IMG/VR virus record: IMGVR_UViG_3300031576_000008
Coordinates: 41,994 to 105,993 of that record
Origin: a virus
DNA: 64,000 nt
Reading direction: 5' to 3' (one strand)
A program made the position numbers and the translations under genes. Below, one piece after another: positions 1-64,000 of this stretch. The notes beneath the pieces were generated by a model. That model saw nothing but the letters and a program-made list of their open reading frames with translations. It was not told the origin of the DNA and did not search any database. Each line of letters begins with the position of its first letter. The first letter of the stretch is position 1.

Positions 1-64
1 CCATCTTCTGGATGCCGGGCGACTTCGACTCACGGTTGCCTGCGACATTGATGGTCTTGATGCG

Positions 65-406
65 GTGGGACTCGACCCATGTCTTGATGCGGGCAGGAGC
101 CGCTTCAGCGTCCTTGGTCAGGTCGATCCACAGAGACGGCTTCTTACGCTCTTCACAAAGACGCATGGTGAGAAGGCTGCCGCGCTCCAGTACGCCGAAA
201 GTGAACACGACCGTGCCATCCGACTCGGCCACATTCCTGCGCGTCCGAGGAGGATAGTCGACCGAGTCCATCTCGGTGAGCTGATAGCGATCTGGGATTG
301 GTCCCGTTTCCGAGCGCCGGCCGCTTGGACACCAACCTCCATGAGGTACGCCAGCATCGATGGCGGCATCAAGACCGCCTTGATCCGCCCCGGTCTGGCC
401 GCCTGA
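65..406 (+). CDS. hypothetical protein
   Basis: 113-aa ORF converging on 421..1089; start uncertain near the window edge. Confidence 0.35.
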   Translation: MGLDPCLDAGRSRFSVLGQVDPQRRLLTLFTKTHGEKAAALQYAESEHDRAIRLGHIPARPRRIVDRVHLGELIAIWDWSRFRAPAAWTPTSMRYASIDGGIKTALIRPGLAA

Positions 407-420
407 GATGATCTTCTCGA

Positions 421-1089
421 TCATGGCGATGGTGCCTCTGGCGGCTGCCCATGCTTGGGCTTTGAGTAGAAGTGACCCAAGAACTGGGCATAGCTCTCGG
501 AATCGATTTTCTTGGCCATATCGATCAAGCTAGCGTAGGGCTCCGAGACAAAGAGATGGATCTTGGACTGCGGGGCGATCATCGAGTTCTTGTAATGATC
601 CACGACGAGCACCGAAAGAATGAGCAACTCGGGCGGTATGAGATCGGCGTGGCGCAAGCCCTTGATCGCCAGATGATCGAGGCAGAAACACGCCATCTGG
701 CGACGGTAGTCCTTGGCGACCGTTTCCGGCATGGTCGCAATCTTCTGGTTCAGCCCGTTGATGATCTCCTGAAGCTCGCCGACTTCCTCCTCATGCGCGG
801 TTCTGACGGTCCGCAGATCTTCATTCAGGTTCTGGGTCTCGAGCGTGAGCTTATCGACGGCCGCCTTCATCTCGGCTTCCTTGGCGGCGATCGTCTCCTG
901 CAACTTCTGCGCCTCAGACTGCATCTTCTCCAACGCCTCGCGGGTCGCAAGCGCCGCGCCAGACAGCTCACGAAGCTTGTTGACGTGGGCGGGGCAGAAG
1001 CATCGCTCCTCTTCGATCAGTCGCTTGATGAGAGTCGAGGTGAGTTTCGTGTACTCGCGCGGGCCATCGTCTTTGGTTTTCTTGGCCAT
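421..1089 (-). CDS. coiled-coil hypothetical protein
   Basis: 222 aa; GGAG RBS; E/K/Q/L-rich central heptad segment. Confidence 0.7.
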   Translation of the reverse strand: MAKKTKDDGPREYTKLTSTLIKRLIEEERCFCPAHVNKLRELSGAALATREALEKMQSEAQKLQETIAAKEAEMKAAVDKLTLETQNLNEDLRTVRTAHEEEVGELQEIINGLNQKIATMPETVAKDYRRQMACFCLDHLAIKGLRHADLIPPELLILSVLVVDHYKNSMIAPQSKIHLFVSEPYASLIDMAKKIDSESYAQFLGHFYSKPKHGQPPEAPSP

Positions 1090-1098
1090 GGCTGGCTC

Positions 1099-1863
1099 CT
1101 AGGGGTTCGGCAGTCCATCCTTCTTGATCTGCTCCAGTAGATACTCGTCGTAGATCTTCCCGGTCGGGAGCTCCTCACAAACCAAGGTCATGCGCCGGGA
1201 GACCGTGACCTCCTTCTTCAGCTTGGGATTGAATCCTTTCTTCAGGGTGCTGGCCCAATGGATGCCGGTCCCGTTGCGCTGCCATGCCGGCAGACGCGCG
1301 AAGTTGACTCCGCGCTTGAAGAGAAGCTCGTTTTTGAAATGCGGCCCCTTGTTGAGCAGTTCCTTCGACGCGGCCGCCGCAGATTTTCCCTCGTTCCGGA
1401 GCATCCAGTAGGCCCAGCCATTGAGCGCGCAGCGTGCCGCATCCGCCTGACGCCAGCGGAAGTAATCCACGACCTGCTGATCCCCGATGCCCAGCCAGAT
1501 GCGGCTGTCGAACTCGAGGGCGCAGTGCATCTGAAGCGTCATCTGCGAGGTCGCGATCGCGGCCGAGATCGACACGAGCTTCTCGACTTCCCTGTCGAAC
1601 AGGTCGGCGTTCCGCCGCAGGAGCACCGAGATCTCGTCGCTTTCCGTGTAGGCATAGAGGCCCGAGAGCTTCTGAAGCAGGACGTTGGCCGTCTCCACCA
1701 TCATGCGATGGAAGCGGTCGTCGAAGGGCTTCTCCATCGTCTCCGTCAGCTTGCTGAAGCTGCGGCCATCCACCCGGATGACGATGTACGCGTCGTCGAT
1801 CGCACGCAGGGAATGGAAGTATTCGCCCAGACGCATCTTGGCCTCGAACAGGTCGGGATTCAT
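1099..1863 (-). CDS. Thg1-like tRNA(His) guanylyltransferase / 3'-5' polymerase
   Basis: Motifs IRVDGRSFSKLT, KPFD, YTESDEISV, FDSR, YFRWRQAD; start reassigned to ATG 1863 (AGGAG RBS), 254 aa. Confidence 0.9.
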   Translation of the reverse strand: MNPDLFEAKMRLGEYFHSLRAIDDAYIVIRVDGRSFSKLTETMEKPFDDRFHRMMVETANVLLQKLSGLYAYTESDEISVLLRRNADLFDREVEKLVSISAAIATSQMTLQMHCALEFDSRIWLGIGDQQVVDYFRWRQADAARCALNGWAYWMLRNEGKSAAAASKELLNKGPHFKNELLFKRGVNFARLPAWQRNGTGIHWASTLKKGFNPKLKKEVTVSRRMTLVCEELPTGKIYDEYLLEQIKKDGLPNP

Positions 1864-1882
1864 GGATGATCTCCTAGAGGAA

Positions 1883-1913
1883 GCCCCGGGCCCGTTGGGG
1901 GCGGGCCCGGGGC
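1883..1913 (-). terminator. GC-rich intergenic hairpin (terminator or stabiliser)
   Basis: 12-bp perfect stem GCCCCGGGCCCG/CGGGCCCGGGGC; U-tract weak. Confidence 0.5.
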
Positions 1914-1937
1914 AATTGAGAGAGGGAACTAGCTTGG

Positions 1938-3029
1938 TTAGGCCCCGGCGAGGATCTTCTCCATCGGGGTCGCGAGGACCTTCGCGCCGGCGTCCTCGTA
2001 CATGTTCTTGTCGTCGTCGGACAGGTTCTCCCCGTGGACCTGATACGTGACCGCCTGCACGAGACCATAGCGCGTGAAGTCCTTGTCCTTGATGAACTTC
2101 TCGCGGATCCTGTCGATGGCGCTCTTGGGCAGCTCCGCCAGCTCGACAACCGCCTCGACGGCCTTGACCGGATCGGTGACCTCCTCCTTTTTCGCACCAT
2201 TCAACTTGGCGATCACTTCCTCGAACTTCGCGGGATCGAAGGCCGTCCGGATGATGTCGCGGACCTTTCTCCACGTGAGATTGTCGTCCGCTTTCTTAGT
2301 GTCGTCCGACATCCAGCCCTCTTCCTCGATCTTGCGACCGAGGTGGATCTTGGTCAGGCCCTCATCCCAGACATTGAGGTTCCAGCACACGTAGCGAAGC
2401 GTCGCCGGACGCACCTTGAGCTTGCCCTTGCCCGTCTCGGAATTGCCGATCGAGATGGCGGCCACGTGCCGGTCTCCGGCTTCCCACTTGTATCCCGGGC
2501 GGTCTTCCTTGACCTCGCCGGTGATGCCCGGCGCAACGGCGTAGATCCGGAACTCATCATCGGAGAGCCGGGCCTCCCAGATCTCCGCCTTCACTTTCTC
2601 GAGCTCCTCGACCGAGACCATGAAGAGGTCGAAGTTGTCGAGCGTCTTGTAGCTGTTGGACAGGACCGCGCGCACGCGCCCGTCCAGCGTCCGCACCATC
2701 CGCTTCTGGGGGTCGGTGTGCAGGAGGTGCGTCGCGAAATGGGCGAGCTCCTCGCGGTTCTTGGGATTCGTCTCGACCCGGCTCCAGAAATCGAGCGGGA
2801 AGCGCATCGACTCCGCCAGCTGCGCGCGGCCGGTGCGCGTGAATCCGTAGACCTGCTTGTCCTTGTCCTCCACGTCGAACGTGAAGACGAGCTCGTCGTC
2901 GGCGACCTTGAGCCTCATCTTGCGGGTGTCGCCGACGTAGTCCTTCGACGTCTTCTTGCGGCGCTCGATCTCGGTCATGATCCTGCCGATGCGCTCGCGA
3001 TCGAACGTGAGTCCTGCCATGTCGACCAT
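1938..3029 (-). CDS. DUF932-like phage protein
   Basis: MVRTLDGRVRAVLSNSY, ISIGNSETGKG and RYVCWN..IHLG motifs. Confidence 0.75.
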   Translation of the reverse strand: MVDMAGLTFDRERIGRIMTEIERRKKTSKDYVGDTRKMRLKVADDELVFTFDVEDKDKQVYGFTRTGRAQLAESMRFPLDFWSRVETNPKNREELAHFATHLLHTDPQKRMVRTLDGRVRAVLSNSYKTLDNFDLFMVSVEELEKVKAEIWEARLSDDEFRIYAVAPGITGEVKEDRPGYKWEAGDRHVAAISIGNSETGKGKLKVRPATLRYVCWNLNVWDEGLTKIHLGRKIEEEGWMSDDTKKADDNLTWRKVRDIIRTAFDPAKFEEVIAKLNGAKKEEVTDPVKAVEAVVELAELPKSAIDRIREKFIKDKDFTRYGLVQAVTYQVHGENLSDDDKNMYEDAGAKVLATPMEKILAGA

Positions 3030-3068
3030 GAGTTCTCTCCAATTGGGTTGGTGGTTTCTGGGCCAGCA

Positions 3069-3725
3069 CTACGCGGCATGACGGATGCCGATCTCCCTGA
3101 GCTTGGTCTCACCCTCCTTGCCAGACTTGATGAGGAGCAGCTGCGCGATGAGCGTGTCCACCGGAGGCATGTTCAGATCCGCGTGGATCAGGCAAAACCG
3201 CTCCACGACCTTATTGCCCTGTGGACCCGCCATGACGTCGATTTTGTGACTGGGCCGCAGGCGGTAGCGGATGCCGGAGATTCCACGAACTTCGAGGAAC
3301 CCCCGCTTCTGGAAGCTCTTGTACGTCTTCTGGCCGATGACGCTCTTGAGCAGGATCAGTGCCTTGGCATTCGCTTTCGCGATGCGCTTCATGCGCTTCT
3401 TGAGCCGGCGACGTGCCATCCTCGAGCGGCGGGTAGGCGACCCAAACTGGAATGGATAAAAGCTGGATGCGACATGAGTCGAGATGATGGCATGGTACTG
3501 AATGCTCTCGATCTGCATCGGGGCGACGACATAGTCGCCGGCCGTCCCATGGTTGACCCAGAAGTTCTCGTCATGCACGTAGAGAGTGGACGCGTCCCCA
3601 CTATTGCAGACAAACTCGTGCGTGGCATACATCGTGTCCGCCATCCAGCTTGTACTTGCGTCGTAAACGTAGCGGACGGACGTGGTCTGACCTCCGAACG
3701 CCGGGAATCCCGTAAGCGCCGTCAT
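3069..3725 (-). CDS. conserved hypothetical protein, partner of the GG-terminal small protein
   Basis: Start reassigned to ATG 3725, 2 nt after the upstream stop; C-terminal GFLEVRG..YRL..FCLIH..PPVD..AQLLL. Confidence 0.65.
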   Translation of the reverse strand: MTALTGFPAFGGQTTSVRYVYDASTSWMADTMYATHEFVCNSGDASTLYVHDENFWVNHGTAGDYVVAPMQIESIQYHAIISTHVASSFYPFQFGSPTRRSRMARRRLKKRMKRIAKANAKALILLKSVIGQKTYKSFQKRGFLEVRGISGIRYRLRPSHKIDVMAGPQGNKVVERFCLIHADLNMPPVDTLIAQLLLIKSGKEGETKLREIGIRHAA

Positions 3726-3727
3726 GA

Positions 3728-4048
3728 CTAGCCTCCACGCACAGGCGGGGACATCACCAGCCGTTCCGCGAAAGGATCGAAATCGTTGATCATCTCGCCC
3801 TTCTTTCCGTCCTTGTCGAGCTTGAACGAGAGATAGCCCTCCTTCTTGAGTCGGTAGAATTCCTGCTTGGCGTCCTCGGTCTCCCACGGATTCTGCGGGT
3901 TCCACTTGACCGTGAGATCGCCGGACTTTCCCATGACCGCCATCTGGCCCATCGTCTCCTCCTTCTTTTCGGGCATCAGCTCTTCGAGGCGTGCCTTCTG
4001 GCATTCCGGGCACGTGCAGTCTTTCACAGATTTGAATTTGGCCATCAT
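3728..4048 (-). CDS. small protein ending in di-glycine (possible ubiquitin-like modifier)
   Basis: Ends FDPFAERLVMSPPVRGG-stop; strong RBS at both ATG 4048 and internal ATG 3952. Confidence 0.65.
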   Translation of the reverse strand: MMAKFKSVKDCTCPECQKARLEELMPEKKEETMGQMAVMGKSGDLTVKWNPQNPWETEDAKQEFYRLKKEGYLSFKLDKDGKKGEMINDFDPFAERLVMSPPVRGG

Positions 4049-4467
4049 GCTCCTCCTTCACGCATCGTGTTGGAAATGGCCACAGTCAGCTTGAGCTTGG
4101 GATACTGCGTCTGGATCATCTTGGCGACGGTCACGTACATCTCATTGGCGATGCCGACCATCCTCGGCTCGTCCAGAGCGTCAATGCCGTTGATGACAAG
4201 AGACGACTGCAGGAGCGCCAAGATGTACCCTTCGATCGTGATGGCGATGACCTTGAGGCGATGGCGTTTCTCGCGCGCCGACAGGCCCCGTTCCTTCTTG
4301 ATCTCGGGATAGTTGAGGGCCGCCTTGACGATCTGGTCATGCCAGAACTTGACCGTCTGCCGCGCAAGGCGTTCGCCAATCGCCTTGGTCCTCCTCTCGA
4401 ATGCCTCCTGATTCAAACCGGGCCTCCTTGAGAGATATAAAATTGTGACCGGGCTCGGCATAGCCAC
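4045..4467 (-). CDS. hypothetical protein
   Basis: ORF with ATGA overlap to the next gene. Confidence 0.55.
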   Translation of the reverse strand: MAMPSPVTILYLSRRPGLNQEAFERRTKAIGERLARQTVKFWHDQIVKAALNYPEIKKERGLSAREKRHRLKVIAITIEGYILALLQSSLVINGIDALDEPRMVGIANEMYVTVAKMIQTQYPKLKLTVAISNTMREGGA

Positions 4468-4487
4468 GCCCGGTCGGAAGTTGTGAC

Positions 4488-5357
4488 CTACTCGCGATCG
4501 ATGAGCGGCTCGATGTAGCTGGCCCGATCATGGCCGAGCACGCCAAACGGGAAGGGATCCGAGATCGGCAACCCGAAGATCTTCCGGCCCACGATGTAGT
4601 AGTGCGAGAGGAAGATCTTGATGGTCAGCCGGAGCGCCTTGGCGTGCTTGTGGGCATCGAAGCACGGGATCGGCTTCTTGGTCTTCTCATCGAGATGGAC
4701 CTTGTGGCAGGGGCGCTGCTCGACCTCCTTGCGGAAATGATCGTAAAGCTTCCGGTAGGAATCGCCCTGCTTCACGAACTGGTTGCCGATCTTCCAGACG
4801 AGAACCTTCGCGCCCGGATTGTAGCCGAGCTTCTCGCCCCGCCGGCGGCGGTCCGCCTCCCCGATGCGAAAGAGCTGGCCCTTGCACTTGGGGCATCCAT
4901 TCTCGAATTCTGGCACATCCGCGACGGGGAACTCTTCCTTGCAGGCACCGCAGTGGTAACGGGTCGTCACGACCGCCATCCCGCAGTACTTCCAGACCGA
5001 GCTGACGTGCGTCGCCCGATAGAGATCGATCCACGCCAGAAGACCGCCCGACAGGCGGGGGCCGATGCCCTTGACCTTCGAAAGCCAGCGGTCATAGATG
5101 GGGTGGTCCTTGATGATCGCAAAGGACTCCTTCTCCATCCATTTCTCGTTCTCGGCATAAGATTCGTCGGCGTGGCTGTGGTACTCCTTGAGCTCGGCTT
5201 CCGTCGTGTCGGCGATCTCGCAGTACTTCTTGATGCGATTCGAGGTGGCGATGCGGACCTTCTGGAGATCGTACATCGTCTCCACGAGGAACCGAAGCTG
5301 GCCGATCTGCTTGGGCGGCAGATTGTTGACGGCCTGCAGGATCTCATTCTCGGCCAT
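4488..5357 (-). CDS. IS110/Nop-domain protein lacking a RuvC domain (TasA-like), with Zn-ribbon insertion
   Basis: Coiled coil (YDLQKVRIATSNR), HPIY..WL..VKGIGP, SSVWKYCG, YNP..K, YRKLYD, HAKALR..KIFL; CGAC..CPKC insert; no DEDD domain; start ATG 5357 with AAGGAG RBS. Confidence 0.75.
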   Translation of the reverse strand: MAENEILQAVNNLPPKQIGQLRFLVETMYDLQKVRIATSNRIKKYCEIADTTEAELKEYHSHADESYAENEKWMEKESFAIIKDHPIYDRWLSKVKGIGPRLSGGLLAWIDLYRATHVSSVWKYCGMAVVTTRYHCGACKEEFPVADVPEFENGCPKCKGQLFRIGEADRRRRGEKLGYNPGAKVLVWKIGNQFVKQGDSYRKLYDHFRKEVEQRPCHKVHLDEKTKKPIPCFDAHKHAKALRLTIKIFLSHYYIVGRKIFGLPISDPFPFGVLGHDRASYIEPLIDRE

Positions 5358-5379
5358 GTAGAACTCCTTTGTTTGGAAA

Positions 5380-5419
5380 TGGCTGCGGGAGTATGGTTGC
5401 TGATGTGCCGTGGTGCGCG
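5380..5419 (-). ncRNA. possible single TIGR-like guide unit
   Basis: Minus strand reads CCA-cggcacatc-AGCAA-CCA-tactcccgc-AG-CCA (two 9-nt segments) directly upstream of the Tas-like gene. Confidence 0.35.
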
Positions 5420-5695
5420 CTAGAGGATCTGCCACTGACCATCCGGGCGGACGGTCATGCCATTGACGCAGGGCCACGAGATGTGGAGATCGCGGAACCA
5501 ACGGACGGCCAGACGAATGCCGCTGCAGCCGTCCATCTTGCAAATCCTCTCGCCATCGAGGACTCTGCCCTTCTGCTTCCCGTCGCGGGAATAAACAAGC
5601 TTGGCCTTGGGATTCGAGTTCACGAACATTCCCCCAAGGCCAAGCGGCTTCATGGCATCGCGGACCTCGTCGATGCGACGCCGGATGACGTGCAT
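5420..5695 (-). CDS. hypothetical protein
   Basis: 91-aa Cys-containing ORF tightly packed in the leftward cluster. Confidence 0.55.
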   Translation of the reverse strand: MHVIRRRIDEVRDAMKPLGLGGMFVNSNPKAKLVYSRDGKQKGRVLDGERICKMDGCSGIRLAVRWFRDLHISWPCVNGMTVRPDGQWQIL

Positions 5696-5696
5696 G

Positions 5697-6101
5697 CTAG
5701 GCTCCCTTCTTGCGATCCTCGGCCCTCATGGACACGGCGACCGCCTCGTAAAGCCGGAACGTGCACCGCAGGCACGACCTCTGATGGACTGCTTCCTTGG
5801 ATTTGCGGTTCCGACTCGCCCGCTCAAGACCATCGATGTCAAGGCAGCTTTCGGTCTCCTGCGATGGATGCAGATGGCGAAACCGGGGAGGCAGCTCAAT
5901 GACGGCCACCGCCTTCACCTTCTGCGAGCATTCGTCGCAGACTCTGACACGGACCGCCAGATCGATGATCCAGTCCAGCCATTCGTTGCTCACGCAACGC
6001 GGCGGTCGACAGAACGCGCGGATCGACTTGAGAACATCCGCATGATCGACATGCAAATGGGCCATGTAGTTTCGCTCCTTTCTTCGAAGTTCCCTCTCCA
6101 A
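5697..6101 (-). CDS. hypothetical Cys-rich protein
   Basis: CDEC and CLRC pairs; start may be internal ATG (MAHLHV). Confidence 0.5.
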   Translation of the reverse strand: MERELRRKERNYMAHLHVDHADVLKSIRAFCRPPRCVSNEWLDWIIDLAVRVRVCDECSQKVKAVAVIELPPRFRHLHPSQETESCLDIDGLERASRNRKSKEAVHQRSCLRCTFRLYEAVAVSMRAEDRKKGA

Positions 6102-6301
6102 AGAAAGGTTACCCGATCAGTACCCGCGAGAAGCCGGTCTTCGACGCAACCGAGAAACGGCGCGGCTTCTTGCGACGCATCATCAGCCGGATTTTCCGGA
6201 GCGCATCCCGTTCGCTCTTCGCGCGGATGCGCACCGCCTGCTCATGCAGGCCGGCAATGTAAACCATGAAGTACGGCATTCGATATCTCCTTTCTGGAGC
6301 A

Positions 6302-6676
6302 TCATGGCACTCCCCTCCTCCGGGGCCGGATCTTCCTCTGCTGGACAGGCAGGGGCGGATACGGCCATGTCATCTGTTTGTCCTTCGCCTTCTGGACAGC
6401 AGCCTTGGCGGCCTTCCTGTCGGGTGGAAGCGTAACGACGACATTCTGGGCGACCATGGCGTACTGCTTCTTCACGTGTGTCTCATACTCCATCCGCTGC
6501 TTCTTGGTCGTCGGCGGATACGGCTGCAAACGGATGGGCGGGAGCACGCGGACCTCCACGTGCTCCCGCCCCGACTGACCCCAGCAGAATCCGATGAGCG
6601 GCACGGAATTCCACCACCAATCCGTCCGCCCACAGAGACTGCAGGGTCCCACCGCCTTGTTTCTTAAGTCGCTCAT
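6302..6676 (-). CDS. hypothetical protein
   Basis: CSLC motif; ATGA overlap with the upstream gene. Confidence 0.55.
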   Translation of the reverse strand: MSDLRNKAVGPCSLCGRTDWWWNSVPLIGFCWGQSGREHVEVRVLPPIRLQPYPPTTKKQRMEYETHVKKQYAMVAQNVVVTLPPDRKAAKAAVQKAKDKQMTWPYPPLPVQQRKIRPRRRGVP

Positions 6677-6939
6677 GGACCTGTCTTCGAGGCCTCTTTC
6701 CGCTCACGGAGCTGCTCCTGCCGCTCCTTGATCTGGCGGTACTTGAGACCGTCGATCGAGATGTGGAAGAACTCCTTGTTGTCGCCGGCGTTGTCACCCT
6801 CGTCGTCGAGCATGATGACGATCGCGATCCCCTTGTACTTGATGACGGCGATGAGCAGCTCCTCGTCGGTGGGCGACTCGCTCTTCGCCTCGTTCTCGTC
6901 ATCGCAGATGATGACCTTCGCGGGGAATTTGAACGACAT
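6673..6939 (-). CDS. hypothetical protein
   Basis: 88 aa; GGAGG RBS. Confidence 0.6.
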   Translation of the reverse strand: MSFKFPAKVIICDDENEAKSESPTDEELLIAVIKYKGIAIVIMLDDEGDNAGDNKEFFHISIDGLKYRQIKERQEQLRERKEASKTGP

Positions 6940-6954
6940 GATTGCCTCCGGTGG

Positions 6955-7221
6955 TTAGTAGTAGCCCCCGAGTTCCGGGGTCGGAACCGAGGAGAATCGC
7001 GCCCGTGTGACAAGCGAGCTGACACGGTCCCATTCGGAATCCGTGATCACTTCCTCATCACAAAGCGCCGCCCCCGTCCACTTCACGTACTTGCGGATCG
7101 TCTCGTAGAGATGATCGTTGGACGGGTTCCGCCGCAGCATGCTCGTGGCATTGGTCAGCACGCGGTAGAACTTGAGCCGCTTCAGGGCGCGCCTGATCGG
7201 ATTCTTTTCAGGCTCCATCAT
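6955..7221 (-). CDS. hypothetical protein
   Basis: 88 aa; AGGAG RBS. Confidence 0.55.
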   Translation of the reverse strand: MMEPEKNPIRRALKRLKFYRVLTNATSMLRRNPSNDHLYETIRKYVKWTGAALCDEEVITDSEWDRVSSLVTRARFSSVPTPELGGYY

Positions 7222-7231
7222 GGCATGACTC

Positions 7232-7999
7232 CTAGATCAGCGCGGCGGGGAACCTCGTCGCGATCGCGCCAACCAACATCCCGTTCTGCGCCTCGAAATT
7301 CTTGATCTCGCGGCGGACGACCAGCCGGTCGTGCTCGCTCTGGGCGATGATGGTCCCGGAGATGTCGGCGGAGATGAGGCGGTCGAGGAAGTCGCTGAAC
7401 TCGCTGCAGACGCCCACCTCAACCGCGAACCGGCGCTGATTGTCGTCCTGACGGTCCTCTTCGCAGAGCTTGTCCTCTTCGAACACCTCGTCGGCGATCT
7501 GCTTGACAAGGTGCAGCTTGGCGAGCTGGTGCACGAGGACGACCGTGTCGGCCATCATGTCGATCTTGATCTGGAAGGTCACCGAGTCTTCGAAATCGTT
7601 GTCTCCGATGTCGGCGACCTCCTCGGGTTCCGGTCTGGCGTCCGGCACGCGCATGACATCGGGATCATTTTCCTCAGCCTCCTCGATGCCGAGCGCATCG
7701 AGCTCCTCGTCGTTCGCGTACATCTCATCGGATCCGACGCGGCACGGGGCGACGTCGAGCTTCCTGAGCTCGTGCGAGGCGCGCATCATGAGGTCGTACT
7801 CGATGCGGGTCTCGTCGGTGGACCGGCCTTCCTTGATGATCTTCATGAGCTCCCAGACCCGCTTCTCGATGATCGCGAGATAGCCCGACAGTCCGATCTC
7901 GCCATCCCAGCCCTGCTCCGCCGCGATCTCCTTGACCCGCGTCATGAGCTTGTTCGCCTTCTCCTCGTTCTTCAGGAAGGCCGCTGCGCTGGCGTTCAT
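7232..7999 (-). CDS. acidic hypothetical protein
   Basis: Start reassigned to ATG 7999 (AAGGAG RBS). Confidence 0.65.
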   Translation of the reverse strand: MNASAAAFLKNEEKANKLMTRVKEIAAEQGWDGEIGLSGYLAIIEKRVWELMKIIKEGRSTDETRIEYDLMMRASHELRKLDVAPCRVGSDEMYANDEELDALGIEEAEENDPDVMRVPDARPEPEEVADIGDNDFEDSVTFQIKIDMMADTVVLVHQLAKLHLVKQIADEVFEEDKLCEEDRQDDNQRRFAVEVGVCSEFSDFLDRLISADISGTIIAQSEHDRLVVRREIKNFEAQNGMLVGAIATRFPAALI

Positions 8000-8229
8000 C
8001 TTGATTTCTCCTTTTTGATGTTCTTGAAAAGGGGCCGCACTTCCAGCGGGAGGAAGTAGAACCAAAGGGGTCTCCCATTCACGTACTGATAGGGATGCAG
8101 ATAAGCGGCCATGGCCGCCTCTATCGCCATTTTCTGGAGCGCCCTCTGGTAGGCTTCCTCGTATTCAGGCATCAGTTCATGGCGCGGCTTCTTGCACTTA
8201 GATCTCACAAGAACAGCCATCACGGCCTC

Positions 8230-8607
8230 CTAGACGCCGATCTCGCGTCCGATCTCTTCTTCCCTCCAAAGCGATTCTTCGACCGTCTCTCCATTGGGTC
8301 CCTTGAGCGCAAGGAAGAAACAGGGTCCGCTGGACCATGGCTCCTCCTGCACGAACTCCACGTAGATCCGCCCGTCCGGCAGGATGTAGCGATGCAGGTC
8401 GTACTCGATGTCGAACATGCCGTAGAACTTCTCCCCGGACAACTCACACTTCACCGGGCTGCCATTCACCGGCCGAGGCCCGATGGTTTCCTGACTGCCG
8501 TCCGGATAGATGCGGGTGATCGTCTCGGTGTAGAACAGCTCTTCCTTGGCTTCCAGCAGCTTCTTGGCACGCTCGCAAAGGCCGATGATCTGGTCAGACC
8601 GGCTCAT
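8230..8607 (-). CDS. hypothetical protein
   Basis: Start ATG 8607 (MSRSDQ) with GAAGGAG RBS; EPWSSGPCFFLAL motif. Confidence 0.6.
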   Translation of the reverse strand: MSRSDQIIGLCERAKKLLEAKEELFYTETITRIYPDGSQETIGPRPVNGSPVKCELSGEKFYGMFDIEYDLHRYILPDGRIYVEFVQEEPWSSGPCFFLALKGPNGETVEESLWREEEIGREIGV

Positions 8608-8611
8608 GTGC

Positions 8612-8761
8612 TCACTCCTTCTCCGGCGCGGGCTCTTCACGCTTCCTGCTGAAGAGCGAGAGAATCCACGCCCCAATGAACTTCCTGAATCGGACGACGA
8701 ATCCGATGCCAGCCACCGAACTGGTGGCCACCGTGACGACGCAGTGCGGTCAGAGAGCCAT
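8612..8761 (-). CDS. 49-aa membrane peptide with in-frame UGA in a UxxC motif (candidate selenoprotein)
   Basis: GGAGGGGG RBS; ATG GCT CTC TGA CCG CAC TGC = M-A-L-U-P-H-C, then a hydrophobic stretch; fills the gap between two genes; hairpin GCCACC-AGUUC-GGUGGC with loop 27 nt after the UGA. Confidence 0.5.
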
Positions 8762-8775
8762 GATTCCCCCTCCAA

Positions 8776-9138
8776 TTACGGCGTGATCTTCTCGAAGTAC
8801 TTCGAGATCCAGATGACCATGTGCTCGTGGTCCTTCTCGATGATCCGGATCCCTTCCGTCTTCTGAAGGTCCTTGCGCAGGATGTTGAGACGCTCGATCA
8901 TGTCGCCATCGATCACGCGCCCCACGAGGATCGAGAAGTTGATCTGGATGCGCTTGGGGCCGTCCTTGCTCTCGGTGTCGGGAGCCGCCCCGATGGTGAT
9001 CATGTGCTCCGGCAGATGCAGGACGCCGGCGATCTTCTTCACGCATCCGTAGAGCGACGTCGGGTCGTCCGTGAACTTCTTGGCGAGCGGGATCTCCTTG
9101 CAGATCTTCTGTTCGAGCATCAGGTCCGTCTCGTTCAT
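8776..9138 (-). CDS. hypothetical protein
   Basis: 120 aa; AAGGAG RBS. Confidence 0.65.
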   Translation of the reverse strand: MNETDLMLEQKICKEIPLAKKFTDDPTSLYGCVKKIAGVLHLPEHMITIGAAPDTESKDGPKRIQINFSILVGRVIDGDMIERLNILRKDLQKTEGIRIIEKDHEHMVIWISKYFEKITP

Positions 9139-9162
9139 CTCAGACTCCTTCTGGTTCCCGGG

Positions 9163-9200
9163 TTAAAAGAAAGGCCCGGCCCCCTTTCGAGGGCCGGGCC
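9163..9200 (-). terminator. intrinsic terminator
   Basis: GGCCCGGCCC stem followed by UUUCUUUU on the minus strand. Confidence 0.7.
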
Positions 9201-9221
9201 CCAACGATCCATTCCGAGGTG

Positions 9222-9962
9222 CTAGGCGCAGCCAGCCTCGACGCAGTGGTTCTCGTTGCAGTCACGGCAGAACTGGACCGGGTGCGACTCATTGTTGGAG
9301 TCGTACGACATGTCGCAGTCATTGCAATGGCTGTCATCATCCGGCTCGTCCTGACGAGAACGAACCGGGGACGGCACGGACGAGTACGAGTCGCAGCGGT
9401 GACCCTCGCGGATCGAAACCGCCAGACCGCACTTTCCGCAGGTCATGCCCGAACGGCGGGCGTTGACCGGCATCGGAGCATTGACGTTGCACTGGTGCGG
9501 AGCCATCGTCGCCACGGAAACACCGCACTTGCGGCAGTTCACGGCATTGACGACTCCCTTCCCATGGTGGATCACATTGACCACCGTGGGATGCTCAAGG
9601 GCATTCTTGATCGCGTTCGACTTCACGCGGTCCGCCGCCAGAATCAGCGGGTAGAACACCAACGAGCCCAGCTTGCGCCCGACCTTCCCGCCGGCGAAGA
9701 ACGGCCAGAAGATCGACTGGATGGCCAGCTGCTTGAGCCGGAGACCGCGCTTCGACCGCGCGACCTCCTTCATCTTGGCGTAGATCTCCACCTCGTCCTT
9801 CACCCCGGGGTACGAGGCCGCTTCCTTGGCGTCCTCCTTCCACCAGCGCGAGAGGAAGAGATAGACCACCGCCGACGCGCCCATGGCCCACAGGCCGAAG
9901 AGGAGCGCATTGTGGTGATCGATCACGAACGGCAGGGCCTGAAAAACCAAGAACTCCTTCAT
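9222..9962 (-). CDS. membrane protein with Cys-rich C-terminus
   Basis: Hydrophobic N-terminal segments; repeated CxKCG...HxC and CxDC motifs. Confidence 0.65.
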   Translation of the reverse strand: MKEFLVFQALPFVIDHHNALLFGLWAMGASAVVYLFLSRWWKEDAKEAASYPGVKDEVEIYAKMKEVARSKRGLRLKQLAIQSIFWPFFAGGKVGRKLGSLVFYPLILAADRVKSNAIKNALEHPTVVNVIHHGKGVVNAVNCRKCGVSVATMAPHQCNVNAPMPVNARRSGMTCGKCGLAVSIREGHRCDSYSSVPSPVRSRQDEPDDDSHCNDCDMSYDSNNESHPVQFCRDCNENHCVEAGCA

Positions 9963-10111
9963 GAGCCCTTTCTCCTTCCTTGAGTAAGAAACAGTCGTCG
10001 ACTACGGTGTCATGCAAGCATAGGGTACCCTCCAATCACACGCGCTTGGCGCGTTCCAATGGGAACCAGACTCATGAAGAAGAAGGAGTCTTCTTGAGCC
10101 GATGAGGTTCT

Positions 10112-10369
10112 CTACGCGGACTTCTGCTTCGCCTGCTCTTCGAAAGCACCGGCGAGTTTGCGCAGAAACTCCGGAAATGTCTCAGTCGTCGCCGAGACGG
10201 TCTGCGACACGGCATGGCCGCGACGCAGCTGCTCGATGTATGCCGTAGAGAGAAGTGTGACTACGTTCTTGAGGCCGAACTCAGCCGTGTAGGTGGTGAG
10301 GATCTTTTCGTTGACCGCCAAAAGGGAATCGTTGATCTCGCGCAAGGCCTTGTCTGCCTTCTCGTCCAT
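10112..10369 (-). CDS. hypothetical protein
   Basis: 85 aa; AGGAGG RBS. Confidence 0.6.
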   Translation of the reverse strand: MDEKADKALREINDSLLAVNEKILTTYTAEFGLKNVVTLLSTAYIEQLRRGHAVSQTVSATTETFPEFLRKLAGAFEEQAKQKSA

Positions 10370-10401
10370 GGCCGCCTCCTATCGGGACCTATTCATGTCC
10401 C

Positions 10402-12537
10402 CTAATTTTCATCGTCGTCGCTTTCATCATAATCGCCGCCGAGATCTTCTTCAACAGCGACGACGGGTGCCTTGTCATGGTCAGCCGCATTGCCATTGCC
10501 GTTGGTCGGCACAGGCACGGGCTTGTCCACAGGCTTGTCCACGGAAATGCCCAGCCGCTCCTTGATGCGGATGTTGGCGACATGCCGGCCGGCCTTCGCC
10601 TTCGAGATCCTGAGACGGTCGTGGATGAACTGGATGAGCTCCTTCTCGGGGAGGTGCTTGGCCTCCACGTAAACTTTCTGGACCTCTCCCTCTTCGCTGG
10701 CTTCCTCGGAATACGGAAAGAAGCGGAGCGACATCTTGTCGCGGATCATCTTGAAGGGCTTGCCGCCGTTGGGCTCGTCCGAATCGCGCAGCTCGAAGCT
10801 GATCTCCACGAACTTCTGGTCCAGAATCTCGTCCTTGCGGCGCTTGATGATCATGTGCGCGTTGCCCCAGTCGCCGATGACCGATGCGCCACGGATGGCC
10901 TGCAGGCCCTCGCGCTCCTGCCCCTCCTGAGGCTTGCCGTGGTGGTGCACAATGATGCTGGCGATGCAGCCGGCGTCCTGCGCAACCTTCTCAATCGTCG
11001 AGAGCACCTTGGCCATGTCGCCCTGTTTGTTCTCGTTCAGGAAGTGGAAGCGCGCCAGAGGATCGATGACCAGATACTTCGCGCCGACCTTCCTGACCGT
11101 GTTGGTCAAACTGACGACATGGTTGGGCTCTCCCAGATTGAGCCGCTTGTGGAAGAAGAAGAGATCGTGCTGGAGCTTGCAGTAATCCCCGCCACGGGAG
11201 ATCGACATGCGTTCGAGACGGCTCCGGAGCGACGACTTGTTGAGCTCGCTCTGGAGATAGAAGACCGATCCGGTAATCCCGACATTGAAGTGCTCAAGGA
11301 ATTTCCCGTTCGCGCCCGCCAAGAGTAGGATCAGGTCCTCGACCATCATCGACTTGCCCGCCTTGCCGGGGCCGGAGACGATCATCATGCCGCCCACGGG
11401 CAGCAGGTCCTCGATGGCGAACGTGACCATCGTGGCCTTGGACAGGTCATCGGCGGTCTCGTAGGGCAGGACGTCGCCATAGACTTCCTGACCGCGCGTC
11501 GACTCGATCTCGACCTGCAGCCGCGCGTTCTTCCAGTTCTGATCGAGATAGTGGTCGAGATTGCCCTTCTGAGCCTCGGTCTTGAGCGCCTTCTCCGAGA
11601 TGCCGAAGGCCGAGTTCTTGAAGATCGCGCAGTAGTCGTCGAACGAGAAGTTGGCCCTCAGGAGGTCCTTGGTGACCCGGAAGTCGACTTCAGAACGGTC
11701 GAGCTCGCCTTCGGGCGTGATCGCGTTCTTGGAGTAGATGCCGGCATGCTTGTAGCCGAACCAGATCGTGTTCTGCAGCTCGAGGTTCTGGATCTTGCGG
11801 ACCTTCTCCTCGATCGACAGGGAGCTCATGTCGACCTTCTTCTCCGGCTCGGACACGTTGAGCTCGCGGGGGTTGACGCCCTCAAACACGTAATCGATGT
11901 CGCTCGACCAGACCTCGCAGCGGAGCTCCTTGGTGAGGTCCTTCCAGTTCCTCGTGCCCGGCAGGCGCAGGAGCCGCCGGCAGTCGAACGTGTGGTCCGA
12001 GCCGACGTACTTCTTGATCAGGTGCTTCATCTCCCGCTCGGCCTGTTCGGCGGCCACGGGTGCGGCGGTCTTCAGGTAGACATGGCATCCATGTCCGCTG
12101 GAGATGACGAACGTGCCACGGATGTTGTGGATGTTGAGCACCTTCTGCCATTCGGGATGGTCGATGTCCAGCCACAGGCACGGCACGGACGAGACGTGCT
12201 CCTTCTTGCCGGGCATGTAATGGCCGTTTGCGTACCGGTCCATCCGGAAGCGCGGGGCCACGCCGTAGTAGATCTCGTAGCCCTTCTGGTTGTGGTCGGT
12301 CACCCAGTTGCCGAGCGCGCCTTCGAAGGACTTCTCGAGCGCCACGATTGGCGTAACCTCCATGTACCGCTCTTTCATGCCTTGGGGCGGCGGGCGCTTG
12401 CGGCCCGTCTTCTTCCCTTCGGAATAGTCCTCGGGCATGATCGCCCAGAACTCCACGAGCCAGTCCTCCGGCACGTCGCTGAAGAGGAACATGAGCATCG
12501 CCTGAGCGGACGAGAGCGGGTGCTTTTCCGGGAGCAT
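10402..12537 (-). CDS. primase-helicase (RepB-like AEP primase plus AAA_25/RepA-like helicase)
   Basis: LWLDID, SSGHGCHVY, RLLRLPGTRN; Walker A GPGKAGKS, Walker B LVIDP, IVHH, RGAS; start ATG 12537. Confidence 0.85.
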   Translation of the reverse strand: MLPEKHPLSSAQAMLMFLFSDVPEDWLVEFWAIMPEDYSEGKKTGRKRPPPQGMKERYMEVTPIVALEKSFEGALGNWVTDHNQKGYEIYYGVAPRFRMDRYANGHYMPGKKEHVSSVPCLWLDIDHPEWQKVLNIHNIRGTFVISSGHGCHVYLKTAAPVAAEQAEREMKHLIKKYVGSDHTFDCRRLLRLPGTRNWKDLTKELRCEVWSSDIDYVFEGVNPRELNVSEPEKKVDMSSLSIEEKVRKIQNLELQNTIWFGYKHAGIYSKNAITPEGELDRSEVDFRVTKDLLRANFSFDDYCAIFKNSAFGISEKALKTEAQKGNLDHYLDQNWKNARLQVEIESTRGQEVYGDVLPYETADDLSKATMVTFAIEDLLPVGGMMIVSGPGKAGKSMMVEDLILLLAGANGKFLEHFNVGITGSVFYLQSELNKSSLRSRLERMSISRGGDYCKLQHDLFFFHKRLNLGEPNHVVSLTNTVRKVGAKYLVIDPLARFHFLNENKQGDMAKVLSTIEKVAQDAGCIASIIVHHHGKPQEGQEREGLQAIRGASVIGDWGNAHMIIKRRKDEILDQKFVEISFELRDSDEPNGGKPFKMIRDKMSLRFFPYSEEASEEGEVQKVYVEAKHLPEKELIQFIHDRLRISKAKAGRHVANIRIKERLGISVDKPVDKPVPVPTNGNGNAADHDKAPVVAVEEDLGGDYDESDDDEN

Positions 12538-12563
12538 CAGATCTTCCTCCCCTTCCAGTTTGC

Positions 12564-13739
12564 CTAGATGCAATCCTTCGCAACGGTCATCGGCGCGTCG
12601 TTGTGCTCGAATTCGTCGGGACCCCAGTCTTCCATCGGGAGATCCATATCCGGCTTGCGGCCGACGCCATGGACCATCGTGAAGGCGGCTTCGATCGCCG
12701 AGCCCATCTTCGCGTTCTCCCAGATGATGTCGCTGCCCCACTTCGGCTTGTCGTAGTGCTGCGTGATGTAGGTGGCGCGCTGGTCGATGATGCCGTGGAC
12801 GCGGCGGTATTCCTTGACCCGCCGGCAGAGCCGGCGCGGCTTGCGGTTCGGGGCCTGATCGATGCGCTCCGACTTCTTGCCGCCGAGCAGAACGCCATAG
12901 GTGTACGCGAAGAAATGGCGGGCCCTGTCGCGGGCCTTGTAGATCAGCCTCTGGATCGCCCGGATCGGCACCGCGCGCAGGACCTCCCAGCGGAGATTCG
13001 AGTTCCAGTACTTCTGCTTGCCGTCGTAGTCGGGAATGAATGCACGAGTGCCGTTCTTGAGCCCGTTCTTGAGGATGTCGGAAACCTTGCGCACGTCACG
13101 GATGATGTTGAGCGGATCGTAGTAGTCGGGATACTTCAGGAACTCGTTCCGGCGCGAGACGCGCTTGGCGATGCCGGCCCAGAGCACCTTCTCGCCGGCC
13201 TCGGTGATCATCCAGCGATCAGAGTTTCCACCGAGCTTCGACTTCTTGGCCACGAGCCCGTCCTTCTCGGCGCGCTTGAGCATCCTCGCGACCGTCTCGC
13301 GCGGGAGCTTCGTCTCGATCACGATCTCCTTGACGGTCTCGAAGTTCGAGACGTAACGACCCATCTCGTTGTAGCGCGTCGGGAAAAACTGCTCGTCCGG
13401 ATCCACGATGGAGAGGTCGATATTGGTGTTGAAGTCGCTCGCCTCGAGCTGGTTGAACGGATAGACGTCGCTCGCATCGAGATCGTACGAGACCGGCCCG
13501 TTCTTCATGAACTGCGACTTCGACCGGTGCAGGCATCCGAACACGTGCAGCAGCTTGAGTGTCCAGCGGCTGCCATTGTTGTTGGAATGATTGAACGGCT
13601 GGTCGATCTTCCTGTCGACTTTCTTGGTCCACGACCGCCATTCGCGCTGTTGCTGTTTGAAAGGGTCGAGTTCCTTCTTCGAAGTCCGATGCCGCCTAGC
13701 TTTTGAGACGGCAGTACCCCCCTGCTTCACGAAAGGCAT
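12564..13739 (-). CDS. winged-helix DNA-binding protein (possible replication initiator or regulator)
   Basis: KEIVIETKLPRETVARMLKRAEKDGLV..WMITEAG wHTH pattern; basic; directly upstream of the primase-helicase. Confidence 0.6.
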   Translation of the reverse strand: MPFVKQGGTAVSKARRHRTSKKELDPFKQQQREWRSWTKKVDRKIDQPFNHSNNNGSRWTLKLLHVFGCLHRSKSQFMKNGPVSYDLDASDVYPFNQLEASDFNTNIDLSIVDPDEQFFPTRYNEMGRYVSNFETVKEIVIETKLPRETVARMLKRAEKDGLVAKKSKLGGNSDRWMITEAGEKVLWAGIAKRVSRRNEFLKYPDYYDPLNIIRDVRKVSDILKNGLKNGTRAFIPDYDGKQKYWNSNLRWEVLRAVPIRAIQRLIYKARDRARHFFAYTYGVLLGGKKSERIDQAPNRKPRRLCRRVKEYRRVHGIIDQRATYITQHYDKPKWGSDIIWENAKMGSAIEAAFTMVHGVGRKPDMDLPMEDWGPDEFEHNDAPMTVAKDCI

Positions 13740-13767
13740 TTCTCCCCCTAGCCGGCGTGAAAAACAA

Positions 13768-13889
13768 AAACCCCGCTACAGGACGGGTGCGCGGCGCAAT
13801 CAGTTACTGTCCGGGAGGATTCCCAGAAGCAAACGAATTGGTGCGCGTTTGAGGAAGGTTTACGCGCACCGCGCCCTGTAGCGGGGTTT
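13768..13889 (-). promoter_or_regulatory. long leader hairpin upstream of the wHTH gene
   Basis: 15-bp perfect IR AAACCCCGCTACAGG (13768-13782) / CCTGTAGCGGGGTTT (13875-13889), plus an inner GGTGCGCG/CGCGCACC stem. Confidence 0.65.
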
Positions 13890-13980
13890 CGCTTTTTCGG
13901 ACCTGCGTTGTCAGAGAGCATCGCTGCTCCTAAAAATCCAACCCCGACACAGAAACCGCCTGCGAACCTTCCTGACTTGA

Positions 13981-14009
13981 AGTCTATTCGACTGGTTATT
14001 TGGTGTCAA
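13981..14009 (-). promoter_or_regulatory. sigma70-type promoter
   Basis: TTGACA (14009-14004) - 17 nt - TAGACT (13986-13981). Confidence 0.7.
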
Positions 14010-14130
14010 GTAGAATTCGTCAAAAATGTTCGATTTTTTCGATTGGTCCCATGGCTGATGGGCCGCCAAACGCGCTAGCCGTTGGCCATCTCACGAGGTA
14101 CGTGAGGAAAACTACGCATCAATGGGTCTC

Positions 14131-14223
14131 TGTGACGTTAATTGAAGTGTAACTCCCCACTCCGTGGGGGTCTGGGGGATATAAGAGCTACGCAGGGGGA
14201 GTTACTCTTCAACTAACGTCACA
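14131..14223. repeat. 28-bp imperfect inverted repeat
   Basis: TGTGACGTTA a TTGAAG t GTAACTCCCC / GGGGAGTTAC t CTTCAA c TAACGTCACA; 26 of 28 positions complementary. Confidence 0.8.
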
Positions 14224-14289
14224 CCGGGTATCACCGACACATCGTACTCGTAGGACGTGAGACATTCTGGCCCCAGTCTCGTACTCATG

Positions 14290-16980
14290 CTATCTAGTAG
14301 CATGTTTAGGCAACCGATCGGTGTCTGGTGCATTCTCAAGATTGAAGCCTTCCTTTCGACAAGTCCTGACCCGGTCCATCGAGTGCCTGAATGTGTACTT
14401 TGACCCAGTGTCGATGAAGTCGTGGATCGTTGCCTCAGTCTTGCCGGGCGCGATTCGAAGCGCGCGGCCAATCCTCTGGAGCACCCTTACCGCAGACTTT
14501 CCACCAGCGGCGAGCACAACTACTTCCAATTCGGGGAGATCCACTCCTTCATCGAAGATGGGGGTGGCCACGATGACTTCCAGTGCACCCGACCTCATGT
14601 CCTTTCTGGCCTGACTGCGGATCATGCCGGAGTGCTTGCCAGTCAAGATCTTGCAGCGGACGTTCTCCCCGCGCAGGATCTCGGCCACGATCCGTGCGTG
14701 ACGGATGGTGTCGCAGATGATGAGGCAGCGCCGGCCGACGTCTACTTCGGACATGGTGATGGATACGACCTCGGCGTTGCGGTTGGGGTTCTCCTCGATG
14801 AGCATCCGCCGGGCGTCCATGTATGGCGTCCCCGGCGGCACGGACTCGTTCTCGACCTTGTGGTACATGACCTTGCACTTTGAGCTCCACCCGATCGCCT
14901 GCAGGTCCTTGGTCTTGACCTGATCGATGATCGGGCCGGTCGCGGCCTCAAGGCGCAGGTCCCGGACCGGATCGCCGGTCTCCGGGGTTCCCGTGAGTCC
15001 GATCCTGTAGAAGGCTGGAATCGCCTGCGTCACCTTGTACCACGTGGCTGCAGCACCCGTCCGGTGGGCCTCGTCGAGCATGATGACGTTGGCATCCTTG
15101 ACCAGATCACAGAAGTACCGGAGCTCGTCCTGCACAGTCTGGGGCATGATGATCACGAACTTCTGGTCGGGCTTGATGTCGTCCCAGCAGCCGTCTCCAA
15201 AGAGAGCAGCCTTCTGGCCGGTCCGGAGCTTGATGCGCTCCGAGGTCTGGTGCAGCAGGTCCTTCCGGTGGACGATCCAGATGCACTTTCCGGCGATGTG
15301 GGAAGCGATCGCGATGCCGACCTCGGTGTTATGGGTGACGAAATTCTCGACGAGGAAGCTGTGGGTATCCTCGATCTCGATGTCCCATGTCTGTTTGAGG
15401 CCGACGTTTCGAACCTCCTTCACGACATCCCAGCCGACCGAAGATTTCGCCATCGACAGTAGGAGATCGTCATCCAATGCGGTTCCAAGCTTCTCGGCCA
15501 ATCCACGGGACATGAGGGAGTCCGGCAGATAGGACATGCTCGTCTTGATGGGGGCGTTCCAAGCCGGCGAGGTGTCGCGCCCGATGCCATAAGGCCGCGA
15601 ACGCCATTTTGAGGCGTATTCCATCGTGCGCAGCGGGAGGCGGTCATGACCGCTGTTCTTTCTGGGAGCCAGCGCCATCTGCAAGGCGGCCGTCTTGCCT
15701 AGAGGAGGACAAGCGCTCAGGCCGGACACTGAGCGCCTGAGCGAGGCATCGAACTGGAATGCCAGTCGATCAGTAGTTTCTCCCTTATACGTGTACTTGA
15801 TGTGGCGTTCCCGCAGCTTCCCGAATACCCCAAAGCGTAGAAGGAGATCGCGGATGTCTTCAGCCAAGGACTTAGAAACGCTCGTGAAGCTGAAGTCCCC
15901 CCGAGGCATGGTGATTGATCCATCACAACCCAGATAGGCCGACAGAAGATCGGCCACTCGCGCTTTCGGCCAGCTGAAGATGCAGGACGGCACGAACTTT
16001 TCGTGCGCATTCTTGCCCAGCAGTCCATATCGTTCTAGAATCTCGACACAGGCAGGCCGGGGCCTGTGGGCACCTCCTCGAGGCCCCCTACGAACCCTGT
16101 AGTCGACCCTGTCGACGTAGACGAGTTCATCACCGAAGAATTTGACTACCCTCTTCAGCGTCTCCAAACGAGTTGCGTCGGCCACCGAGAATCGCAGAAG
16201 CGTGGAATTAGTGCCATTGCCATCGCCCAAATAGAATCCCAAAAGCAGGGCTTCCTCGCTGCTAGGTCCATCCTGATTGCCGTCGACTTCGATCTTGTCG
16301 GCCACGCCAACAAGCATGCCGGGCTTCAGGTCTTCTGCATGGGTCCATTCATCCGCGCCAGTCAGGAACGGATGGTCATGGGAGACGATGACCGAGTGCC
16401 CACGCTTCGTGATGACTTCGACACAATCCTTGAGTCCATTGCTGACCAAGGCCTTAACGGCGGAAGGCTTGAGATCGTGCGAGATTCTGTCATACCCAAA
16501 AACGCAGTCTCCCTGCTGCAGCTGCTCAATAGCTGTCCGCCGGCCATCGGAGGTCGTCAGCCTCATTCCGCTGGCGACGCATTTGCCGGCGTTCACGGCC
16601 AAGGCAAGGATCCCCCTAGCCTTGTCGAGCGCGATCTTGATCGCCTTCTCCTGATGATCGGCGAAGGTGATGTCCTTCAGGATCTTGGCGTTGTACTCCA
16701 CCGTCGGGGGCCGGACGCGCTCGTCGATGACCCGGGCGATTGGGATGATCTTCCTGATGCGAGTGAGCATGCCCGTCGGGAAGGTGCCACGGATGGGGTC
16801 CACGGGGTGCCAGCGGCCGTCCCAAAGCGGGCGGTGCCGGCGGGCGTATTCCGCTCCGGGAAATTCGACCGCTGTCGCCGTGTCGAGCTTGTAGAGCAGT
16901 TGCCGATCGCACTCGATCTTCGAGACGGCGTTCCCGACCCTGATGATGGGCTGTTCCATATGAGGTAATCTTCTCGGCAT
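14290..16980 (-). CDS. SF2 DEAH-box helicase (UvsW/XPB-like) with intein
   Basis: AVNAGK|T Walker A split by the intein; LDEAH, GLTGTP, FDEGVDLP, QRIGRALR. Confidence 0.9.
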   Translation of the reverse strand: MPRRLPHMEQPIIRVGNAVSKIECDRQLLYKLDTATAVEFPGAEYARRHRPLWDGRWHPVDPIRGTFPTGMLTRIRKIIPIARVIDERVRPPTVEYNAKILKDITFADHQEKAIKIALDKARGILALAVNAGKCVASGMRLTTSDGRRTAIEQLQQGDCVFGYDRISHDLKPSAVKALVSNGLKDCVEVITKRGHSVIVSHDHPFLTGADEWTHAEDLKPGMLVGVADKIEVDGNQDGPSSEEALLLGFYLGDGNGTNSTLLRFSVADATRLETLKRVVKFFGDELVYVDRVDYRVRRGPRGGAHRPRPACVEILERYGLLGKNAHEKFVPSCIFSWPKARVADLLSAYLGCDGSITMPRGDFSFTSVSKSLAEDIRDLLLRFGVFGKLRERHIKYTYKGETTDRLAFQFDASLRRSVSGLSACPPLGKTAALQMALAPRKNSGHDRLPLRTMEYASKWRSRPYGIGRDTSPAWNAPIKTSMSYLPDSLMSRGLAEKLGTALDDDLLLSMAKSSVGWDVVKEVRNVGLKQTWDIEIEDTHSFLVENFVTHNTEVGIAIASHIAGKCIWIVHRKDLLHQTSERIKLRTGQKAALFGDGCWDDIKPDQKFVIIMPQTVQDELRYFCDLVKDANVIMLDEAHRTGAAATWYKVTQAIPAFYRIGLTGTPETGDPVRDLRLEAATGPIIDQVKTKDLQAIGWSSKCKVMYHKVENESVPPGTPYMDARRMLIEENPNRNAEVVSITMSEVDVGRRCLIICDTIRHARIVAEILRGENVRCKILTGKHSGMIRSQARKDMRSGALEVIVATPIFDEGVDLPELEVVVLAAGGKSAVRVLQRIGRALRIAPGKTEATIHDFIDTGSKYTFRHSMDRVRTCRKEGFNLENAPDTDRLPKHATR
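15328..16581 (-). mobile_element. intein with LAGLIDADG endonuclease (418 aa)
   Basis: Starts CVASG after GK, ends VTHN before T; SHDHPF block B; LLGFYLGDG and LSAYLGCDG; WDIEIE block F. Confidence 0.92.
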
Positions 16981-17031
16981 TCTGCAGGAATTTCATGAAA
17001 TTCCTCTGCAGTCCGGAGAAGAGTACCTTCC

Positions 17032-20000
17032 ATGGGAAACTACGGCATTTTGCACGCTCACTCCGAATACAGCGTCCGCGACTCGCTCATCCGCGCCGAA
17101 GACCTGCCTGTATTGGCCAAGTCGAAGGGCTGGGATGCCTGCGCCCTGACCGACCACGGCGGCATCGAGGGCTTGTACACCTTCTCCAAGGCCTGCCGTG
17201 CGAACGGCGTGAAGCCAATCCTTGGCTGTGAGTTCTACGTCGGATGCTCCGACTCCGACAGGGCCCATCACCTGACGGTGCTGGCTAAGAACGTCCGGGG
17301 CTTCACGTCGATGACGGAGCTCCTGTCGATCGCCCACCGCGATCATTACAACGGCAGGAGGCACCGCGCCGACATCCCCATCGACATGATCCTCGAGAAG
17401 CTGACCGACTGCGTCATCCTCTCAGGCTGCTTCTCGAGCCCGTTCTGGAGGGCGTCGGACAAGTCGATGGACGAACTCGTGGCGTTCGTCGACAGGTTCG
17501 GCGACGACTTCTACTTCGAATTTCAGGGTCTCTGGGATTGGCATGAGCAGGTTGATCTTAATTCGCTCGTCATCACCATGTCACGCGAGCTCGGCCGGCC
17601 GCTCGTGGTCACCCCCGATTGTCATTTTGCGACTCCCGACGAATCGCGCTTCCATGAGGCTCTGCTCGCCGTGGCATCCCGCGCTCCTGTCGGTAGCCCC
17701 AAGGCATGGAGGTTCTCGACGCATCTCAACTACGTCCTGACGCCGGAAGAAAGCGTCGCTGGCCTCGTCAAGGCGGGCGTGCCCGAATCAGATGCAAGGA
17801 AGGCGCTGGAGGAGACCGGGAAGATCGCCGCCAAGATCTCCGACTGGTCGTGGGACGACCTGCCTATGCCGAGGATCCCCGACGTCGGCGGCGACATGAA
17901 GAAGCTCGTCTGGGATGGCCTGACGGCCAAGGGGCTCGACCAGACCGATGAATACAAGACCCGGCTCACCGACGAGCTCGACTGCTTCACCAAGGCCGGC
18001 CTCGATCGCTACCTGCTCCTCGTTAGGCATTGCCTGAATCTCTTCCGCAACAATGGAGCCGAGATCGGGCCGCGCGGATCGGTCGGTGGCAGCCTCGTCG
18101 CCTACTGTCTCGGCATCACCAATCTTGATCCGGTCAAGCACGGGCTCATCTGGCAGCGCTTCTACTTCCCCGGCCGCAAGGGCTGGCCGGACGTCGACAT
18201 CGACGTCGACACCCATTTCCGCGAGCGGGTGCCCGAAGTGCTCAGGAAGGAGTTCGGGGATGACCGAGTCGCCCAGATCTCGAACTTCGGTACGTTCGGG
18301 CTCCGGCAGGCGATCAACGACGCCGCCAAGGCCTACGGCATGAAGGTCGATAATCCGCTGTCGGAGTTCGAGCTCCGGGATCTCATCAAGGCGCATGAAG
18401 GCGACGAGGACAAGGTCCCCATCGAGGAGCTCAGGACTTGGCAGGCTCTCCGCGCCAAGAGCCCCGATGCATCCGAGTTCGCCAAGAAGCTCCGGGGCCG
18501 CATGCGCCAGTTCGGTGCCCACGCTGGCGGATTCGTCATCGCCGCCGACAGCCTCCTGTGCGGACGCGGCGCGGTCGTCACGCGCGGCAAGGACAAGGCG
18601 CTCGTCTGGGACATGGGGACCGCCGATGCGCTCGGTTTCGTGAAATTCGACTTCCTCGGGCTCGATTCGCTGGCGGCCATCCGCGAACTCGGACGCTCGA
18701 TCGACATCAAATGGGATGAAGTGCCGCTCGACGATCCGGCGGTCTACACCGATATCTCCGAGGGGCGCACCGCCGCCGTTCCCCAGTTCCTGACGAGCGG
18801 ACTCAGGAGTTTCGCAGAGCGGCTACAGCCCGACAAGTTCGAGGATCTCGTCTGGGCCAACGCCGCGTTCCGGCCGGGCGCGCTCGGGCAGTTCTCCCCG
18901 CAGGAGCTCGCCGAGCGCTACCACGAGAACCCCGACAGCCTGATCGTCTATCAGGAAGACATCATGGCCATCTGCGTCTACATGGCCGGCTTCTCGTGGA
19001 AGGAGGCCGACGGCGTGCGCAAGGTGGTCGCCAAGAAGGAGGGCAGGGACGAGTGGAAGAAGCTCGCCCCCAAGTTTGCCGAAGGATGCGTCAAGCAGGA
19101 CTCCATGACCTACGAGGAGGCGATCATCCTCTGGTCGAGCCTCGAAGAGTTCACAAGGTACGCGTTCAACAAGGCGCATTCGGCCGCCTACAGCTGGAAC
19201 GCCTATCGCATCGCATGGGCCAAGCGCCGCCATCCGATCCACACGTTCGCGGCGCTTCTCAATTCGAGCAAGGAGGAGAAGATTCCGCGCATTCTCGAAG
19301 AAGCCGAGGACAGCTTCGGGCTCAAGCTCCTGCCGCCGGACGCCAACAAGTCCGGGCTGGTATGGATGATCGAGGGGGACGCAATCCGGGCTCCGCTCAA
19401 TCAGTCGGAGCTGATCGACCTGCGCATCACCAAGGCGATCATGAAGCGCCGGGAGTCGGGTCCTTTCGTCTCCAAGAACGACTTCATCACCCGGATGAGT
19501 ACGATCAAGTACCACCCGCAGGTCGTGGACATCCTCTTCGACGGGCGCGGCTTCGCGGCCCATTTCGCGCTGCCGCTCGTCGATCCGAGGATCATCGTCT
19601 CCAAGGACTACATCGAGACGATCCGCTCCTGCATGCAGTGCGATCTCCGGGGCACCTGCCGTCAGGTCGTTCCTCCCGATCTCGGGAAGACGAATGTCCT
19701 CATCGTCGGAGAGGCTCCCGGCAAGGATGAGGACCGCCGGGGCAAGCCGTTCGTGGGCCCATCGGGCCAGCTTCTTTTCAAGCTTCTCGAGGAGAACGGC
19801 ATCAAGCGCACCGATGTGACGGTGACCAATGCCTGCCACTGCAAGCCGCCGTTCGTGCCCGACGAGGATGCCGACGCGTCCGAGCGCCGCTCCCGCAACG
19901 AGGCGCTCATGCTCGACTGCCCGTGGGTCTTCAAGGAGATCGAGCTCATGAAGCCGCCGCTCATCCTCGCCGTCGGGGCCAAGGCGTGGAAGAAGCTCGG

Positions 20001-20211
20001 CGGCGAGGGCGGGATCACCAAGGCCAACGGCACCGAGATCGAGCGCGGCGGATCGAAGATCATGGCATGCCTGCATCCGGCCTTCGTCCTCCGGGACCCG
20101 ACCCAGATGCCTGAGATCGAGCACGCCATCCGCCGCTTCGGCAGGCTTTACCACGCACTCGTGCCCAAAGTGGCCGCTAAGCCTCTCGTTTCGAAAGGAG
20201 CGACGTCATGA
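17032..20211 (+). CDS. dnaE: DNA polymerase III alpha fused to a C-terminal family-4 uracil-DNA glycosylase domain
   Basis: PHP motifs HAHSEYS and LTDHG; RGSVGGSLVAY, PDVDID, KFDFLGL, YAFNKAHS; C-terminal CMQC..GEAPG..GKPFVG..TNACHCKPP..HPAFVLR. Confidence 0.93.
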   Translation: MGNYGILHAHSEYSVRDSLIRAEDLPVLAKSKGWDACALTDHGGIEGLYTFSKACRANGVKPILGCEFYVGCSDSDRAHHLTVLAKNVRGFTSMTELLSIAHRDHYNGRRHRADIPIDMILEKLTDCVILSGCFSSPFWRASDKSMDELVAFVDRFGDDFYFEFQGLWDWHEQVDLNSLVITMSRELGRPLVVTPDCHFATPDESRFHEALLAVASRAPVGSPKAWRFSTHLNYVLTPEESVAGLVKAGVPESDARKALEETGKIAAKISDWSWDDLPMPRIPDVGGDMKKLVWDGLTAKGLDQTDEYKTRLTDELDCFTKAGLDRYLLLVRHCLNLFRNNGAEIGPRGSVGGSLVAYCLGITNLDPVKHGLIWQRFYFPGRKGWPDVDIDVDTHFRERVPEVLRKEFGDDRVAQISNFGTFGLRQAINDAAKAYGMKVDNPLSEFELRDLIKAHEGDEDKVPIEELRTWQALRAKSPDASEFAKKLRGRMRQFGAHAGGFVIAADSLLCGRGAVVTRGKDKALVWDMGTADALGFVKFDFLGLDSLAAIRELGRSIDIKWDEVPLDDPAVYTDISEGRTAAVPQFLTSGLRSFAERLQPDKFEDLVWANAAFRPGALGQFSPQELAERYHENPDSLIVYQEDIMAICVYMAGFSWKEADGVRKVVAKKEGRDEWKKLAPKFAEGCVKQDSMTYEEAIILWSSLEEFTRYAFNKAHSAAYSWNAYRIAWAKRRHPIHTFAALLNSSKEEKIPRILEEAEDSFGLKLLPPDANKSGLVWMIEGDAIRAPLNQSELIDLRITKAIMKRRESGPFVSKNDFITRMSTIKYHPQVVDILFDGRGFAAHFALPLVDPRIIVSKDYIETIRSCMQCDLRGTCRQVVPPDLGKTNVLIVGEAPGKDEDRRGKPFVGPSGQLLFKLLEENGIKRTDVTVTNACHCKPPFVPDEDADASERRSRNEALMLDCPWVFKEIELMKPPLILAVGAKAWKKLGGEGGITKANGTEIERGGSKIMACLHPAFVLRDPTQMPEIEHAIRRFGRLYHALVPKVAAKPLVSKGATS

Positions 20212-20504
20212 AGAGTTACGCGGAAAAAGGCGCGGAGATCGGTCTCTTCGTCGAGGAGAAGAACAAGGCCTATGGCAGCGCCTTCGCCAAGGCTGGGGAA
20301 TTTCTCAAGCTGCTATACCCGGAGGGGGTGGAGCCCGGGCAGTACCGGGACATGCTCCTCCTGACCCGCATCTTCGACAAGATGATGCGCATCGCGACCG
20401 ACAAGGATGCGCTGGGGGAAAGCCCGTACCGGGACATCGCAGGCTACGGCATCATCGGCGATGACACCGAGGAGCGCGAAGCCCGCGCCAAGAAGCCCGT
20501 CTAG
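20208..20504 (+). CDS. nucleotide-modification-associated (DUF1599-like) protein
   Basis: KNKAYGSAF..RIFDKMMRI..DIAGYGI pattern; ATGA overlap with dnaE. Confidence 0.6.
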   Translation: MKSYAEKGAEIGLFVEEKNKAYGSAFAKAGEFLKLLYPEGVEPGQYRDMLLLTRIFDKMMRIATDKDALGESPYRDIAGYGIIGDDTEEREARAKKPV

Positions 20505-20513
20505 GAGGACCTC

Positions 20514-21290
20514 ATGCACCGCGTCACGCCAAAGCCGTTCCTCGTCGGGGAGACCAAGCTCGATCAGGGGGCCATCAAGGCCTATCTCGACCATGTCGGG
20601 ACGAAGTGGTGGGAGATGGAGGATGGCGCTTCGGACTCCGAGAAGCTGATCGAGATCATGGGCCGCCTTTGTTACAGGAGCTGGGAACCCGGATTGAATA
20701 AGAATGTCTCCAAGATCCGCAAGGGCAACGATCTCTACGTCGGCAACATCCTCAAGTCGAAGCACGGCTCGGTGACCGAGCACGGCGTTTCGAACTGGAT
20801 CATCGCCGACTGCTCGAGAGTTCTGACACACGAGCTCGTTCGCCATCGCGCCGGGACGGCCTTCTCGCAGGAGAGCCTGCGGTTCGTCCGGCTCGACGAT
20901 CTGGGGCTCTGGATGCCGCCGGAGGTGACCGACCCCGTGCTCATCCGGATGTGCGAGGAGAAGTTCAAGGCCGACGAGGAGTTCCAGAAGAGGCTGTCGG
21001 ACTACCTCAAGCTCGACGAGCCCGGGAAGGACTTTCACTACAAGAAGCTCTGGACGAGCTTCATGCGCCGGTTCGCCCCGGAAGGCCTCGCCACCACGAT
21101 CGGCCTCTCGATCAACATGCGCTCGATGCGGCATGTCATCGAGTACCGCACGGCCGAATCGTCGGAGGTCGAGATCCGGTTCGTCTTCGACCAGATCGGC
21201 CGGATCGCCAAGGAGCGCTGGCCGAACCTCATGCAGGATTTCGTGAGGCAGGAGGACGGCGAGTGGAAGCCGGAGCACTCGAAGATTTGA
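20514..21290 (+). CDS. thyX: FAD-dependent thymidylate synthase
   Basis: GRLCYRS, HGSVTEH, THELVRHR-x-FSQESLRFV. Confidence 0.93.
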   Translation: MHRVTPKPFLVGETKLDQGAIKAYLDHVGTKWWEMEDGASDSEKLIEIMGRLCYRSWEPGLNKNVSKIRKGNDLYVGNILKSKHGSVTEHGVSNWIIADCSRVLTHELVRHRAGTAFSQESLRFVRLDDLGLWMPPEVTDPVLIRMCEEKFKADEEFQKRLSDYLKLDEPGKDFHYKKLWTSFMRRFAPEGLATTIGLSINMRSMRHVIEYRTAESSEVEIRFVFDQIGRIAKERWPNLMQDFVRQEDGEWKPEHSKI

Positions 21291-21374
21291 CCGTGATGCG
21301 AGAATCTCAGGAAATAGTTCTGGAAGGTCGAGAAGACTACCTATTAGGACCCGAAAGGAAAGGAGGACGGCAGG

Positions 21375-21848
21375 ATGAGGGACGCGCCCTTTGAGGTCAC
21401 GGTCGGCGGGGAAAAGTTCACCTTCTCCACGAAGAGCGAGCTTTTCATCGACCGGGACAACCTCGACGATGATCTCGCAAGGCAGGCGGCCCTGTACGCA
21501 TTCTTCGGCATCAGGCTGTCGGCGGAGCTGAAGAAGGAGAAGGCCATTTTGGAGGCCGACTACGAGGAGCTCTTCAACCGGCTCGATCAGGAGGTCCGCC
21601 CGACGTTCAAGACGAAGCCGACGGAGACCGAGATCAAGAACAAGATCAAGACCGATCCACGGATCATCGTCTTGTCCAAGAAGCTCACGAAGCTGGAATT
21701 TGACGAATACAAGATTTCGATCATGCTCAAGGCGCTCGAGCAGCGCAAGGACATGCTCAAGGCCTTGAGCATGAACCGGAGCATGGAACGCACGATGCCG
21801 TCGTCCGACGAGATCGAGCGCATGAAGTCGAACTTGCTTGGCCGTTAA
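21375..21848 (+). CDS. UvsY-like recombination mediator
   Basis: Helical protein; KPTETEIKNKI..D and KALEQRKDML; located before the SSB and RecA genes. Confidence 0.6.
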   Translation: MRDAPFEVTVGGEKFTFSTKSELFIDRDNLDDDLARQAALYAFFGIRLSAELKKEKAILEADYEELFNRLDQEVRPTFKTKPTETEIKNKIKTDPRIIVLSKKLTKLEFDEYKISIMLKALEQRKDMLKALSMNRSMERTMPSSDEIERMKSNLLGR

Positions 21849-21878
21849 CCCAAAAACCTATTTGAAAGGAGATCAGTC

Positions 21879-22757
21879 ATGGCCATGGGTCGCAGCGATT
21901 ACCAGTCCGCCAAGGAGCGCTTCCTCGACCGCCAGAAGCGCAAGAGCGAGTCCGAGGGATGGTGGAAGCCCACCGAGGGCCGGCACCGCATCCGCATCCT
22001 GCCCCCGCCGTCCAATCAGGAGAAGCAGAAGTTCTTCTACGTCGAGTACGGCGTCCACTACGGGCTCGTCGGTCCCGAGGGCAACACCGAGACCGTGACC
22101 TGCCCGAAGGCCACGCTCAAGAAGCCCTGCCCGATCTGCGAGTTCACGCGCGGACTCTGGCAGAGGAAGAGCGAGGAGGATCAGGTCATCGCCCGCAAGA
22201 TCGGCGTGAAGACCCGCGCCTGCTGCAGCCTCGTGTTCCTGAACGCCCCGTCCGAGGCGAAGATCTGGTCCTTCGGCAAGAACGTCCGCGACCAGCTGGA
22301 CGAGCTGTGCTTCGCCAACGAAGGCTCGGAGGTCATGATCGACGACCCCGACAACGGCTACAACCTGACCGTCACCGTCTCGGTCAGGAACACGCCCGAC
22401 GGCACGTACCCCGACTACATCGTGACGCCCGAGATGAAGTCGTGTGCCGTCCTCGACAAGGCCGTGCTCGGCAAGACGAAGAACCTCGCCGAGATGATCC
22501 ATTCGGCGGTGAAGAGCTACGATGAGATCCGCTCGATCCTCCTCGGCTCCGGCCACGAGGACGGCGGGGAAGCTCCTGCCCCGGTCGCCCGCAAGGTCGA
22601 AGAGGAGCCGACCGAACCGGCATCCGATGATGTCGTCGAGGATACGCCGGCCCCGGTCGCGAAGGCGTCCTCGCCCGCTCCCAGCCAGCGCCCGTCGGCC
22701 GATGATCTCGTCAAGAAGGCCCGGGCGGCCTTGGCGAGCAAGAAGGCGGGACAGTAG
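21879..22757 (+). CDS. gp32-like single-stranded DNA-binding protein
   Basis: WWKP..G..RIRILP, HY..CPK..CPICE, DPDNGYNL; acidic/Pro-rich tail. Confidence 0.8.
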   Translation: MAMGRSDYQSAKERFLDRQKRKSESEGWWKPTEGRHRIRILPPPSNQEKQKFFYVEYGVHYGLVGPEGNTETVTCPKATLKKPCPICEFTRGLWQRKSEEDQVIARKIGVKTRACCSLVFLNAPSEAKIWSFGKNVRDQLDELCFANEGSEVMIDDPDNGYNLTVTVSVRNTPDGTYPDYIVTPEMKSCAVLDKAVLGKTKNLAEMIHSAVKSYDEIRSILLGSGHEDGGEAPAPVARKVEEEPTEPASDDVVEDTPAPVAKASSPAPSQRPSADDLVKKARAALASKKAGQ

Positions 22758-22765
22758 GTGGCGTC

Positions 22766-22981
22766 ATGATGAAGAAAAAGAAGTCCCTCCAGCAGCGTCT
22801 GCGCGAATCCGAGCTGCGCGAGCAGGCGTCGGCGCGCAGGCAATGGCGGGTCGTCGACCGGCTGGAGCTCGAGCTGAGGTCGCTTGAATTGCAGATCCGG
22901 AAGATCGAGCTCGAGATCAAGAAGGCGAAGGCCGAAGAGCGGTTCACCCAGTCGATCAACGCCATGAAGAAGGGGGCATAA
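22766..22981 (+). CDS. small coiled-coil protein
   Basis: 71 aa; stop overlaps the recA start. Confidence 0.55.
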   Translation: MMKKKKSLQQRLRESELREQASARRQWRVVDRLELELRSLELQIRKIELEIKKAKAEERFTQSINAMKKGA

Positions 22982-24105
22982 TGCCGCCTCGCAAGAAGAA
23001 CATGGGGCGCACCAAGAAAGGTGCGCCCCCACCTTCTCCCGACGAAGCTCCGGTGAAGCGGAGGAGGGCCTCGTCACTGGCGCAGCTCGTGGCCGAGATG
23101 CACGAGTACCGCCCGGTCCAGTGGCTGCGCACCGGCGTCCATGCCATCGATCTCATCATCGGACAGGGCATCCCGAGCGGTCGGATGGTCGAGGTCATGG
23201 GCGACCCCTCGACGGCGAAGTCGGCGTTCGGATATGTCATCCTCGCCGCCTACCAGCGCTCGGGGGGATACGCGTTCCTCCTCGACAGCGAGCAGAAGAC
23301 CTATGACGAGTTCGCCAAGCGGATGGGCGTCGACTTCGACAAGATCGGCTATTCCAAGGCCGACTCGATCGACGACTGCGTCCGGCTCATCGGCCAGATC
23401 GTGAAGCTCGCCGATCCGGCCACCCCGACGGTCATCGTCTGGGACTCGATCGCATCGACCCCGGGCGCAGAGGAGTTCGAGAAGGTCACCGACAGTGGCG
23501 AAAAGGGCGGCGTCTCCGGCAGCGGAGGCGCGAAGGCGGAGCGCGCCCGGCAGCTCTCGACGATCTTCAGGGCGACCTTGGGGAAGATGGCCCAGAAGGG
23601 CGTGACGCTGGTGGCCATGAACCAGCTCCGGACGAACTTCAATTTCGCCACGGGCTACACATCCCTCGAATCGACCGGTGGGCGCGCCGGCAAGTATCAC
23701 GCCGCCGCCCGGCTGATCATGCGCCCCAAGGGCCGCATCCGTGCCCAGAACGCCGACATCGTCACCGGCATCCAGATCGAATGCGAGGCGCTCAAGAACA
23801 CGCTCGCGCCTCCGTTCCGCAAGGCCATCGTGAAGTTCAAGTTCGACACCGGCTTCGACACCTGCTCGGGGCTGGACGAGCTCCTGCTCCGGCATGGGCG
23901 CATCGTGACGAAGGCTGGCTGGCTCTGCTACAAGGACAAGAGCTTCCGCCGGTCCGACATGGACCGCATCGTGATTGAGATCCCGGAGATGACCGAGCCG
24001 CTCAAGGGCACGGTGGAGATCAATGAGGTCACGGCGCAGGTGCCCGGCTTCGCAGACGACCAGAAGGAGGCTCCCGTCGAGACCGCCATGGAAGCGGAGG
24101 ATTAA
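22981..24105 (+). CDS. recA: RecA/UvsX-like recombinase
   Basis: TGVHAIDLIIG.GIPSGRMVEVMG, GDPSTAKS (variant Walker A), WDSIA, NQLR, TGGRA, KNTLAPPFR. Confidence 0.88.
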   Translation: MPPRKKNMGRTKKGAPPPSPDEAPVKRRRASSLAQLVAEMHEYRPVQWLRTGVHAIDLIIGQGIPSGRMVEVMGDPSTAKSAFGYVILAAYQRSGGYAFLLDSEQKTYDEFAKRMGVDFDKIGYSKADSIDDCVRLIGQIVKLADPATPTVIVWDSIASTPGAEEFEKVTDSGEKGGVSGSGGAKAERARQLSTIFRATLGKMAQKGVTLVAMNQLRTNFNFATGYTSLESTGGRAGKYHAAARLIMRPKGRIRAQNADIVTGIQIECEALKNTLAPPFRKAIVKFKFDTGFDTCSGLDELLLRHGRIVTKAGWLCYKDKSFRRSDMDRIVIEIPEMTEPLKGTVEINEVTAQVPGFADDQKEAPVETAMEAED

Positions 24106-24725
24106 TGCTCGACCCGGCCACGCTCACCTATGCTCCGCCGGAGGCGTTGCGGTACGACGATGAAGAGCACAAGTACTTCATCGGCGACCGTCCCGTCATC
24201 TCGGTCACGAACGTCCTGAGAGAAGCCTCCGTGTACGACTACGGCTTCTCGGACGGGATGGCCATGGATCGTGGCACGGCCGTCCATACCATGACCGAGC
24301 TCTTCGACAAGGGGGCTCTGGACGTCGACAAGCTCGACAATCCGGTCCTGCCGTACTTCGAAGGCTACCTCGCGTTTCTAGAGGACCACAAGCCCATCAT
24401 GGTCTCCATCGAGGAGCTCGTGGGGAACCTTGTCTATTGGTATGCGGGCCGGCTCGACCGTCGGGTGATCCTGCACGACCATGAGGTGCTGCTCGACATC
24501 AAGACCGGCCATCCGGCGGCGTGGCATGGGCTCCAGACGTCGGCCTATGCCAAGTGCATCGGGCGTCCGCTCCGGCGGGCGGCGCTCTACCTGTCCGACA
24601 AGGGAACCTACAAGCTCGAATACTTCGACCATCCCGATGACTGGGACGTCTTCCGGGCGGCGCTCACCCTCGTGATGTGGAAGCGCAACAACGGCGTACG
24701 CCGTCATGTCAACCAGCCCGTGTAA
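24105..24725 (+). CDS. PD-(D/E)XK exonuclease
   Basis: ISVTNVL, RGTAVH, YAGRLD, LDIKTG, LQTSAY. Confidence 0.85.
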   Translation: MLDPATLTYAPPEALRYDDEEHKYFIGDRPVISVTNVLREASVYDYGFSDGMAMDRGTAVHTMTELFDKGALDVDKLDNPVLPYFEGYLAFLEDHKPIMVSIEELVGNLVYWYAGRLDRRVILHDHEVLLDIKTGHPAAWHGLQTSAYAKCIGRPLRRAALYLSDKGTYKLEYFDHPDDWDVFRAALTLVMWKRNNGVRRHVNQPV

Positions 24726-24735
24726 GGAGAACGCC

Positions 24736-25434
24736 ATGGCAGAAACGAAGGCGCTGGCTCTGCCCGACACCAAGGAAATTGACAAGAAGGCGATGACGGT
24801 CCTCGAGACGTCGAGGGCGATCACGATCCAGAACAACAAGCAGTACGTCATCGCCGGCGACTTCCTCAGGGACCTGAAGGCGATCGAGAGGGAGATCGAC
24901 GAAACCTTTGATCCGGCGATCAAGGCCGCCTACGATGCGCACAAGGCCGTCTTGGCCGCCAAGGGCAAACATTCCAAGCCGATCGAGGAGGCTGAGAAGA
25001 TCATCAAGGACAAGATGATCGGCTATCAGGAGGAACAGGAGAAGAAGCGCGCTGAGGACGAGGAGAATCTTCGCAAGCTCGCCCATCAGCAGGAGGAAGC
25101 GGACCGCAACTTCCGCGCCGAGAAGCTCATCGAGGAGGGCAAGCCCGAGGAAGCGCTCGCCGTCCTCGGCAGGGAGCTCGAGCTCTCGCCGGTCATCCTG
25201 CCCTCATCGGCCCCCAAGATGAAGGGCATCGTCATGCGCGAGCAGATCAAGGCCGAGGTCTACGACCTGCTCCTGCTCGTCAAGGCCGTCGCCGAGGGGA
25301 AGATCCCGCTCACGCTCGTCGAGCCGAACATGAAGGCGATCAACGGCATGATCCGCGCGGCCGGCGGAGACTTCAAGCTGCCGGGCGTGCGGGTGGTCAC
25401 CGAGAAGATCATGGCGACGGGTGCAATGGACTAG
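24736..25434 (+). CDS. coiled-coil recombination-associated phage protein
   Basis: Start ATG 24736 (AAGGAG RBS); C-terminal KLPGVRV. Confidence 0.65.
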   Translation: MAETKALALPDTKEIDKKAMTVLETSRAITIQNNKQYVIAGDFLRDLKAIEREIDETFDPAIKAAYDAHKAVLAAKGKHSKPIEEAEKIIKDKMIGYQEEQEKKRAEDEENLRKLAHQQEEADRNFRAEKLIEEGKPEEALAVLGRELELSPVILPSSAPKMKGIVMREQIKAEVYDLLLLVKAVAEGKIPLTLVEPNMKAINGMIRAAGGDFKLPGVRVVTEKIMATGAMD

Positions 25435-25436
25435 CC

Positions 25437-25928
25437 ATGAGACATCTGACGAGGTACGAGACGCCCGAGACTCAGGGCCCGCAGAATGACGTCCGAAATG
25501 AGATCTGCAAGACGTTCCGTCTGCTCTGGGACAAGAACCCATGGGGCAATGTCGGCATTAACACCATGTTCCGCGACCTGAATGACACGCCCGTCCTCTT
25601 GGCCGATGTACGCGTTCGGAACGTCGATCACAACACCTATCCCACGATCATGATCGGGGTGCCAGATGGCTGGGTCCCGGCCATGAAGATGCTCGACTGG
25701 CTCGACGAACACGAGCTGTCGGGCTTTCCCATCGCCTACGTCCATGGATTTACGGACGGCATCTACTTCTGCCCCATCCGGCGCGAACTGAAGAGATTCG
25801 TGCGCGTCAATCATGGCGGCAGGACAGACCGCGATGATCCTGCAGATTCTGGTTCCTGCGTCTACATCCCTACGGCATACTTCAAGCCGGTCAAGGATCT
25901 GGATCGACTGATCGGGAGGCCGGCATGA
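25437..25928 (+). CDS. hypothetical protein (possible nuclease fold)
   Basis: 163-aa ORF within the operon; GGRTDRDD motif. Confidence 0.55.
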   Translation: MRHLTRYETPETQGPQNDVRNEICKTFRLLWDKNPWGNVGINTMFRDLNDTPVLLADVRVRNVDHNTYPTIMIGVPDGWVPAMKMLDWLDEHELSGFPIAYVHGFTDGIYFCPIRRELKRFVRVNHGGRTDRDDPADSGSCVYIPTAYFKPVKDLDRLIGRPA

Positions 25929-26479
25929 TCTTCGTGGGCGTAGATCCGGGGAAAGACGGCGGCATTGTCGCCCTTTCGAAGGATTCGAAGATCCTCGAGA
26001 AGTGGAAGCCCCCGCTCATTACGGCGACTAAAGGCAAGACCAAGGACGAGTACGACATCCCGGCCCTCAAGCAGATCTTCGAATTCTCCAAATTGCAGGC
26101 CCGGATGGAATGGGGCGACGAATCGATCATGATCGTCCTCGAGAAGGGCCAGCCAATGCCCATGGCTGGCGTGGCTGCCCAGTTCCAGCGCGGGTTCGCC
26201 TTTGGGATGTATCAGGCGCTCTTCGTCGGTCTGGGGGTCAGCTATCACGTCGTGCCTCCTAGGACATGGCAGAAGGCCATGTTCGCCGGCGTATCCGCCG
26301 ATGACACCAAGGCGGCGTCCATCCTCGTCTCCAAAAGGCTCTGGCCGAGCGAGAACTGGAGGCGGACGGAGAAGTGCAGGACCGACGACGATGGATACAC
26401 CGACGCCGCTTTGCTCGCTGAATATGGCCGGCGGACGCTGGCTACTCCTTCGACAAGTCCGGCAGCTGTTCGCGTATAA
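25925..26479 (+). CDS. RuvC-like Holliday junction resolvase
   Basis: VGVDPGKDGGI, VLEK, VPPRTWQK, DGYTDAALLA. Confidence 0.85.
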   Translation: MIFVGVDPGKDGGIVALSKDSKILEKWKPPLITATKGKTKDEYDIPALKQIFEFSKLQARMEWGDESIMIVLEKGQPMPMAGVAAQFQRGFAFGMYQALFVGLGVSYHVVPPRTWQKAMFAGVSADDTKAASILVSKRLWPSENWRRTEKCRTDDDGYTDAALLAEYGRRTLATPSTSPAAVRV

Positions 26480-26876
26480 GCCTGCCGACCCGCCGGAGAT
26501 CCCGCCCGTCTCCCTCAAGGAGCACCTTGAGCGTGTCTTCCTTCATGGCGTAGGGCAGGAGATCGAGGATCTCATGGACGAGCGCCGTCTCGTAGGCGAG
26601 ATCCAAGACGGGCTTGTCATGCCCCATGATGGGGATCCGGATCTGGTTCCACTCCCGCTCCTTCTTGCGGTGGCGGGCGGCCCGGACCTTGGCTCGGCTT
26701 TCAGCGACGTCTGGATCACCGGGACGCCGGCGCTCGGCCAGCGCGCGGCCAAGCGCCTCTTCCTGACGGACGTCGTCCCTGTCAAAGCCGACAACGGTGC
26801 CAATGCGCCGATACTGTGGCAAGGCTCCTTCCTTCCTCAAACGAGCGAAGGGGAGTATAGCACCTACTTTCTGTAA
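26424..26876 (+). CDS. hypothetical protein
   Basis: Open frame up to the convergent terminator; start uncertain. Confidence 0.35.
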   Translation: MAGGRWLLLRQVRQLFAYKPADPPEIPPVSLKEHLERVFLHGVGQEIEDLMDERRLVGEIQDGLVMPHDGDPDLVPLPLLLAVAGGPDLGSAFSDVWITGTPALGQRAAKRLFLTDVVPVKADNGANAPILWQGSFLPQTSEGEYSTYFL

Positions 26877-26883
26877 GGTGAAC

Positions 26884-26925
26884 AAGAAAAAGATGGGCCT
26901 GCCGGCCCTGTCGACCGGCAGGCCC
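26884..26925 (-). terminator. terminator at the convergence of the two transcription arms
   Basis: GGGCCTGCCGG/CCGGCAGGCCC stem with a U-tract on the minus strand. Confidence 0.7.
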
Positions 26926-26936
26926 CGTTCCATCCA

Positions 26937-27464
26937 TTAGCGTATTACGAACCCGGTGGACACCCTTGAGATCATCTTGAGCGTCTGACTCCGACTCCGC
27001 TTGTTGAGCTTGTGGCCGGCGAGGTTGAGGACGTACAGCGGCCCCTTCTGGAACACCGTGCCAGCATCCTTGAACGAATACGACTCGTTCTTGCCGACGA
27101 CGATGTGGTCCAAGAGGGGCATCCTCGCCGCCTTGCCGACCGAGAACACGCCCTCGGTGAGCGCGATGTCCTCGACGGTCGGGACGGCCCTTTTCTCATA
27201 CGGGTGATTGTGACAAAGGATGATCGCCTTCGTCTCCCGGATGAGCGCCTCCCTGAAGATGTCGCACGTGTCGAAGCAGCAGCTTTGTGAGTTGCCTACG
27301 GCGGCAACCTGCACGTAGCGGGCCACCAAGTCAGGGGTCAGATGGATGACCACCATGACTTCTCGTGGGAGGTTCCGAAACTCCTCGAGGAGCTTCATAG
27401 CATCCGAGGGGCGTCCGATGATCGGCTCCCCCTCGACAGGTCGGACGGCCAATTCGTACTTCAT
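26937..27464 (-). CDS. RadC-like JAB domain protein
   Basis: REVMVVIHL, IFREAL, CHNHP..PTVED, LLDHIVVG. Confidence 0.85.
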   Translation of the reverse strand: MKYELAVRPVEGEPIIGRPSDAMKLLEEFRNLPREVMVVIHLTPDLVARYVQVAAVGNSQSCCFDTCDIFREALIRETKAIILCHNHPYEKRAVPTVEDIALTEGVFSVGKAARMPLLDHIVVGKNESYSFKDAGTVFQKGPLYVLNLAGHKLNKRSRSQTLKMISRVSTGFVIR

Positions 27465-27507
27465 CGGTCGCTTCCCCCTGTATTGGCATGCGGGTCTTCG
27501 ATGACGA

Positions 27508-27537
27508 GGGAGGAGGGGGACCGCTCCCCCTCCTCCC
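27508..27537 (-). terminator. 13-bp hairpin closing the Ubl operon
   Basis: GGGAGGAGGGGGA/TCCCCCTCCTCCC; no clear U-tract. Confidence 0.5.
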
Positions 27538-27551
27538 CTTGCTGATGCGTG

Positions 27552-27785
27552 CTAGCAGCCCTTGGTGCCGGCGGTCCGGACGAACTCCACCAGATCGCCG
27601 TCCTTCACGATGTAGCTGTCCTGCACCGGGAACGGCTCGCCGCCGTTCTGGGACACGGTCGCCGGGGCCCCCGCCGGGATGTTGAGCTCGTAGGAGAGCA
27701 TGTTCCTGAGCTCGCCGACCGACTTGCCGACGTACTGGTCGCCGATCGGCGTGGACGACGGGCCCGAGCGAACCTGCGCAGCCAT
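27552..27785 (-). CDS. ubiquitin-like beta-grasp protein (PRTRC protein C-like)
   Basis: 77 aa from ATG 27785 (AAGGAGG RBS); GKSVGELR..NG..VKDGDLVEFVRTAGTKG-C. Confidence 0.85.
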   Translation of the reverse strand: MAAQVRSGPSSTPIGDQYVGKSVGELRNMLSYELNIPAGAPATVSQNGGEPFPVQDSYIVKDGDLVEFVRTAGTKGC

Positions 27786-27875
27786 GGGATCCTCCTTCTG
27801 AGGGGTTGAAAATGAAACCAAACTGAGACGAACTTCTCACGAGTTGCTTGGGAAACTGCTTGCGAGTAACGGCCG

Positions 27876-28640
27876 TTACTTGCGTGCCACCATCTTCTTC
27901 TTGGCGAAGCCGGAAACGCCCCGGTTGTAGGCCAGCGCGCTCTTCTTCTTCGCGTCGAAGAACACTTCACCGACCGCCTTCAGGTTCTGCGCCATCACCT
28001 CCTTCCCATGCGGGATGTCTTCCATGATCTGGGTGACGTACGTGGCTGCCCATGCCGCCACCATCATGTTCGTCACGGCCAGCTGACCGCCGCCCGGAAG
28101 CCTCGCCCTCTCCTCACAGGAGAGCTCGCCCGGATTCTTGTCCTTGGGCGTGGCGATCTCCGGGTGCGTCTGTTCGAGCTTCTGCGTGATGTCATCGCCG
28201 TCGAATCGAGCGTACACCTGCACGTTGCCGTCCCACATCTCGTTGCCGCCGTGGACGAGGATGACGTTCTTCCTCTTGGCGGCCTGCTGGCTGACGAGCA
28301 GCTTCGTCGCGGCATTGTCGACGAAGAGGAAACTGAGCATGTTGTCCTTGATGGCATCTTCGATGTTCTTCTTCGTGACGAACTTCGACTGCGGCAGGAC
28401 CGCCAGATCGGGGAACGCCCGCTTGATCCGGTCGGCGTACACCTCCGCCTTGGGCTTGTTCTCGTCCTCCTCGAACATGTCCTGCCGGGGCATGTTGTCC
28501 TTGGTGAACTCGTCTCCATCCCAGAGGACGAGCTCCCTCGGCATGCCCTTCTGGTAGACCATCGTCCGGCACAGGATTGGCCAGAAGTACGACCAGATGC
28601 CGCCCAGTCCGATGACGGTCACATTCTCCAGTTTCATCAT
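27876..28640 (-). CDS. ThiF/E1-like activating enzyme
   Basis: VIGLGGI, DGDEF..NMPRQ, KAEV, VDN, candidate catalytic SC. Confidence 0.9.
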   Translation of the reverse strand: MMKLENVTVIGLGGIWSYFWPILCRTMVYQKGMPRELVLWDGDEFTKDNMPRQDMFEEDENKPKAEVYADRIKRAFPDLAVLPQSKFVTKKNIEDAIKDNMLSFLFVDNAATKLLVSQQAAKRKNVILVHGGNEMWDGNVQVYARFDGDDITQKLEQTHPEIATPKDKNPGELSCEERARLPGGGQLAVTNMMVAAWAATYVTQIMEDIPHGKEVMAQNLKAVGEVFFDAKKKSALAYNRGVSGFAKKKMVARK

Positions 28641-28649
28641 TTCTCCCTG

Positions 28650-29897
28650 TTAGGTGCCCGAATGCCCCAGATCGCCGCTCGTGACGTGGTTGTGCTCGTA
28701 TCCCTTGAGCGGGCACTTCTCGCCGCAGTCGGGCGTCAGGCTCAGGATTTCGGTGATCTTGACTTCTCCCTCCTTGGTCTGGCCTCCTTCCTCACTCTTG
28801 ACCTCATTCTTGTCGGAGGACGTCTCCGATTCGATCTCTCCCACGAGCACGTCGTTGGTCATGCTGGCCACGGACTCGACGATGGTCTGCTCGTGGACCG
28901 GCTTCTTGCATTCCGGGCAGTGGAAGGTCACGACTTCCTTCTCGCAGCCCTTGTTGTCGCACTGGAACAGGGCGCGTTTGGACTTGTCCGACGCGAAGAC
29001 GCTCGGGTCCTGCGACCAGATCTCGTAGGCGTCCATGATGATCTTCTGCGGATCGCTCATGAACGCGTCGCTGACCTCGTCGTTCATCGACTCGACCTGA
29101 TCGATGTGGTCCTCCGGGAAGAGGTGTTGCGATCCCTTCTCGAACTGCCCACGGCGGTTCCTCGACGAGCCCCTCCAGTCTTCTCCATGGCGGTAGCGGT
29201 CCGGCCAGTAGTTGTGGATTGTGGTGACCGGCTTGAGCTTGGCACAAGCGTCGCAGTTGCCGACGTGGAACCTCTGCTTCCATTCCTCGGGGAAGTCGTC
29301 GTCCCCGTCACAAGCCGAGAAGTCGAACACGTGGTCGGGGTTGATTGAGAAGCGGTTGCCCCGGATCGTGCCGTAGACCATGGGGTCGCAGGTCATGATC
29401 GTGAAGTCCCGGACGACGATGAAAAGGCCGTTGTTCTTCACCTCGTCCTTGTGATCGGTCCCGGAGTGCTCGGACGACCCGAACTTGGGATGGCTGTGAA
29501 CGTCGCCGACGATTCCGCAGGCCTCTGCGGGGTGCATCTCCGGGTGGTAGCAGACGCCGCCGGCCGAGTCCCACTGCTCGGGGCAGATGAGCCCCCACTT
29601 CTCATTCCTGTACGTGAAGGCGATGAATCCCTCGCTCTTGTGCTCGTCGTAGCACCAGCGCAGGAACTTCAGGGCCTTCTTCCAGAGGGAGATCGGGATC
29701 GGCTTGAACTTGATGTAGATCTCCTCCTCGACCTTCGGCTTGGACGCGTCCGCCTCGACCCTGTTCCAGCAGTGGTAGATTCCGTCCGCGATCTGCATGG
29801 CATTGGAAAAGAAATCGCCCTTGAACTTCACGACTCCCTTGTAGAGGTCATCCTCGTACTTCTGGAAGATGCCGTTCGAACCGACGATGAGGTCCAC
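28650..29897 (-). CDS. JAB/JAMM peptidase (PRTRC protein A-like) with Cys-rich tail
   Basis: VGSNGIF N-terminus; SEG; DVHSHP..HSGTDHKDE (HxH-x7-8-S-x2-D). Confidence 0.85.
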   Translation of the reverse strand: MDLIVGSNGIFQKYEDDLYKGVVKFKGDFFSNAMQIADGIYHCWNRVEADASKPKVEEEIYIKFKPIPISLWKKALKFLRWCYDEHKSEGFIAFTYRNEKWGLICPEQWDSAGGVCYHPEMHPAEACGIVGDVHSHPKFGSSEHSGTDHKDEVKNNGLFIVVRDFTIMTCDPMVYGTIRGNRFSINPDHVFDFSACDGDDDFPEEWKQRFHVGNCDACAKLKPVTTIHNYWPDRYRHGEDWRGSSRNRRGQFEKGSQHLFPEDHIDQVESMNDEVSDAFMSDPQKIIMDAYEIWSQDPSVFASDKSKRALFQCDNKGCEKEVVTFHCPECKKPVHEQTIVESVASMTNDVLVGEIESETSSDKNEVKSEEGGQTKEGEVKITEILSLTPDCGEKCPLKGYEHNHVTSGDLGHSGT

Positions 29898-29920
29898 GTG
29901 TGCTCCTTTCAGGTTTGGTA

Positions 29921-30751
29921 TTAACGGCGACGCGGAGTGGACTGTATGAGCTTGCGGACGAGAAGACCCGTGACGTCCTCTTCCTGCTTGGCTTCAGGAT
30001 CGGCATCGTCTTCATCGTTCCCGCACATGTGCGAGATCACTTCTGACAGCGTCCAGTCATCGAGCAACCATGGCAGCTTGAGGACGGCTCTGGGATCTCT
30101 CTTGGAGATGATTTCCCAGCTCTGCAGGAAGCAGGCCGTCGGATCGCCGTTCTCGGTGGCGATTTCGCAGAACTCGGCGCACGTGTGCTTCCCGGCCTGT
30201 CTGACTTCGGCGTCCGGGATGTAATCGGCGAACTCGGTCATGTCGCTGGAGAAGTCCCGCGAGAGGAATGTATTCATGTACTGCTGGGCCGTCTCCATGA
30301 TCGAGCCGCGCACGAGTCCCCGATTTTCTCCGATGCAGATGTGGCCGTAGTCTTCATAGCTGATGTTGGGCATGGGAAGCATGCCGACGAAATCGCGCAG
30401 AGACTTCAGCGGGGCATTGGCGCTCACAGCATGCGCCCTGACAAGCGATCTCTTGCGGAAATAGAAAAGCAGATAGCTGTGCGGCCAGACGAGCGAGTAG
30501 ATGTGCCGTTTCCGGCTGTCGAGGTCGTTGTACCCGACCAGACGCAGCTTGGGGGACAGATAGGCCCCCAAGATCGTCTCCTCGCCGATGAGCGGCATGA
30601 CGAATGCGCATCCCATCTCCGATGGCCAGAAGAACTGGCAGGTCTGCCCCGCCCCGACGATTTTCATGAAGTCCTTGGTCCTACCCTTGGCCGTGATCCT
30701 CCCTTCGATGGTCATCCATTCGCCGTTCTTGATGAAGATCATCTGATCCAT
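29921..30751 (-). CDS. prokaryotic E2 family D-like protein, copy 2
   Basis: LVWPHSYLLF, LPMPNI..GHICIG, FLSRDFS. Confidence 0.75.
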   Translation of the reverse strand: MDQMIFIKNGEWMTIEGRITAKGRTKDFMKIVGAGQTCQFFWPSEMGCAFVMPLIGEETILGAYLSPKLRLVGYNDLDSRKRHIYSLVWPHSYLLFYFRKRSLVRAHAVSANAPLKSLRDFVGMLPMPNISYEDYGHICIGENRGLVRGSIMETAQQYMNTFLSRDFSSDMTEFADYIPDAEVRQAGKHTCAEFCEIATENGDPTACFLQSWEIISKRDPRAVLKLPWLLDDWTLSEVISHMCGNDEDDADPEAKQEEDVTGLLVRKLIQSTPRRR

Positions 30752-30761
30752 GCAGGTCCTC

Positions 30762-31025
30762 CTACGGCCGTTGCATCCGCGCGGCCGTCTGAATCTCGGT
30801 GAGCAATTCCTGCATCTGGGTCAAGTCCGCCGATGCCCCCAAATACTGGTTCTTGATCAGCCAGTCCCTCTGCAGGTCGAGGATCTGGGCGCGGACGATC
30901 CCGAGGTTGGCATTCGTGATCATCCGTCCCGGGTCCCGCAGGACCTGTTCAAGCGTCACCATCTGCCTCCCGCGCTGCCGCACGAGCGCCGACCAGAGGG
31001 TGCGAAAAGCGATGTCATCGCTCAT
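30762..31025 (-). CDS. small helical protein in the Ubl operon
   Basis: 87 aa; abuts the upstream stop. Confidence 0.6.
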   Translation of the reverse strand: MSDDIAFRTLWSALVRQRGRQMVTLEQVLRDPGRMITNANLGIVRAQILDLQRDWLIKNQYLGASADLTQMQELLTEIQTAARMQRP

Positions 31026-31757
31026 CTAGGCCTCCTCTTCCTTGATGTTCCAGAGCTCCCGGATGATCGACTCCAGCGTGTGCTCCACGTGCCAATCGAG
31101 CGCGAGGATTCCGTCCATCCCCTTCTCATCGGAGTACTTCTGCCACTTATCGAGCATCTCCTCGTTGGCCTTGTAGAAGTCGTTCCGCCAGAGCTTCTGA
31201 TCCGGCTGGATCTCCTTGGGCACGAGGGTGAAGTGGTTGTTGATGTGGGCGGTGAACTCGCTCGTGAGGAAGTACTTGAGGTACGAGCCCGCCGTCTCGG
31301 CCGGATCCTGCGTGATCGGCCACATGGCCCGGGTGCCCGTGCAGATGTGCCCGTAGGGCAGCGACAGGTTCGGGAGGGCCGCCATCCCGAGCTGGTCCTT
31401 CATGCTCATGATCTTCTTCTTGGCCACGAGCGCATAGCCGTTTTCGATCGCGCCCCCACGGAAGAAGAGCGCGATGTACATGTGCGGCATGATGATCGAA
31501 TAGGCCGTGCGTGCGTTCGTGTTCTCGTTCAGGTACTGAATGACCCGCTTCTTGGGCTCCATGTACATCAGGAAGAAGCGGCGACGGTCGTGCTGCCCGA
31601 ACGCGGCGCAGCCGGCATCGCCGTACGGCAGGAAGACCGGGGCGAAGCTGAACCGGTTCTGCAGGGACTTGAGGAGTTCGCTCATCGGCCCGTTCGCCAC
31701 GATGCGTCCTTCGAGCGCGTACCACATGCCATCGCGCGCGAAGAGGATCTGTTCCAT
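31026..31757 (-). CDS. prokaryotic E2 family D-like protein, copy 1
   Basis: IIMPHMYIALF, AALPNL..GHICTG, FLTSEFT; start ATG 31757 (GAAAGGA RBS). Confidence 0.75.
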   Translation of the reverse strand: MEQILFARDGMWYALEGRIVANGPMSELLKSLQNRFSFAPVFLPYGDAGCAAFGQHDRRRFFLMYMEPKKRVIQYLNENTNARTAYSIIMPHMYIALFFRGGAIENGYALVAKKKIMSMKDQLGMAALPNLSLPYGHICTGTRAMWPITQDPAETAGSYLKYFLTSEFTAHINNHFTLVPKEIQPDQKLWRNDFYKANEEMLDKWQKYSDEKGMDGILALDWHVEHTLESIIRELWNIKEEEA

Positions 31758-31791
31758 GATGGGTCCTTTCGTATGGGTTTTTAAGGGGAAT

Positions 31792-31995
31792 GCTTCCATG
31801 CTTGGAGATCCGGGTTTCCAACGGTCTGGACTCCAGATCCCAGTCGAAGAGAGCGGCTGTATGCGACCGGAGACTGGGATCTGGAGTCCAGTCCGGTGGA
31901 AACGGAGGATCTTCCCCCATCTTCAGCCGCATGAGCGAGAACCAATCAGGCGGTGCGCCTGACGTGCTCTTTGTGCAAGAGCGTGCCATGGAAGC
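31792..31995 (-). ncRNA. retron-like ncRNA unit A
   Basis: 9-bp closing IR 31792-31800/31987-31995; G31986 opposite G31801; two short hairpins; UUGG..UGAAGA; long hairpin 31804-31914 with a 20-bp perfect core (31826-31845/31872-31891). Confidence 0.75.
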
Positions 31996-32034
31996 TTGTG
32001 ATGATCAGGCGGGCATCCATCGGATGCCCTCAAG

Positions 32035-32278
32035 CCGGAAAGCAATACTGAAGGCGGAGAAACACCGAGGCGTCAGCGCCGAGGTCTTCTCACGGGATTG
32101 CCCCGTGAGGATTCTCGCGTCCTACTGGTCTACTGCGTATCGTGCAATTCCGTGAGAAGATCGAGGCGATGTCGCCGGGGTGTTTCGCAGCCGAGCTCTT
32201 CTTCACTGGATGCACGTCATTCCAACCGGTCGGATCAACCGGCCTCGCCATACAGCGCGATGTGCTAAAGCTTTCCGG
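32035..32278 (-). ncRNA. retron-like ncRNA unit B
   Basis: 9-bp IR 32035-32043/32270-32278, extended to G32265 opposite G32048; two short hairpins; UUGG..UGAAGA; ~43-bp imperfect hairpin 32059-32186. Confidence 0.75.
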
Positions 32279-32285
32279 GTACTAC

Positions 32286-32567
32286 TCCTTCATGCTTGAA
32301 CCCCAGCACGGCGGGACATCGCCGTGCCGAGGACGGATTCGGAGCCCTGTTCTTCAGGGGTCAGGGGTCCCCTAAGAACAGGGGCAGTAGCGGAGAACCC
32401 ACAGGGCGGGCAGGCGGCCCTTCCGGGCCGCCTGCCGTCCGTTCTCGGCCGGAGATGTCCGGCGGTGCGGGGTTCTTCAGCTGCTTCGTGGCATTGGGTC
32501 ACGAACCAGCCCGACGATGCGCCGGGCCATCCGCATGGATCGCTCCATGCAGCCAGTCCATGAAGGA
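32286..32567 (-). ncRNA. retron-like ncRNA unit C
   Basis: 9-bp IR 32286-32294/32559-32567; G32558 opposite G32295; two short hairpins (one GCGA loop); CUGG..UGAAGA; branched multi-hairpin template region 32298-32475. Confidence 0.75.
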
Positions 32568-32664
32568 AACTTTCACGCTTCGTAATGTACCGGTAGACTG
32601 CTTCTGAGACAGCCTGTAGTCCTGTCCGGCGATGCACCGGACATGGGATGAAGCATCCTATCGA

Positions 32665-32765
32665 TTGCCGTCCCACCCGAGCCGTGCCCTGCTTCAACCA
32701 ATTTAAGTGACATTTCAAATACTCAGACATTCAACTGATTCGCCATTGTGGGCACCGGACGGCAA
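32665..32765 (-). ncRNA. retron-like ncRNA unit D (short)
   Basis: 9-bp IR 32665-32673/32757-32765; G32756 opposite G32674; UUGGUUGAAG; very short template segment. Confidence 0.55.
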
Positions 32766-32798
32766 CGTCACGAATGCAATCAACCCGTGCCGTGAAAG

Positions 32799-33794
32799 TT
32801 AGATCGTTAGCCTTGCGTCGATGATCGCTTCAGCAGCCAAGAGGTCCTTCGAGTACTTGTCGAAGTACTTCGGATTGATATGTCGTGCGAACGAGAACCA
32901 GCCTTTGAGGCTCGTGAGCTCGTTCTTGAGCTCCTTCCAGTCGGTGACGGCCTTGCCCTCCTTGTTGACGCCGAGAACCGCCGCCTTCTTGATCTGATTG
33001 ACGGCGGCGCGATGATTCCTCCTCGCATCACGCGGGATGTTGAGCTTCTCGTTGATGACGATGCCACAGAGGATCTGCCGCCCGCTCTTCTTGCGCATGA
33101 CGTGGAACTTCGCGCGGTTGAGCTTGAATCCGTTGGCTTCGATGATCCGGCAGAGTCCTCCGACGATGCCGACGACCTTGTGCTTGTTGGATGAGAAGGC
33201 CAGATTGTCGGCGTAGCGCGTGTAGCGCCCGTCCTCCGGGCACTGCTCGCGCATGAACTTGGCCAGCTTGAAGTCGATGATCTTGAATGCCATGTTCGCA
33301 AGAAACGGCGAGAGCGCGCTTCCCTGCGGCAGGCCCAGCTTGAACATGTCCAAGGGTGACGGGATGAACGCGAACTGGATCAGGCCCAAGGGCGGCGGAA
33401 TGTCGAGAATCCTCTTCCCCGTGACGGCCTCGGTCGGGAAGATCTTGAACCGCGTCTCCAGTTCTGCAGGCGTCAGGTTCTCCGCCTCCCATGCCCGCTT
33501 GACGTGCTCGGGCGTGACGTTCGGGAAGAAGTCCTTGATGTCCAGATGCACGATGAAGTTCCGCCCGACGTGGGCGGAGGCGTGCTCCTTGATGCCCTTG
33601 TTGCGCACGAAGCCTGTGGCGTAGGGACCGGCACCGATCCCGGTGCGGTACTCGTTGTACAGCAGCTGACGCTGCTTCATCTTGAGGTCGTCGTCAGGCG
33701 CGTGGATGATGCGCAGTCCGCCGCTCGCCTTGGGAATGACGATCCGCTTGTAGCGCTTCTCCATCAAACGGCAGGCAGCCATGAGCTCTTCCAT
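32799..33794 (-). CDS. retron-type reverse transcriptase (YADN variant)
   Basis: IPKASGGLRIIHAP..LK..Q, region X HASAH, LDIKDFFP, GLPQGSALSP..AN, YTRYADNL, region Y QILCGIVIN; 331 aa from ATG 33794; no maturase or endonuclease domain. Confidence 0.92.
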   Translation of the reverse strand: MEELMAACRLMEKRYKRIVIPKASGGLRIIHAPDDDLKMKQRQLLYNEYRTGIGAGPYATGFVRNKGIKEHASAHVGRNFIVHLDIKDFFPNVTPEHVKRAWEAENLTPAELETRFKIFPTEAVTGKRILDIPPPLGLIQFAFIPSPLDMFKLGLPQGSALSPFLANMAFKIIDFKLAKFMREQCPEDGRYTRYADNLAFSSNKHKVVGIVGGLCRIIEANGFKLNRAKFHVMRKKSGRQILCGIVINEKLNIPRDARRNHRAAVNQIKKAAVLGVNKEGKAVTDWKELKNELTSLKGWFSFARHINPKYFDKYSKDLLAAEAIIDARLTI

Positions 33795-33911
33795 GATCTC
33801 TCCCCCATCCGGGCGGTTCGCCCGGGTCAAATAATTCGGTCCATCTGGCGACGAATTTCTTCGTATTTGCCTCCTAAAGATGCTTTAGGGGCCCTTTTTG
33901 GGCCCGCTGGA

Positions 33912-33957
33912 CAACAAAAAAGGCCGCTAGGAGGAGTTCCCAGCGGCCTTCTTGTTG
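33912..33957 (-). terminator. intrinsic terminator upstream of the RT gene
   Basis: AAGGCCGCT..AGCGGCCTT stem followed by UUUU-GUUGU on the minus strand. Confidence 0.75.
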
Positions 33958-33978
33958 CGACCCTTCCCGTTTCCCGGT

Positions 33979-34530
33979 CTACAGACCGATCGACTGCTCT
34001 TCGTACTTCTTCTTGGCGTACTCGAATCCTTCGACGTCGTCGCTGAAGACGACGAGTCCATGCGAGAACCCGAAGCTCTTGGTCCAGCCCAAGAAGAAGT
34101 CGCCCTTCATCGGGTTGAGCATTTCAGGCTTGAACTCGGTCCGCTTGATGTGGCGGATGTCTTTGTCCTTGAAGACCTCCGCGAAGTCGGCTTCGGCCGG
34201 CGGATTCTTCATGTGCCAGTCCTCGAAGTCCTTGCGCGAGAACTCCGAGCGTTCTGGGTGGATGGCTCCGTAATTCGCGATGGTCCGCCAGAGGAAGAGC
34301 CGCGCGCTCCTCCCATAGACCTCGACATCATGGGCCCCGGACTCCAGCGTCTCGAGACTCGTGTTGACCGATCCGACGAGGTCGGGCGCGCACCAGAGAT
34401 CGGGGTTGCCCTTGACACCTTCGGTATTGTTCCACTTCTCGTCGGCCCATTCTTCCACGCTCTTGTGGAAGTAGACGAACGGCCAGTCATGCTTCGATGA
34501 CAGGTCGTCGCGCGAGACCAGATGAATCAT
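33979..34530 (-). CDS. hypothetical protein
   Basis: Start ATG 34530 (AGGAG RBS). Confidence 0.6.
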   Translation of the reverse strand: MIHLVSRDDLSSKHDWPFVYFHKSVEEWADEKWNNTEGVKGNPDLWCAPDLVGSVNTSLETLESGAHDVEVYGRSARLFLWRTIANYGAIHPERSEFSRKDFEDWHMKNPPAEADFAEVFKDKDIRHIKRTEFKPEMLNPMKGDFFLGWTKSFGFSHGLVVFSDDVEGFEYAKKKYEEQSIGL

Positions 34531-34565
34531 GCGCTCTCCTAGTTTCCCTTCCCATTCGTTCCCGG

Positions 34566-34754
34566 TCATTCCGCACACGCTGCAATCGTCTCGATCACCT
34601 TCAAGTGCTCTTCCGGTGACATCCTCTCCCGGCATTTCTGGCAGTTCGTGACGTGCCGCATCAGATGCTTGAGCTCATCCTCGGACAGGGTCCCCAGCTT
34701 TTCCTGACACTTCGTCAGGACCGTGGCCTTGGTGCAATCCATTCCTCTCTCCAC
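34566..34754 (-). CDS. small zf-HC2 (anti-sigma-like zinc finger) protein
   Basis: CQEKL..HVTNCQKC = C..HxxxCxxC. Confidence 0.6.
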   Translation of the reverse strand: MERGMDCTKATVLTKCQEKLGTLSEDELKHLMRHVTNCQKCRERMSPEEHLKVIETIAACAE

Positions 34755-34769
34755 CTCTCCATGCTTGGA

Positions 34770-35159
34770 TCAAACGACCGTCTCCTCAAATCTCCTGCTC
34801 CATTCCAACCATGCGAACGTCCGGCATCCCAGACAGCTCTTCACGTGGACTGTCGGCAGCCAGTCATTCGCGTCCTGCTGCAGATGGGCGATCTCCGACA
34901 CCGAGAGACACTCGGACCCCATGGTGTAGGAATGTGTCAGATCCGGCAGCCGCTTCTTCAGCTCGTTTTCGATCTTGGGCAGGCGCTTGGCCCGCTCTTT
35001 GTCGAAGGAGTAAAAGAAGGCGACGAGCTTCTCAAGAAACTCCTTGGCCTTCAAGGTCTTTTCCTTGTCGTAGTGCTGCCGGATCGTGGGGTTGTACTTG
35101 AGCGCCTCTGCCATGAGATCGTATTCGCTCTTCGAGAAATGTCGTTTCCTGTCGCTCAT
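34770..35159 (-). CDS. protein with a C-terminal zf-HC2-like motif
   Basis: CLSVSEI..HVKSCLGC. Confidence 0.55.
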   Translation of the reverse strand: MSDRKRHFSKSEYDLMAEALKYNPTIRQHYDKEKTLKAKEFLEKLVAFFYSFDKERAKRLPKIENELKKRLPDLTHSYTMGSECLSVSEIAHLQQDANDWLPTVHVKSCLGCRTFAWLEWSRRFEETVV

Positions 35160-35445
35160 GGGTTTCCTCCGAAGCCTTCTTCCGCTCGTAGAAATCGAAC
35201 ATCAACGCGGCGAACCACCGCGTCCACGGATCGGATCCGTTGGGGTCCAAGGCTTCTTGACTAGCTTCCGAGTTCCTGCTTGCGTTTCTGGGCCGTCCGT
35301 TCCCAGCGCCGACGCGTCTTCTCGCTGGCGAAGGGATACTCGCGCCCCTCTTGGAGGAGCTTGCAGATCTCCTCGTCCGAGGCCGCCGCCCGCAGCTTGG
35401 AATAGATCCCATCCGTGCGCGACTCCGAGCGTTTGCATTTCACGT

Positions 35446-35859
35446 TCATGAGGAGTTCCTCCAGTCGTCTTCGCTGAACACCTTCTGGCCTATGGCTTCT
35501 TCGATCTTGCGCATGAGCTCGCTGCGCATGGTTCCGATGACCGACTCCGTCTCCGACATCAGGTCCCGGATCTTCCCGATGCGCGCGTCCACCAGCTCCA
35601 ACGCCATCTCTCCAAGCATCCGGTCGTGCTGCTTGTCCCATTCCTCGCAGACCTCGAGGATCGGTATCTCGACCCCATTCCAAAGGAGCTGGACTTCGCA
35701 CTTGCCTTCTTTCCAGTCGACCATCAGCTTGTCGTCATCCTGCACGCTACGTTTTCTGATCTTCGTCATCGCGTTGAGTAGCATGTGCTCGAACATCCCC
35801 TTTCCGCCCGTGGGCGGATTCCTGAACCATTCCGTTACTTCCTTCGGGTCGAACTTCAT
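35446..35859 (-). CDS. hypothetical protein
   Basis: 137 aa; GAGGAG RBS. Confidence 0.6.
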   Translation of the reverse strand: MKFDPKEVTEWFRNPPTGGKGMFEHMLLNAMTKIRKRSVQDDDKLMVDWKEGKCEVQLLWNGVEIPILEVCEEWDKQHDRMLGEMALELVDARIGKIRDLMSETESVIGTMRSELMRKIEEAIGQKVFSEDDWRNSS

Positions 35860-36089
35860 GGGTTGCGTCTCCTCGCTAGAATCCGTGTGCCTTCTTCTCG
35901 CATTCCTTCGAGCAGAACACCTCCTCGAGTGCGACGAAGATCTTGCAGTTGGGACCGCCGCATTTGACGAGCTTCTTCGTCTCGTCCTTGGCGGACACTT
36001 TCTGCTTCTCGTCGGGCTGGGTGCGCATCATGGTTCCTCTCTGGTTGTCTGCCTCTCTCGGACATAGCGGTCGTGGTTCTCCTTTCAGA

Positions 36090-36578
36090 TCAAGATACGT
36101 TTCGGCGTGCGGGCCGGCCGCTGGCCTCGAGCCACTTCTCGTTTACATGCTTGCACTGGTAATTGTCCGTCTCTTCCCAGTCGAGCGCCTGCAGCAACGA
36201 CCACGGCCCTTCGTCAAACGGTATGAAGCTTGGGCCCACTTCCCATGTGACGCGGCGGCATGCCCATCCGCTTTCTCCGTTCGGCCGCCACGCGGGACCC
36301 TTGAGCAGCACCAGCGTGTTGTGTCCTTCGACCACCGGCAGCTTGGCCGAAAGGATCTTGTTCACCCACGTCTCGTTGAAGTACCGACGGACGCCGAATT
36401 CGATGTACGTCCTGACCAGCCGGATTTCGTCATCTGTCGGCATCGTCGACTCCACGTCGATCGAGACGGTCGGGCGCTCGAACATGATGGCCGCGAACGT
36501 GCAGATGCCAAGCCCGCGCCCTTTTGTCACTGGCACCTTGAACGACTCAATGTGCTGGACCTGTTCCTGAGTAAGCAT
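36090..36578 (-). CDS. hypothetical protein
   Basis: Start ATG 36578 (AAGGAG RBS). Confidence 0.6.
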   Translation of the reverse strand: MLTQEQVQHIESFKVPVTKGRGLGICTFAAIMFERPTVSIDVESTMPTDDEIRLVRTYIEFGVRRYFNETWVNKILSAKLPVVEGHNTLVLLKGPAWRPNGESGWACRRVTWEVGPSFIPFDEGPWSLLQALDWEETDNYQCKHVNEKWLEASGRPARRNVS

Positions 36579-36605
36579 CGTTCTCCTTTTCTCAAAAAGT
36601 GCGAA

Positions 36606-36737
36606 ACCTTGCTTGGCCGCAGGGTATTCCCCGAATACCCAAGGCCCGTGCCCTGAACGGCTAGAGAGATGTCCGGCGCGGCGAATCACCGCGCCTGCTC
36701 CGGATGCCAAATCGCATCCGATGAGCGGTGCCAAGGC
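36606..36737. ncRNA. multi-hairpin intergenic element
   Basis: Stems GGGTATTC/GAATACCC, GGCGCGG/CCGCGCC, CGGATGC/GCATCCG, closed by CTTGGC/GCCAAG. Confidence 0.45.
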
Positions 36738-36743
36738 TTCTAG

Positions 36744-39218
36744 TTACTTGTCCTTCTTCCGACGGCCGATGCCGAAGATCCGGTCGACCTCCTCACGCCG
36801 GAACTTCTTGTCGCATTCCTTCTGGAACTCCGGGGTCTCGAACCTCTCGCGCACCGGCTCGAATGACCGCTCGACCTGATAGACAGACCACTTCCTGATG
36901 GATTCCTTGCGCTCCATCATCTCGCGCGCAGCGCAGCGTTCCTCCTCGTCACGCAGGTAGGTGCGTGAGGCGCACTCGTCGCACGCGAAGTAGAGCTTCT
37001 TGCGCTCCTCATTTTCGAGCTCCTTCTTCTCGATCTCTTTCTGTTCGGGCCCTTCTTTCTTGGACTTGGGTGGAACCAGATGGAGCGGACTTCCACAGGG
37101 GACCTCGCAGGCGCACCGGACATACCTTGGCTGGTTGAAGATCGTGTCGATGTCGAACGCTGGCTTGGTGACCGCATGCTCGCTGGCGAGCCGGACAGGG
37201 TGCTCTCTCTGCTTGACGACTTCGATGATGGAGCCATCTGCCCGATGCATCGTGATCTCCCTTTCCACGTTGATCGTCCGGTCGACCACGTAGAGCTTGA
37301 TCACCTCGGTCTTGGCCTTGGGATACATGTCGCCCAGCGAGTAGGGAAGCGTGTGATACGGACAGAACCCTTCGCCCGCGCATTTCGTCCGAAGCATGGC
37401 GTAGTTGATCGTGACGTACCGCTCTTCTTGCTCCTTCTCGCTTACCGAGCCTCCGGTCCGCTCCAGAACCACCGGCCTGACGACGCGCCTCAGCTCGACG
37501 GTCTGGATCTCGCCCGATGCCTTGTCGAACGTCCCGTCCGGACGCCTGACTTTCCACCAGCCCAGCTTGTGGACGCGCTTGACGGGCCTGCCGCAGATCT
37601 CGCAGCAGAACTTGTCGGGCTCGTTGATGATCTTGACCGGCGGGTTGTAGATCACGGCGGTCTCCGCCAGACTCAGGCTGCGAGGCGTGTGGAGGCTGCT
37701 GCTCCCATCGAGGTCTGCATACGTTGTCGAAATCCGCTTGAGCAGGAGCAGCAGGTCGAAGTGAACCACCCCTGTCTGGCTGGCGACTTCCTTGGCCAAC
37801 GCGAGCTTCCGGCGGCTCTTGTCGATCTCCTGCCGCATGCCGAGGATCTTCGCCTTGGAGAGCTCGTACTGGATCTGGTCCTCGCGGGTGGACAGGTTGA
37901 GATCCTTTTGGAACATCTCCAGATAGACGATCTGATCGACACTACGCCGGATCTCATCCTCGAAGCGGGCCACCCGCTCGACGGCCCCCGCGAACCGCTT
38001 TCTCGTGGAATTGAAGTAGTTGCGGATGCGTTGCCTCAGCTCGACGATCTGGGCAGGGTTCTCGAACTTGCGCTGACGCTGGATGGTCGAGCCGAGTCCT
38101 TTGACCGTCCGGTGCTCATCGCAGAGGAGCGATCCGGCGGCCTGTGGCTGCTTGCAGTCCGGGTAGCGGATGCACTTCGCATGATCGCTGCAGAATGGGC
38201 CCGGCTCGTCGATCCGGAGCTTCCTGACCTTGAGGGACGTAGGATCGATCGCATCCGGATCTTCGCCTCGTTGCTCCGCCTCCCGGCGGGCTTCATCCAT
38301 GGCCTTGTCCTTGCACGTCGGGCAGTGGGAGCGATCCGTATGAGCATGGCAGGTCTTGTCGTTGTGATGGTTGAGGATCTCCTCGCAGGCCACTTCGCCC
38401 GCGCCAAGACATGGCCGGCACATCTCGAGAACCGGATCCTTCTTGACCGTCCGCCTGCCGAGACACGTGACGCAGGCGCGCTTCCTGTCGCCGAGGCATT
38501 CCGGGCAGACCGCGTCCTCGCCGGTTTCCACCTCGCGCTTGCCGGCGCAAGCGGCACACTTCTTCTTCGCGTTGCACTTCCGGAGCATGATGCCCGCGCC
38601 TTCACAAGCGTAGCAATCACCGTTCGCCTGCTTGTCCCCATTGCACGCCGGACAGGGATCATCCATGCGCGGCCGATGCACGATCACTTCGGGGTTGGCG
38701 CAGAGGAAGCAGACGTATTTCCCTAGATATGGTGCAAGCCGCTCCCGGAAGATGCTATCGACATCGTTGAGATAGACGCGATCAGTCGAGCCGATGGGAC
38801 CGCGCCGACCCCAGCGAAGCGACGCGCTCCGGGGCTCCCGACCTTCGGGATCGGTCATCTCTTCGTGGACCTTGCAGAAGAGCGAACCCGAAAGGGCCAG
38901 CTCCTTGCAGTCGGCCTTCTCCCAGCTGCAGAGCTTCTGGGCAACCTTCATGAGGACGGCCGAGACCTCCTCGCCGCAGGAGGCGCACGTGCCGGGCCTG
39001 AGCCAGTAGCACTTCTCGCACCGCTGCGAGACGCCAACATTGACAGTCTCGCACTCGGGGCAATTCCAGCTGAAGGTCTCCCGGTAATGCTCACGGCAGA
39101 GGAGCATGATGCCGAGAGCCTCCACCTCGACTTCCCATGTCGCCTCGTGCGCGCACAGGGGATACGTGCATTGTCCCTGCACGCCCATGCCGATCGCTTT
39201 GATGAGTCTTGCGGTCAT
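36744..39218 (-). CDS. large multi-zinc-finger protein with DnaJ-like CxxCxG repeats and a coiled coil
   Basis: 824 aa; six CxxCxG motifs, two C..C..GSLxCxxH units, central coiled coil. Confidence 0.75.
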   Translation of the reverse strand: MTARLIKAIGMGVQGQCTYPLCAHEATWEVEVEALGIMLLCREHYRETFSWNCPECETVNVGVSQRCEKCYWLRPGTCASCGEEVSAVLMKVAQKLCSWEKADCKELALSGSLFCKVHEEMTDPEGREPRSASLRWGRRGPIGSTDRVYLNDVDSIFRERLAPYLGKYVCFLCANPEVIVHRPRMDDPCPACNGDKQANGDCYACEGAGIMLRKCNAKKKCAACAGKREVETGEDAVCPECLGDRKRACVTCLGRRTVKKDPVLEMCRPCLGAGEVACEEILNHHNDKTCHAHTDRSHCPTCKDKAMDEARREAEQRGEDPDAIDPTSLKVRKLRIDEPGPFCSDHAKCIRYPDCKQPQAAGSLLCDEHRTVKGLGSTIQRQRKFENPAQIVELRQRIRNYFNSTRKRFAGAVERVARFEDEIRRSVDQIVYLEMFQKDLNLSTREDQIQYELSKAKILGMRQEIDKSRRKLALAKEVASQTGVVHFDLLLLLKRISTTYADLDGSSSLHTPRSLSLAETAVIYNPPVKIINEPDKFCCEICGRPVKRVHKLGWWKVRRPDGTFDKASGEIQTVELRRVVRPVVLERTGGSVSEKEQEERYVTINYAMLRTKCAGEGFCPYHTLPYSLGDMYPKAKTEVIKLYVVDRTINVEREITMHRADGSIIEVVKQREHPVRLASEHAVTKPAFDIDTIFNQPRYVRCACEVPCGSPLHLVPPKSKKEGPEQKEIEKKELENEERKKLYFACDECASRTYLRDEEERCAAREMMERKESIRKWSVYQVERSFEPVRERFETPEFQKECDKKFRREEVDRIFGIGRRKKDK

Positions 39219-39278
39219 CGCGTTTCTCCTTCGTGTCGAAAGTGTTCGCCGGAGAAGAACGCCTTCTCCTACATGGCG

Positions 39279-39362
39279 CTCTCGGATCCATGCCCTTGTG
39301 AGACTCGACGCACGAGTCCCATAAGGGACCCACCGCCTCGCGGTGAGCCCCGATCCGAGAGA
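39279..39362. ncRNA. three-way-junction intergenic element
   Basis: CTCTCGGATC/GATCCGAGAG closing stem with inner CCCTT..GACTCG/CGAGTC..AAGGG and CACCG/CGGTG stems. Confidence 0.4.
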
Positions 39363-39369
39363 GGGATGA

Positions 39370-40263
39370 TTACTGCTGGAACTTCCTGATGTCCCGGCTG
39401 AGTGCGGCCTCGACTTCGGCCGGCGACGGATCCTTGGCGAGCTGTTCCTCCGGCCCCTTCAGGGCCTTCTCGATCTGCTTGGGCGACGGTTCTTTCTCCG
39501 TGACCATCACGGACTGCGGGGCCTCGCGGATGACCGTGCTGGTCATCTTCTCCTCGGCCTCGGCGACTTCATCCTTGTCGAAGCCGTCCTCGAGCCTGAA
39601 GATCCGCTCGGCCCTCTCAGCGCCCTGAACGCGCAGCGAGAAGTCGTGACCGACCTTGACGGTCACATGCGATGGCGCGCCTTCGAGGTCGCCCGAGCGG
39701 CGAACCTCGAAGACATCGCCCGGCGCGACCACCAGAAGCGCCTCGCTCGAATAGCCGTTGTACGAGAAACTGCCCTTGCGATTGAACTCGATGAGCGACT
39801 CCCCGCGCGCCAGAACCGTGTTCTGCTTCGCGGGGACGATTATCGCGCGCCCACGCAGGCCGGGCTCCGCGACGAAGTGGATTCCGATCTTCTGTCCCCT
39901 CACCTCCTCCGTGCTCTCCTCCACCAGCACGAGGGTCTTCTTCTGGGTGACGAAGATGGAACCCTCGAACGGATTGTGTATGGCCAGCTTCTTGACGAAC
40001 GGGTGCTCGTTGTTCGGGCCCAGCACGGCCGGACCCTTGCAGATTTCGCAGGGCTTCGCCCCGATGGGCTGCCCGTCGTTGTCGCAGAGGTGCTCGCGCA
40101 TGACCGAGAGCAGCCTCATGAACTTCTGCCCAACGGCGACCCAAACCGACGCTCTCTTGAGCGTCCCCACCTCGAAGTGAGGATACGGCAGCACTTCGAT
40201 CGGGATGCCCGGACCACAGTTGACGATCCCGGACTTCGTCAGGACAGCGTTGTAGAGCTTCAT
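39370..40263 (-). CDS. hypothetical protein
   Basis: 297 aa; GGAG RBS; CEIC motif. Confidence 0.65.
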   Translation of the reverse strand: MKLYNAVLTKSGIVNCGPGIPIEVLPYPHFEVGTLKRASVWVAVGQKFMRLLSVMREHLCDNDGQPIGAKPCEICKGPAVLGPNNEHPFVKKLAIHNPFEGSIFVTQKKTLVLVEESTEEVRGQKIGIHFVAEPGLRGRAIIVPAKQNTVLARGESLIEFNRKGSFSYNGYSSEALLVVAPGDVFEVRRSGDLEGAPSHVTVKVGHDFSLRVQGAERAERIFRLEDGFDKDEVAEAEEKMTSTVIREAPQSVMVTEKEPSPKQIEKALKGPEEQLAKDPSPAEVEAALSRDIRKFQQ

Positions 40264-40397
40264 CGTCTCTCCAGTTTCTTTGCCGCTAGGTTCGGCTGCC
40301 CCGGTCGCGGCGTAGACCTTAATGGGGCAGCGTCGATACCGATTTCCCCTACTGCTACATGTGCTCTTCGTGGCGTGATACTGCGTAGAGTCCGCTT

Positions 40398-40781
40398 CTA
40401 GACCTTCGCGGGCTGGAACTTCCCGGCGACGAGATCTTCGAGGTTCGTTGCGACCCTCGTTTCCTTCGTGCCGGCGTAGCGGGCGACCTCGACTCCTTTC
40501 TCGTAGAAGATGAACGTCGGGATCATCTCGATCTTGAGCGTGTCGATGATCCAGAGATTCTTGTCGCAGTTGACCGTGTAGAACGCGACCAGCCCGAACT
40601 TCTGGTTGAGCCGCTCGAGCATCGGACCGGGCTGCTCTTGCAGATCCTGTTTCTGCTCCTGCACGGGAGCGATCTCAGTGCAGCCGCCTCACCACTTCGC
40701 GTAGAGGGTGAGCAGCGTCCAGCGGTTCATCCTCATGCGGTCCTCGAGGGTGTCCATCGTGATCGTGTGTGGAAGGAACAT
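40398..40781 (-). CDS. thioredoxin-fold selenoprotein candidate (W-U-G-G-C)
   Basis: AAAGGAG RBS and ATG 40781; LYAKW-TGA(40691-40689)-GGC-TEIAPV; downstream VNCD..IPTFIFYEKG Trx signature; SECIS-like hairpin directly after the UGA. Confidence 0.8.
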
Positions 40782-40951
40782 TTTCTTCTCCTTTCTGCCA
40801 TATGCTAGGCCTCGCTTGAGTGTGTGAACCGCTCACACTCCTCATCTCAAGCGGGCCATCTAGTGCCTTATAGTTAAATGACCAGCGGGCGGACGCCTTC
40901 CGTCAGCTTGCCGGCGCGCGCATCGGTGATGAAGCGCTCGATGGCCGTGAT

Positions 40952-41344
40952 CTAGTGCCAGAAGAGAACGACCTTGGTCTCCGGCTTGAGCCTCTTGATC
41001 CGCCGGAGGACGTCCTTGTTCCACTCGCTGAAACCATTGCAGTCCAGCTTCGCCAGCTCGCCAGCCGTCGAGTACGTCAGCGGCTCGCCGTACGGATCCT
41101 TCGTGACGATGCCGGCCCGGCAGTCATCCGGACCCGGCTTGAAGACGCCGAACGGCAAGTGCGTCTCGAGGATCCGGAACTTGACCTGTTCCGGCAGCGG
41201 CTTCGGCTTACAGGCCTGCTTCACCTGCTCTTCGCACATGACCGTGTTGTCGATCTTGGCGAAGAGCTGGTAGTCCCGACTCAGTCCCCAACCCACACTC
41301 TTCTTCTCGGCCCCCAGCGGGTACAACGTCAAATCCATGCCCAT
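40952..41344 (-). CDS. hypothetical protein
   Basis: MGMDLTLYPL..DPYGEPLTY..VVLFWH. Confidence 0.65.
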   Translation of the reverse strand: MGMDLTLYPLGAEKKSVGWGLSRDYQLFAKIDNTVMCEEQVKQACKPKPLPEQVKFRILETHLPFGVFKPGPDDCRAGIVTKDPYGEPLTYSTAGELAKLDCNGFSEWNKDVLRRIKRLKPETKVVLFWH

Positions 41345-41628
41345 GTCGCTTCCTCACACATGCGAAAGGTCTGTCGCCTTCCGCTCGTTGTTGATCTTCC
41401 TGAGCGCCGCGAACCGCTCGCGACCTTCCTTGCTCTTCTCCCATGGATCGCATCCGCCCGAGCAGGTCTCGGTCAGGCACATTTCCAGCTTCTCGACCTT
41501 CGTCCTGAGCGCCGCATATCCTTCGGTCCCGCCGAAGAGAAGTGAGTTGATTACTCACATCGGCTTCAGGCACCGCTGGCAGCGGACGATCTCCTCCCAT
41601 GGGAATTTGACTCCGCCGTAGCTGTCGT

Positions 41629-41874
41629 TCATGAATTCACCCCCGACACACGGATGTACTGGATGTTCAGGATCTTGATCATGCGACAGGCCGGGCAATT
41701 GCCGAGATCCTGATCCGCCTTGGGAACGAGGACCTTGTTCTGGACGAAGTCCTCGACGACCGACGGCTCCAGCTTCTGTGGGCTGAGAATCATGACATGG
41801 CAGTCCGTGCACTCGCCGATGCGGGTCCGGTCCCTCCGGTCGTTCAGGATCGCGGCAGCTACTTCGGCCGCCAC
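41629..41874 (-). CDS. small zinc-binding protein
   Basis: CTDC and CPAC. Confidence 0.5.
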   Translation of the reverse strand: MAAEVAAAILNDRRDRTRIGECTDCHVMILSPQKLEPSVVEDFVQNKVLVPKADQDLGNCPACRMIKILNIQYIRVSGVNS

Positions 41875-41901
41875 CCTCGCGCTTGAGCTCCTGAGCCGTC
41901 T

Positions 41902-42723
41902 TCATGATGCCTCCTTCGGAAAAGGTCCGATCGCCGTCCGCACGCGTTCCGGCAACAGGCCGTAGCGCTCCGCCTCGATCTTGTGGATGGCGCTGTAGTC
42001 GCGGGGATAGCGCTCTCCGGTGCGCTTCTCCTCGTTCACCCAATCCATGTAGTGCGTGAAGCCCATGTAGGGATTGGCCTTCCACGGCTTCATGAACTGG
42101 CCATGCAGCTCCATCTGCCGGATGTGATGGCATAGGGCCTCGCGGCAGTCGTGACCGCCAGCCCAGCAGCCCGTCTCATTGTCGCCTTCCCAGCGGCCGC
42201 TAGACGTCAGCGTGTACCATTTGCCATCCACGTCCGCCGGCCGCCAGTTGTAGTAGAAGTTCCCGCCGTTGATCGACCGTTCGCAGTACGTGTCGAAGAC
42301 AAGCAGGATTCCGTTCTTCTCCTGCCAGCGGAAGAAGAGCTTGTTGGTCTTTTTCTCTTCCTTGTCCAGAAACGGGATCTCGAGCACCGTCTCGAAGCCG
42401 ATCGCATCCGTGAGTCTGAAGACGTCGGGCAGCGGGATGCCGTGATAGAAGTCGTCCTGCTCGACGAGCATCTGCTTCTTCTGGGCGTTGTGTTGGAAGA
42501 AAACACCAAGCGCGATGCCTTCGAGTTCCTTGTCGCCCTCAATCCGCTTGCCGGCGATCTTCTCGATCGTATGGATCGTGTCGAACTCAAGGACTGCCTT
42601 GACTTCCTGCGGATGGCGCTTGCCGCAGACGGCGCATCCATGCCCCTTGCAGCCGTCCTTGCAGCCGCTGTACTTCCCTTCGCAGTAGACGAGCCCGGTG
42701 TCGTTGCAGTTCGCGCAGCCCAT
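41902..42723 (-). CDS. hypothetical protein
   Basis: Start ATG 42723 (TGATG overlap); Cys-rich N-terminus; NFYYNW and HDCREAL. Confidence 0.65.
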   Translation of the reverse strand: MGCANCNDTGLVYCEGKYSGCKDGCKGHGCAVCGKRHPQEVKAVLEFDTIHTIEKIAGKRIEGDKELEGIALGVFFQHNAQKKQMLVEQDDFYHGIPLPDVFRLTDAIGFETVLEIPFLDKEEKKTNKLFFRWQEKNGILLVFDTYCERSINGGNFYYNWRPADVDGKWYTLTSSGRWEGDNETGCWAGGHDCREALCHHIRQMELHGQFMKPWKANPYMGFTHYMDWVNEEKRTGERYPRDYSAIHKIEAERYGLLPERVRTAIGPFPKEAS

Positions 42724-43058
42724 CACTTCTCCTTCCTGTCCGGGATCACGATGTCCTCGAAGAATTCCGAGAGCATCCACGCGCAGCCAGCGGTCTTGTG
42801 CTCGTGCTGGGGCTCGAACGATCGCATGCACGTGCCGACCATTCGGAGCGCCATCGCCTTGTCCACGCCTTCCTTCGGCTTCCAGACGGTCTCCTTGGGC
42901 AGCCCCTCGAAGAACCAGAGGTGCACGATCTTGTTCCACTTCGTGTGGTCGTCCTTGAACTCCTTGGGGATGTCCTCCCATTTGGGTAGGAGCGCTCCGA
43001 TCACCCTGCCGGGGAAGACGGCCATGACCTTGTCGACATCCTTCACTTCGAGCTTCAT
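42723..43058 (-). CDS. conserved phage hypothetical protein
   Basis: LPKWEDIPKEF..WFFEGL..SFEPQHEHK..AWML. Confidence 0.65.
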   Translation of the reverse strand: MKLEVKDVDKVMAVFPGRVIGALLPKWEDIPKEFKDDHTKWNKIVHLWFFEGLPKETVWKPKEGVDKAMALRMVGTCMRSFEPQHEHKTAGCAWMLSEFFEDIVIPDRKEK

Positions 43059-43066
43059 GGTTCCTC

Positions 43067-44326
43067 CTAAACCGATCTCAAGATCCGGTCCCAGTTGTGC
43101 TTCATCACATCCGGTCCGACAGCGACGAAGTTGAGATTGCGGGAATCGAAGATGAGCTTCGCGGCCTCATGCACCTCCTTGGGCGTCACCGCCCGATTCA
43201 TCATGATCACGACGTCAGGGTCATGATCGAGCCCGTAGTCGAACTGGTACGTGGCCTTCCAAAGCGCCATGTCCTTGGCCCGTTCAAGCGACCGGATGAA
43301 CTCGCCGATCATCATCTCCTTGGCCCGGTCGACTTCCTCCCGTGTGACGCCCTTGTCGACGATCTTCTCCGTTTCCTTGAGGATCGCCTTTAAGGCCTTC
43401 GGAGCTTGGTGAGGAGAGGTGGACGTGTTCACCCGGAAGACACCCGTGTCCGGCAGGAAGGCCGTTTCAGCCCCGATCAAGTAAGCCAGTCCTTCGCGAT
43501 CCCGCACCTGTTCGAAGAGCCGCGATGACTGGCTTCCTCCAAGCACGACGGAGAGGACATTGATGGCGCGCCGCACCTCTTGCGAACATCCCCCGGTGGT
43601 GACGCCGACCGTGAAGTGGGTCTGCTCTAATCTCTTCGTCTTCAGGCTCGTCTGGAAGCCGTTCTGATTGTTCCTGAAGTGCTCGAGATGCCGCCTTGGT
43701 CCGATCTGGATCTTGGTGAACTGGCGCACGGCCTGTCGCTCGATCTGCTCGTCGATGTCGCCGGCAATCGAGACGATGATGTTGGTCCCCGAGTAATAGG
43801 TGCGCCACCAGTCGACCATCTGCTTATGGCGGAGTGCCGAGATGCTCTTGATCGATCCGCCGATTGGGAGCGCCAGCGGGTTGGGGTCGTAGACGAGCTT
43901 GTGCCAGAGATTCTGAAGGATCCATTCCGGCTCATCTTCCTCGGAGCGGATCTCCTCGAGGATGACCTTGCGCTCCATTTCGAACTCGTCCTTCGGAAAG
44001 CGCGGCTCGATCGTCATGCTGGTGATGATGTCGAGCGCCGACTTCACCTTGTCGGCCTTGGTAACGATGAAGTACCACGTCCGGTCGATCTCCGTGAACG
44101 CGTTGAAGTCCGCGCCCATCCGGTCGAGCATCCTCGAAACTTCCGTGGACTTGGGGAACTGCCGGCATCCCTTGAAGCACATGTGCTCCAAGAAATGCGA
44201 GACACCCGACGTCTCTTTCTCCTCGTATCTCGAACCGGTCTTGACCATGACGACGATGGCCACCGCCCGCGTTCCCGACATGGGCGTCGTGATCAACGTC
44301 AGCATATTGGAAAGGTTGTGTCGCAT
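43067..44326 (-). CDS. M16 family zinc peptidase
   Basis: GSRYE, GVSHFLEHMCFKG (HxxEH), NAFT, ERKVILEE, SSRLF..VR..GLAY. Confidence 0.92.
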   Translation of the reverse strand: MRHNLSNMLTLITTPMSGTRAVAIVVMVKTGSRYEEKETSGVSHFLEHMCFKGCRQFPKSTEVSRMLDRMGADFNAFTEIDRTWYFIVTKADKVKSALDIITSMTIEPRFPKDEFEMERKVILEEIRSEEDEPEWILQNLWHKLVYDPNPLALPIGGSIKSISALRHKQMVDWWRTYYSGTNIIVSIAGDIDEQIERQAVRQFTKIQIGPRRHLEHFRNNQNGFQTSLKTKRLEQTHFTVGVTTGGCSQEVRRAINVLSVVLGGSQSSRLFEQVRDREGLAYLIGAETAFLPDTGVFRVNTSTSPHQAPKALKAILKETEKIVDKGVTREEVDRAKEMMIGEFIRSLERAKDMALWKATYQFDYGLDHDPDVVIMMNRAVTPKEVHEAAKLIFDSRNLNFVAVGPDVMKHNWDRILRSV

Positions 44327-44375
44327 CGGTCCTCCTTACTGATGCATCCTAGCGGACACAGGAGAACGCCTCCTG

Positions 44376-44993
44376 CTATAGATCCACCCGCGCGGCCAGC
44401 TGTTCTGCCAGATGCTCCGTTTCGCGCACGACTTCTTCGACCTCCCACATCTTGCCTGCGCAGTCGCCGATTTCAGGCGGCATGGCGACCCAGTCGCCTC
44501 CATGGGCGAAGTCAAAGCCGAACCACGAGCCTCCGCCTTCCGCCTTCTGCCGGAAGGACAGGCCGCAATGCACGGTCACATCCCTGTCCAGCTCGTCATC
44601 CGTCTTGTGCTCGTCGGGGTGCCCTTCCGGGAGATGCACGTAGGCGCAATAGGCGTGCTGGGTGTTGGCGATACAGCACCGAAGCCCATGGGCCGCCCAT
44701 TCCTTGACGAGCGTTCCTTGAGGCGGCCAGACCATCGGATCTTCCAAGGACTGGCGCAATCGTTCCTGCTGCCGCTTGTCGGATTCTTCCTCGGCCTTGA
44801 TGGACTCGGCGCAGGGCATATCGTCGCTGTGGGAGCCGCTGCAGAACACGCACTGCCATGACTCCAAGCCGGGCGGACGGGGCGGACGAAGCACCTCGAA
44901 AAACTTGTCCAAGGCTTCGTATAGCGACCCCATCGGGTCGCACTCGCAGTCCTTCTTGGCCTTCCCGCAGACCACACAGTCGAAGTCTCTCAT
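44376..44993 (-). CDS. conserved phage hypothetical protein
   Basis: YCAYV..HP..VHCGLSF..WFGFDFAH.GD. Confidence 0.65.
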   Translation of the reverse strand: MRDFDCVVCGKAKKDCECDPMGSLYEALDKFFEVLRPPRPPGLESWQCVFCSGSHSDDMPCAESIKAEEESDKRQQERLRQSLEDPMVWPPQGTLVKEWAAHGLRCCIANTQHAYCAYVHLPEGHPDEHKTDDELDRDVTVHCGLSFRQKAEGGGSWFGFDFAHGGDWVAMPPEIGDCAGKMWEVEEVVRETEHLAEQLAARVDL

Positions 44994-45395
44994 TCAGACT
45001 CCCTTTCGCATGCACTCCTTCATGAGCGCCATCTTGACCTGCGACATCATCGATCGCTCCTTGGTCTCGCAATGGGGACACCCATCGATCGGCCCCTTGA
45101 TGAACTTCGGGTCGTACCAGACGACGAAGACGCGGTCTCCCGGCGGGATCACCGTGATCTCCGAGTCCTCCCAGTACGTGTGCCAGCCGAAGAGCGGCTC
45201 CGAGTCCGTGGCCATCTTCATGGCCATTTCGTACTCGGCGTCAGTCCCATACTTCTCGATGTTCGCCGCCTTCTTGGCTTCCTCGGCCACCTTCGTCATG
45301 AAGTCGACTCCGAAGATCCGTTTCTCGTACTGCCGGCGCTGCTGCCTCCGCGCCTCGCGGCCTTCCGGCGTGCCGATACCGCACGACTCACACAT
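44994..45395 (-). CDS. hypothetical protein
   Basis: CESC and CPHC motifs. Confidence 0.55.
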   Translation of the reverse strand: MCESCGIGTPEGREARRQQRRQYEKRIFGVDFMTKVAEEAKKAANIEKYGTDAEYEMAMKMATDSEPLFGWHTYWEDSEITVIPPGDRVFVVWYDPKFIKGPIDGCPHCETKERSMMSQVKMALMKECMRKGV

Positions 45396-45579
45396 GTTTC
45401 TCCTCCTTGCTCACGATCTTCTGCGCGTCCTCTTCGCAGTAAGGCTTTCCGCCCTGCTCGAACATTGGGACGCGGACGCCGTCCTTCATGAAGACGGCAT
45501 CGAACATGCACAAAGGGCCGTTGCAGACGGTGCAACGGCCCAAGCCCGACACATCCAGATCACAATCTTTGCACTTCAT
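45388..45579 (-). CDS. small Cys-rich protein
   Basis: 63 aa overlapping both neighbours. Confidence 0.5.
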   Translation of the reverse strand: MKCKDCDLDVSGLGRCTVCNGPLCMFDAVFMKDGVRVPMFEQGGKPYCEEDAQKIVSKEEKHV

Positions 45580-47120
45580 CAGTTCCCTTTCTCCTTGAGG
45601 GAGCGCAGTCGTTCCGTGAACAGCTTGCGCGGGGGATAGTCGGCGGGCGCGATCTTGAGGAGCATCTCAATATCAGAGATGGCCCCCTTGACGTCGCCAC
45701 GGATGGACCGGATCTGGGCCCGGTTGCCATAGGCACCCAGCGCCTTCGGATTAAGCTCGATCATCCGATTGAAGTCGGGCAATGCCCCGTCATAGTTCTT
45801 CATCTGCATGTAGGCCGTGGCTCGTGCGCCCAGCGCATCTGTCGAATTCGGGTCGATCTTGAGCGCGTCGCTGGCGTCCTCGATGGCGGCGATGTAATCG
45901 AGCTTGTAGACCTTCGCGACAGCCCGATTGGCGAGTGCGGTGACGTTGGTTGGATCGGACTTCATCGCTGCGCTGTAATGCTCGATGGCGCGATCGTAGT
46001 TGCCGTTCTGCATGCAGACCATCGCCTCGTAGATGGACTTCTGCGCGTCCTTCCGGCGGGACTCCTCGGCGGCGCGCTTCTTCTCGTCCTCCGCACGCTT
46101 GGTCTCCTCCGCGCGCTTTTCGCCCTCTCGCTTGGCCTTCTCATCGGATGCCAGCCGGTCACGCTCCACCTTCTCGTGGGCGGTCTTGAAGCCTTCCTCG
46201 GCCTTCTTCTTCTGCCAGATGATGATGCCTACGGCCGCAAGAGGAAGAAGTGCACCCAGCACCACGGCCGTGATCAGGTTCCTCCGGCGGAACATGAACT
46301 TCTTGGCGCGATAGATGACGCTTGGAGCGTGAGCGAGGATCGGCTCCCCCTTGAGCCAGCGGTCAAGATCGGCGGCAAGTCCGCCAGCCGTCTGATAACG
46401 CGCCCGCTTGTCCTTTTCGAGGCACTTCATCACGATTGTCTGAAGCTCGGAGTCCACATCCTCGATGGGCTGGGGGTCGTCTTCCTCGACCCTTTTCAGG
46501 GTTTCGTAGATCGTCTTGCCCTTGAATGGACTCTGGCCCGCCAGAAGCTCGTAGAGTGTCACACCGAGCGAATAGACATCCGTCCGCTCATCGACCTTCT
46601 CCCCACGGGCCTGCTCCGGCGACATGTAGGACGGCGTGCCTACGATCAGGCCGGAGGCGGAGAGATTGGATGCGCCCTTGGTAGAACGTGCGAGTCCGAA
46701 GTCCATGACATAGACGCGGTGTTTCCGATTCTTCTCCTCGACCATGATGTTGGCGGGCTTGATGTCGCGATGGATGACGCCTTCCCTGTGCGCGAAGGCG
46801 ATGGCCCGCGCCGCGTTCATCATGAGCCGGACGAGCAGCTTGACATCGCCTCCATGAATGATGTAACCGTTGATGTACTGCATCGCGATGTAGTGGCGTC
46901 CATGGTCCTCGCCGATTTCGTAGACTGACGCGATGTTGGGGTGATTGAGCTTGGCGGCCAGCTGCGCCTCGCGGTGGAAACGGGCCAGCTGCTCCTCGTC
47001 GAAACCCTTCATGAATTTGAGGGCGACCCGACGGTCGAGCTCCGTGTCATGAGCAAGCCAGACCTCGCCCATGCCGCCTTCGCCAAGCTTTTCCTCGAGC
47101 ATGAACTTTCCGAGGTTCAT
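45579..47120 (-). CDS. Hanks-type Ser/Thr kinase with a TM helix and TPR repeats
   Basis: LGEGGMGEV, VALK, HRDIKPAN, DFGLA, GTPSYMSPEQ, DVYSLG; hydrophobic helix; about four TPRs. Confidence 0.95.
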   Translation of the reverse strand: MNLGKFMLEEKLGEGGMGEVWLAHDTELDRRVALKFMKGFDEEQLARFHREAQLAAKLNHPNIASVYEIGEDHGRHYIAMQYINGYIIHGGDVKLLVRLMMNAARAIAFAHREGVIHRDIKPANIMVEEKNRKHRVYVMDFGLARSTKGASNLSASGLIVGTPSYMSPEQARGEKVDERTDVYSLGVTLYELLAGQSPFKGKTIYETLKRVEEDDPQPIEDVDSELQTIVMKCLEKDKRARYQTAGGLAADLDRWLKGEPILAHAPSVIYRAKKFMFRRRNLITAVVLGALLPLAAVGIIIWQKKKAEEGFKTAHEKVERDRLASDEKAKREGEKRAEETKRAEDEKKRAAEESRRKDAQKSIYEAMVCMQNGNYDRAIEHYSAAMKSDPTNVTALANRAVAKVYKLDYIAAIEDASDALKIDPNSTDALGARATAYMQMKNYDGALPDFNRMIELNPKALGAYGNRAQIRSIRGDVKGAISDIEMLLKIAPADYPPRKLFTERLRSLKEKGN

Positions 47121-47190
47121 TGGTTACTCCTGTCTTGCTCAAGATTGGCAGCGCGGAGACCTCCTCCGCATTCATCTGCCTCCAGATTGT

Positions 47191-47688
47191 CTAGCTATCT
47201 TCTCCACGCATGACGCCCGGCAGCTCTTCGCCACTTCGTGCGAGCCGGATGAGTTCGTCCTCCTTTTCCTGCGTCCAGCGGCTCCGTTCGCGCAGATAAA
47301 GAATCTTTTCTGCGGCCGCCACGCTGATGCCGAACTCGAATGCGGTTTCCTGCACATGCGGATTTTCAGTCTGCAGCATGTTGCGAATCGCATCCGAGCA
47401 CGTGAGGTCACCTTGGGCACGGGCCGATGCCCAATCAATAGCGACCTGCTCGTCTGGTATGGGGAAGAGATGTCCTTCCTTTTCGAGCTCGGCCCGGTTG
47501 GCGAGGACAAATCCATCCTTGGTGTCGATGATGACTTGCGTGATCGATTTTGGCAGCCGTACGCCAAATTGCGTGCTGATGACACCAATGACGTCGTTCT
47601 GCAGCAGCTTCTCTGCTTCTTGCCGCGTGATTCTATGACCTTTCATGCCAGATCTCCAATTGTTCAATAATCTTTCCCTTTTACTCAC
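47191..47688 (-). CDS. hypothetical protein
   Basis: 165 aa; AEKILYLRERSRWT. Confidence 0.55.
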   Translation of the reverse strand: MSKRERLLNNWRSGMKGHRITRQEAEKLLQNDVIGVISTQFGVRLPKSITQVIIDTKDGFVLANRAELEKEGHLFPIPDEQVAIDWASARAQGDLTCSDAIRNMLQTENPHVQETAFEFGISVAAAEKILYLRERSRWTQEKEDELIRLARSGEELPGVMRGEDS

Positions 47689-48204
47689 TCAGGAAGTTCT
47701 CGATCAGCAGGGCGATCGGATCCGCCTGCTCCCCGGAGCGTCTCGCTGCGCTCCTCATTGTCGGCGATCCGCGCGAGGACGCGGTGCGCCTCGGCGAGGA
47801 CTTTCCGCTCGGCAGGCGAGAGCTTCTCGATGCAGGGCTCACAGGTCCCGTAGACGCCGTCCTTGCCGCACGCCTCACACTGGTTCGCCTTCCGCGTGCA
47901 GTCGATGCAGAGATTGAGGGTCCGCCCACTGGTCCGCTCGAACGTCGCCGCGAGCGGCTTCGCGTCGATGAGCGCGTGTTCGCACCACTCGTCCGCGACC
48001 GGCTGGACCTCTTCGAGTCGCTTCATCGGAATGGCCCTCCAACAAGTATCCAAAGAATAAAGGGTCGGAAGAAGCAATGCAGAACGCCTGCATTGATTGT
48101 CTTCTCCCAGCCCAGAAGGAGTTTCTCTTGGATGCTCGACGCACGAGCACCCAAGAGAGGGCACGACCCCGAGAGGAGCCGTGCCCCATGCGAGAGAGAG
48201 GGAA

Positions 48205-48633
48205 CTAGCGCTTGAAGCACTTGCACCGGGCGAGCTCGCCGGAAAGCGGCTGGAGCTTCTCATCGAAGAGGAGCCAGCCGTTCTCGCCGACGAGGACGAT
48301 CTTCGCCTTGGTCCGATCGCCGTCCTTGAGCTCGGTGCACTTCTCATCGGAGTGCAGCGCGCCCTTCTGGACGATGCCGTCCATCGTCCGGAACTCGACC
48401 TTGGAGGTCGAGACCGGCTTGGGGACGACTTCCACGGTCGTCTTGCCGTCGGGCGTCGTGGAGATCTTGATCACGTCGCCGGCTGGTTCCGGCTTGGGCG
48501 GGCAGCAGGAGTCCGTTTTGCGCAGCTGCACGATGGGTCTGATGACGCCCGTCATGTAGAGCGCGAGGGACACGAGGGAGATGAACAGGACGAAGGACTT
48601 GAGGTTGGAGCCCGGAGTGAGTTTGTCGCTCAT
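48205..48633 (-). CDS. membrane-anchored hypothetical protein
   Basis: N-terminal hydrophobic helix. Confidence 0.6.
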   Translation of the reverse strand: MSDKLTPGSNLKSFVLFISLVSLALYMTGVIRPIVQLRKTDSCCPPKPEPAGDVIKISTTPDGKTTVEVVPKPVSTSKVEFRTMDGIVQKGALHSDEKCTELKDGDRTKAKIVLVGENGWLLFDEKLQPLSGELARCKCFKR

Positions 48634-48635
48634 GG

Positions 48636-48692
48636 TTTCGATTCCAAGTGGGTTTGAAAAACCGGGAGGGCTGGCACAGCGCCAGCCCTCCC
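48636..48692. repeat. divergent copy of the twin-hairpin intergenic element
   Basis: TTTCGATT-CCAAGTGG-GTTTGAAA plus a GGGAGGGCTGGC/GCCAGCCCTCCC hairpin 7 nt from the upstream stop. Confidence 0.45.
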
Positions 48693-48699
48693 AAGGAGA

Positions 48700-49542
48700 C
48701 TACGCCTTGATGCCGAAGGTGAGCGCCCAGCGCAAGACGTTGACGAAGGCGCTCTGGCTGCTCTCACCCGCGATGATGACGACGAGGAAGATGGCGAAGT
48801 ACGCGACCGGGATGGACCACCCGTACTTCTCGATCCACGCCTTGGCCCGGGGCCACGCCTTCGTCCGGGGCCACCACCGCGTCGGGGGATGGATGGGCTC
48901 ATAGCGCCGGAACAGGGACTGCAGGATCTTCTTCCAGAAGGAGATCGGAACCGGCTTCTGGGATTCCTGCGCCGGCTCCTGCGCCATCGGCTCCTCCTTG
49001 GCCGGAGGCTTGCCTGTGATCTCGAGCTTGATGATGTTGGGATTCTCCTCCGGACTGACCATGGCCGGAGCGTCATCCCTCATACGCTCGGCGTTCTCGA
49101 GTTCGGCCTTGCGCTCCTCGAGCTCGACGCCGAGCTGCTTGCCCAGTGCGCTCGATGCCGCGAGATCTGGCTTGACGCTACGAAGCCGCTCGATCTCGTT
49201 CTTGGCGACCTCGAGAAGACCCTTCGTCTCCTCGAGCTGTCCCTTGAGACGCTCGACTTCAATGAGCGTCTGGCGGTGCTTGGCGATCTCGCCCGAGATG
49301 GAGAAGTCGGCGACCATCATGTCCGACTTCTGGAAGGCCTGCGGGATGGCCTTTAGCGCCTCGAAGAACGAGAGCTTCTGCGACGTCCGTGCGCTCGGGA
49401 CGAGAGTCCAGAATCCCGGCCCCACCAGCCACGCGAGCAGCCGGTGCTTCCAGCCCAATTCCTTGGGCAGCGGAAAGTGCACCATGTTCCAGACGAACCA
49501 CGTGATGACGATCGCGATGAGGATGCCAAGGGTCCAAAGCAT
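48700..49542 (-). CDS. membrane protein with coiled coil
   Basis: Hydrophobic termini; start ATG 49542. Confidence 0.6.
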   Translation of the reverse strand: MLWTLGILIAIVITWFVWNMVHFPLPKELGWKHRLLAWLVGPGFWTLVPSARTSQKLSFFEALKAIPQAFQKSDMMVADFSISGEIAKHRQTLIEVERLKGQLEETKGLLEVAKNEIERLRSVKPDLAASSALGKQLGVELEERKAELENAERMRDDAPAMVSPEENPNIIKLEITGKPPAKEEPMAQEPAQESQKPVPISFWKKILQSLFRRYEPIHPPTRWWPRTKAWPRAKAWIEKYGWSIPVAYFAIFLVVIIAGESSQSAFVNVLRWALTFGIKA

Positions 49543-49885
49543 AGGACCCCTCCTTGAAAGAAAAGATGGTCTCTTGGCCTGATGCGGAACGCCCGCATCT
49601 AAAAGGCCCGTGCTACTTCTTCTCGTACTTCTCGATGGCTTCGATGAGTTCCTTGCTGAAGCGCTGGTCGCGCGCCTCATTCATGAGCTCTTTGCGCGTC
49701 TCCGGCGGAAGCTGGTGAAGCTGCTTCATGATGGCGTCCACGTTGAGCTGCTTCCACGCGTTGAGCATCTTGATGACGCTATTGATTGATGACCCGTCCA
49801 TTCAGTCCTCTTCTCGTCAAATGAACAAGGGCAGGGCGAAGCGCGGAGTCTCCTCCGGCAACCTCTTCGCCCTGCCCCGTTTGTG

Positions 49886-50830
49886 CTAGATGGTGGGGGT
49901 CATCGGCATGATGAGGGGCTCGCCGCACCTCCCGATGGCCTTGCTGATCGCCTCGGCCAGCCATGCGGCTGGGACGCGCGACGGGGTCAAAGCCGGGGCC
50001 TTGTAGGTGCCGCGCGCCGCGAGGAACCCGGCGGCGTGGAAGAACCAGCTCTGGATCTCGTCCGATGCGCACTCCTCGATGATCGGGCGGACGATCGTGC
50101 CGAGGTTGAACGTCTCCTCGGAGTTGCGCACGGCCCCGAGATTGAAGCCGTCGATGAAGACGACGACCTTGGCCCCCGCCTCGAAGAGGAGCCCGTTCGT
50201 CATCTTCGACTTGGCGTTCTCGATGAGGGCGACCTGCTGATACCACCTCGCCTTGATCGCCTCGGCCTGCGCCCCCTCGCGCTCGAGCGCGGCCTCGTAG
50301 ATGGCATCGAGGATTTTCGCCATCTCGACGAAGACCTTGATGTCCTCGCCGTAGATACGCTCGTAGATGGTCCTCAGGCTGGCGAGGTTGCACAGCCAGA
50401 GAGATGCGGGCACATCCTTACGACCGACGGGCGTGCCGTCGTCTCGGAGCCAGCCCTGCTCCGAGATGATGCCGAAGATCCCGTCGCCAGTCGAGTCCTG
50501 CTCCTCGACGAACTCCGTGAGCGGGAAAAGCGCCTTTGAGAGGCCCGGATCGGCCACCTTCTCGATGACGCTGGCGAACGCGCTCATGACGCGGACGGAC
50601 CCGTCGATCATCGTGCGCTTGTGGCCCTTCAGGCCCTTGCCGCCCGCCTCGATGTCAAGGGCGACGTCGCCCGGGCCGATCTCGGCCCCGTTCCAGTTCG
50701 CGGGGACGAACTTGACCGACGAGAGCATGTCCTCGATGCCCCGGCCGAGGACGAACCGGATCCACGCCCACACGGACGCGATCGCGTCGAGGTCGGGCTT
50801 GATGTGCGTGTAGATCGTCATGATCCACAT
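49886..50830 (-). CDS. DHH/MYG1-like phosphoesterase
   Basis: YTHIKPDLDAI, DVALDI, EQDSTG, WFFHAAGFL. Confidence 0.55.
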   Translation of the reverse strand: MWIMTIYTHIKPDLDAIASVWAWIRFVLGRGIEDMLSSVKFVPANWNGAEIGPGDVALDIEAGGKGLKGHKRTMIDGSVRVMSAFASVIEKVADPGLSKALFPLTEFVEEQDSTGDGIFGIISEQGWLRDDGTPVGRKDVPASLWLCNLASLRTIYERIYGEDIKVFVEMAKILDAIYEAALEREGAQAEAIKARWYQQVALIENAKSKMTNGLLFEAGAKVVVFIDGFNLGAVRNSEETFNLGTIVRPIIEECASDEIQSWFFHAAGFLAARGTYKAPALTPSRVPAAWLAEAISKAIGRCGEPLIMPMTPTI

Positions 50831-50897
50831 GCCTTTCTGGGTCTGTGACCCATGGGTTGCGAAGAGCAGTCGCGGAGAACGCCTCCGCGAGAATCTG

Positions 50898-51155
50898 CTA
50901 GCCGACGATCGGCTTCGTGACGCAGGCGACCTGCGTCTTCCTGTTGATGCGCTTGATCATGTACTCCTGCCCGTTGAGCGTGACGAAGTCCCCGCCGTCG
51001 AGCTTGGCCGACAGCTGGATCTCTTCACCCGCGATCCCCTGCCGGCGCGCCCACAGATAGGCCTCCTTCAGGTCCTCCGCCGCGAGCGCGAACGCCTTCG
51101 TCCGGATCTGGAACTGCCGCTTCCCGACGCTCACCGTGGTCATGCTCTCCTCCAT
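50898..51155 (-). CDS. hypothetical protein
   Basis: Start ATG 51155 or the internal MTT. Confidence 0.5.
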   Translation of the reverse strand: MEESMTTVSVGKRQFQIRTKAFALAAEDLKEAYLWARRQGIAGEEIQLSAKLDGGDFVTLNGQEYMIKRINRKTQVACVTKPIVG

Positions 51156-51201
51156 TGCCTTATGGTTCTGGCAGTGTCGAGAACGCCTCGACAAGTGCTG
51201 C

Positions 51202-51519
51202 CTAGTTCTCCGCCGTGATGACGTCCTCGAACTGGTTGGCTTCGCGCTGATTCTTGAGCAGGCCCAGCTTGAGCAACTGGTCGCACCAGTTCTGGACTTC
51301 GTGCTCCGCGTCCGCCATGCACGGCACAAGCTCGTGCGCGGCCTTGATGCTCGCGACAACGCCTTCTTCGCCACACGCGCTCTCGGGCATCCTCTCGATG
51401 CGCCGGACCATCCGAGGCATCAAGCACCACTTGCACTTGAAGATGGGCGAACCATCTCCTTCCGGGTTCGTCACGGTGGCCCCGGAAGCGCAGTCCTTCT
51501 GGCAGACATCGCAGATCAT
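51202..51519 (-). CDS. small zinc-binding protein
   Basis: AGGAGG RBS; CDVC..CKWC. Confidence 0.6.
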   Translation of the reverse strand: MICDVCQKDCASGATVTNPEGDGSPIFKCKWCLMPRMVRRIERMPESACGEEGVVASIKAAHELVPCMADAEHEVQNWCDQLLKLGLLKNQREANQFEDVITAEN

Positions 51520-51546
51520 GTTTCCTCCTATCCGAGTTCGGGCGAA

Positions 51547-51606
51547 TGCCCATGAGTCCCTCCAAGTGGAGGAGCTTATGGGCAGGCCTCCCATTGCTGG
51601 GAGGCC
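51547..51606. repeat. twin-hairpin intergenic repeat, copy 1
   Basis: TGCCCAT..CTCCAAGTGGAG..ATGGGCA (38 nt) plus GGCCTCCCA/TGGGAGGCC. Confidence 0.85.
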
Positions 51607-51613
51607 ATGCCAC

Positions 51614-52120
51614 TTACTGGGGAGTCTTGTGCTCCGCCTCTTCCTTGGCCTTGCGTTCGTCGCGCTTCTTGCGGATCTCGACGATCTCGGCCTTGGCCTT
51701 CTCGATCGCGGCCTTCCGCTCGGCCGGGCTGTCGAACTCGTAGTAGTCGTAGCAGAGATCGACCTCCGTCTCGGCGCGGTCGATGTCCCGGCACATGGAG
51801 CAGACCATGTATTCCTCGTGGGTCTCATGGTCGGTGAGGCCGCTGACATCGGTGCCCCGGTGATGGCACCAGTCGCAGGTCCACTCTTCCTTCTCGGCCT
51901 CGCGGTTGCAGTCGAGGCAGAGTAGGTGAACCTCGCCGGGGCCGAAGCAGTCGCGCTCATTGTGCGCGACGACCTTCTGCTCGATGCGCTCGTTAAGAAG
52001 CCAGTTCCCCTTCTCGTCCATGACATGGGAGCAGCCGGTCGTGCCCTCATAGTGCTCGTTGTCGAAGCGCTCGATCGCCGCCTTGAGGTGGTATTCGCCG
52101 AGATTGTGAATGCCGCTCAT
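51614..52120 (-). CDS. Cys-rich hypothetical protein
   Basis: CLDC, CDWC, CSMC; start ATG 52120. Confidence 0.6.
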   Translation of the reverse strand: MSGIHNLGEYHLKAAIERFDNEHYEGTTGCSHVMDEKGNWLLNERIEQKVVAHNERDCFGPGEVHLLCLDCNREAEKEEWTCDWCHHRGTDVSGLTDHETHEEYMVCSMCRDIDRAETEVDLCYDYYEFDSPAERKAAIEKAKAEIVEIRKKRDERKAKEEAEHKTPQ

Positions 52121-52180
52121 GTGATTGCCGCCTTGTCTAAAGACATGAACTGGCAGCGCGCAGAACACCTACGCATCATC

Positions 52181-52236
52181 TGCCCATTGGATCCTCCAAG
52201 CGGAGGACCCAATGGGCATGGCTCCCGAAGGAGCCA
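52181..52236. repeat. twin-hairpin intergenic repeat, copy 2
   Basis: TGCCCAT..CTCCAAGCGGAG..ATGGGCA (38 nt) plus TGGCTCC/GGAGCCA. Confidence 0.85.
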
Positions 52237-52243
52237 ATGCCAT

Positions 52244-52420
52244 CTAGCAGGAGATCTCGAACCGCCCGAGGATCTCCCGTGCGGTTGCTGAAGGGTCATC
52301 CGTAATGATGACTTCGACCGGCTCGTCGAGTTCGCGGAGCGTCTCGACGTTCGCCTCGGCCTCGGACTCCCTACGGATCACGAGATGACTCTCTCCATTG
52401 GGAGCGGCGACCATCTCCAT
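52244..52420 (-). CDS. small hypothetical protein between repeats
   Basis: 58 aa, MEMVAAP.. Confidence 0.45.
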   Translation of the reverse strand: MEMVAAPNGESHLVIRRESEAEANVETLRELDEPVEVIITDDPSATAREILGRFEISC

Positions 52421-52421
52421 C

Positions 52422-52481
52422 TGCCCATTCGCCTCTCCAAGTGGAGGGGCGAATGGGCAGGCCTCCCATCGCTGGAAGGCC
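52422..52481. repeat. twin-hairpin intergenic repeat, copy 3
   Basis: TGCCCAT..CTCCAAGTGGAG..ATGGGCA (38 nt) plus GGCCTCCCA/TGGAAGGCC. Confidence 0.85.
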
Positions 52482-52488
52482 AACCCGT

Positions 52489-52947
52489 TCACGCGCGCTT
52501 ACGAGCCCGCTGCGCGAGCTCGTACTCGAGTCTCGCGTTCAGTCCCACCCACATCTCTGTGGGTTTGGCGGGCAGCCGGAGCATCGCCTCGCGCCGGTAC
52601 TCGCCAAGCGCGAAGAGCGTCTGCCGCAGTAACCCCGCCTCCACCCCGCGCAGGAAGTGGATCTTGTAGTCACGCTCGATCGAACGGACCACGTCCTCGG
52701 CGATGCCGAGGACTTCACGCCGATTGCTCGGCGTGTCGTACTGGTACCGCTCATTGCGGTTCAGACGCGCGCCAATGGCGTCGAACGCCTTGGGCCGCTT
52801 CTCCAGCAGACAGTACGAGTTGGAACTGAGGTGGAGACCCACCCCAGTCGGCCTATTGATGGCCGCGTTGTCGATCACCTCGACTTCGAGATAGACGCCG
52901 GCTGCCGTTACGGCGACGGCGTGGAACAGATGATGTTCTGTAAGCAT
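52489..52947 (-). CDS. hypothetical protein
   Basis: 152-aa ORF. Confidence 0.55.
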   Translation of the reverse strand: MLTEHHLFHAVAVTAAGVYLEVEVIDNAAINRPTGVGLHLSSNSYCLLEKRPKAFDAIGARLNRNERYQYDTPSNRREVLGIAEDVVRSIERDYKIHFLRGVEAGLLRQTLFALGEYRREAMLRLPAKPTEMWVGLNARLEYELAQRARKRA

Positions 52948-53000
52948 AACGAAGTCTTTCTGCTGTGGACATTAGGGCAGGCAGGAGAACTCCTCCTGCT

Positions 53001-53213
53001 TCATCTGCCCAGCTTGTCCAGAATGCCCTCCATCCGGCGGAGCCGGTTGAGGGCCATGGGGATGTTGGGATCAGGCCGGTCATCGAGGGAGAGGATCGCT
53101 TCTCTGATCTCGTGGCCGAACTTCTCCCTGATCTCGCCTGCGATCTTTGCGACCGCGTCCTTGACCTTCGCCTTGAGCCAGCCATCGACTGCAAGGCGCT
53201 CGTCATCGGTCAT
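53001..53213 (-). CDS. hypothetical protein
   Basis: 70 aa from ATG 53213 (AAAGGA RBS). Confidence 0.55.
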   Translation of the reverse strand: MTDDERLAVDGWLKAKVKDAVAKIAGEIREKFGHEIREAILSLDDRPDPNIPMALNRLRRMEGILDKLGR

Positions 53214-53289
53214 AGCATTTCCTTTCTGCCAGAGACCGTCTGGCGCGGTTTTCCAAAGGACCTCGAACCGGCCTCTTGTGGCTAGCAAG

Positions 53290-54250
53290 AGACCGGGAAA
53301 CGAGGTTCTTGGGAAGGGTCTCGTTTGCTCCTCTCCACAACTTCCGCCCCGTTCCGAACTTCGATCCTTGGGAGTGCCATGGATCGGCTTACCTGATCCC
53401 GCATTGCGCGTTCAGCAGGTGCCGGAGGGCGTTCGTTCTTTGTCCCGATGCTTACTGACCTAGGGGTCTGGGATTCGTCATCGGAGAACCAGAGGTGCCC
53501 ACGGACTTGTGGCTGCCCGCATACACCTGAATGCCAGCGCGATATCGCTAGGCTTGTGGCCCGCGTCTATATCTTCTACGGGATTGCTTGGAGACTTCCC
53601 TGTGATCTTTCATCCGACCTCCACCGTGGCCATGGAACCGTGACCGTTAGGGATTCGTCATCCCCCTCATGATCTACCACCTCTTCAACCTACTAAGGCT
53701 TACCCTGCCCGTTCGATCCAGTTCGACGTTTGCAGGAGCATTCGCTCCCGCGCCCGTCTGATGACCCTCACCCAAGAACCTCTTGCTTCCGCGACTACCC
53801 AAGCCGGAAGCGCCTTGTCCTTGGACTAGGTACCGTTTGAAGAGGCGACGTCTGCCTCACCCCACCCGTGTCCATGTGTGGGGGATATTGGCTTCGACCA
53901 TGCAGTCACTCGGCTTCGATCGAACGCCCAACCACCACCGAGCTACCCGTCGCCGGGTCTTAGAAGGGGCATAGGCTTGCGGCCCGAGCCAGTTCCTTCA
54001 TCAACCCTCCCAATTGTCGGTCACCCGTGTCGGCCGCTACCTGTCCGGTCGTCGTGGGTGTCCGAAAGATCAATCCCACTCCCAGAGGGAGGGGCATTGG
54101 AATTTGCCCCAGTCGCCCATTACCCGGGCTTGGCCGGTCCGTTGACTGACGACGGGCTACCGGTCTGACTGGAACCTGCCGGAGCGCATCAATCCCTAAT
54201 CCCGAAATTAAATATTCAGCTTGGTGCTGAACCCCTATTTCGGGCTTTTG
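53290..54250. ncRNA. candidate ~1-kb structured non-coding RNA
   Basis: No credible ORF; long-range complementarity GAGGTTCTTGGG(53302)/CCCAAGAACCTC(53771) and GGGCGTTCG(53427)/CGAACGCCC(53921); direct repeat GGGATTCGTCATC at 53470 and 53650. Confidence 0.5.
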
Positions 54251-54304
54251 GGAATCGACCGCCCTCGGCAAGCCTTCCTAACCATACCTTTAGGCTGATT
54301 TCCA

Positions 54305-54404
54305 CCCCTAGGGGGGCCTAGGGGGCCCCTTCCCGCACCAAGGCATTTGATTAATTAGTTGAATATTTAATTGGCTATTTATGGCCCCTAGGGCCCCCTA
54401 GGCC
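54305..54404. repeat. 14-bp IR around an AT-rich core (candidate origin or control site)
   Basis: GGCCTAGGGGGCCC (54315-54328) / GGGCCCCCTAGGCC (54391-54404); four CCTAGG; AT-rich 54344-54382. Confidence 0.55.
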
Positions 54405-54614
54405 GGCCAGCTCCCTGACCCTCTTCCCAGCCTTCTCGTAGAAGTGCCCGCAGCCGGCGCAGAACCACCCAGTCGTTTCGAAGGTTCCGGCATTGATCGT
54501 CACGGTCACCCCGTTGGGGTGGTAGTTCATATCGCAGGCCCCGCCGCACTCGTCGCAACAGTGGGAAGGAGCATCGGTCCAGAAGCCGTCCTTGGTTTCG
54601 TGGCGGTGCGGCAT
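54375..54614 (-). CDS. small zinc-binding protein
   Basis: CDEC and CAGC; GGAG RBS. Confidence 0.5.
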   Translation of the reverse strand: MPHRHETKDGFWTDAPSHCCDECGGACDMNYHPNGVTVTINAGTFETTGWFCAGCGHFYEKAGKRVRELAGLGGPRGHK

Positions 54615-54968
54615 TTGAATTTTTCTCCGAAAAACTGTTGACGCGCCCACCCAGTCAGGCTACTCTTTGGGCCATAGGGGCAACCGGCCGCAGGGGCTAA
54701 ATCGCAGAGCCCGATAAACGGCCCACTTAAAACGCGCCCGCGTGTTGGTGGACTGGTTCAAGGCTTCGAATCTAGGAAGCCCGAATGGCCCCTGCCCTCG
54801 CCCTCGCGGATCTACAGAAGCACACCATCCCTGCAGATCACAGGCACGTACCCACATCTCGCGGATTCTCTCCTTGGACACTTACCGTGATCAGGACATT
54901 CTCGATTCTTGAGATCACGAAGAAGTCAATTTGTGGAAATGATTGAGCCTCCTATGGAGGAAAAGAAA

Positions 54969-56972
54969 ATGGCTGGTCGTCGGGCACATGTTGACGGCAC
55001 GAAGTTCGTCGAGTTCCTGCAGTCGATTCCCGAGGACGCTTTGGGGCAGGGCTATTGGCGAATCAAGCGGGAGACCAAGACCGACAAGGGCGGGGGAGTC
55101 CTCCAGTCCGTCATCGGTTACTTGGAATTCAAGTCGGATGAGGGGTATGCCGAACTCCGTGATCGCATTAGGGAAGAGATGGCGAATCATCGCGGTCCGG
55201 GGGTCTATTACGCGATCCCCTGTGACCAGACGAAAAAAGAGCTCAAGAATGTGGACATGGCGCGTTTCGAGTATAAAGATGGGGAGGTCGAGATGGCTGA
55301 GCCGCAGGTGCCTGACAATGCCAGCCCGTTGGGCGACACCCTGAAGGCTGTGAAGAAGGTCGCACAGGATGCGGCGGCCCTCCAGAATATCGACTTCCAG
55401 CGCCAGATTCTGGAGCGCTATCTCGGGAACGGCAAGGACAAGAAGGAGGAGAACGAAGTGAAAGAGACGTCGTCGTCCGGTGGCATGGACCAACTGCTCA
55501 TGATGAAGATGCTCTTCGGCGACGAGAACAAGAAGGCCACGACCACGCCGGCGGCGGAGGTCCAGCAGCTTATCGACGCCAAGCTGCAGGGCGCGATGGC
55601 CGAGATGAAGGGCCTTGTCTCTGGTCTGCAGGGCGACCTCAAGGTTATGCAGATCACGTCCCAACAGAAGCCCTCCGACGATGGCAAGTTCGAGAGGCTG
55701 CTGGAACGAATCATCACCCGGGACGACAGCAGCAAGAACGAGAGCTCCTTCCAGCAGATGATGACACTCCAGATGAAGCAGGCCGAGGACCGTGACCGCT
55801 CGAGGCAGGAGGAGGACCGCCGGCGTGACGAGACCCGCCGGGGGGAGGAGACGCGTAGAGAAGAGGCCCGCCGCGAGGATGAAAAGAAGCTCGTCGAAGA
55901 GCGCCGCATCGAGGAGAAGCGCCGGGAGGATGAACGCATCCGCTATGAGGGCGAGCGCAAGGCCGAGGAGAAGCGCCGCGAAGATGAGCGCAAGGCCGAG
56001 GAAAAGCGCCGGGACGAGGAGAGGAAGGGCGAGGAGAAGCGCCGCGAGGAGGAGCTCAAGCTCGAGCGCCAGAAGTGGGAGGAGTCGATCAAGACCGAGC
56101 GCGAGAAGTCTACCGAGACGGCCAAGGAAGAGCGCCGGCGTTACGACGAGGAGCTCAAGATCCGCCGTGAAGAGATGAAGCTCGAATCCGAGAAGTCCCG
56201 GACGAACGCCGTCGAGCAGCAGAAATACCAGCTGCAGATCCTCGATCTCGTGAAGAACTCGAAGGAATCCGGCCTCGAGCTCACGGCCAAGGTCATGGAG
56301 ACGATGACGACGTCGGGTATGGCGTCCATGAAGACGGCGCATGAGGCAGCGACCTCGATCATCGATATTGCCAAGAGGGCTGGTCCGCACAAGGAGGAGG
56401 GTGGGATCGGCGACACGATCAAGGACATCGCCGGGCTCGCCGCCCCGCTCCTTGCGCCGTACGCGGACGCTCACGCCAAGGCGGGCCTCATGCAGCAGTT
56501 GCAGGCCCAGAGGGCCGCCATGGGTGGGACCCCCAAGAGGCCGCGCCCGGAGCAGCCCGCTCCTGCCCCGGCTCCTGCCCCTGCTGTAACCTCGACGCCT
56601 GCCGCAGACAACGCTAACATGTCGGGAACGACTGGTTCCGAAACGAAGCCGAAGGAGGGCTTTTCGATGATCGCTCAGTACATGAAGACGTACCCGGTGA
56701 TGAAGTATGCAATGCTCGGCAACATCAAGGACAAGATCGGGGTCAAGAAGTTCCTTCCGATCATCACCGGACTCAATCAGGAGACGCTGGAAGGTCTCTT
56801 GGCCAACCTGCCGCCCGAGGTCCTCATGTCCGAGGTGAAGCAGGTCTGCACCGACGAGGAGAAGAAGCTCGTCGACGAGAACAAGCCGTGGTTCGAGGAG
56901 TTCCGCAAGGAGATGATCGCGCTGCTCGACGAGGAGGAGGAAGAGGAGGAAGAGGTCCCGGCCAAGAAGTAA
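54969..56972 (+). CDS. long coiled-coil / charged single-alpha-helix protein
   Basis: GGAGG RBS; tandem 11-aa units RKAEEKRREDE at ~55900-56060; acidic tail. Confidence 0.8.
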   Translation: MAGRRAHVDGTKFVEFLQSIPEDALGQGYWRIKRETKTDKGGGVLQSVIGYLEFKSDEGYAELRDRIREEMANHRGPGVYYAIPCDQTKKELKNVDMARFEYKDGEVEMAEPQVPDNASPLGDTLKAVKKVAQDAAALQNIDFQRQILERYLGNGKDKKEENEVKETSSSGGMDQLLMMKMLFGDENKKATTTPAAEVQQLIDAKLQGAMAEMKGLVSGLQGDLKVMQITSQQKPSDDGKFERLLERIITRDDSSKNESSFQQMMTLQMKQAEDRDRSRQEEDRRRDETRRGEETRREEARREDEKKLVEERRIEEKRREDERIRYEGERKAEEKRREDERKAEEKRRDEERKGEEKRREEELKLERQKWEESIKTEREKSTETAKEERRRYDEELKIRREEMKLESEKSRTNAVEQQKYQLQILDLVKNSKESGLELTAKVMETMTTSGMASMKTAHEAATSIIDIAKRAGPHKEEGGIGDTIKDIAGLAAPLLAPYADAHAKAGLMQQLQAQRAAMGGTPKRPRPEQPAPAPAPAPAVTSTPAADNANMSGTTGSETKPKEGFSMIAQYMKTYPVMKYAMLGNIKDKIGVKKFLPIITGLNQETLEGLLANLPPEVLMSEVKQVCTDEEKKLVDENKPWFEEFRKEMIALLDEEEEEEEEVPAKK

Positions 56973-57068
56973 CGATCGGACGGGAAGAGGCCGGGATTTC
57001 TGAAGGGCCTTCGAGTCGCTACGCCCTAGCGGGCTTGGTACGCTGAGACGAGGCTTGTTGTAGAGCCC

Positions 57069-58784
57069 ATGAGTGTTGTACACTCATCTCTCGGAGGCAA
57101 TGTGGTCAGAATCCTACGCGTCCTTGCCGATCTTGCGGAAGCCAAGCAGCGGCTTGCGAATCTCTCGGTGCCGCCGCCGATGCAGGTCACCGTGGCTACG
57201 ATTCCGGGCGGCGACGCCGGTACGAAAGAGACGCTGGAGCGGATGCGCAACATCGTCTGGCGTTCCATCAAGGACAGGGATCAGGGCGCGTTCATTCGTG
57301 GGCTGGCGATCAAGATCACATCCGCCGCCGGCTGCAAGACCAAGGAATTCAGGTGCGAAGCCAAGGCTCTCTTCGAATGGGTCCGCGACAACGTCAAGTG
57401 GATCCGCGACGTCAAGGGCTTTGAGACGCTGCAGTATCCTCACCGGACGCTCGCCTACGGCGCGGGCGACGCCTTCCGGAAGGACACCAAGATCATCGTC
57501 CGGAAGAAGCTCGACAATACGTACAGGACTGTCGAGATCGGCTCGCTCGAGAATTGTTCCAGCGAATACGATGCCCTTTCGTTCAACTACGGGAAGGGCG
57601 AGTTTGAATTCAAGCCGATCGTGGCTTGGTACGACAAGGGCGTGAAACCCATGTACCGGATCGAGACCCGGAACCATCGGGTTCTCAATGTCTCGACGAA
57701 GCATCTGATCGATGCCTTCTGCCTGAAGAACTCGAACTTCGGTTCCATGGCGCTCCGTCGCGGCGTGGAGGCGGAAGAACTGTTCACGACCTTTCCGCCG
57801 AGACACCGGCCCCAGCTCCCGTTCGCGACCAAGATCCCGGAACTCGGCACGATCAATCATCTGACTAGTGAGCAGATGTTCCTCGAAGGAATGTATCTGG
57901 CCGAGGGATGGGCTGAAAAGCACTCAAGCGGAGCACGTACGGCCGAAGGGGACGTTCCTGCCCGCATCTGCATCGGCGTCAAGGATGACGTCCTTTTCCA
58001 GAAGCTGGAAGATTCGGCTAAAGCATGTGGGATCGGCTACTACACGCACACGCAGCCGAACGGAGTCAAAGTGCTCCGGACGAGCGACCATGGCTTCCGT
58101 CAGCGCATCTTGACCAAGTTCGGGAAAGGTTCCTTCGAGAAGACGATTCCCGAAGAATATCTGTCGATCTCACGGGACCGCATGACCGAACTTGTGGGGG
58201 CCTATGCCGCCGGCGATGCCTACAAGCCCAAGCCGGGGAGCCGCTGGTCGAAGATGGCGAATCTCATCCATAACACGAGTTCGTCAAAGCTCGCTCAGAT
58301 GCTCGGATTCCTCCATCTCGTCATGGGCCGTCCGCTGCATCCGATGCTCCAGATGAACCACATGGGATCAGGGCATTCGCCGATCTGGCGGCTCATCGAG
58401 CGGAAGAACATCAAGTGCTATAAGCCGAAGATCGGCGATGTGGCAGGTGCCGCGATTGCCAAGTTCGAGGAGAACGGCGAGGCCGAATGCTGTGACATCA
58501 CGGTACTCGATAACCACAACGTCGTGACCGACTGTGGTATTGTTGTACATCAGTGTGATGATCTGTCCACACTTCTCGCGGCGCTGGCTGTCTCCATTGG
58601 CATCCCCACGCAGTTCCGCGCCATCGCCGCCAATCCCCAGAAGAAGCACATGTACTCGCATGTTTATGTGATCATGGATCCGTTGGGGACCGAGCACTGG
58701 ATCGCAGCAGACCCCACCGTCAAGAGCGCGCCGTTCGGATGGGAGAGCTCGATCAGGTACAAAACTTTTGACCTTGAGGTCTAG
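57069..58784 (+). CDS. transglutaminase-like Cys enzyme (candidate maturation protease) with intein
   Basis: Spliced product (210 aa): LFEWVRDN..ETLQYP.RTL..GAGD|CDD..SHVY..AADPT; Cys-His-Asp triad. Confidence 0.85.
   Translation: MSVVHSSLGGNVVRILRVLADLAEAKQRLANLSVPPPMQVTVATIPGGDAGTKETLERMRNIVWRSIKDRDQGAFIRGLAIKITSAAGCKTKEFRCEAKALFEWVRDNVKWIRDVKGFETLQYPHRTLAYGAGDAFRKDTKIIVRKKLDNTYRTVEIGSLENCSSEYDALSFNYGKGEFEFKPIVAWYDKGVKPMYRIETRNHRVLNVSTKHLIDAFCLKNSNFGSMALRRGVEAEELFTTFPPRHRPQLPFATKIPELGTINHLTSEQMFLEGMYLAEGWAEKHSSGARTAEGDVPARICIGVKDDVLFQKLEDSAKACGIGYYTHTQPNGVKVLRTSDHGFRQRILTKFGKGSFEKTIPEEYLSISRDRMTELVGAYAAGDAYKPKPGSRWSKMANLIHNTSSSKLAQMLGFLHLVMGRPLHPMLQMNHMGSGHSPIWRLIERKNIKCYKPKIGDVAGAAIAKFEENGEAECCDITVLDNHNVVTDCGIVVHQCDDLSTLLAALAVSIGIPTQFRAIAANPQKKHMYSHVYVIMDPLGTEHWIAADPTVKSAPFGWESSIRYKTFDLEV
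57471..58553 (+). mobile_element. intein (361 aa) with Ala1 and C-terminal Gln
   Basis: GD|AFRKDTKIIV...CCDITVLDNHNVVTDCGIVVHQ|CDD; block B STKH; LAGLIDADG-like LEGMYLAEG and VGAYAAGDA. Confidence 0.85.
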
Positions 58785-58785
58785 C

Positions 58786-58995
58786 GTGTCTGATCCTCTT
58801 GAGCTCATGCTCGACGATGAAGCTTTGATGCTTGCATCGGCGGGGATCGAAATGTATCGTCAAGACCATCTGGAAGAGCTTGCCGAGAAGCTTGCCGACG
58901 AGATCGAGTTCATCGAGGAGCTCGCCGCACTAGGGGCCGTGGTCATGAGCCCAGCCGGATTCATGTCTCAAGAATTCCCTGAAAAGGAGGCCTAG
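58786..58995 (+). CDS. small acidic protein
   Basis: GTG start 1 nt after the upstream stop. Confidence 0.5.
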   Translation: MSDPLELMLDDEALMLASAGIEMYRQDHLEELAEKLADEIEFIEELAALGAVVMSPAGFMSQEFPEKEA

Positions 58996-58999
58996 GCTC

Positions 59000-59473
59000 A
59001 TGGTCACTGTGATGGAGCGCGCTCACGCAAGCAACGAGTCGCTGTTCAATATGGGCGACTACGACAGCGGGATGTTCGGTCAGGACTATTCGATGTTCGG
59101 CGACAAGCTCGGCCAGACGATGGTCCCGCCGCCCGAACAGCTCTTCTCGCTCTCGGCGCTTTCGGCGGGTCTTCCCGGACTGGCGCAGTTGCCGGCGGTG
59201 AACCTCGCGTTCAACCAGAAGAAGTTCGACGTGCGCATGGACGGACTCGGGCAGGCCATGCCTCAGCTCGCTGGTGGTACGCTCATGGCGGCCGGCCTCA
59301 TCAGCGGCACGCTTCAGGCGCTGATGTTCGGATTCCTCTGGCGCAACATCGGCCACGAGCAGAACAACTTCTGGAAGATCATCGGCTATCTCGGCTTGGC
59401 GTCGTCCGGCATCGGCGTGCTCGGGTCGGTCGCGGCCATTGTTGGCGGTGGTGTGGCGGCGGCGAAGAGCTAG
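59000..59473 (+). CDS. putative virion membrane protein
   Basis: AGGAGG RBS; two C-terminal hydrophobic helices; repeated (M/F/L)G(D/Q) motifs. Confidence 0.7.
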   Translation: MVTVMERAHASNESLFNMGDYDSGMFGQDYSMFGDKLGQTMVPPPEQLFSLSALSAGLPGLAQLPAVNLAFNQKKFDVRMDGLGQAMPQLAGGTLMAAGLISGTLQALMFGFLWRNIGHEQNNFWKIIGYLGLASSGIGVLGSVAAIVGGGVAAAKS

Positions 59474-59494
59474 GAGAAATAAGAGCGAAGTATA

Positions 59495-59523
59495 TTGACA
59501 CCGTGCTAAGTCGCGCGCATAAT
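59495..59523 (+). promoter_or_regulatory. sigma70-type promoter
   Basis: TTGACA (59495-59500) - 17 nt - CATAAT (59518-59523). Confidence 0.8.
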
Positions 59524-59617
59524 CAGACGTATAGGGAGCAGCTGGCTCCGATCCCGAGAGGGGCTTTCTCGAGGGCCCGAGGTGACGAGATGTATGGGCC
59601 TACTATCGAGAGCCAAC

Positions 59618-59911
59618 ATGCCGGACGTGACAAAGACGTCAAGTGCGGGGAAAACGGAAGAGCCTGCTCTGGAGCCGCAGAACAAAGCTGCGGGGACGCC
59701 TCCCGAGGCGACAATCTCCGGATCCGAAACAAGCTCGTCCGTACCGGGACCTCGCAAGCTGCCGAAGCGCAAGGGCATTGAAGGAGCGAAGAGACTCGTG
59801 TGCAAACGGTGCAACCATTTCTTGGGTGAGGTGAAGGGCAAGGATTTCGAAGCCCTCCTCCTCTGTCACCGCTGCAAGACGGAAAACTCGTTCGCTTTCC
59901 AAGAGCTGTAG
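59618..59911 (+). CDS. Com-like zinc-ribbon regulator
   Basis: LVCKRCNHFLGE..LLCHRCKTEN resembles the Mu Com CxxC..L..CxRC..N pattern. Confidence 0.65.
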   Translation: MPDVTKTSSAGKTEEPALEPQNKAAGTPPEATISGSETSSSVPGPRKLPKRKGIEGAKRLVCKRCNHFLGEVKGKDFEALLLCHRCKTENSFAFQEL

Positions 59912-59917
59912 CACATC

Positions 59918-59984
59918 AAGGGGCATCAGAGCCCGATGGTTTAAGGGGCACCCGCCCAACTTGTCACAGGGGCACAAGAGCCCG
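59918..59984 (+). repeat. three AGGGGCA..GCCC hairpin repeats
   Basis: AAGGGGCATCAGAGCCCG, AAGGGGCACCCGCCC, CAGGGGCACAAGAGCCCG between the com-like gene and the next start. Confidence 0.6.
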
Positions 59985-60014
59985 TGGACTGGTTTTCTAT
60001 CATCGAGGACTCTG

Positions 60015-61238
60015 ATGCTGAAAAACGCTTCCGCCCCGGTCGGAACAGAGGTCGAGGACATCGATCTCGTGAAGCTCCTCGAGGACGTCGACATCAACAT
60101 CGACGAGCTCGGTATCCCCGAGCTCGGCATCGACGAGCTCGAGCTGGATGAAGAAGAAGAGGATGGTCTGGGCGAACTCGGCCGCGCCCGTCGCGCCCGT
60201 CGTCGCGGTCGCAAGTCCCGTCGCGGTCGCGCCCGCGCCCGCAAGGGTGGCAAGAAGGGCCGTCGCGGCAAGAAGGTCCGCATGCCCAAGGGCAAGAGCA
60301 AGAAGGCGAAGGCCGCTCGCGGCCGTCTCATCGCCAAGATTCTGGCCCGCACGAAGACGGGCCGGTTCAAGAGCCGCAAGACGCCGATCGGCGTCTCGGG
60401 CATCGAGGGGTCGCCCGAGCTCATGGACCTCATGGCTCTCTCCGCGATCGACTCGCTCGGCGCGGTGAAGGGCAAGCGGCGCGGCAAGAAGGGCCGCAAG
60501 GCCAGCCGCAAGGCCAGCCGCAAGGCCGGTCGGAAGGGCCGTCGTCGCGGTCGCAAGGGCATGCGCGGTCTGGCCGGTCTGGCCGACATGGCCAACGGTC
60601 TGGCCGAAGTCGAAGTCGCCAACTCGATGCCGGTTCTGGGCGTCTTCCAGTACCTCGCCACGCCGGCAGGTCTCGAGGCGCTCGGCGGCGTCGCGCTCGG
60701 CGCGGTGGTGCCGGGCCTCGTCGGTCGCGGCATCTTCGGGAAGCTCATCGGCGCTCCGATCAATCCGCTGACGGGCGCTCCGAAGGACTGGTACTGGGAC
60801 GTGGCTTCGAGCCTCGTCGGTGCGATCGGCGTCTGGGAGTTCGGCCGGCTCATCGGCGCGGGCAACGCGGCCAAGTTCGGCGCGTTCTACGCGCTGGGCA
60901 GCCTGATCGATCGGCTGCTGCTCACGCCGTGGGTTCTCGACAAGATCCTGCCGGTCCCCGGAAGGCCGACGTCCGGCCTCGGTCAGATCCTCTTCCCCGG
61001 CGTCAAGCGTCCGGACTACGCGACGAACCCGCTGTCGGGGTTCGGCACGGTCCGGATCCCCGATCAGGATGAGCTGAAGGGGCTGGGCACGGTTCGGATC
61101 CCCGATCAGGATCCTTCGCTGGGCACGGTTCGCATCCCTGACACCGAGATGGTCGGTGTTGGTGAGGACATCGTGACCGAGGAGGAACTGCTCGGTCAGG
61201 ACGATGGAACGTCGGTGGAGGACTCCGAGATCTTCTAG
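60015..61238 (+). CDS. Arg/Lys-rich putative core/membrane precursor protein
   Basis: Acidic N-terminus, two protamine-like R/K/G tracts, hydrophobic middle, three GTVRIPD repeats. Confidence 0.8.
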   Translation: MLKNASAPVGTEVEDIDLVKLLEDVDINIDELGIPELGIDELELDEEEEDGLGELGRARRARRRGRKSRRGRARARKGGKKGRRGKKVRMPKGKSKKAKAARGRLIAKILARTKTGRFKSRKTPIGVSGIEGSPELMDLMALSAIDSLGAVKGKRRGKKGRKASRKASRKAGRKGRRRGRKGMRGLAGLADMANGLAEVEVANSMPVLGVFQYLATPAGLEALGGVALGAVVPGLVGRGIFGKLIGAPINPLTGAPKDWYWDVASSLVGAIGVWEFGRLIGAGNAAKFGAFYALGSLIDRLLLTPWVLDKILPVPGRPTSGLGQILFPGVKRPDYATNPLSGFGTVRIPDQDELKGLGTVRIPDQDPSLGTVRIPDTEMVGVGEDIVTEEELLGQDDGTSVEDSEIF

Positions 61239-61246
61239 ATCTCAAA

Positions 61247-61312
61247 CCGGAGAGGGTCGAAAGGCCCTCTCCGGACCTCCGGGCGCTCGTGCGTCGAGCG
61301 TCCAGAGGTCCG
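61247..61312 (+). terminator. double hairpin between convergent genes
   Basis: CCGGAGAGGG-TCGAAAGG-CCCTCTCCGG and GGACCTC..GAGGTCC. Confidence 0.5.
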
Positions 61313-61334
61313 GCGGTTCTTTGAAAAGCGGGTA

Positions 61335-61931
61335 TCAGGCAAGAAGCAGGGATCGAATGTCCTCTTCGGACATCTCGCGATTGTCGAACTCCCAGTGATG
61401 GTTCTTGCAGAGGGCCACAAGATTCCCGATGTCGTTGATCTCGGAGATGAGCGCATCGGGCGGGAAGTCGGCCACGTCGCGCTTGTGGGCCACGTCGAAG
61501 TGCCTGTCGTAGCCGCAGATGACGCACTTCTTGGGCTTGTCGGTCTTCAGGTAAGTACGGCGAGCGTGATTTGAGATTTTGGAATGGGCATTTTTGTTGC
61601 CGACATCGGCCTTACGGCCAATGGTCTTGTCCCGAAGTTTTTCGACTTCCATGCGGAAAACATCGAGCTTGCTCATGTCTGGCAACTGGTTCCGGAATCT
61701 CAATGTGGGCTCCCATCCATCTCGGGCACGAGCAGAACATTGATAACCACAAAAGCGACGTCCTCTGGCTTGACGTGGATGCCAGTGACTCTTGACTTCA
61801 ATCGGCTTTCCACAGAACTCACAGCGGTTCGGATTGCGATAGTAGTCTTCAAGGGTCTTGAGACGTTGCTCGGCTCCTCGCAGCAATCCACCTTTCGAGC
61901 CATTTTTGGCGGAATCGGTTGGGTTAAACAT
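61335..61931 (-). CDS. free-standing HNH endonuclease
   Basis: CEFCG, FCGYQCS, CVICG..DVAHK..NDIGNLVALCKNHH. Confidence 0.85.
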   Translation of the reverse strand: MFNPTDSAKNGSKGGLLRGAEQRLKTLEDYYRNPNRCEFCGKPIEVKSHWHPRQARGRRFCGYQCSARARDGWEPTLRFRNQLPDMSKLDVFRMEVEKLRDKTIGRKADVGNKNAHSKISNHARRTYLKTDKPKKCVICGYDRHFDVAHKRDVADFPPDALISEINDIGNLVALCKNHHWEFDNREMSEEDIRSLLLA

Positions 61932-62112
61932 CTGAGATGAAGACGTGCCTTGATGCACGTTCTTAGAAAAATTCGTTCCGATGGAAGCGCGCTATCGGGA
62001 CACCGCAGGTAGATGGACGGACACACCTGCATAAATAAGTGTTCGTCAAGCAGGTCGGTGATAGGCAACCTGCGTACACAATGCCTATCGGAAGCTTTGA
62101 AGGAGGTTCTTT

Positions 62113-62960
62113 GTGAGCCGAGTCAAAGGCGCAAAGAACGTGTTAGGCCTTTGACCCGTAAGGACTTAGAGATAAGTCCTACTGATGCACCTTCCACGAG
62201 TAATCGTGGTCGAAAAACCGGGTGAATTCGGTGGAGCCCAAACGGGTAATGCCGTGGGGAATACCGAGCGAAGCCTCGAAAGAGGAACGTGTAGAGACTA
62301 TCCCGAAAGGGAGTAGGCCCAGAAGGGGAAGTTCCTTCTGAGGTCGAAGCGCCCGGCCCCGCGAAAGCGGGTGATGATATAGTCCGATCCTTCGGGAAAC
62401 CGGAGAGCGAGCTTAAGTGCTTGCATGCCAAAGATCAGGGCTGGCTTTACGACACCAACGTGGTGGCGGCGGCTCCGGCGGTGACGACGGAGCAGCTGTA
62501 CTTCGTGGTGCCGAAGGGTCAGGCGGGCAAGACGGCGTCGGACACGAACCTCGACGTCGGCGGGCAGTTGACGGGCGTCAACGCCTTCCAGATCAGGAGC
62601 TGGGTCTTCAAGATGGAAGATCTGACGCTCACGGCCAACGCGAAGCTGCTGCAGATCGGCAACTTCACGCTGATCATCAACAGCACGCCCATCCCCGACC
62701 CGATCCCGATCGAGTTCATCATGGGTGGGGCGGCGCTGCTCGAGTCGGTTCGTGGCCCGGCGGCGGCTCCGGAGTTCCGCTCGATCGGCGGCACCGGCAA
62801 CATCACGAACGTGCTGAGCTTCACTCGGCCGTTCCTCGTGACGCTCGATCCGGGCGACACGTTCAACGTGCAGGTGGTGTACCCCGGCGGCATCTCGCCG
62901 ACGGAGACCATCCGCACGCGCGTGAACCTGTTCGGTCGTCGCGCGAAGCCCGTGATGTGA
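62113..62960 (+). CDS. candidate single jelly-roll capsid protein; join(62113..62143,62434..62960), 185 aa
   Basis: AGGAGG RBS and GTG 62113; splicing gives MSRVKGAKNVYQGWLYDT..; beta-rich LYDT..LYF.VPKG..GKT..DTN..GQL; followed by a strong terminator. Confidence 0.6.
62144..62433 (+). mobile_element. group I intron (290 nt, no internal ORF)
   Basis: IGS CUGAU-GCAC (62182-62190) pairs with 5' exon GUGU (G-U at the splice site) and 3' exon AUCAG; P3 CCGGG/CCCGG; P7 GACUAU/AUAGUC; terminal G 62433; reading frame restored. Confidence 0.88.
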
Positions 62961-63021
62961 ATCCTGTTGGTATACAAGGACTTACGTTCTTGTGTACCGA
63001 AGGGCCACAAGAAGGCAAAGA

Positions 63022-63063
63022 TCAGGTGGGGTCGAAAGGCCCCACCTGTTTCTTTTTCTCTTT
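63022..63063 (+). terminator. intrinsic terminator
   Basis: CAGGTGGGG-TCGAAAGG-CCCCACCTG followed by TTTCTTTTT. Confidence 0.85.
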
Positions 63064-63131
63064 CTCTTCAAGTTGTATCTAAGTTTAGCGGTCTAAGATC
63101 CGCCACACAGAAAGCTAAACTTGGAGACAAC

Positions 63132-63881
63132 GTGGGTGATCGTGATGAGGCCGTTAGGCAGTTTCTGGCTAATCCCGAGAAGCGCGGTGTGGTCTACGGC
63201 ACACTTCTTGGCGATGCCACGCTGACGTGGATCCCGCCGGGGCGCTATCAGTACAAGAAGAACCATCTGAAGTGCGGCAAGGACGGGACCTGTTATATCC
63301 GCGTCAAACATGCCGCTGACCAGAAGTCGCTCGTCCTGCACAAGCACGAGTTCATGAAGGAGATCGCCGGCAAGATCTTCGAGGCTAAACCGGCCAATCT
63401 CAAATGGCAGATGAACTACGGCTTCTACACCCAGACGTCGCTTGTATGGAAGGAGATCTACGACGAGTTCTACAAGGACGCACGCATCACGACGAACACA
63501 AAGGGGCGCATCCAGAAGTACAAGCGTATCAACCGCCAGATCCTCGATCAGGTGACTGATCGAGGTCTCGCATGGTGGATCATGGACGACGGCTGTTACA
63601 GCTACAATAAATCCAGCAGCTTCTTCCGTCTCTCCACACAGGGCTACAGCAAAGAAGAAAACCAGCTCATCATCGACTGGTTCAAGGACAAGTACAACGT
63701 CAAGGCGAGTATGCAGAAGAACGCCAGCAGAGCCACCAATGCGCTCGCCACTTACGACTCCTACGTGATCTACATCGGCGAGAGGAACTTTGCCAGCCTG
63801 CGTGATCGTCTGTCTCCCTTCATCATCCCGTCTCTCTGTACCAAGCTCGGCTATCCGGTCCAGCCGCTTCAGGTCGTCTGA
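63132..63881 (+). CDS. free-standing LAGLIDADG homing endonuclease
   Basis: VYGTLLGDA and LAWWIMDDG, LSTQGYSKEE; GTG start with GGAG RBS. Confidence 0.88.
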   Translation: MGDRDEAVRQFLANPEKRGVVYGTLLGDATLTWIPPGRYQYKKNHLKCGKDGTCYIRVKHAADQKSLVLHKHEFMKEIAGKIFEAKPANLKWQMNYGFYTQTSLVWKEIYDEFYKDARITTNTKGRIQKYKRINRQILDQVTDRGLAWWIMDDGCYSYNKSSSFFRLSTQGYSKEENQLIIDWFKDKYNVKASMQKNASRATNALATYDSYVIYIGERNFASLRDRLSPFIIPSLCTKLGYPVQPLQVV

Positions 63882-64000
63882 TCACTTACTCCGAATTCGC
63901 GCCGGATGGCGGCCTTCGCTTCGGCGTATAGAACTCGCGGCGCAACCTGCGGAGTCGCCACGATTACCGGGTAGATCGCATCGTCGGCAGCCTGACAGCA

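Follow-up and report, generated by a model that had tools for sequence, protein, structure and literature searches.

A phage thioredoxin gene with UGA at the attacking cysteine position, a candidate for bacterial-type selenocysteine decoding

The analysed stretch of DNA (the window; 64,000 nucleotides) corresponds to bases 41994–105993 of a 105,993-bp IMG/VR virus record, which is linear, about 65% complete as estimated by CheckV, and has a G+C content of 59.7%. A thioredoxin frame is located on the minus strand of the window at positions 40398–40781, comprising 127 codons followed by a TAG stop (40400–40398) and interrupted by a single in-frame TGA at codon 31 (40689–40691, minus strand). This TGA, the proposed selenocysteine codon, occupies the first, nucleophilic Cys position of the motif W-C-G-G-C, and the minus-strand translation around it reads LYAKW-TGA-GGC-GGC-TGC-TEIAPV. 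The ATG start codon (40781–40779) is preceded by the Shine–Dalgarno (SD) sequence AAAGGAG (40788–40794, minus strand) at a spacing of 6 nt. For the immediate neighbours of the gene, no function was recognisable using Pfam and PHROG. Without read-through, only a 30-residue peptide would be produced, and gene catalogues split the gene into a 30-aa call and a 74- or 88-aa call. The original prediction, which was made from the sequence before any search, had pointed out that the list of open reading frames contains just the 88-aa tail, that a strong ribosome-binding site precedes ATG 40781 and that the UGA falls exactly on the nucleophilic Cys. All three statements were borne out: the table-11 list holds 40398–40664, starting from GTG 40664, the AAAGGAG at 40794–40788 is in place, and the UGA position is confirmed by the frame translation and the thioredoxin alignment.

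The 30 codons ahead of the TGA have a GC3 of 0.79, compared with 0.88 past it, align with residues 1–30 of P0005, a Cys-containing relative described below, and lie behind the sole good SD sequence. By composition and alignment they are real coding sequence. No ATG, GTG or TTG is present between codons 19 and 39, and neither the internal GTG 40664 nor ATG 40622 has an SD-like 4-mer at the proper distance upstream; as a background, such a 4-mer was found for 57 of 103 coding-looking ORFs versus 15% of random positions. Expression of the tail as a separate protein by internal initiation was rejected as the main reading, given that the tail contains no active site and has no SD sequence before GTG 40664 or ATG 40622.

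With Cys substituted at the UGA, the translated frame matched Pfam PF00085 over residues 10–111 (54 bits versus a cut-off of 23.5, E = 1.8e-14). The NCBIfam thioredoxin equivalog TIGR01068 was hit with E = 7.7e-14 at 51.7 bits, below its cut-off of 96.8, and no PHROG family was matched at E ≤ 0.001. Numerous PDB structures of thioredoxins and of protein disulfide isomerase domains were matched as well. Judged by these profile scores, the phage protein is a divergent thioredoxin carrying an insertion and not a canonical TrxA. An AlphaFold2 model (pLDDT 85.8, pTM 0.81) shows the canonical order beta-alpha-beta-alpha-beta-alpha-beta-beta-alpha, and the best Foldseek matches were all thioredoxins, with TM-scores (by target) of 0.8–0.9 and rmsd values of 1.3–2.3 Å. 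In the model, a strand of residues 21–27 precedes the motif W30-U31-G-G-C34 and the helix of residues 32–36, and the TGA position lies at the N-terminus of helix alpha-2. The alignment shows hardly any variation at W30, at C34 and at column 31, which is Cys except for the UGA of this gene; P88, the conserved cis-Pro, is invariant. In the PDB thioredoxins the UGA corresponds to the leading Cys of WCGxC, and in every other aligned thioredoxin to that of WCGPC; for the phage protein to have the first Cys of the dithiol motif, the UGA must be decoded as Sec or Cys. Profile matches and predicted structure thus agree that the read-through product is a real thioredoxin.

A HMMER search of 1.84 billion cluster representatives returned two matches below 1e-30, namely the window's own tail and P0005, a full-length protein of 122 aa that is 51% identical (BLASTP E = 1e-47; HMMER E = 7.6e-33) and the sole full-length close relative in that collection. 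The active site of P0005 is W-C-A-G-C, with C31 aligned to U31 of the phage thioredoxin. A Cys/UGA pair at this column, suggested as a check alongside the original prediction, was therefore found in the BLASTP alignment, and U31 and C31 form a predicted Sec/Cys pair of the kind used in selenoprotein prediction (PMC13188914).

A second relative, P0003 (82 aa), was obtained by a word-index search and is 80% identical over the tail; it is encoded on a 6.5-kb contig (6,537 bp) which, like that of P0005 (4,359 bp), is known from Logan assemblies only. Its sequence starts M-QEHQPGPM, at the codon equivalent to GTG 40664, which is the first possible start past the TGA. The tail of P0003 is open, shows conservative substitutions and has kept the cis-Pro as well as other positions of the fold. 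Because the Logan gene calls give P0005 at full length but split the present phage gene into a 30-aa piece (P0038) and the 88-aa tail (P0154), an in-frame stop in the P0003 gene is very probable; if its codons 19–39 resemble those of the phage gene, the stop would be located within that 21-codon stretch, which includes the U position. On the evidence of its gene call, P0003 probably carries the same stop.

The thioredoxin clade has three known members only. Further word-index searches (with the full protein, for shorter proteins matching the N-terminal piece, and with P0005) added no clade members. No relative was found in IMG/VR using the protein, a two-sequence alignment or two hand-made degenerate motifs, and one match to a degenerate motif was a chance hit inside a DNA polymerase I gene. 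Matches in JGI metagenomes were TlpA-like WCPPC proteins of 32% identity and not orthologues. A scan of GTDB genomes with the motif FIFYEKGVEV retrieved nothing, and in tblastn the thioredoxin matched isolated phages at 28–29% identity only.

The use of TGA in the rest of the record was evaluated on coding frames recognised by a GC3 of 0.75–0.9. The 106 coding-looking ORFs end in TGA (35), TAG (44) or TAA (27), and the gene of a 1059-aa DnaE-type DNA polymerase is among those terminated by TGA. A scan was made for stops with coding-looking sequence before and after them in the same frame. Among the coding-looking frames of the 106-kb record, no TGA other than that of the thioredoxin was in-domain, and the position of the thioredoxin TGA on the one catalytic column of 127 is more than chance. 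Other matches of the scan were neighbouring genes in the same frame, mostly with a start codon a few codons past the stop; three stops had no obvious start (TGA at window 41904–41902, TGA at 34772–34770 and TAG at 3071–3069). Since TGA is a normal stop in about one third of the ORFs and no other in-domain TGA occurs, site-specific recoding with an unchanged code is indicated.

A SECIS-like stem-loop was computed for the minus strand at 40630–40685, beginning 4 nt past the UGA. The fold consists of a lower stem GGCUGC/GCAGCC of 6 bp (40685–40680 with 40635–40630), a middle stem AGAUC/GAUCU of 5 bp plus three interrupted pairs, with an 8-nt internal loop on the 3′ side, and an upper stem GCUCC/GGAGC of 5 bp (40670–40666 with 40659–40655). 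The apical loop CGUGCA (6 nt, 40665–40660) is 23 nt from the UGA; its second and third bases are G and U. The hairpin had been drawn in this way from the beginning, including the loop 23 nt downstream and the G at position 2, and the computed fold reproduces it. The bSECIS model constrains the loop to 3–9 nt, the upper stem to 4–16 bp, G to the first two loop positions and the distance between UGA and loop to 16–37 nt, with an energy condition of MFE ≤ −7.5 kcal/mol (PMC13188914, including the legend of Fig. 2). In the bacterial SECIS search that had been recommended as a check, the phage hairpin lay within all four constraints, with an MFE of −24.5 kcal/mol.

The statistical weight of the hairpin was assessed against several backgrounds. 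With an MFE of −25.9 kcal/mol for 76 nt, the z-score relative to dinucleotide shuffles is −0.32 and the stability is unremarkable. The loose bSECIS model was passed in the MFE fold by 15.7% of 3237 genomic TGA triplets, and a strict version (stem ≥ 5 bp plus the G[G/U] motif) by 3.6%. When the same 22 residues were recoded synonymously according to the codon usage of the genome, 9.2% of the recodings passed the loose and 4.6% the strict version, and 14% folded at least as stably as the hairpin. Bases from two rare codons, GCT (10% of Ala) and GAT (33% of Asp), pair with codon positions 1 or 2 that are constrained. Outside the hairpin the gene shows strongly adapted codon choice; its codon-adaptation minimum (codons 31–55) lies over the hairpin, but genome-wide this value ranks no lower than the 15th percentile. 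The loop misfits the commonest N1-G-[G/U]-N-N2 form, in which N1 and N2 pair (here C and C), and at a relaxed threshold Rfam gave no SECIS family over the thioredoxin gene. Overall, the hairpin is mildly unusual and statistically weak alone, and lends modest support to a SECIS role, with a likelihood ratio of perhaps 5–20.

Compared with canonical thioredoxins, the phage protein has a 14-residue insertion (a 14-column gap in the alignment) at Q41–M54, encoded at 40620–40661 on the minus strand. It is placed in the middle of helix alpha-2 and overlaps the 3′ half of the hairpin. In the model, residues 37–52 form a low-confidence loop (block pLDDT approximately 60) between the helices of residues 32–36 and 53–61. 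Insertions in the same place were found in the relatives, with 7 residues in P0005, the Cys form, and 8 in P0003. The upper-stem 3′ arm is encoded by Q41-E42-Q43, a part of the insertion that is also occupied in the relatives (by QEH in P0003). About six residues around QKQDLQ occur in this phage only; they encode the internal loop and the middle-stem 3′ arm. The initial proposal that an atypical insertion encodes the 3′ arm of the hairpin needs correction. About half of the insertion is also present in the Cys relative, and it is not purely a carrier of the SECIS; because the Cys-form P0005 has 7 extra residues there, the insertion is in part a lineage trait independent of Sec.

No selA, selB or selD gene was detected in the 106-kb, ~65%-complete record. 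The record contains 24 tRNA genes, including tRNA-Cys(GCA) and tRNA-Trp(CCA), and no credible tRNA with a UCA anticodon was found in it, even at lowered ARAGORN thresholds. The sole ARAGORN "SeC" call was rejected as it needs a 597-nt intron, and the Rfam tRNA-Sec matches, which all scored under the cut-off, fell on regular tRNAs (Tyr, Ser and others). Decoding of the UGA as selenocysteine would thus need the host machinery, or genes located in the third of the genome that the record lacks. As to the host, the DnaE-type polymerase has no close kin in IMG/VR and is 27–32% identical to those of isolated phages (Rhizobium and Streptomyces phages), and an M16 peptidase encoded in the window gave mixed phyla in the protein atlas and nothing in the GTDB scan.

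The portion of this large phage genome captured in the record serves replication and nucleotide metabolism. Its replication and repair genes code for the DnaE-type polymerase, a helicase, a primase, ThyX, a gp32-like protein, a RecA/UvsX-like protein and exonucleases; a DNA ligase gene is located outside the window. Upstream of the window, on the minus strand at genome positions 17226–20612, the record encodes an adenosylcobalamin-dependent ribonucleoside-triphosphate reductase of 1128 aa (TIGR02505, 476 bits versus a cut-off of 340). The reductase matched in two stretches, and an intein-like insert at about residues 320–700 matched intein-containing GyrA, RFC and helicase models.

Taken together, the gene is interpreted as a virus-encoded selenocysteine thioredoxin (W-U-G-G-C) of a large tailed phage, with a probability of roughly 0.6 on the sequence evidence. 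The original prediction had called it a probable selenoprotein, and this is upheld in part: the fold, the pairing of the UGA with a Cys column, the bSECIS geometry and the normal use of TGA elsewhere speak in its favour, and the hairpin is weak on its own. Translation would begin at ATG 40781 and proceed to the UGA at 40691–40689, where the stem-loop, with its CGUGCA loop 23 nt from the UGA, would recruit host SelB with GTP and Sec-tRNA(Sec). Selenocysteine would then be inserted in place of termination, yielding a 127-residue thioredoxin whose selenolate at the attacking position would make it a more reactive disulfide reductase. Class II ribonucleotide reductases are re-reduced by thioredoxin, and for this reason the phage's own adenosylcobalamin-dependent ribonucleoside-triphosphate reductase would be the most plausible client. 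Decoding by SelB and tRNA-Sec, reliance on the host and the role of the reductase as client are all presumptive. The fuller proposal, in which a phage selenoprotein feeds its own B12-dependent reductase and the alpha-2 loop has been lengthened so that coding sequence doubles as SECIS, is put at even odds.

That a nonsense mutation has converted TGC or TGT at the catalytic Cys into TGA, leaving a pseudogene with a hairpin that is a chance fold in GC-rich coding sequence, is considered unlikely. It would fit with the TGA being seen directly in one genome only, with a thermodynamically unexceptional hairpin in a genome where 16% of TGAs pass the loose model, and with a record that holds no Sec machinery. 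However, an estimated 35–40 of the 127 codons are one substitution from a stop, which leaves a chance of a few percent for a hit on codon 31; no other lesion is present, GC3 is in the coding range on both sides of the TGA, and codon choice is adapted outside the hairpin. The intact tail of P0003, together with its apparently identical truncation, would moreover imply two lineages keeping a dead gene intact. The same truncation pattern in P0003 also speaks against a sequencing or assembly error, or a minority variant, in what would be an ordinary Cys thioredoxin with TGC or TGT as the true codon. One base separates TGA from either, but an error landing on exactly that base is very unlikely, and JGI/IMG, ENA and Logan assemblies all list the gene as 30-aa and 88-aa pieces, although the same reads may underlie them; this explanation is regarded as very improbable.

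Purposeful read-through of the UGA with a residue other than Sec is quite unlikely. Neither the Cys column nor the hairpin can tell which residue is inserted, and Cys might be delivered by a tRNA-Sec-like tRNA(Cys) with a UCA anticodon and SelB, by a suppressor tRNA, or Trp or Cys by near-cognate decoding. Precedent is provided by the tRNA-Sec-like Cys tRNAs and the allo-tRNAs with nonsense anticodons described from bacteria (PMC5389517), and the approximately 35% of the genome missing from the record, besides the 24 phage tRNAs with Cys(GCA) and Trp(CCA), might include a suppressor tRNA. Against this, relaxed ARAGORN thresholds gave no UCA tRNA, the special Cys tRNAs are rare, Trp at the nucleophile would abolish catalysis, the near-cognate route is inefficient, and Cys would be better served by plain TGC, which makes up 83% of the Cys codons here. 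A code with TGA as a sense codon for Trp or Gly would remove the nucleophile at this column, no other gene needs read-through, and genome-wide reassignment is effectively refuted by the stop usage of the 106 coding-looking ORFs, including that of the polymerase gene. Recoded phages do exist and serve as precedent, but the probability assigned to this explanation is practically negligible.

Phage thioredoxins and glutaredoxins, e.g. T4 NrdC, reduce phage ribonucleotide reductases. The present gene shares with them that a small phage redoxin occurs in a genome also encoding a ribonucleotide reductase, and differs by the missing PHROG match, the UGA in place of the Cys codon and the distance of 62 kb from the reductase gene. 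In the fdhF SECIS of E. coli, the spacing from the UGA to the upper stem is 11 nt, compared with 18 nt in the phage hairpin. Like the fdhF-type SECIS/SelB system as represented in the bSECISearch model (PMC13188914), the phage gene has a stem-loop in coding sequence 3′ of the UGA, GU in the loop and a spacing within range. Unlike it, the phage hairpin has no sequence resemblance to fdhF and no bulged U in the upper stem, and is a candidate SelB site by geometry.

Bacterial thioredoxins (PF00085) with UxxC are an experimentally verified selenoprotein family, exemplified by WP_010956703.1 (PMC13188914). The phage protein agrees with these in fold, family model and Sec for the attacking Cys of WCxxC, as well as in the stem-loop inside the ORF right after the UGA, with G in the first two loop positions and a distance within 16–37 nt. 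It differs in being phage-encoded, in the motif U-G-G-C and in the 14-residue alpha-2 insertion over the hairpin; in addition, no close bacterial homologue was detected and the decoding machinery is not on the record. Viral selenoproteins have been described with GPx1 of Molluscum contagiosum virus and GPx4 of fowlpox virus (PMC1802603), which likewise are virus-borne redox selenoproteins relying on the host Sec machinery, the fowlpox SECIS also being inside the ORF. The poxvirus proteins are, however, glutathione peroxidases decoded by a eukaryotic kink-turn SECIS with SBP2 and eEFSec, whereas the phage protein is a thioredoxin with a bacterial-type hairpin. No report of a phage-encoded selenoprotein was found in the searchable literature, and a 2026 review of prokaryotic selenoproteomes is silent on phages and viruses. 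The gene would be a mechanistically ordinary bacterial-type selenoprotein gene in an unusual carrier.

If the selenocysteine reading is true, productive use of the gene would depend on host Sec machinery and selenium, or on a tRNA-Sec encoded in the third of the genome not covered by the record, and selenium metabolism would be a determinant of phage fitness or host range. Phage replication could then be linked to the selenium metabolism of the host, which would aid host prediction, as the host must have the Sec trait. Such genes would also be systematically truncated in phage gene catalogues, and small phage redoxins would offer a compact natural test bed for the rules of bacterial SECIS elements.

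Several further features of the record were observed. The main tRNA array extends over genome positions 259–8600, and tRNA-His(GTG) is among the 24 tRNA genes of the phage; a Thg1-like tRNA-His guanylyltransferase is encoded at window 1099–2274 (minus strand; phrog_4717, E = 2e-36). Unusual 8/4 tRNA-His molecules without G-1 have been reported from phage tRNA clusters (PMC5389517). Apart from the main array and upstream of the window, ARAGORN called a tRNA-Ser with the anticodon ACT (A34), which is unusual for bacteria, at genome 35657–35740 (minus strand).

Among elements of mobile type, a group I intron was identified at window 62124–62406 (plus strand; Rfam RF00028, 55.7 bits, E = 2e-11); behind it, at 62967–63881 (plus strand; PF03161, E = 4.9e-24), lies an ORF for a LAGLIDADG_2 homing endonuclease. 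A reverse transcriptase is encoded at 32799–33830 (minus strand; RVT_1, E = 8.9e-15), and a transposase-like ORF lies in the phage replication region at 4488–5543 (minus strand; phrog_4285, E = 9e-44). The co-directional gene run of the thioredoxin contains a eukaryote-type Ser/Thr kinase fused to TPR repeats (window 45579–47120, minus strand; Pkinase, E = 3e-47) and a complete, host-like M16 insulinase-type peptidase (43067–44326, minus strand; E = 1e-33 and 1e-30). Two genes downstream of the thioredoxin, at 36744–39218 on the minus strand, a protein of 824 aa without a Pfam or PHROG match is encoded, which contains many CxxC pairs in zinc-ribbon-like repeats.
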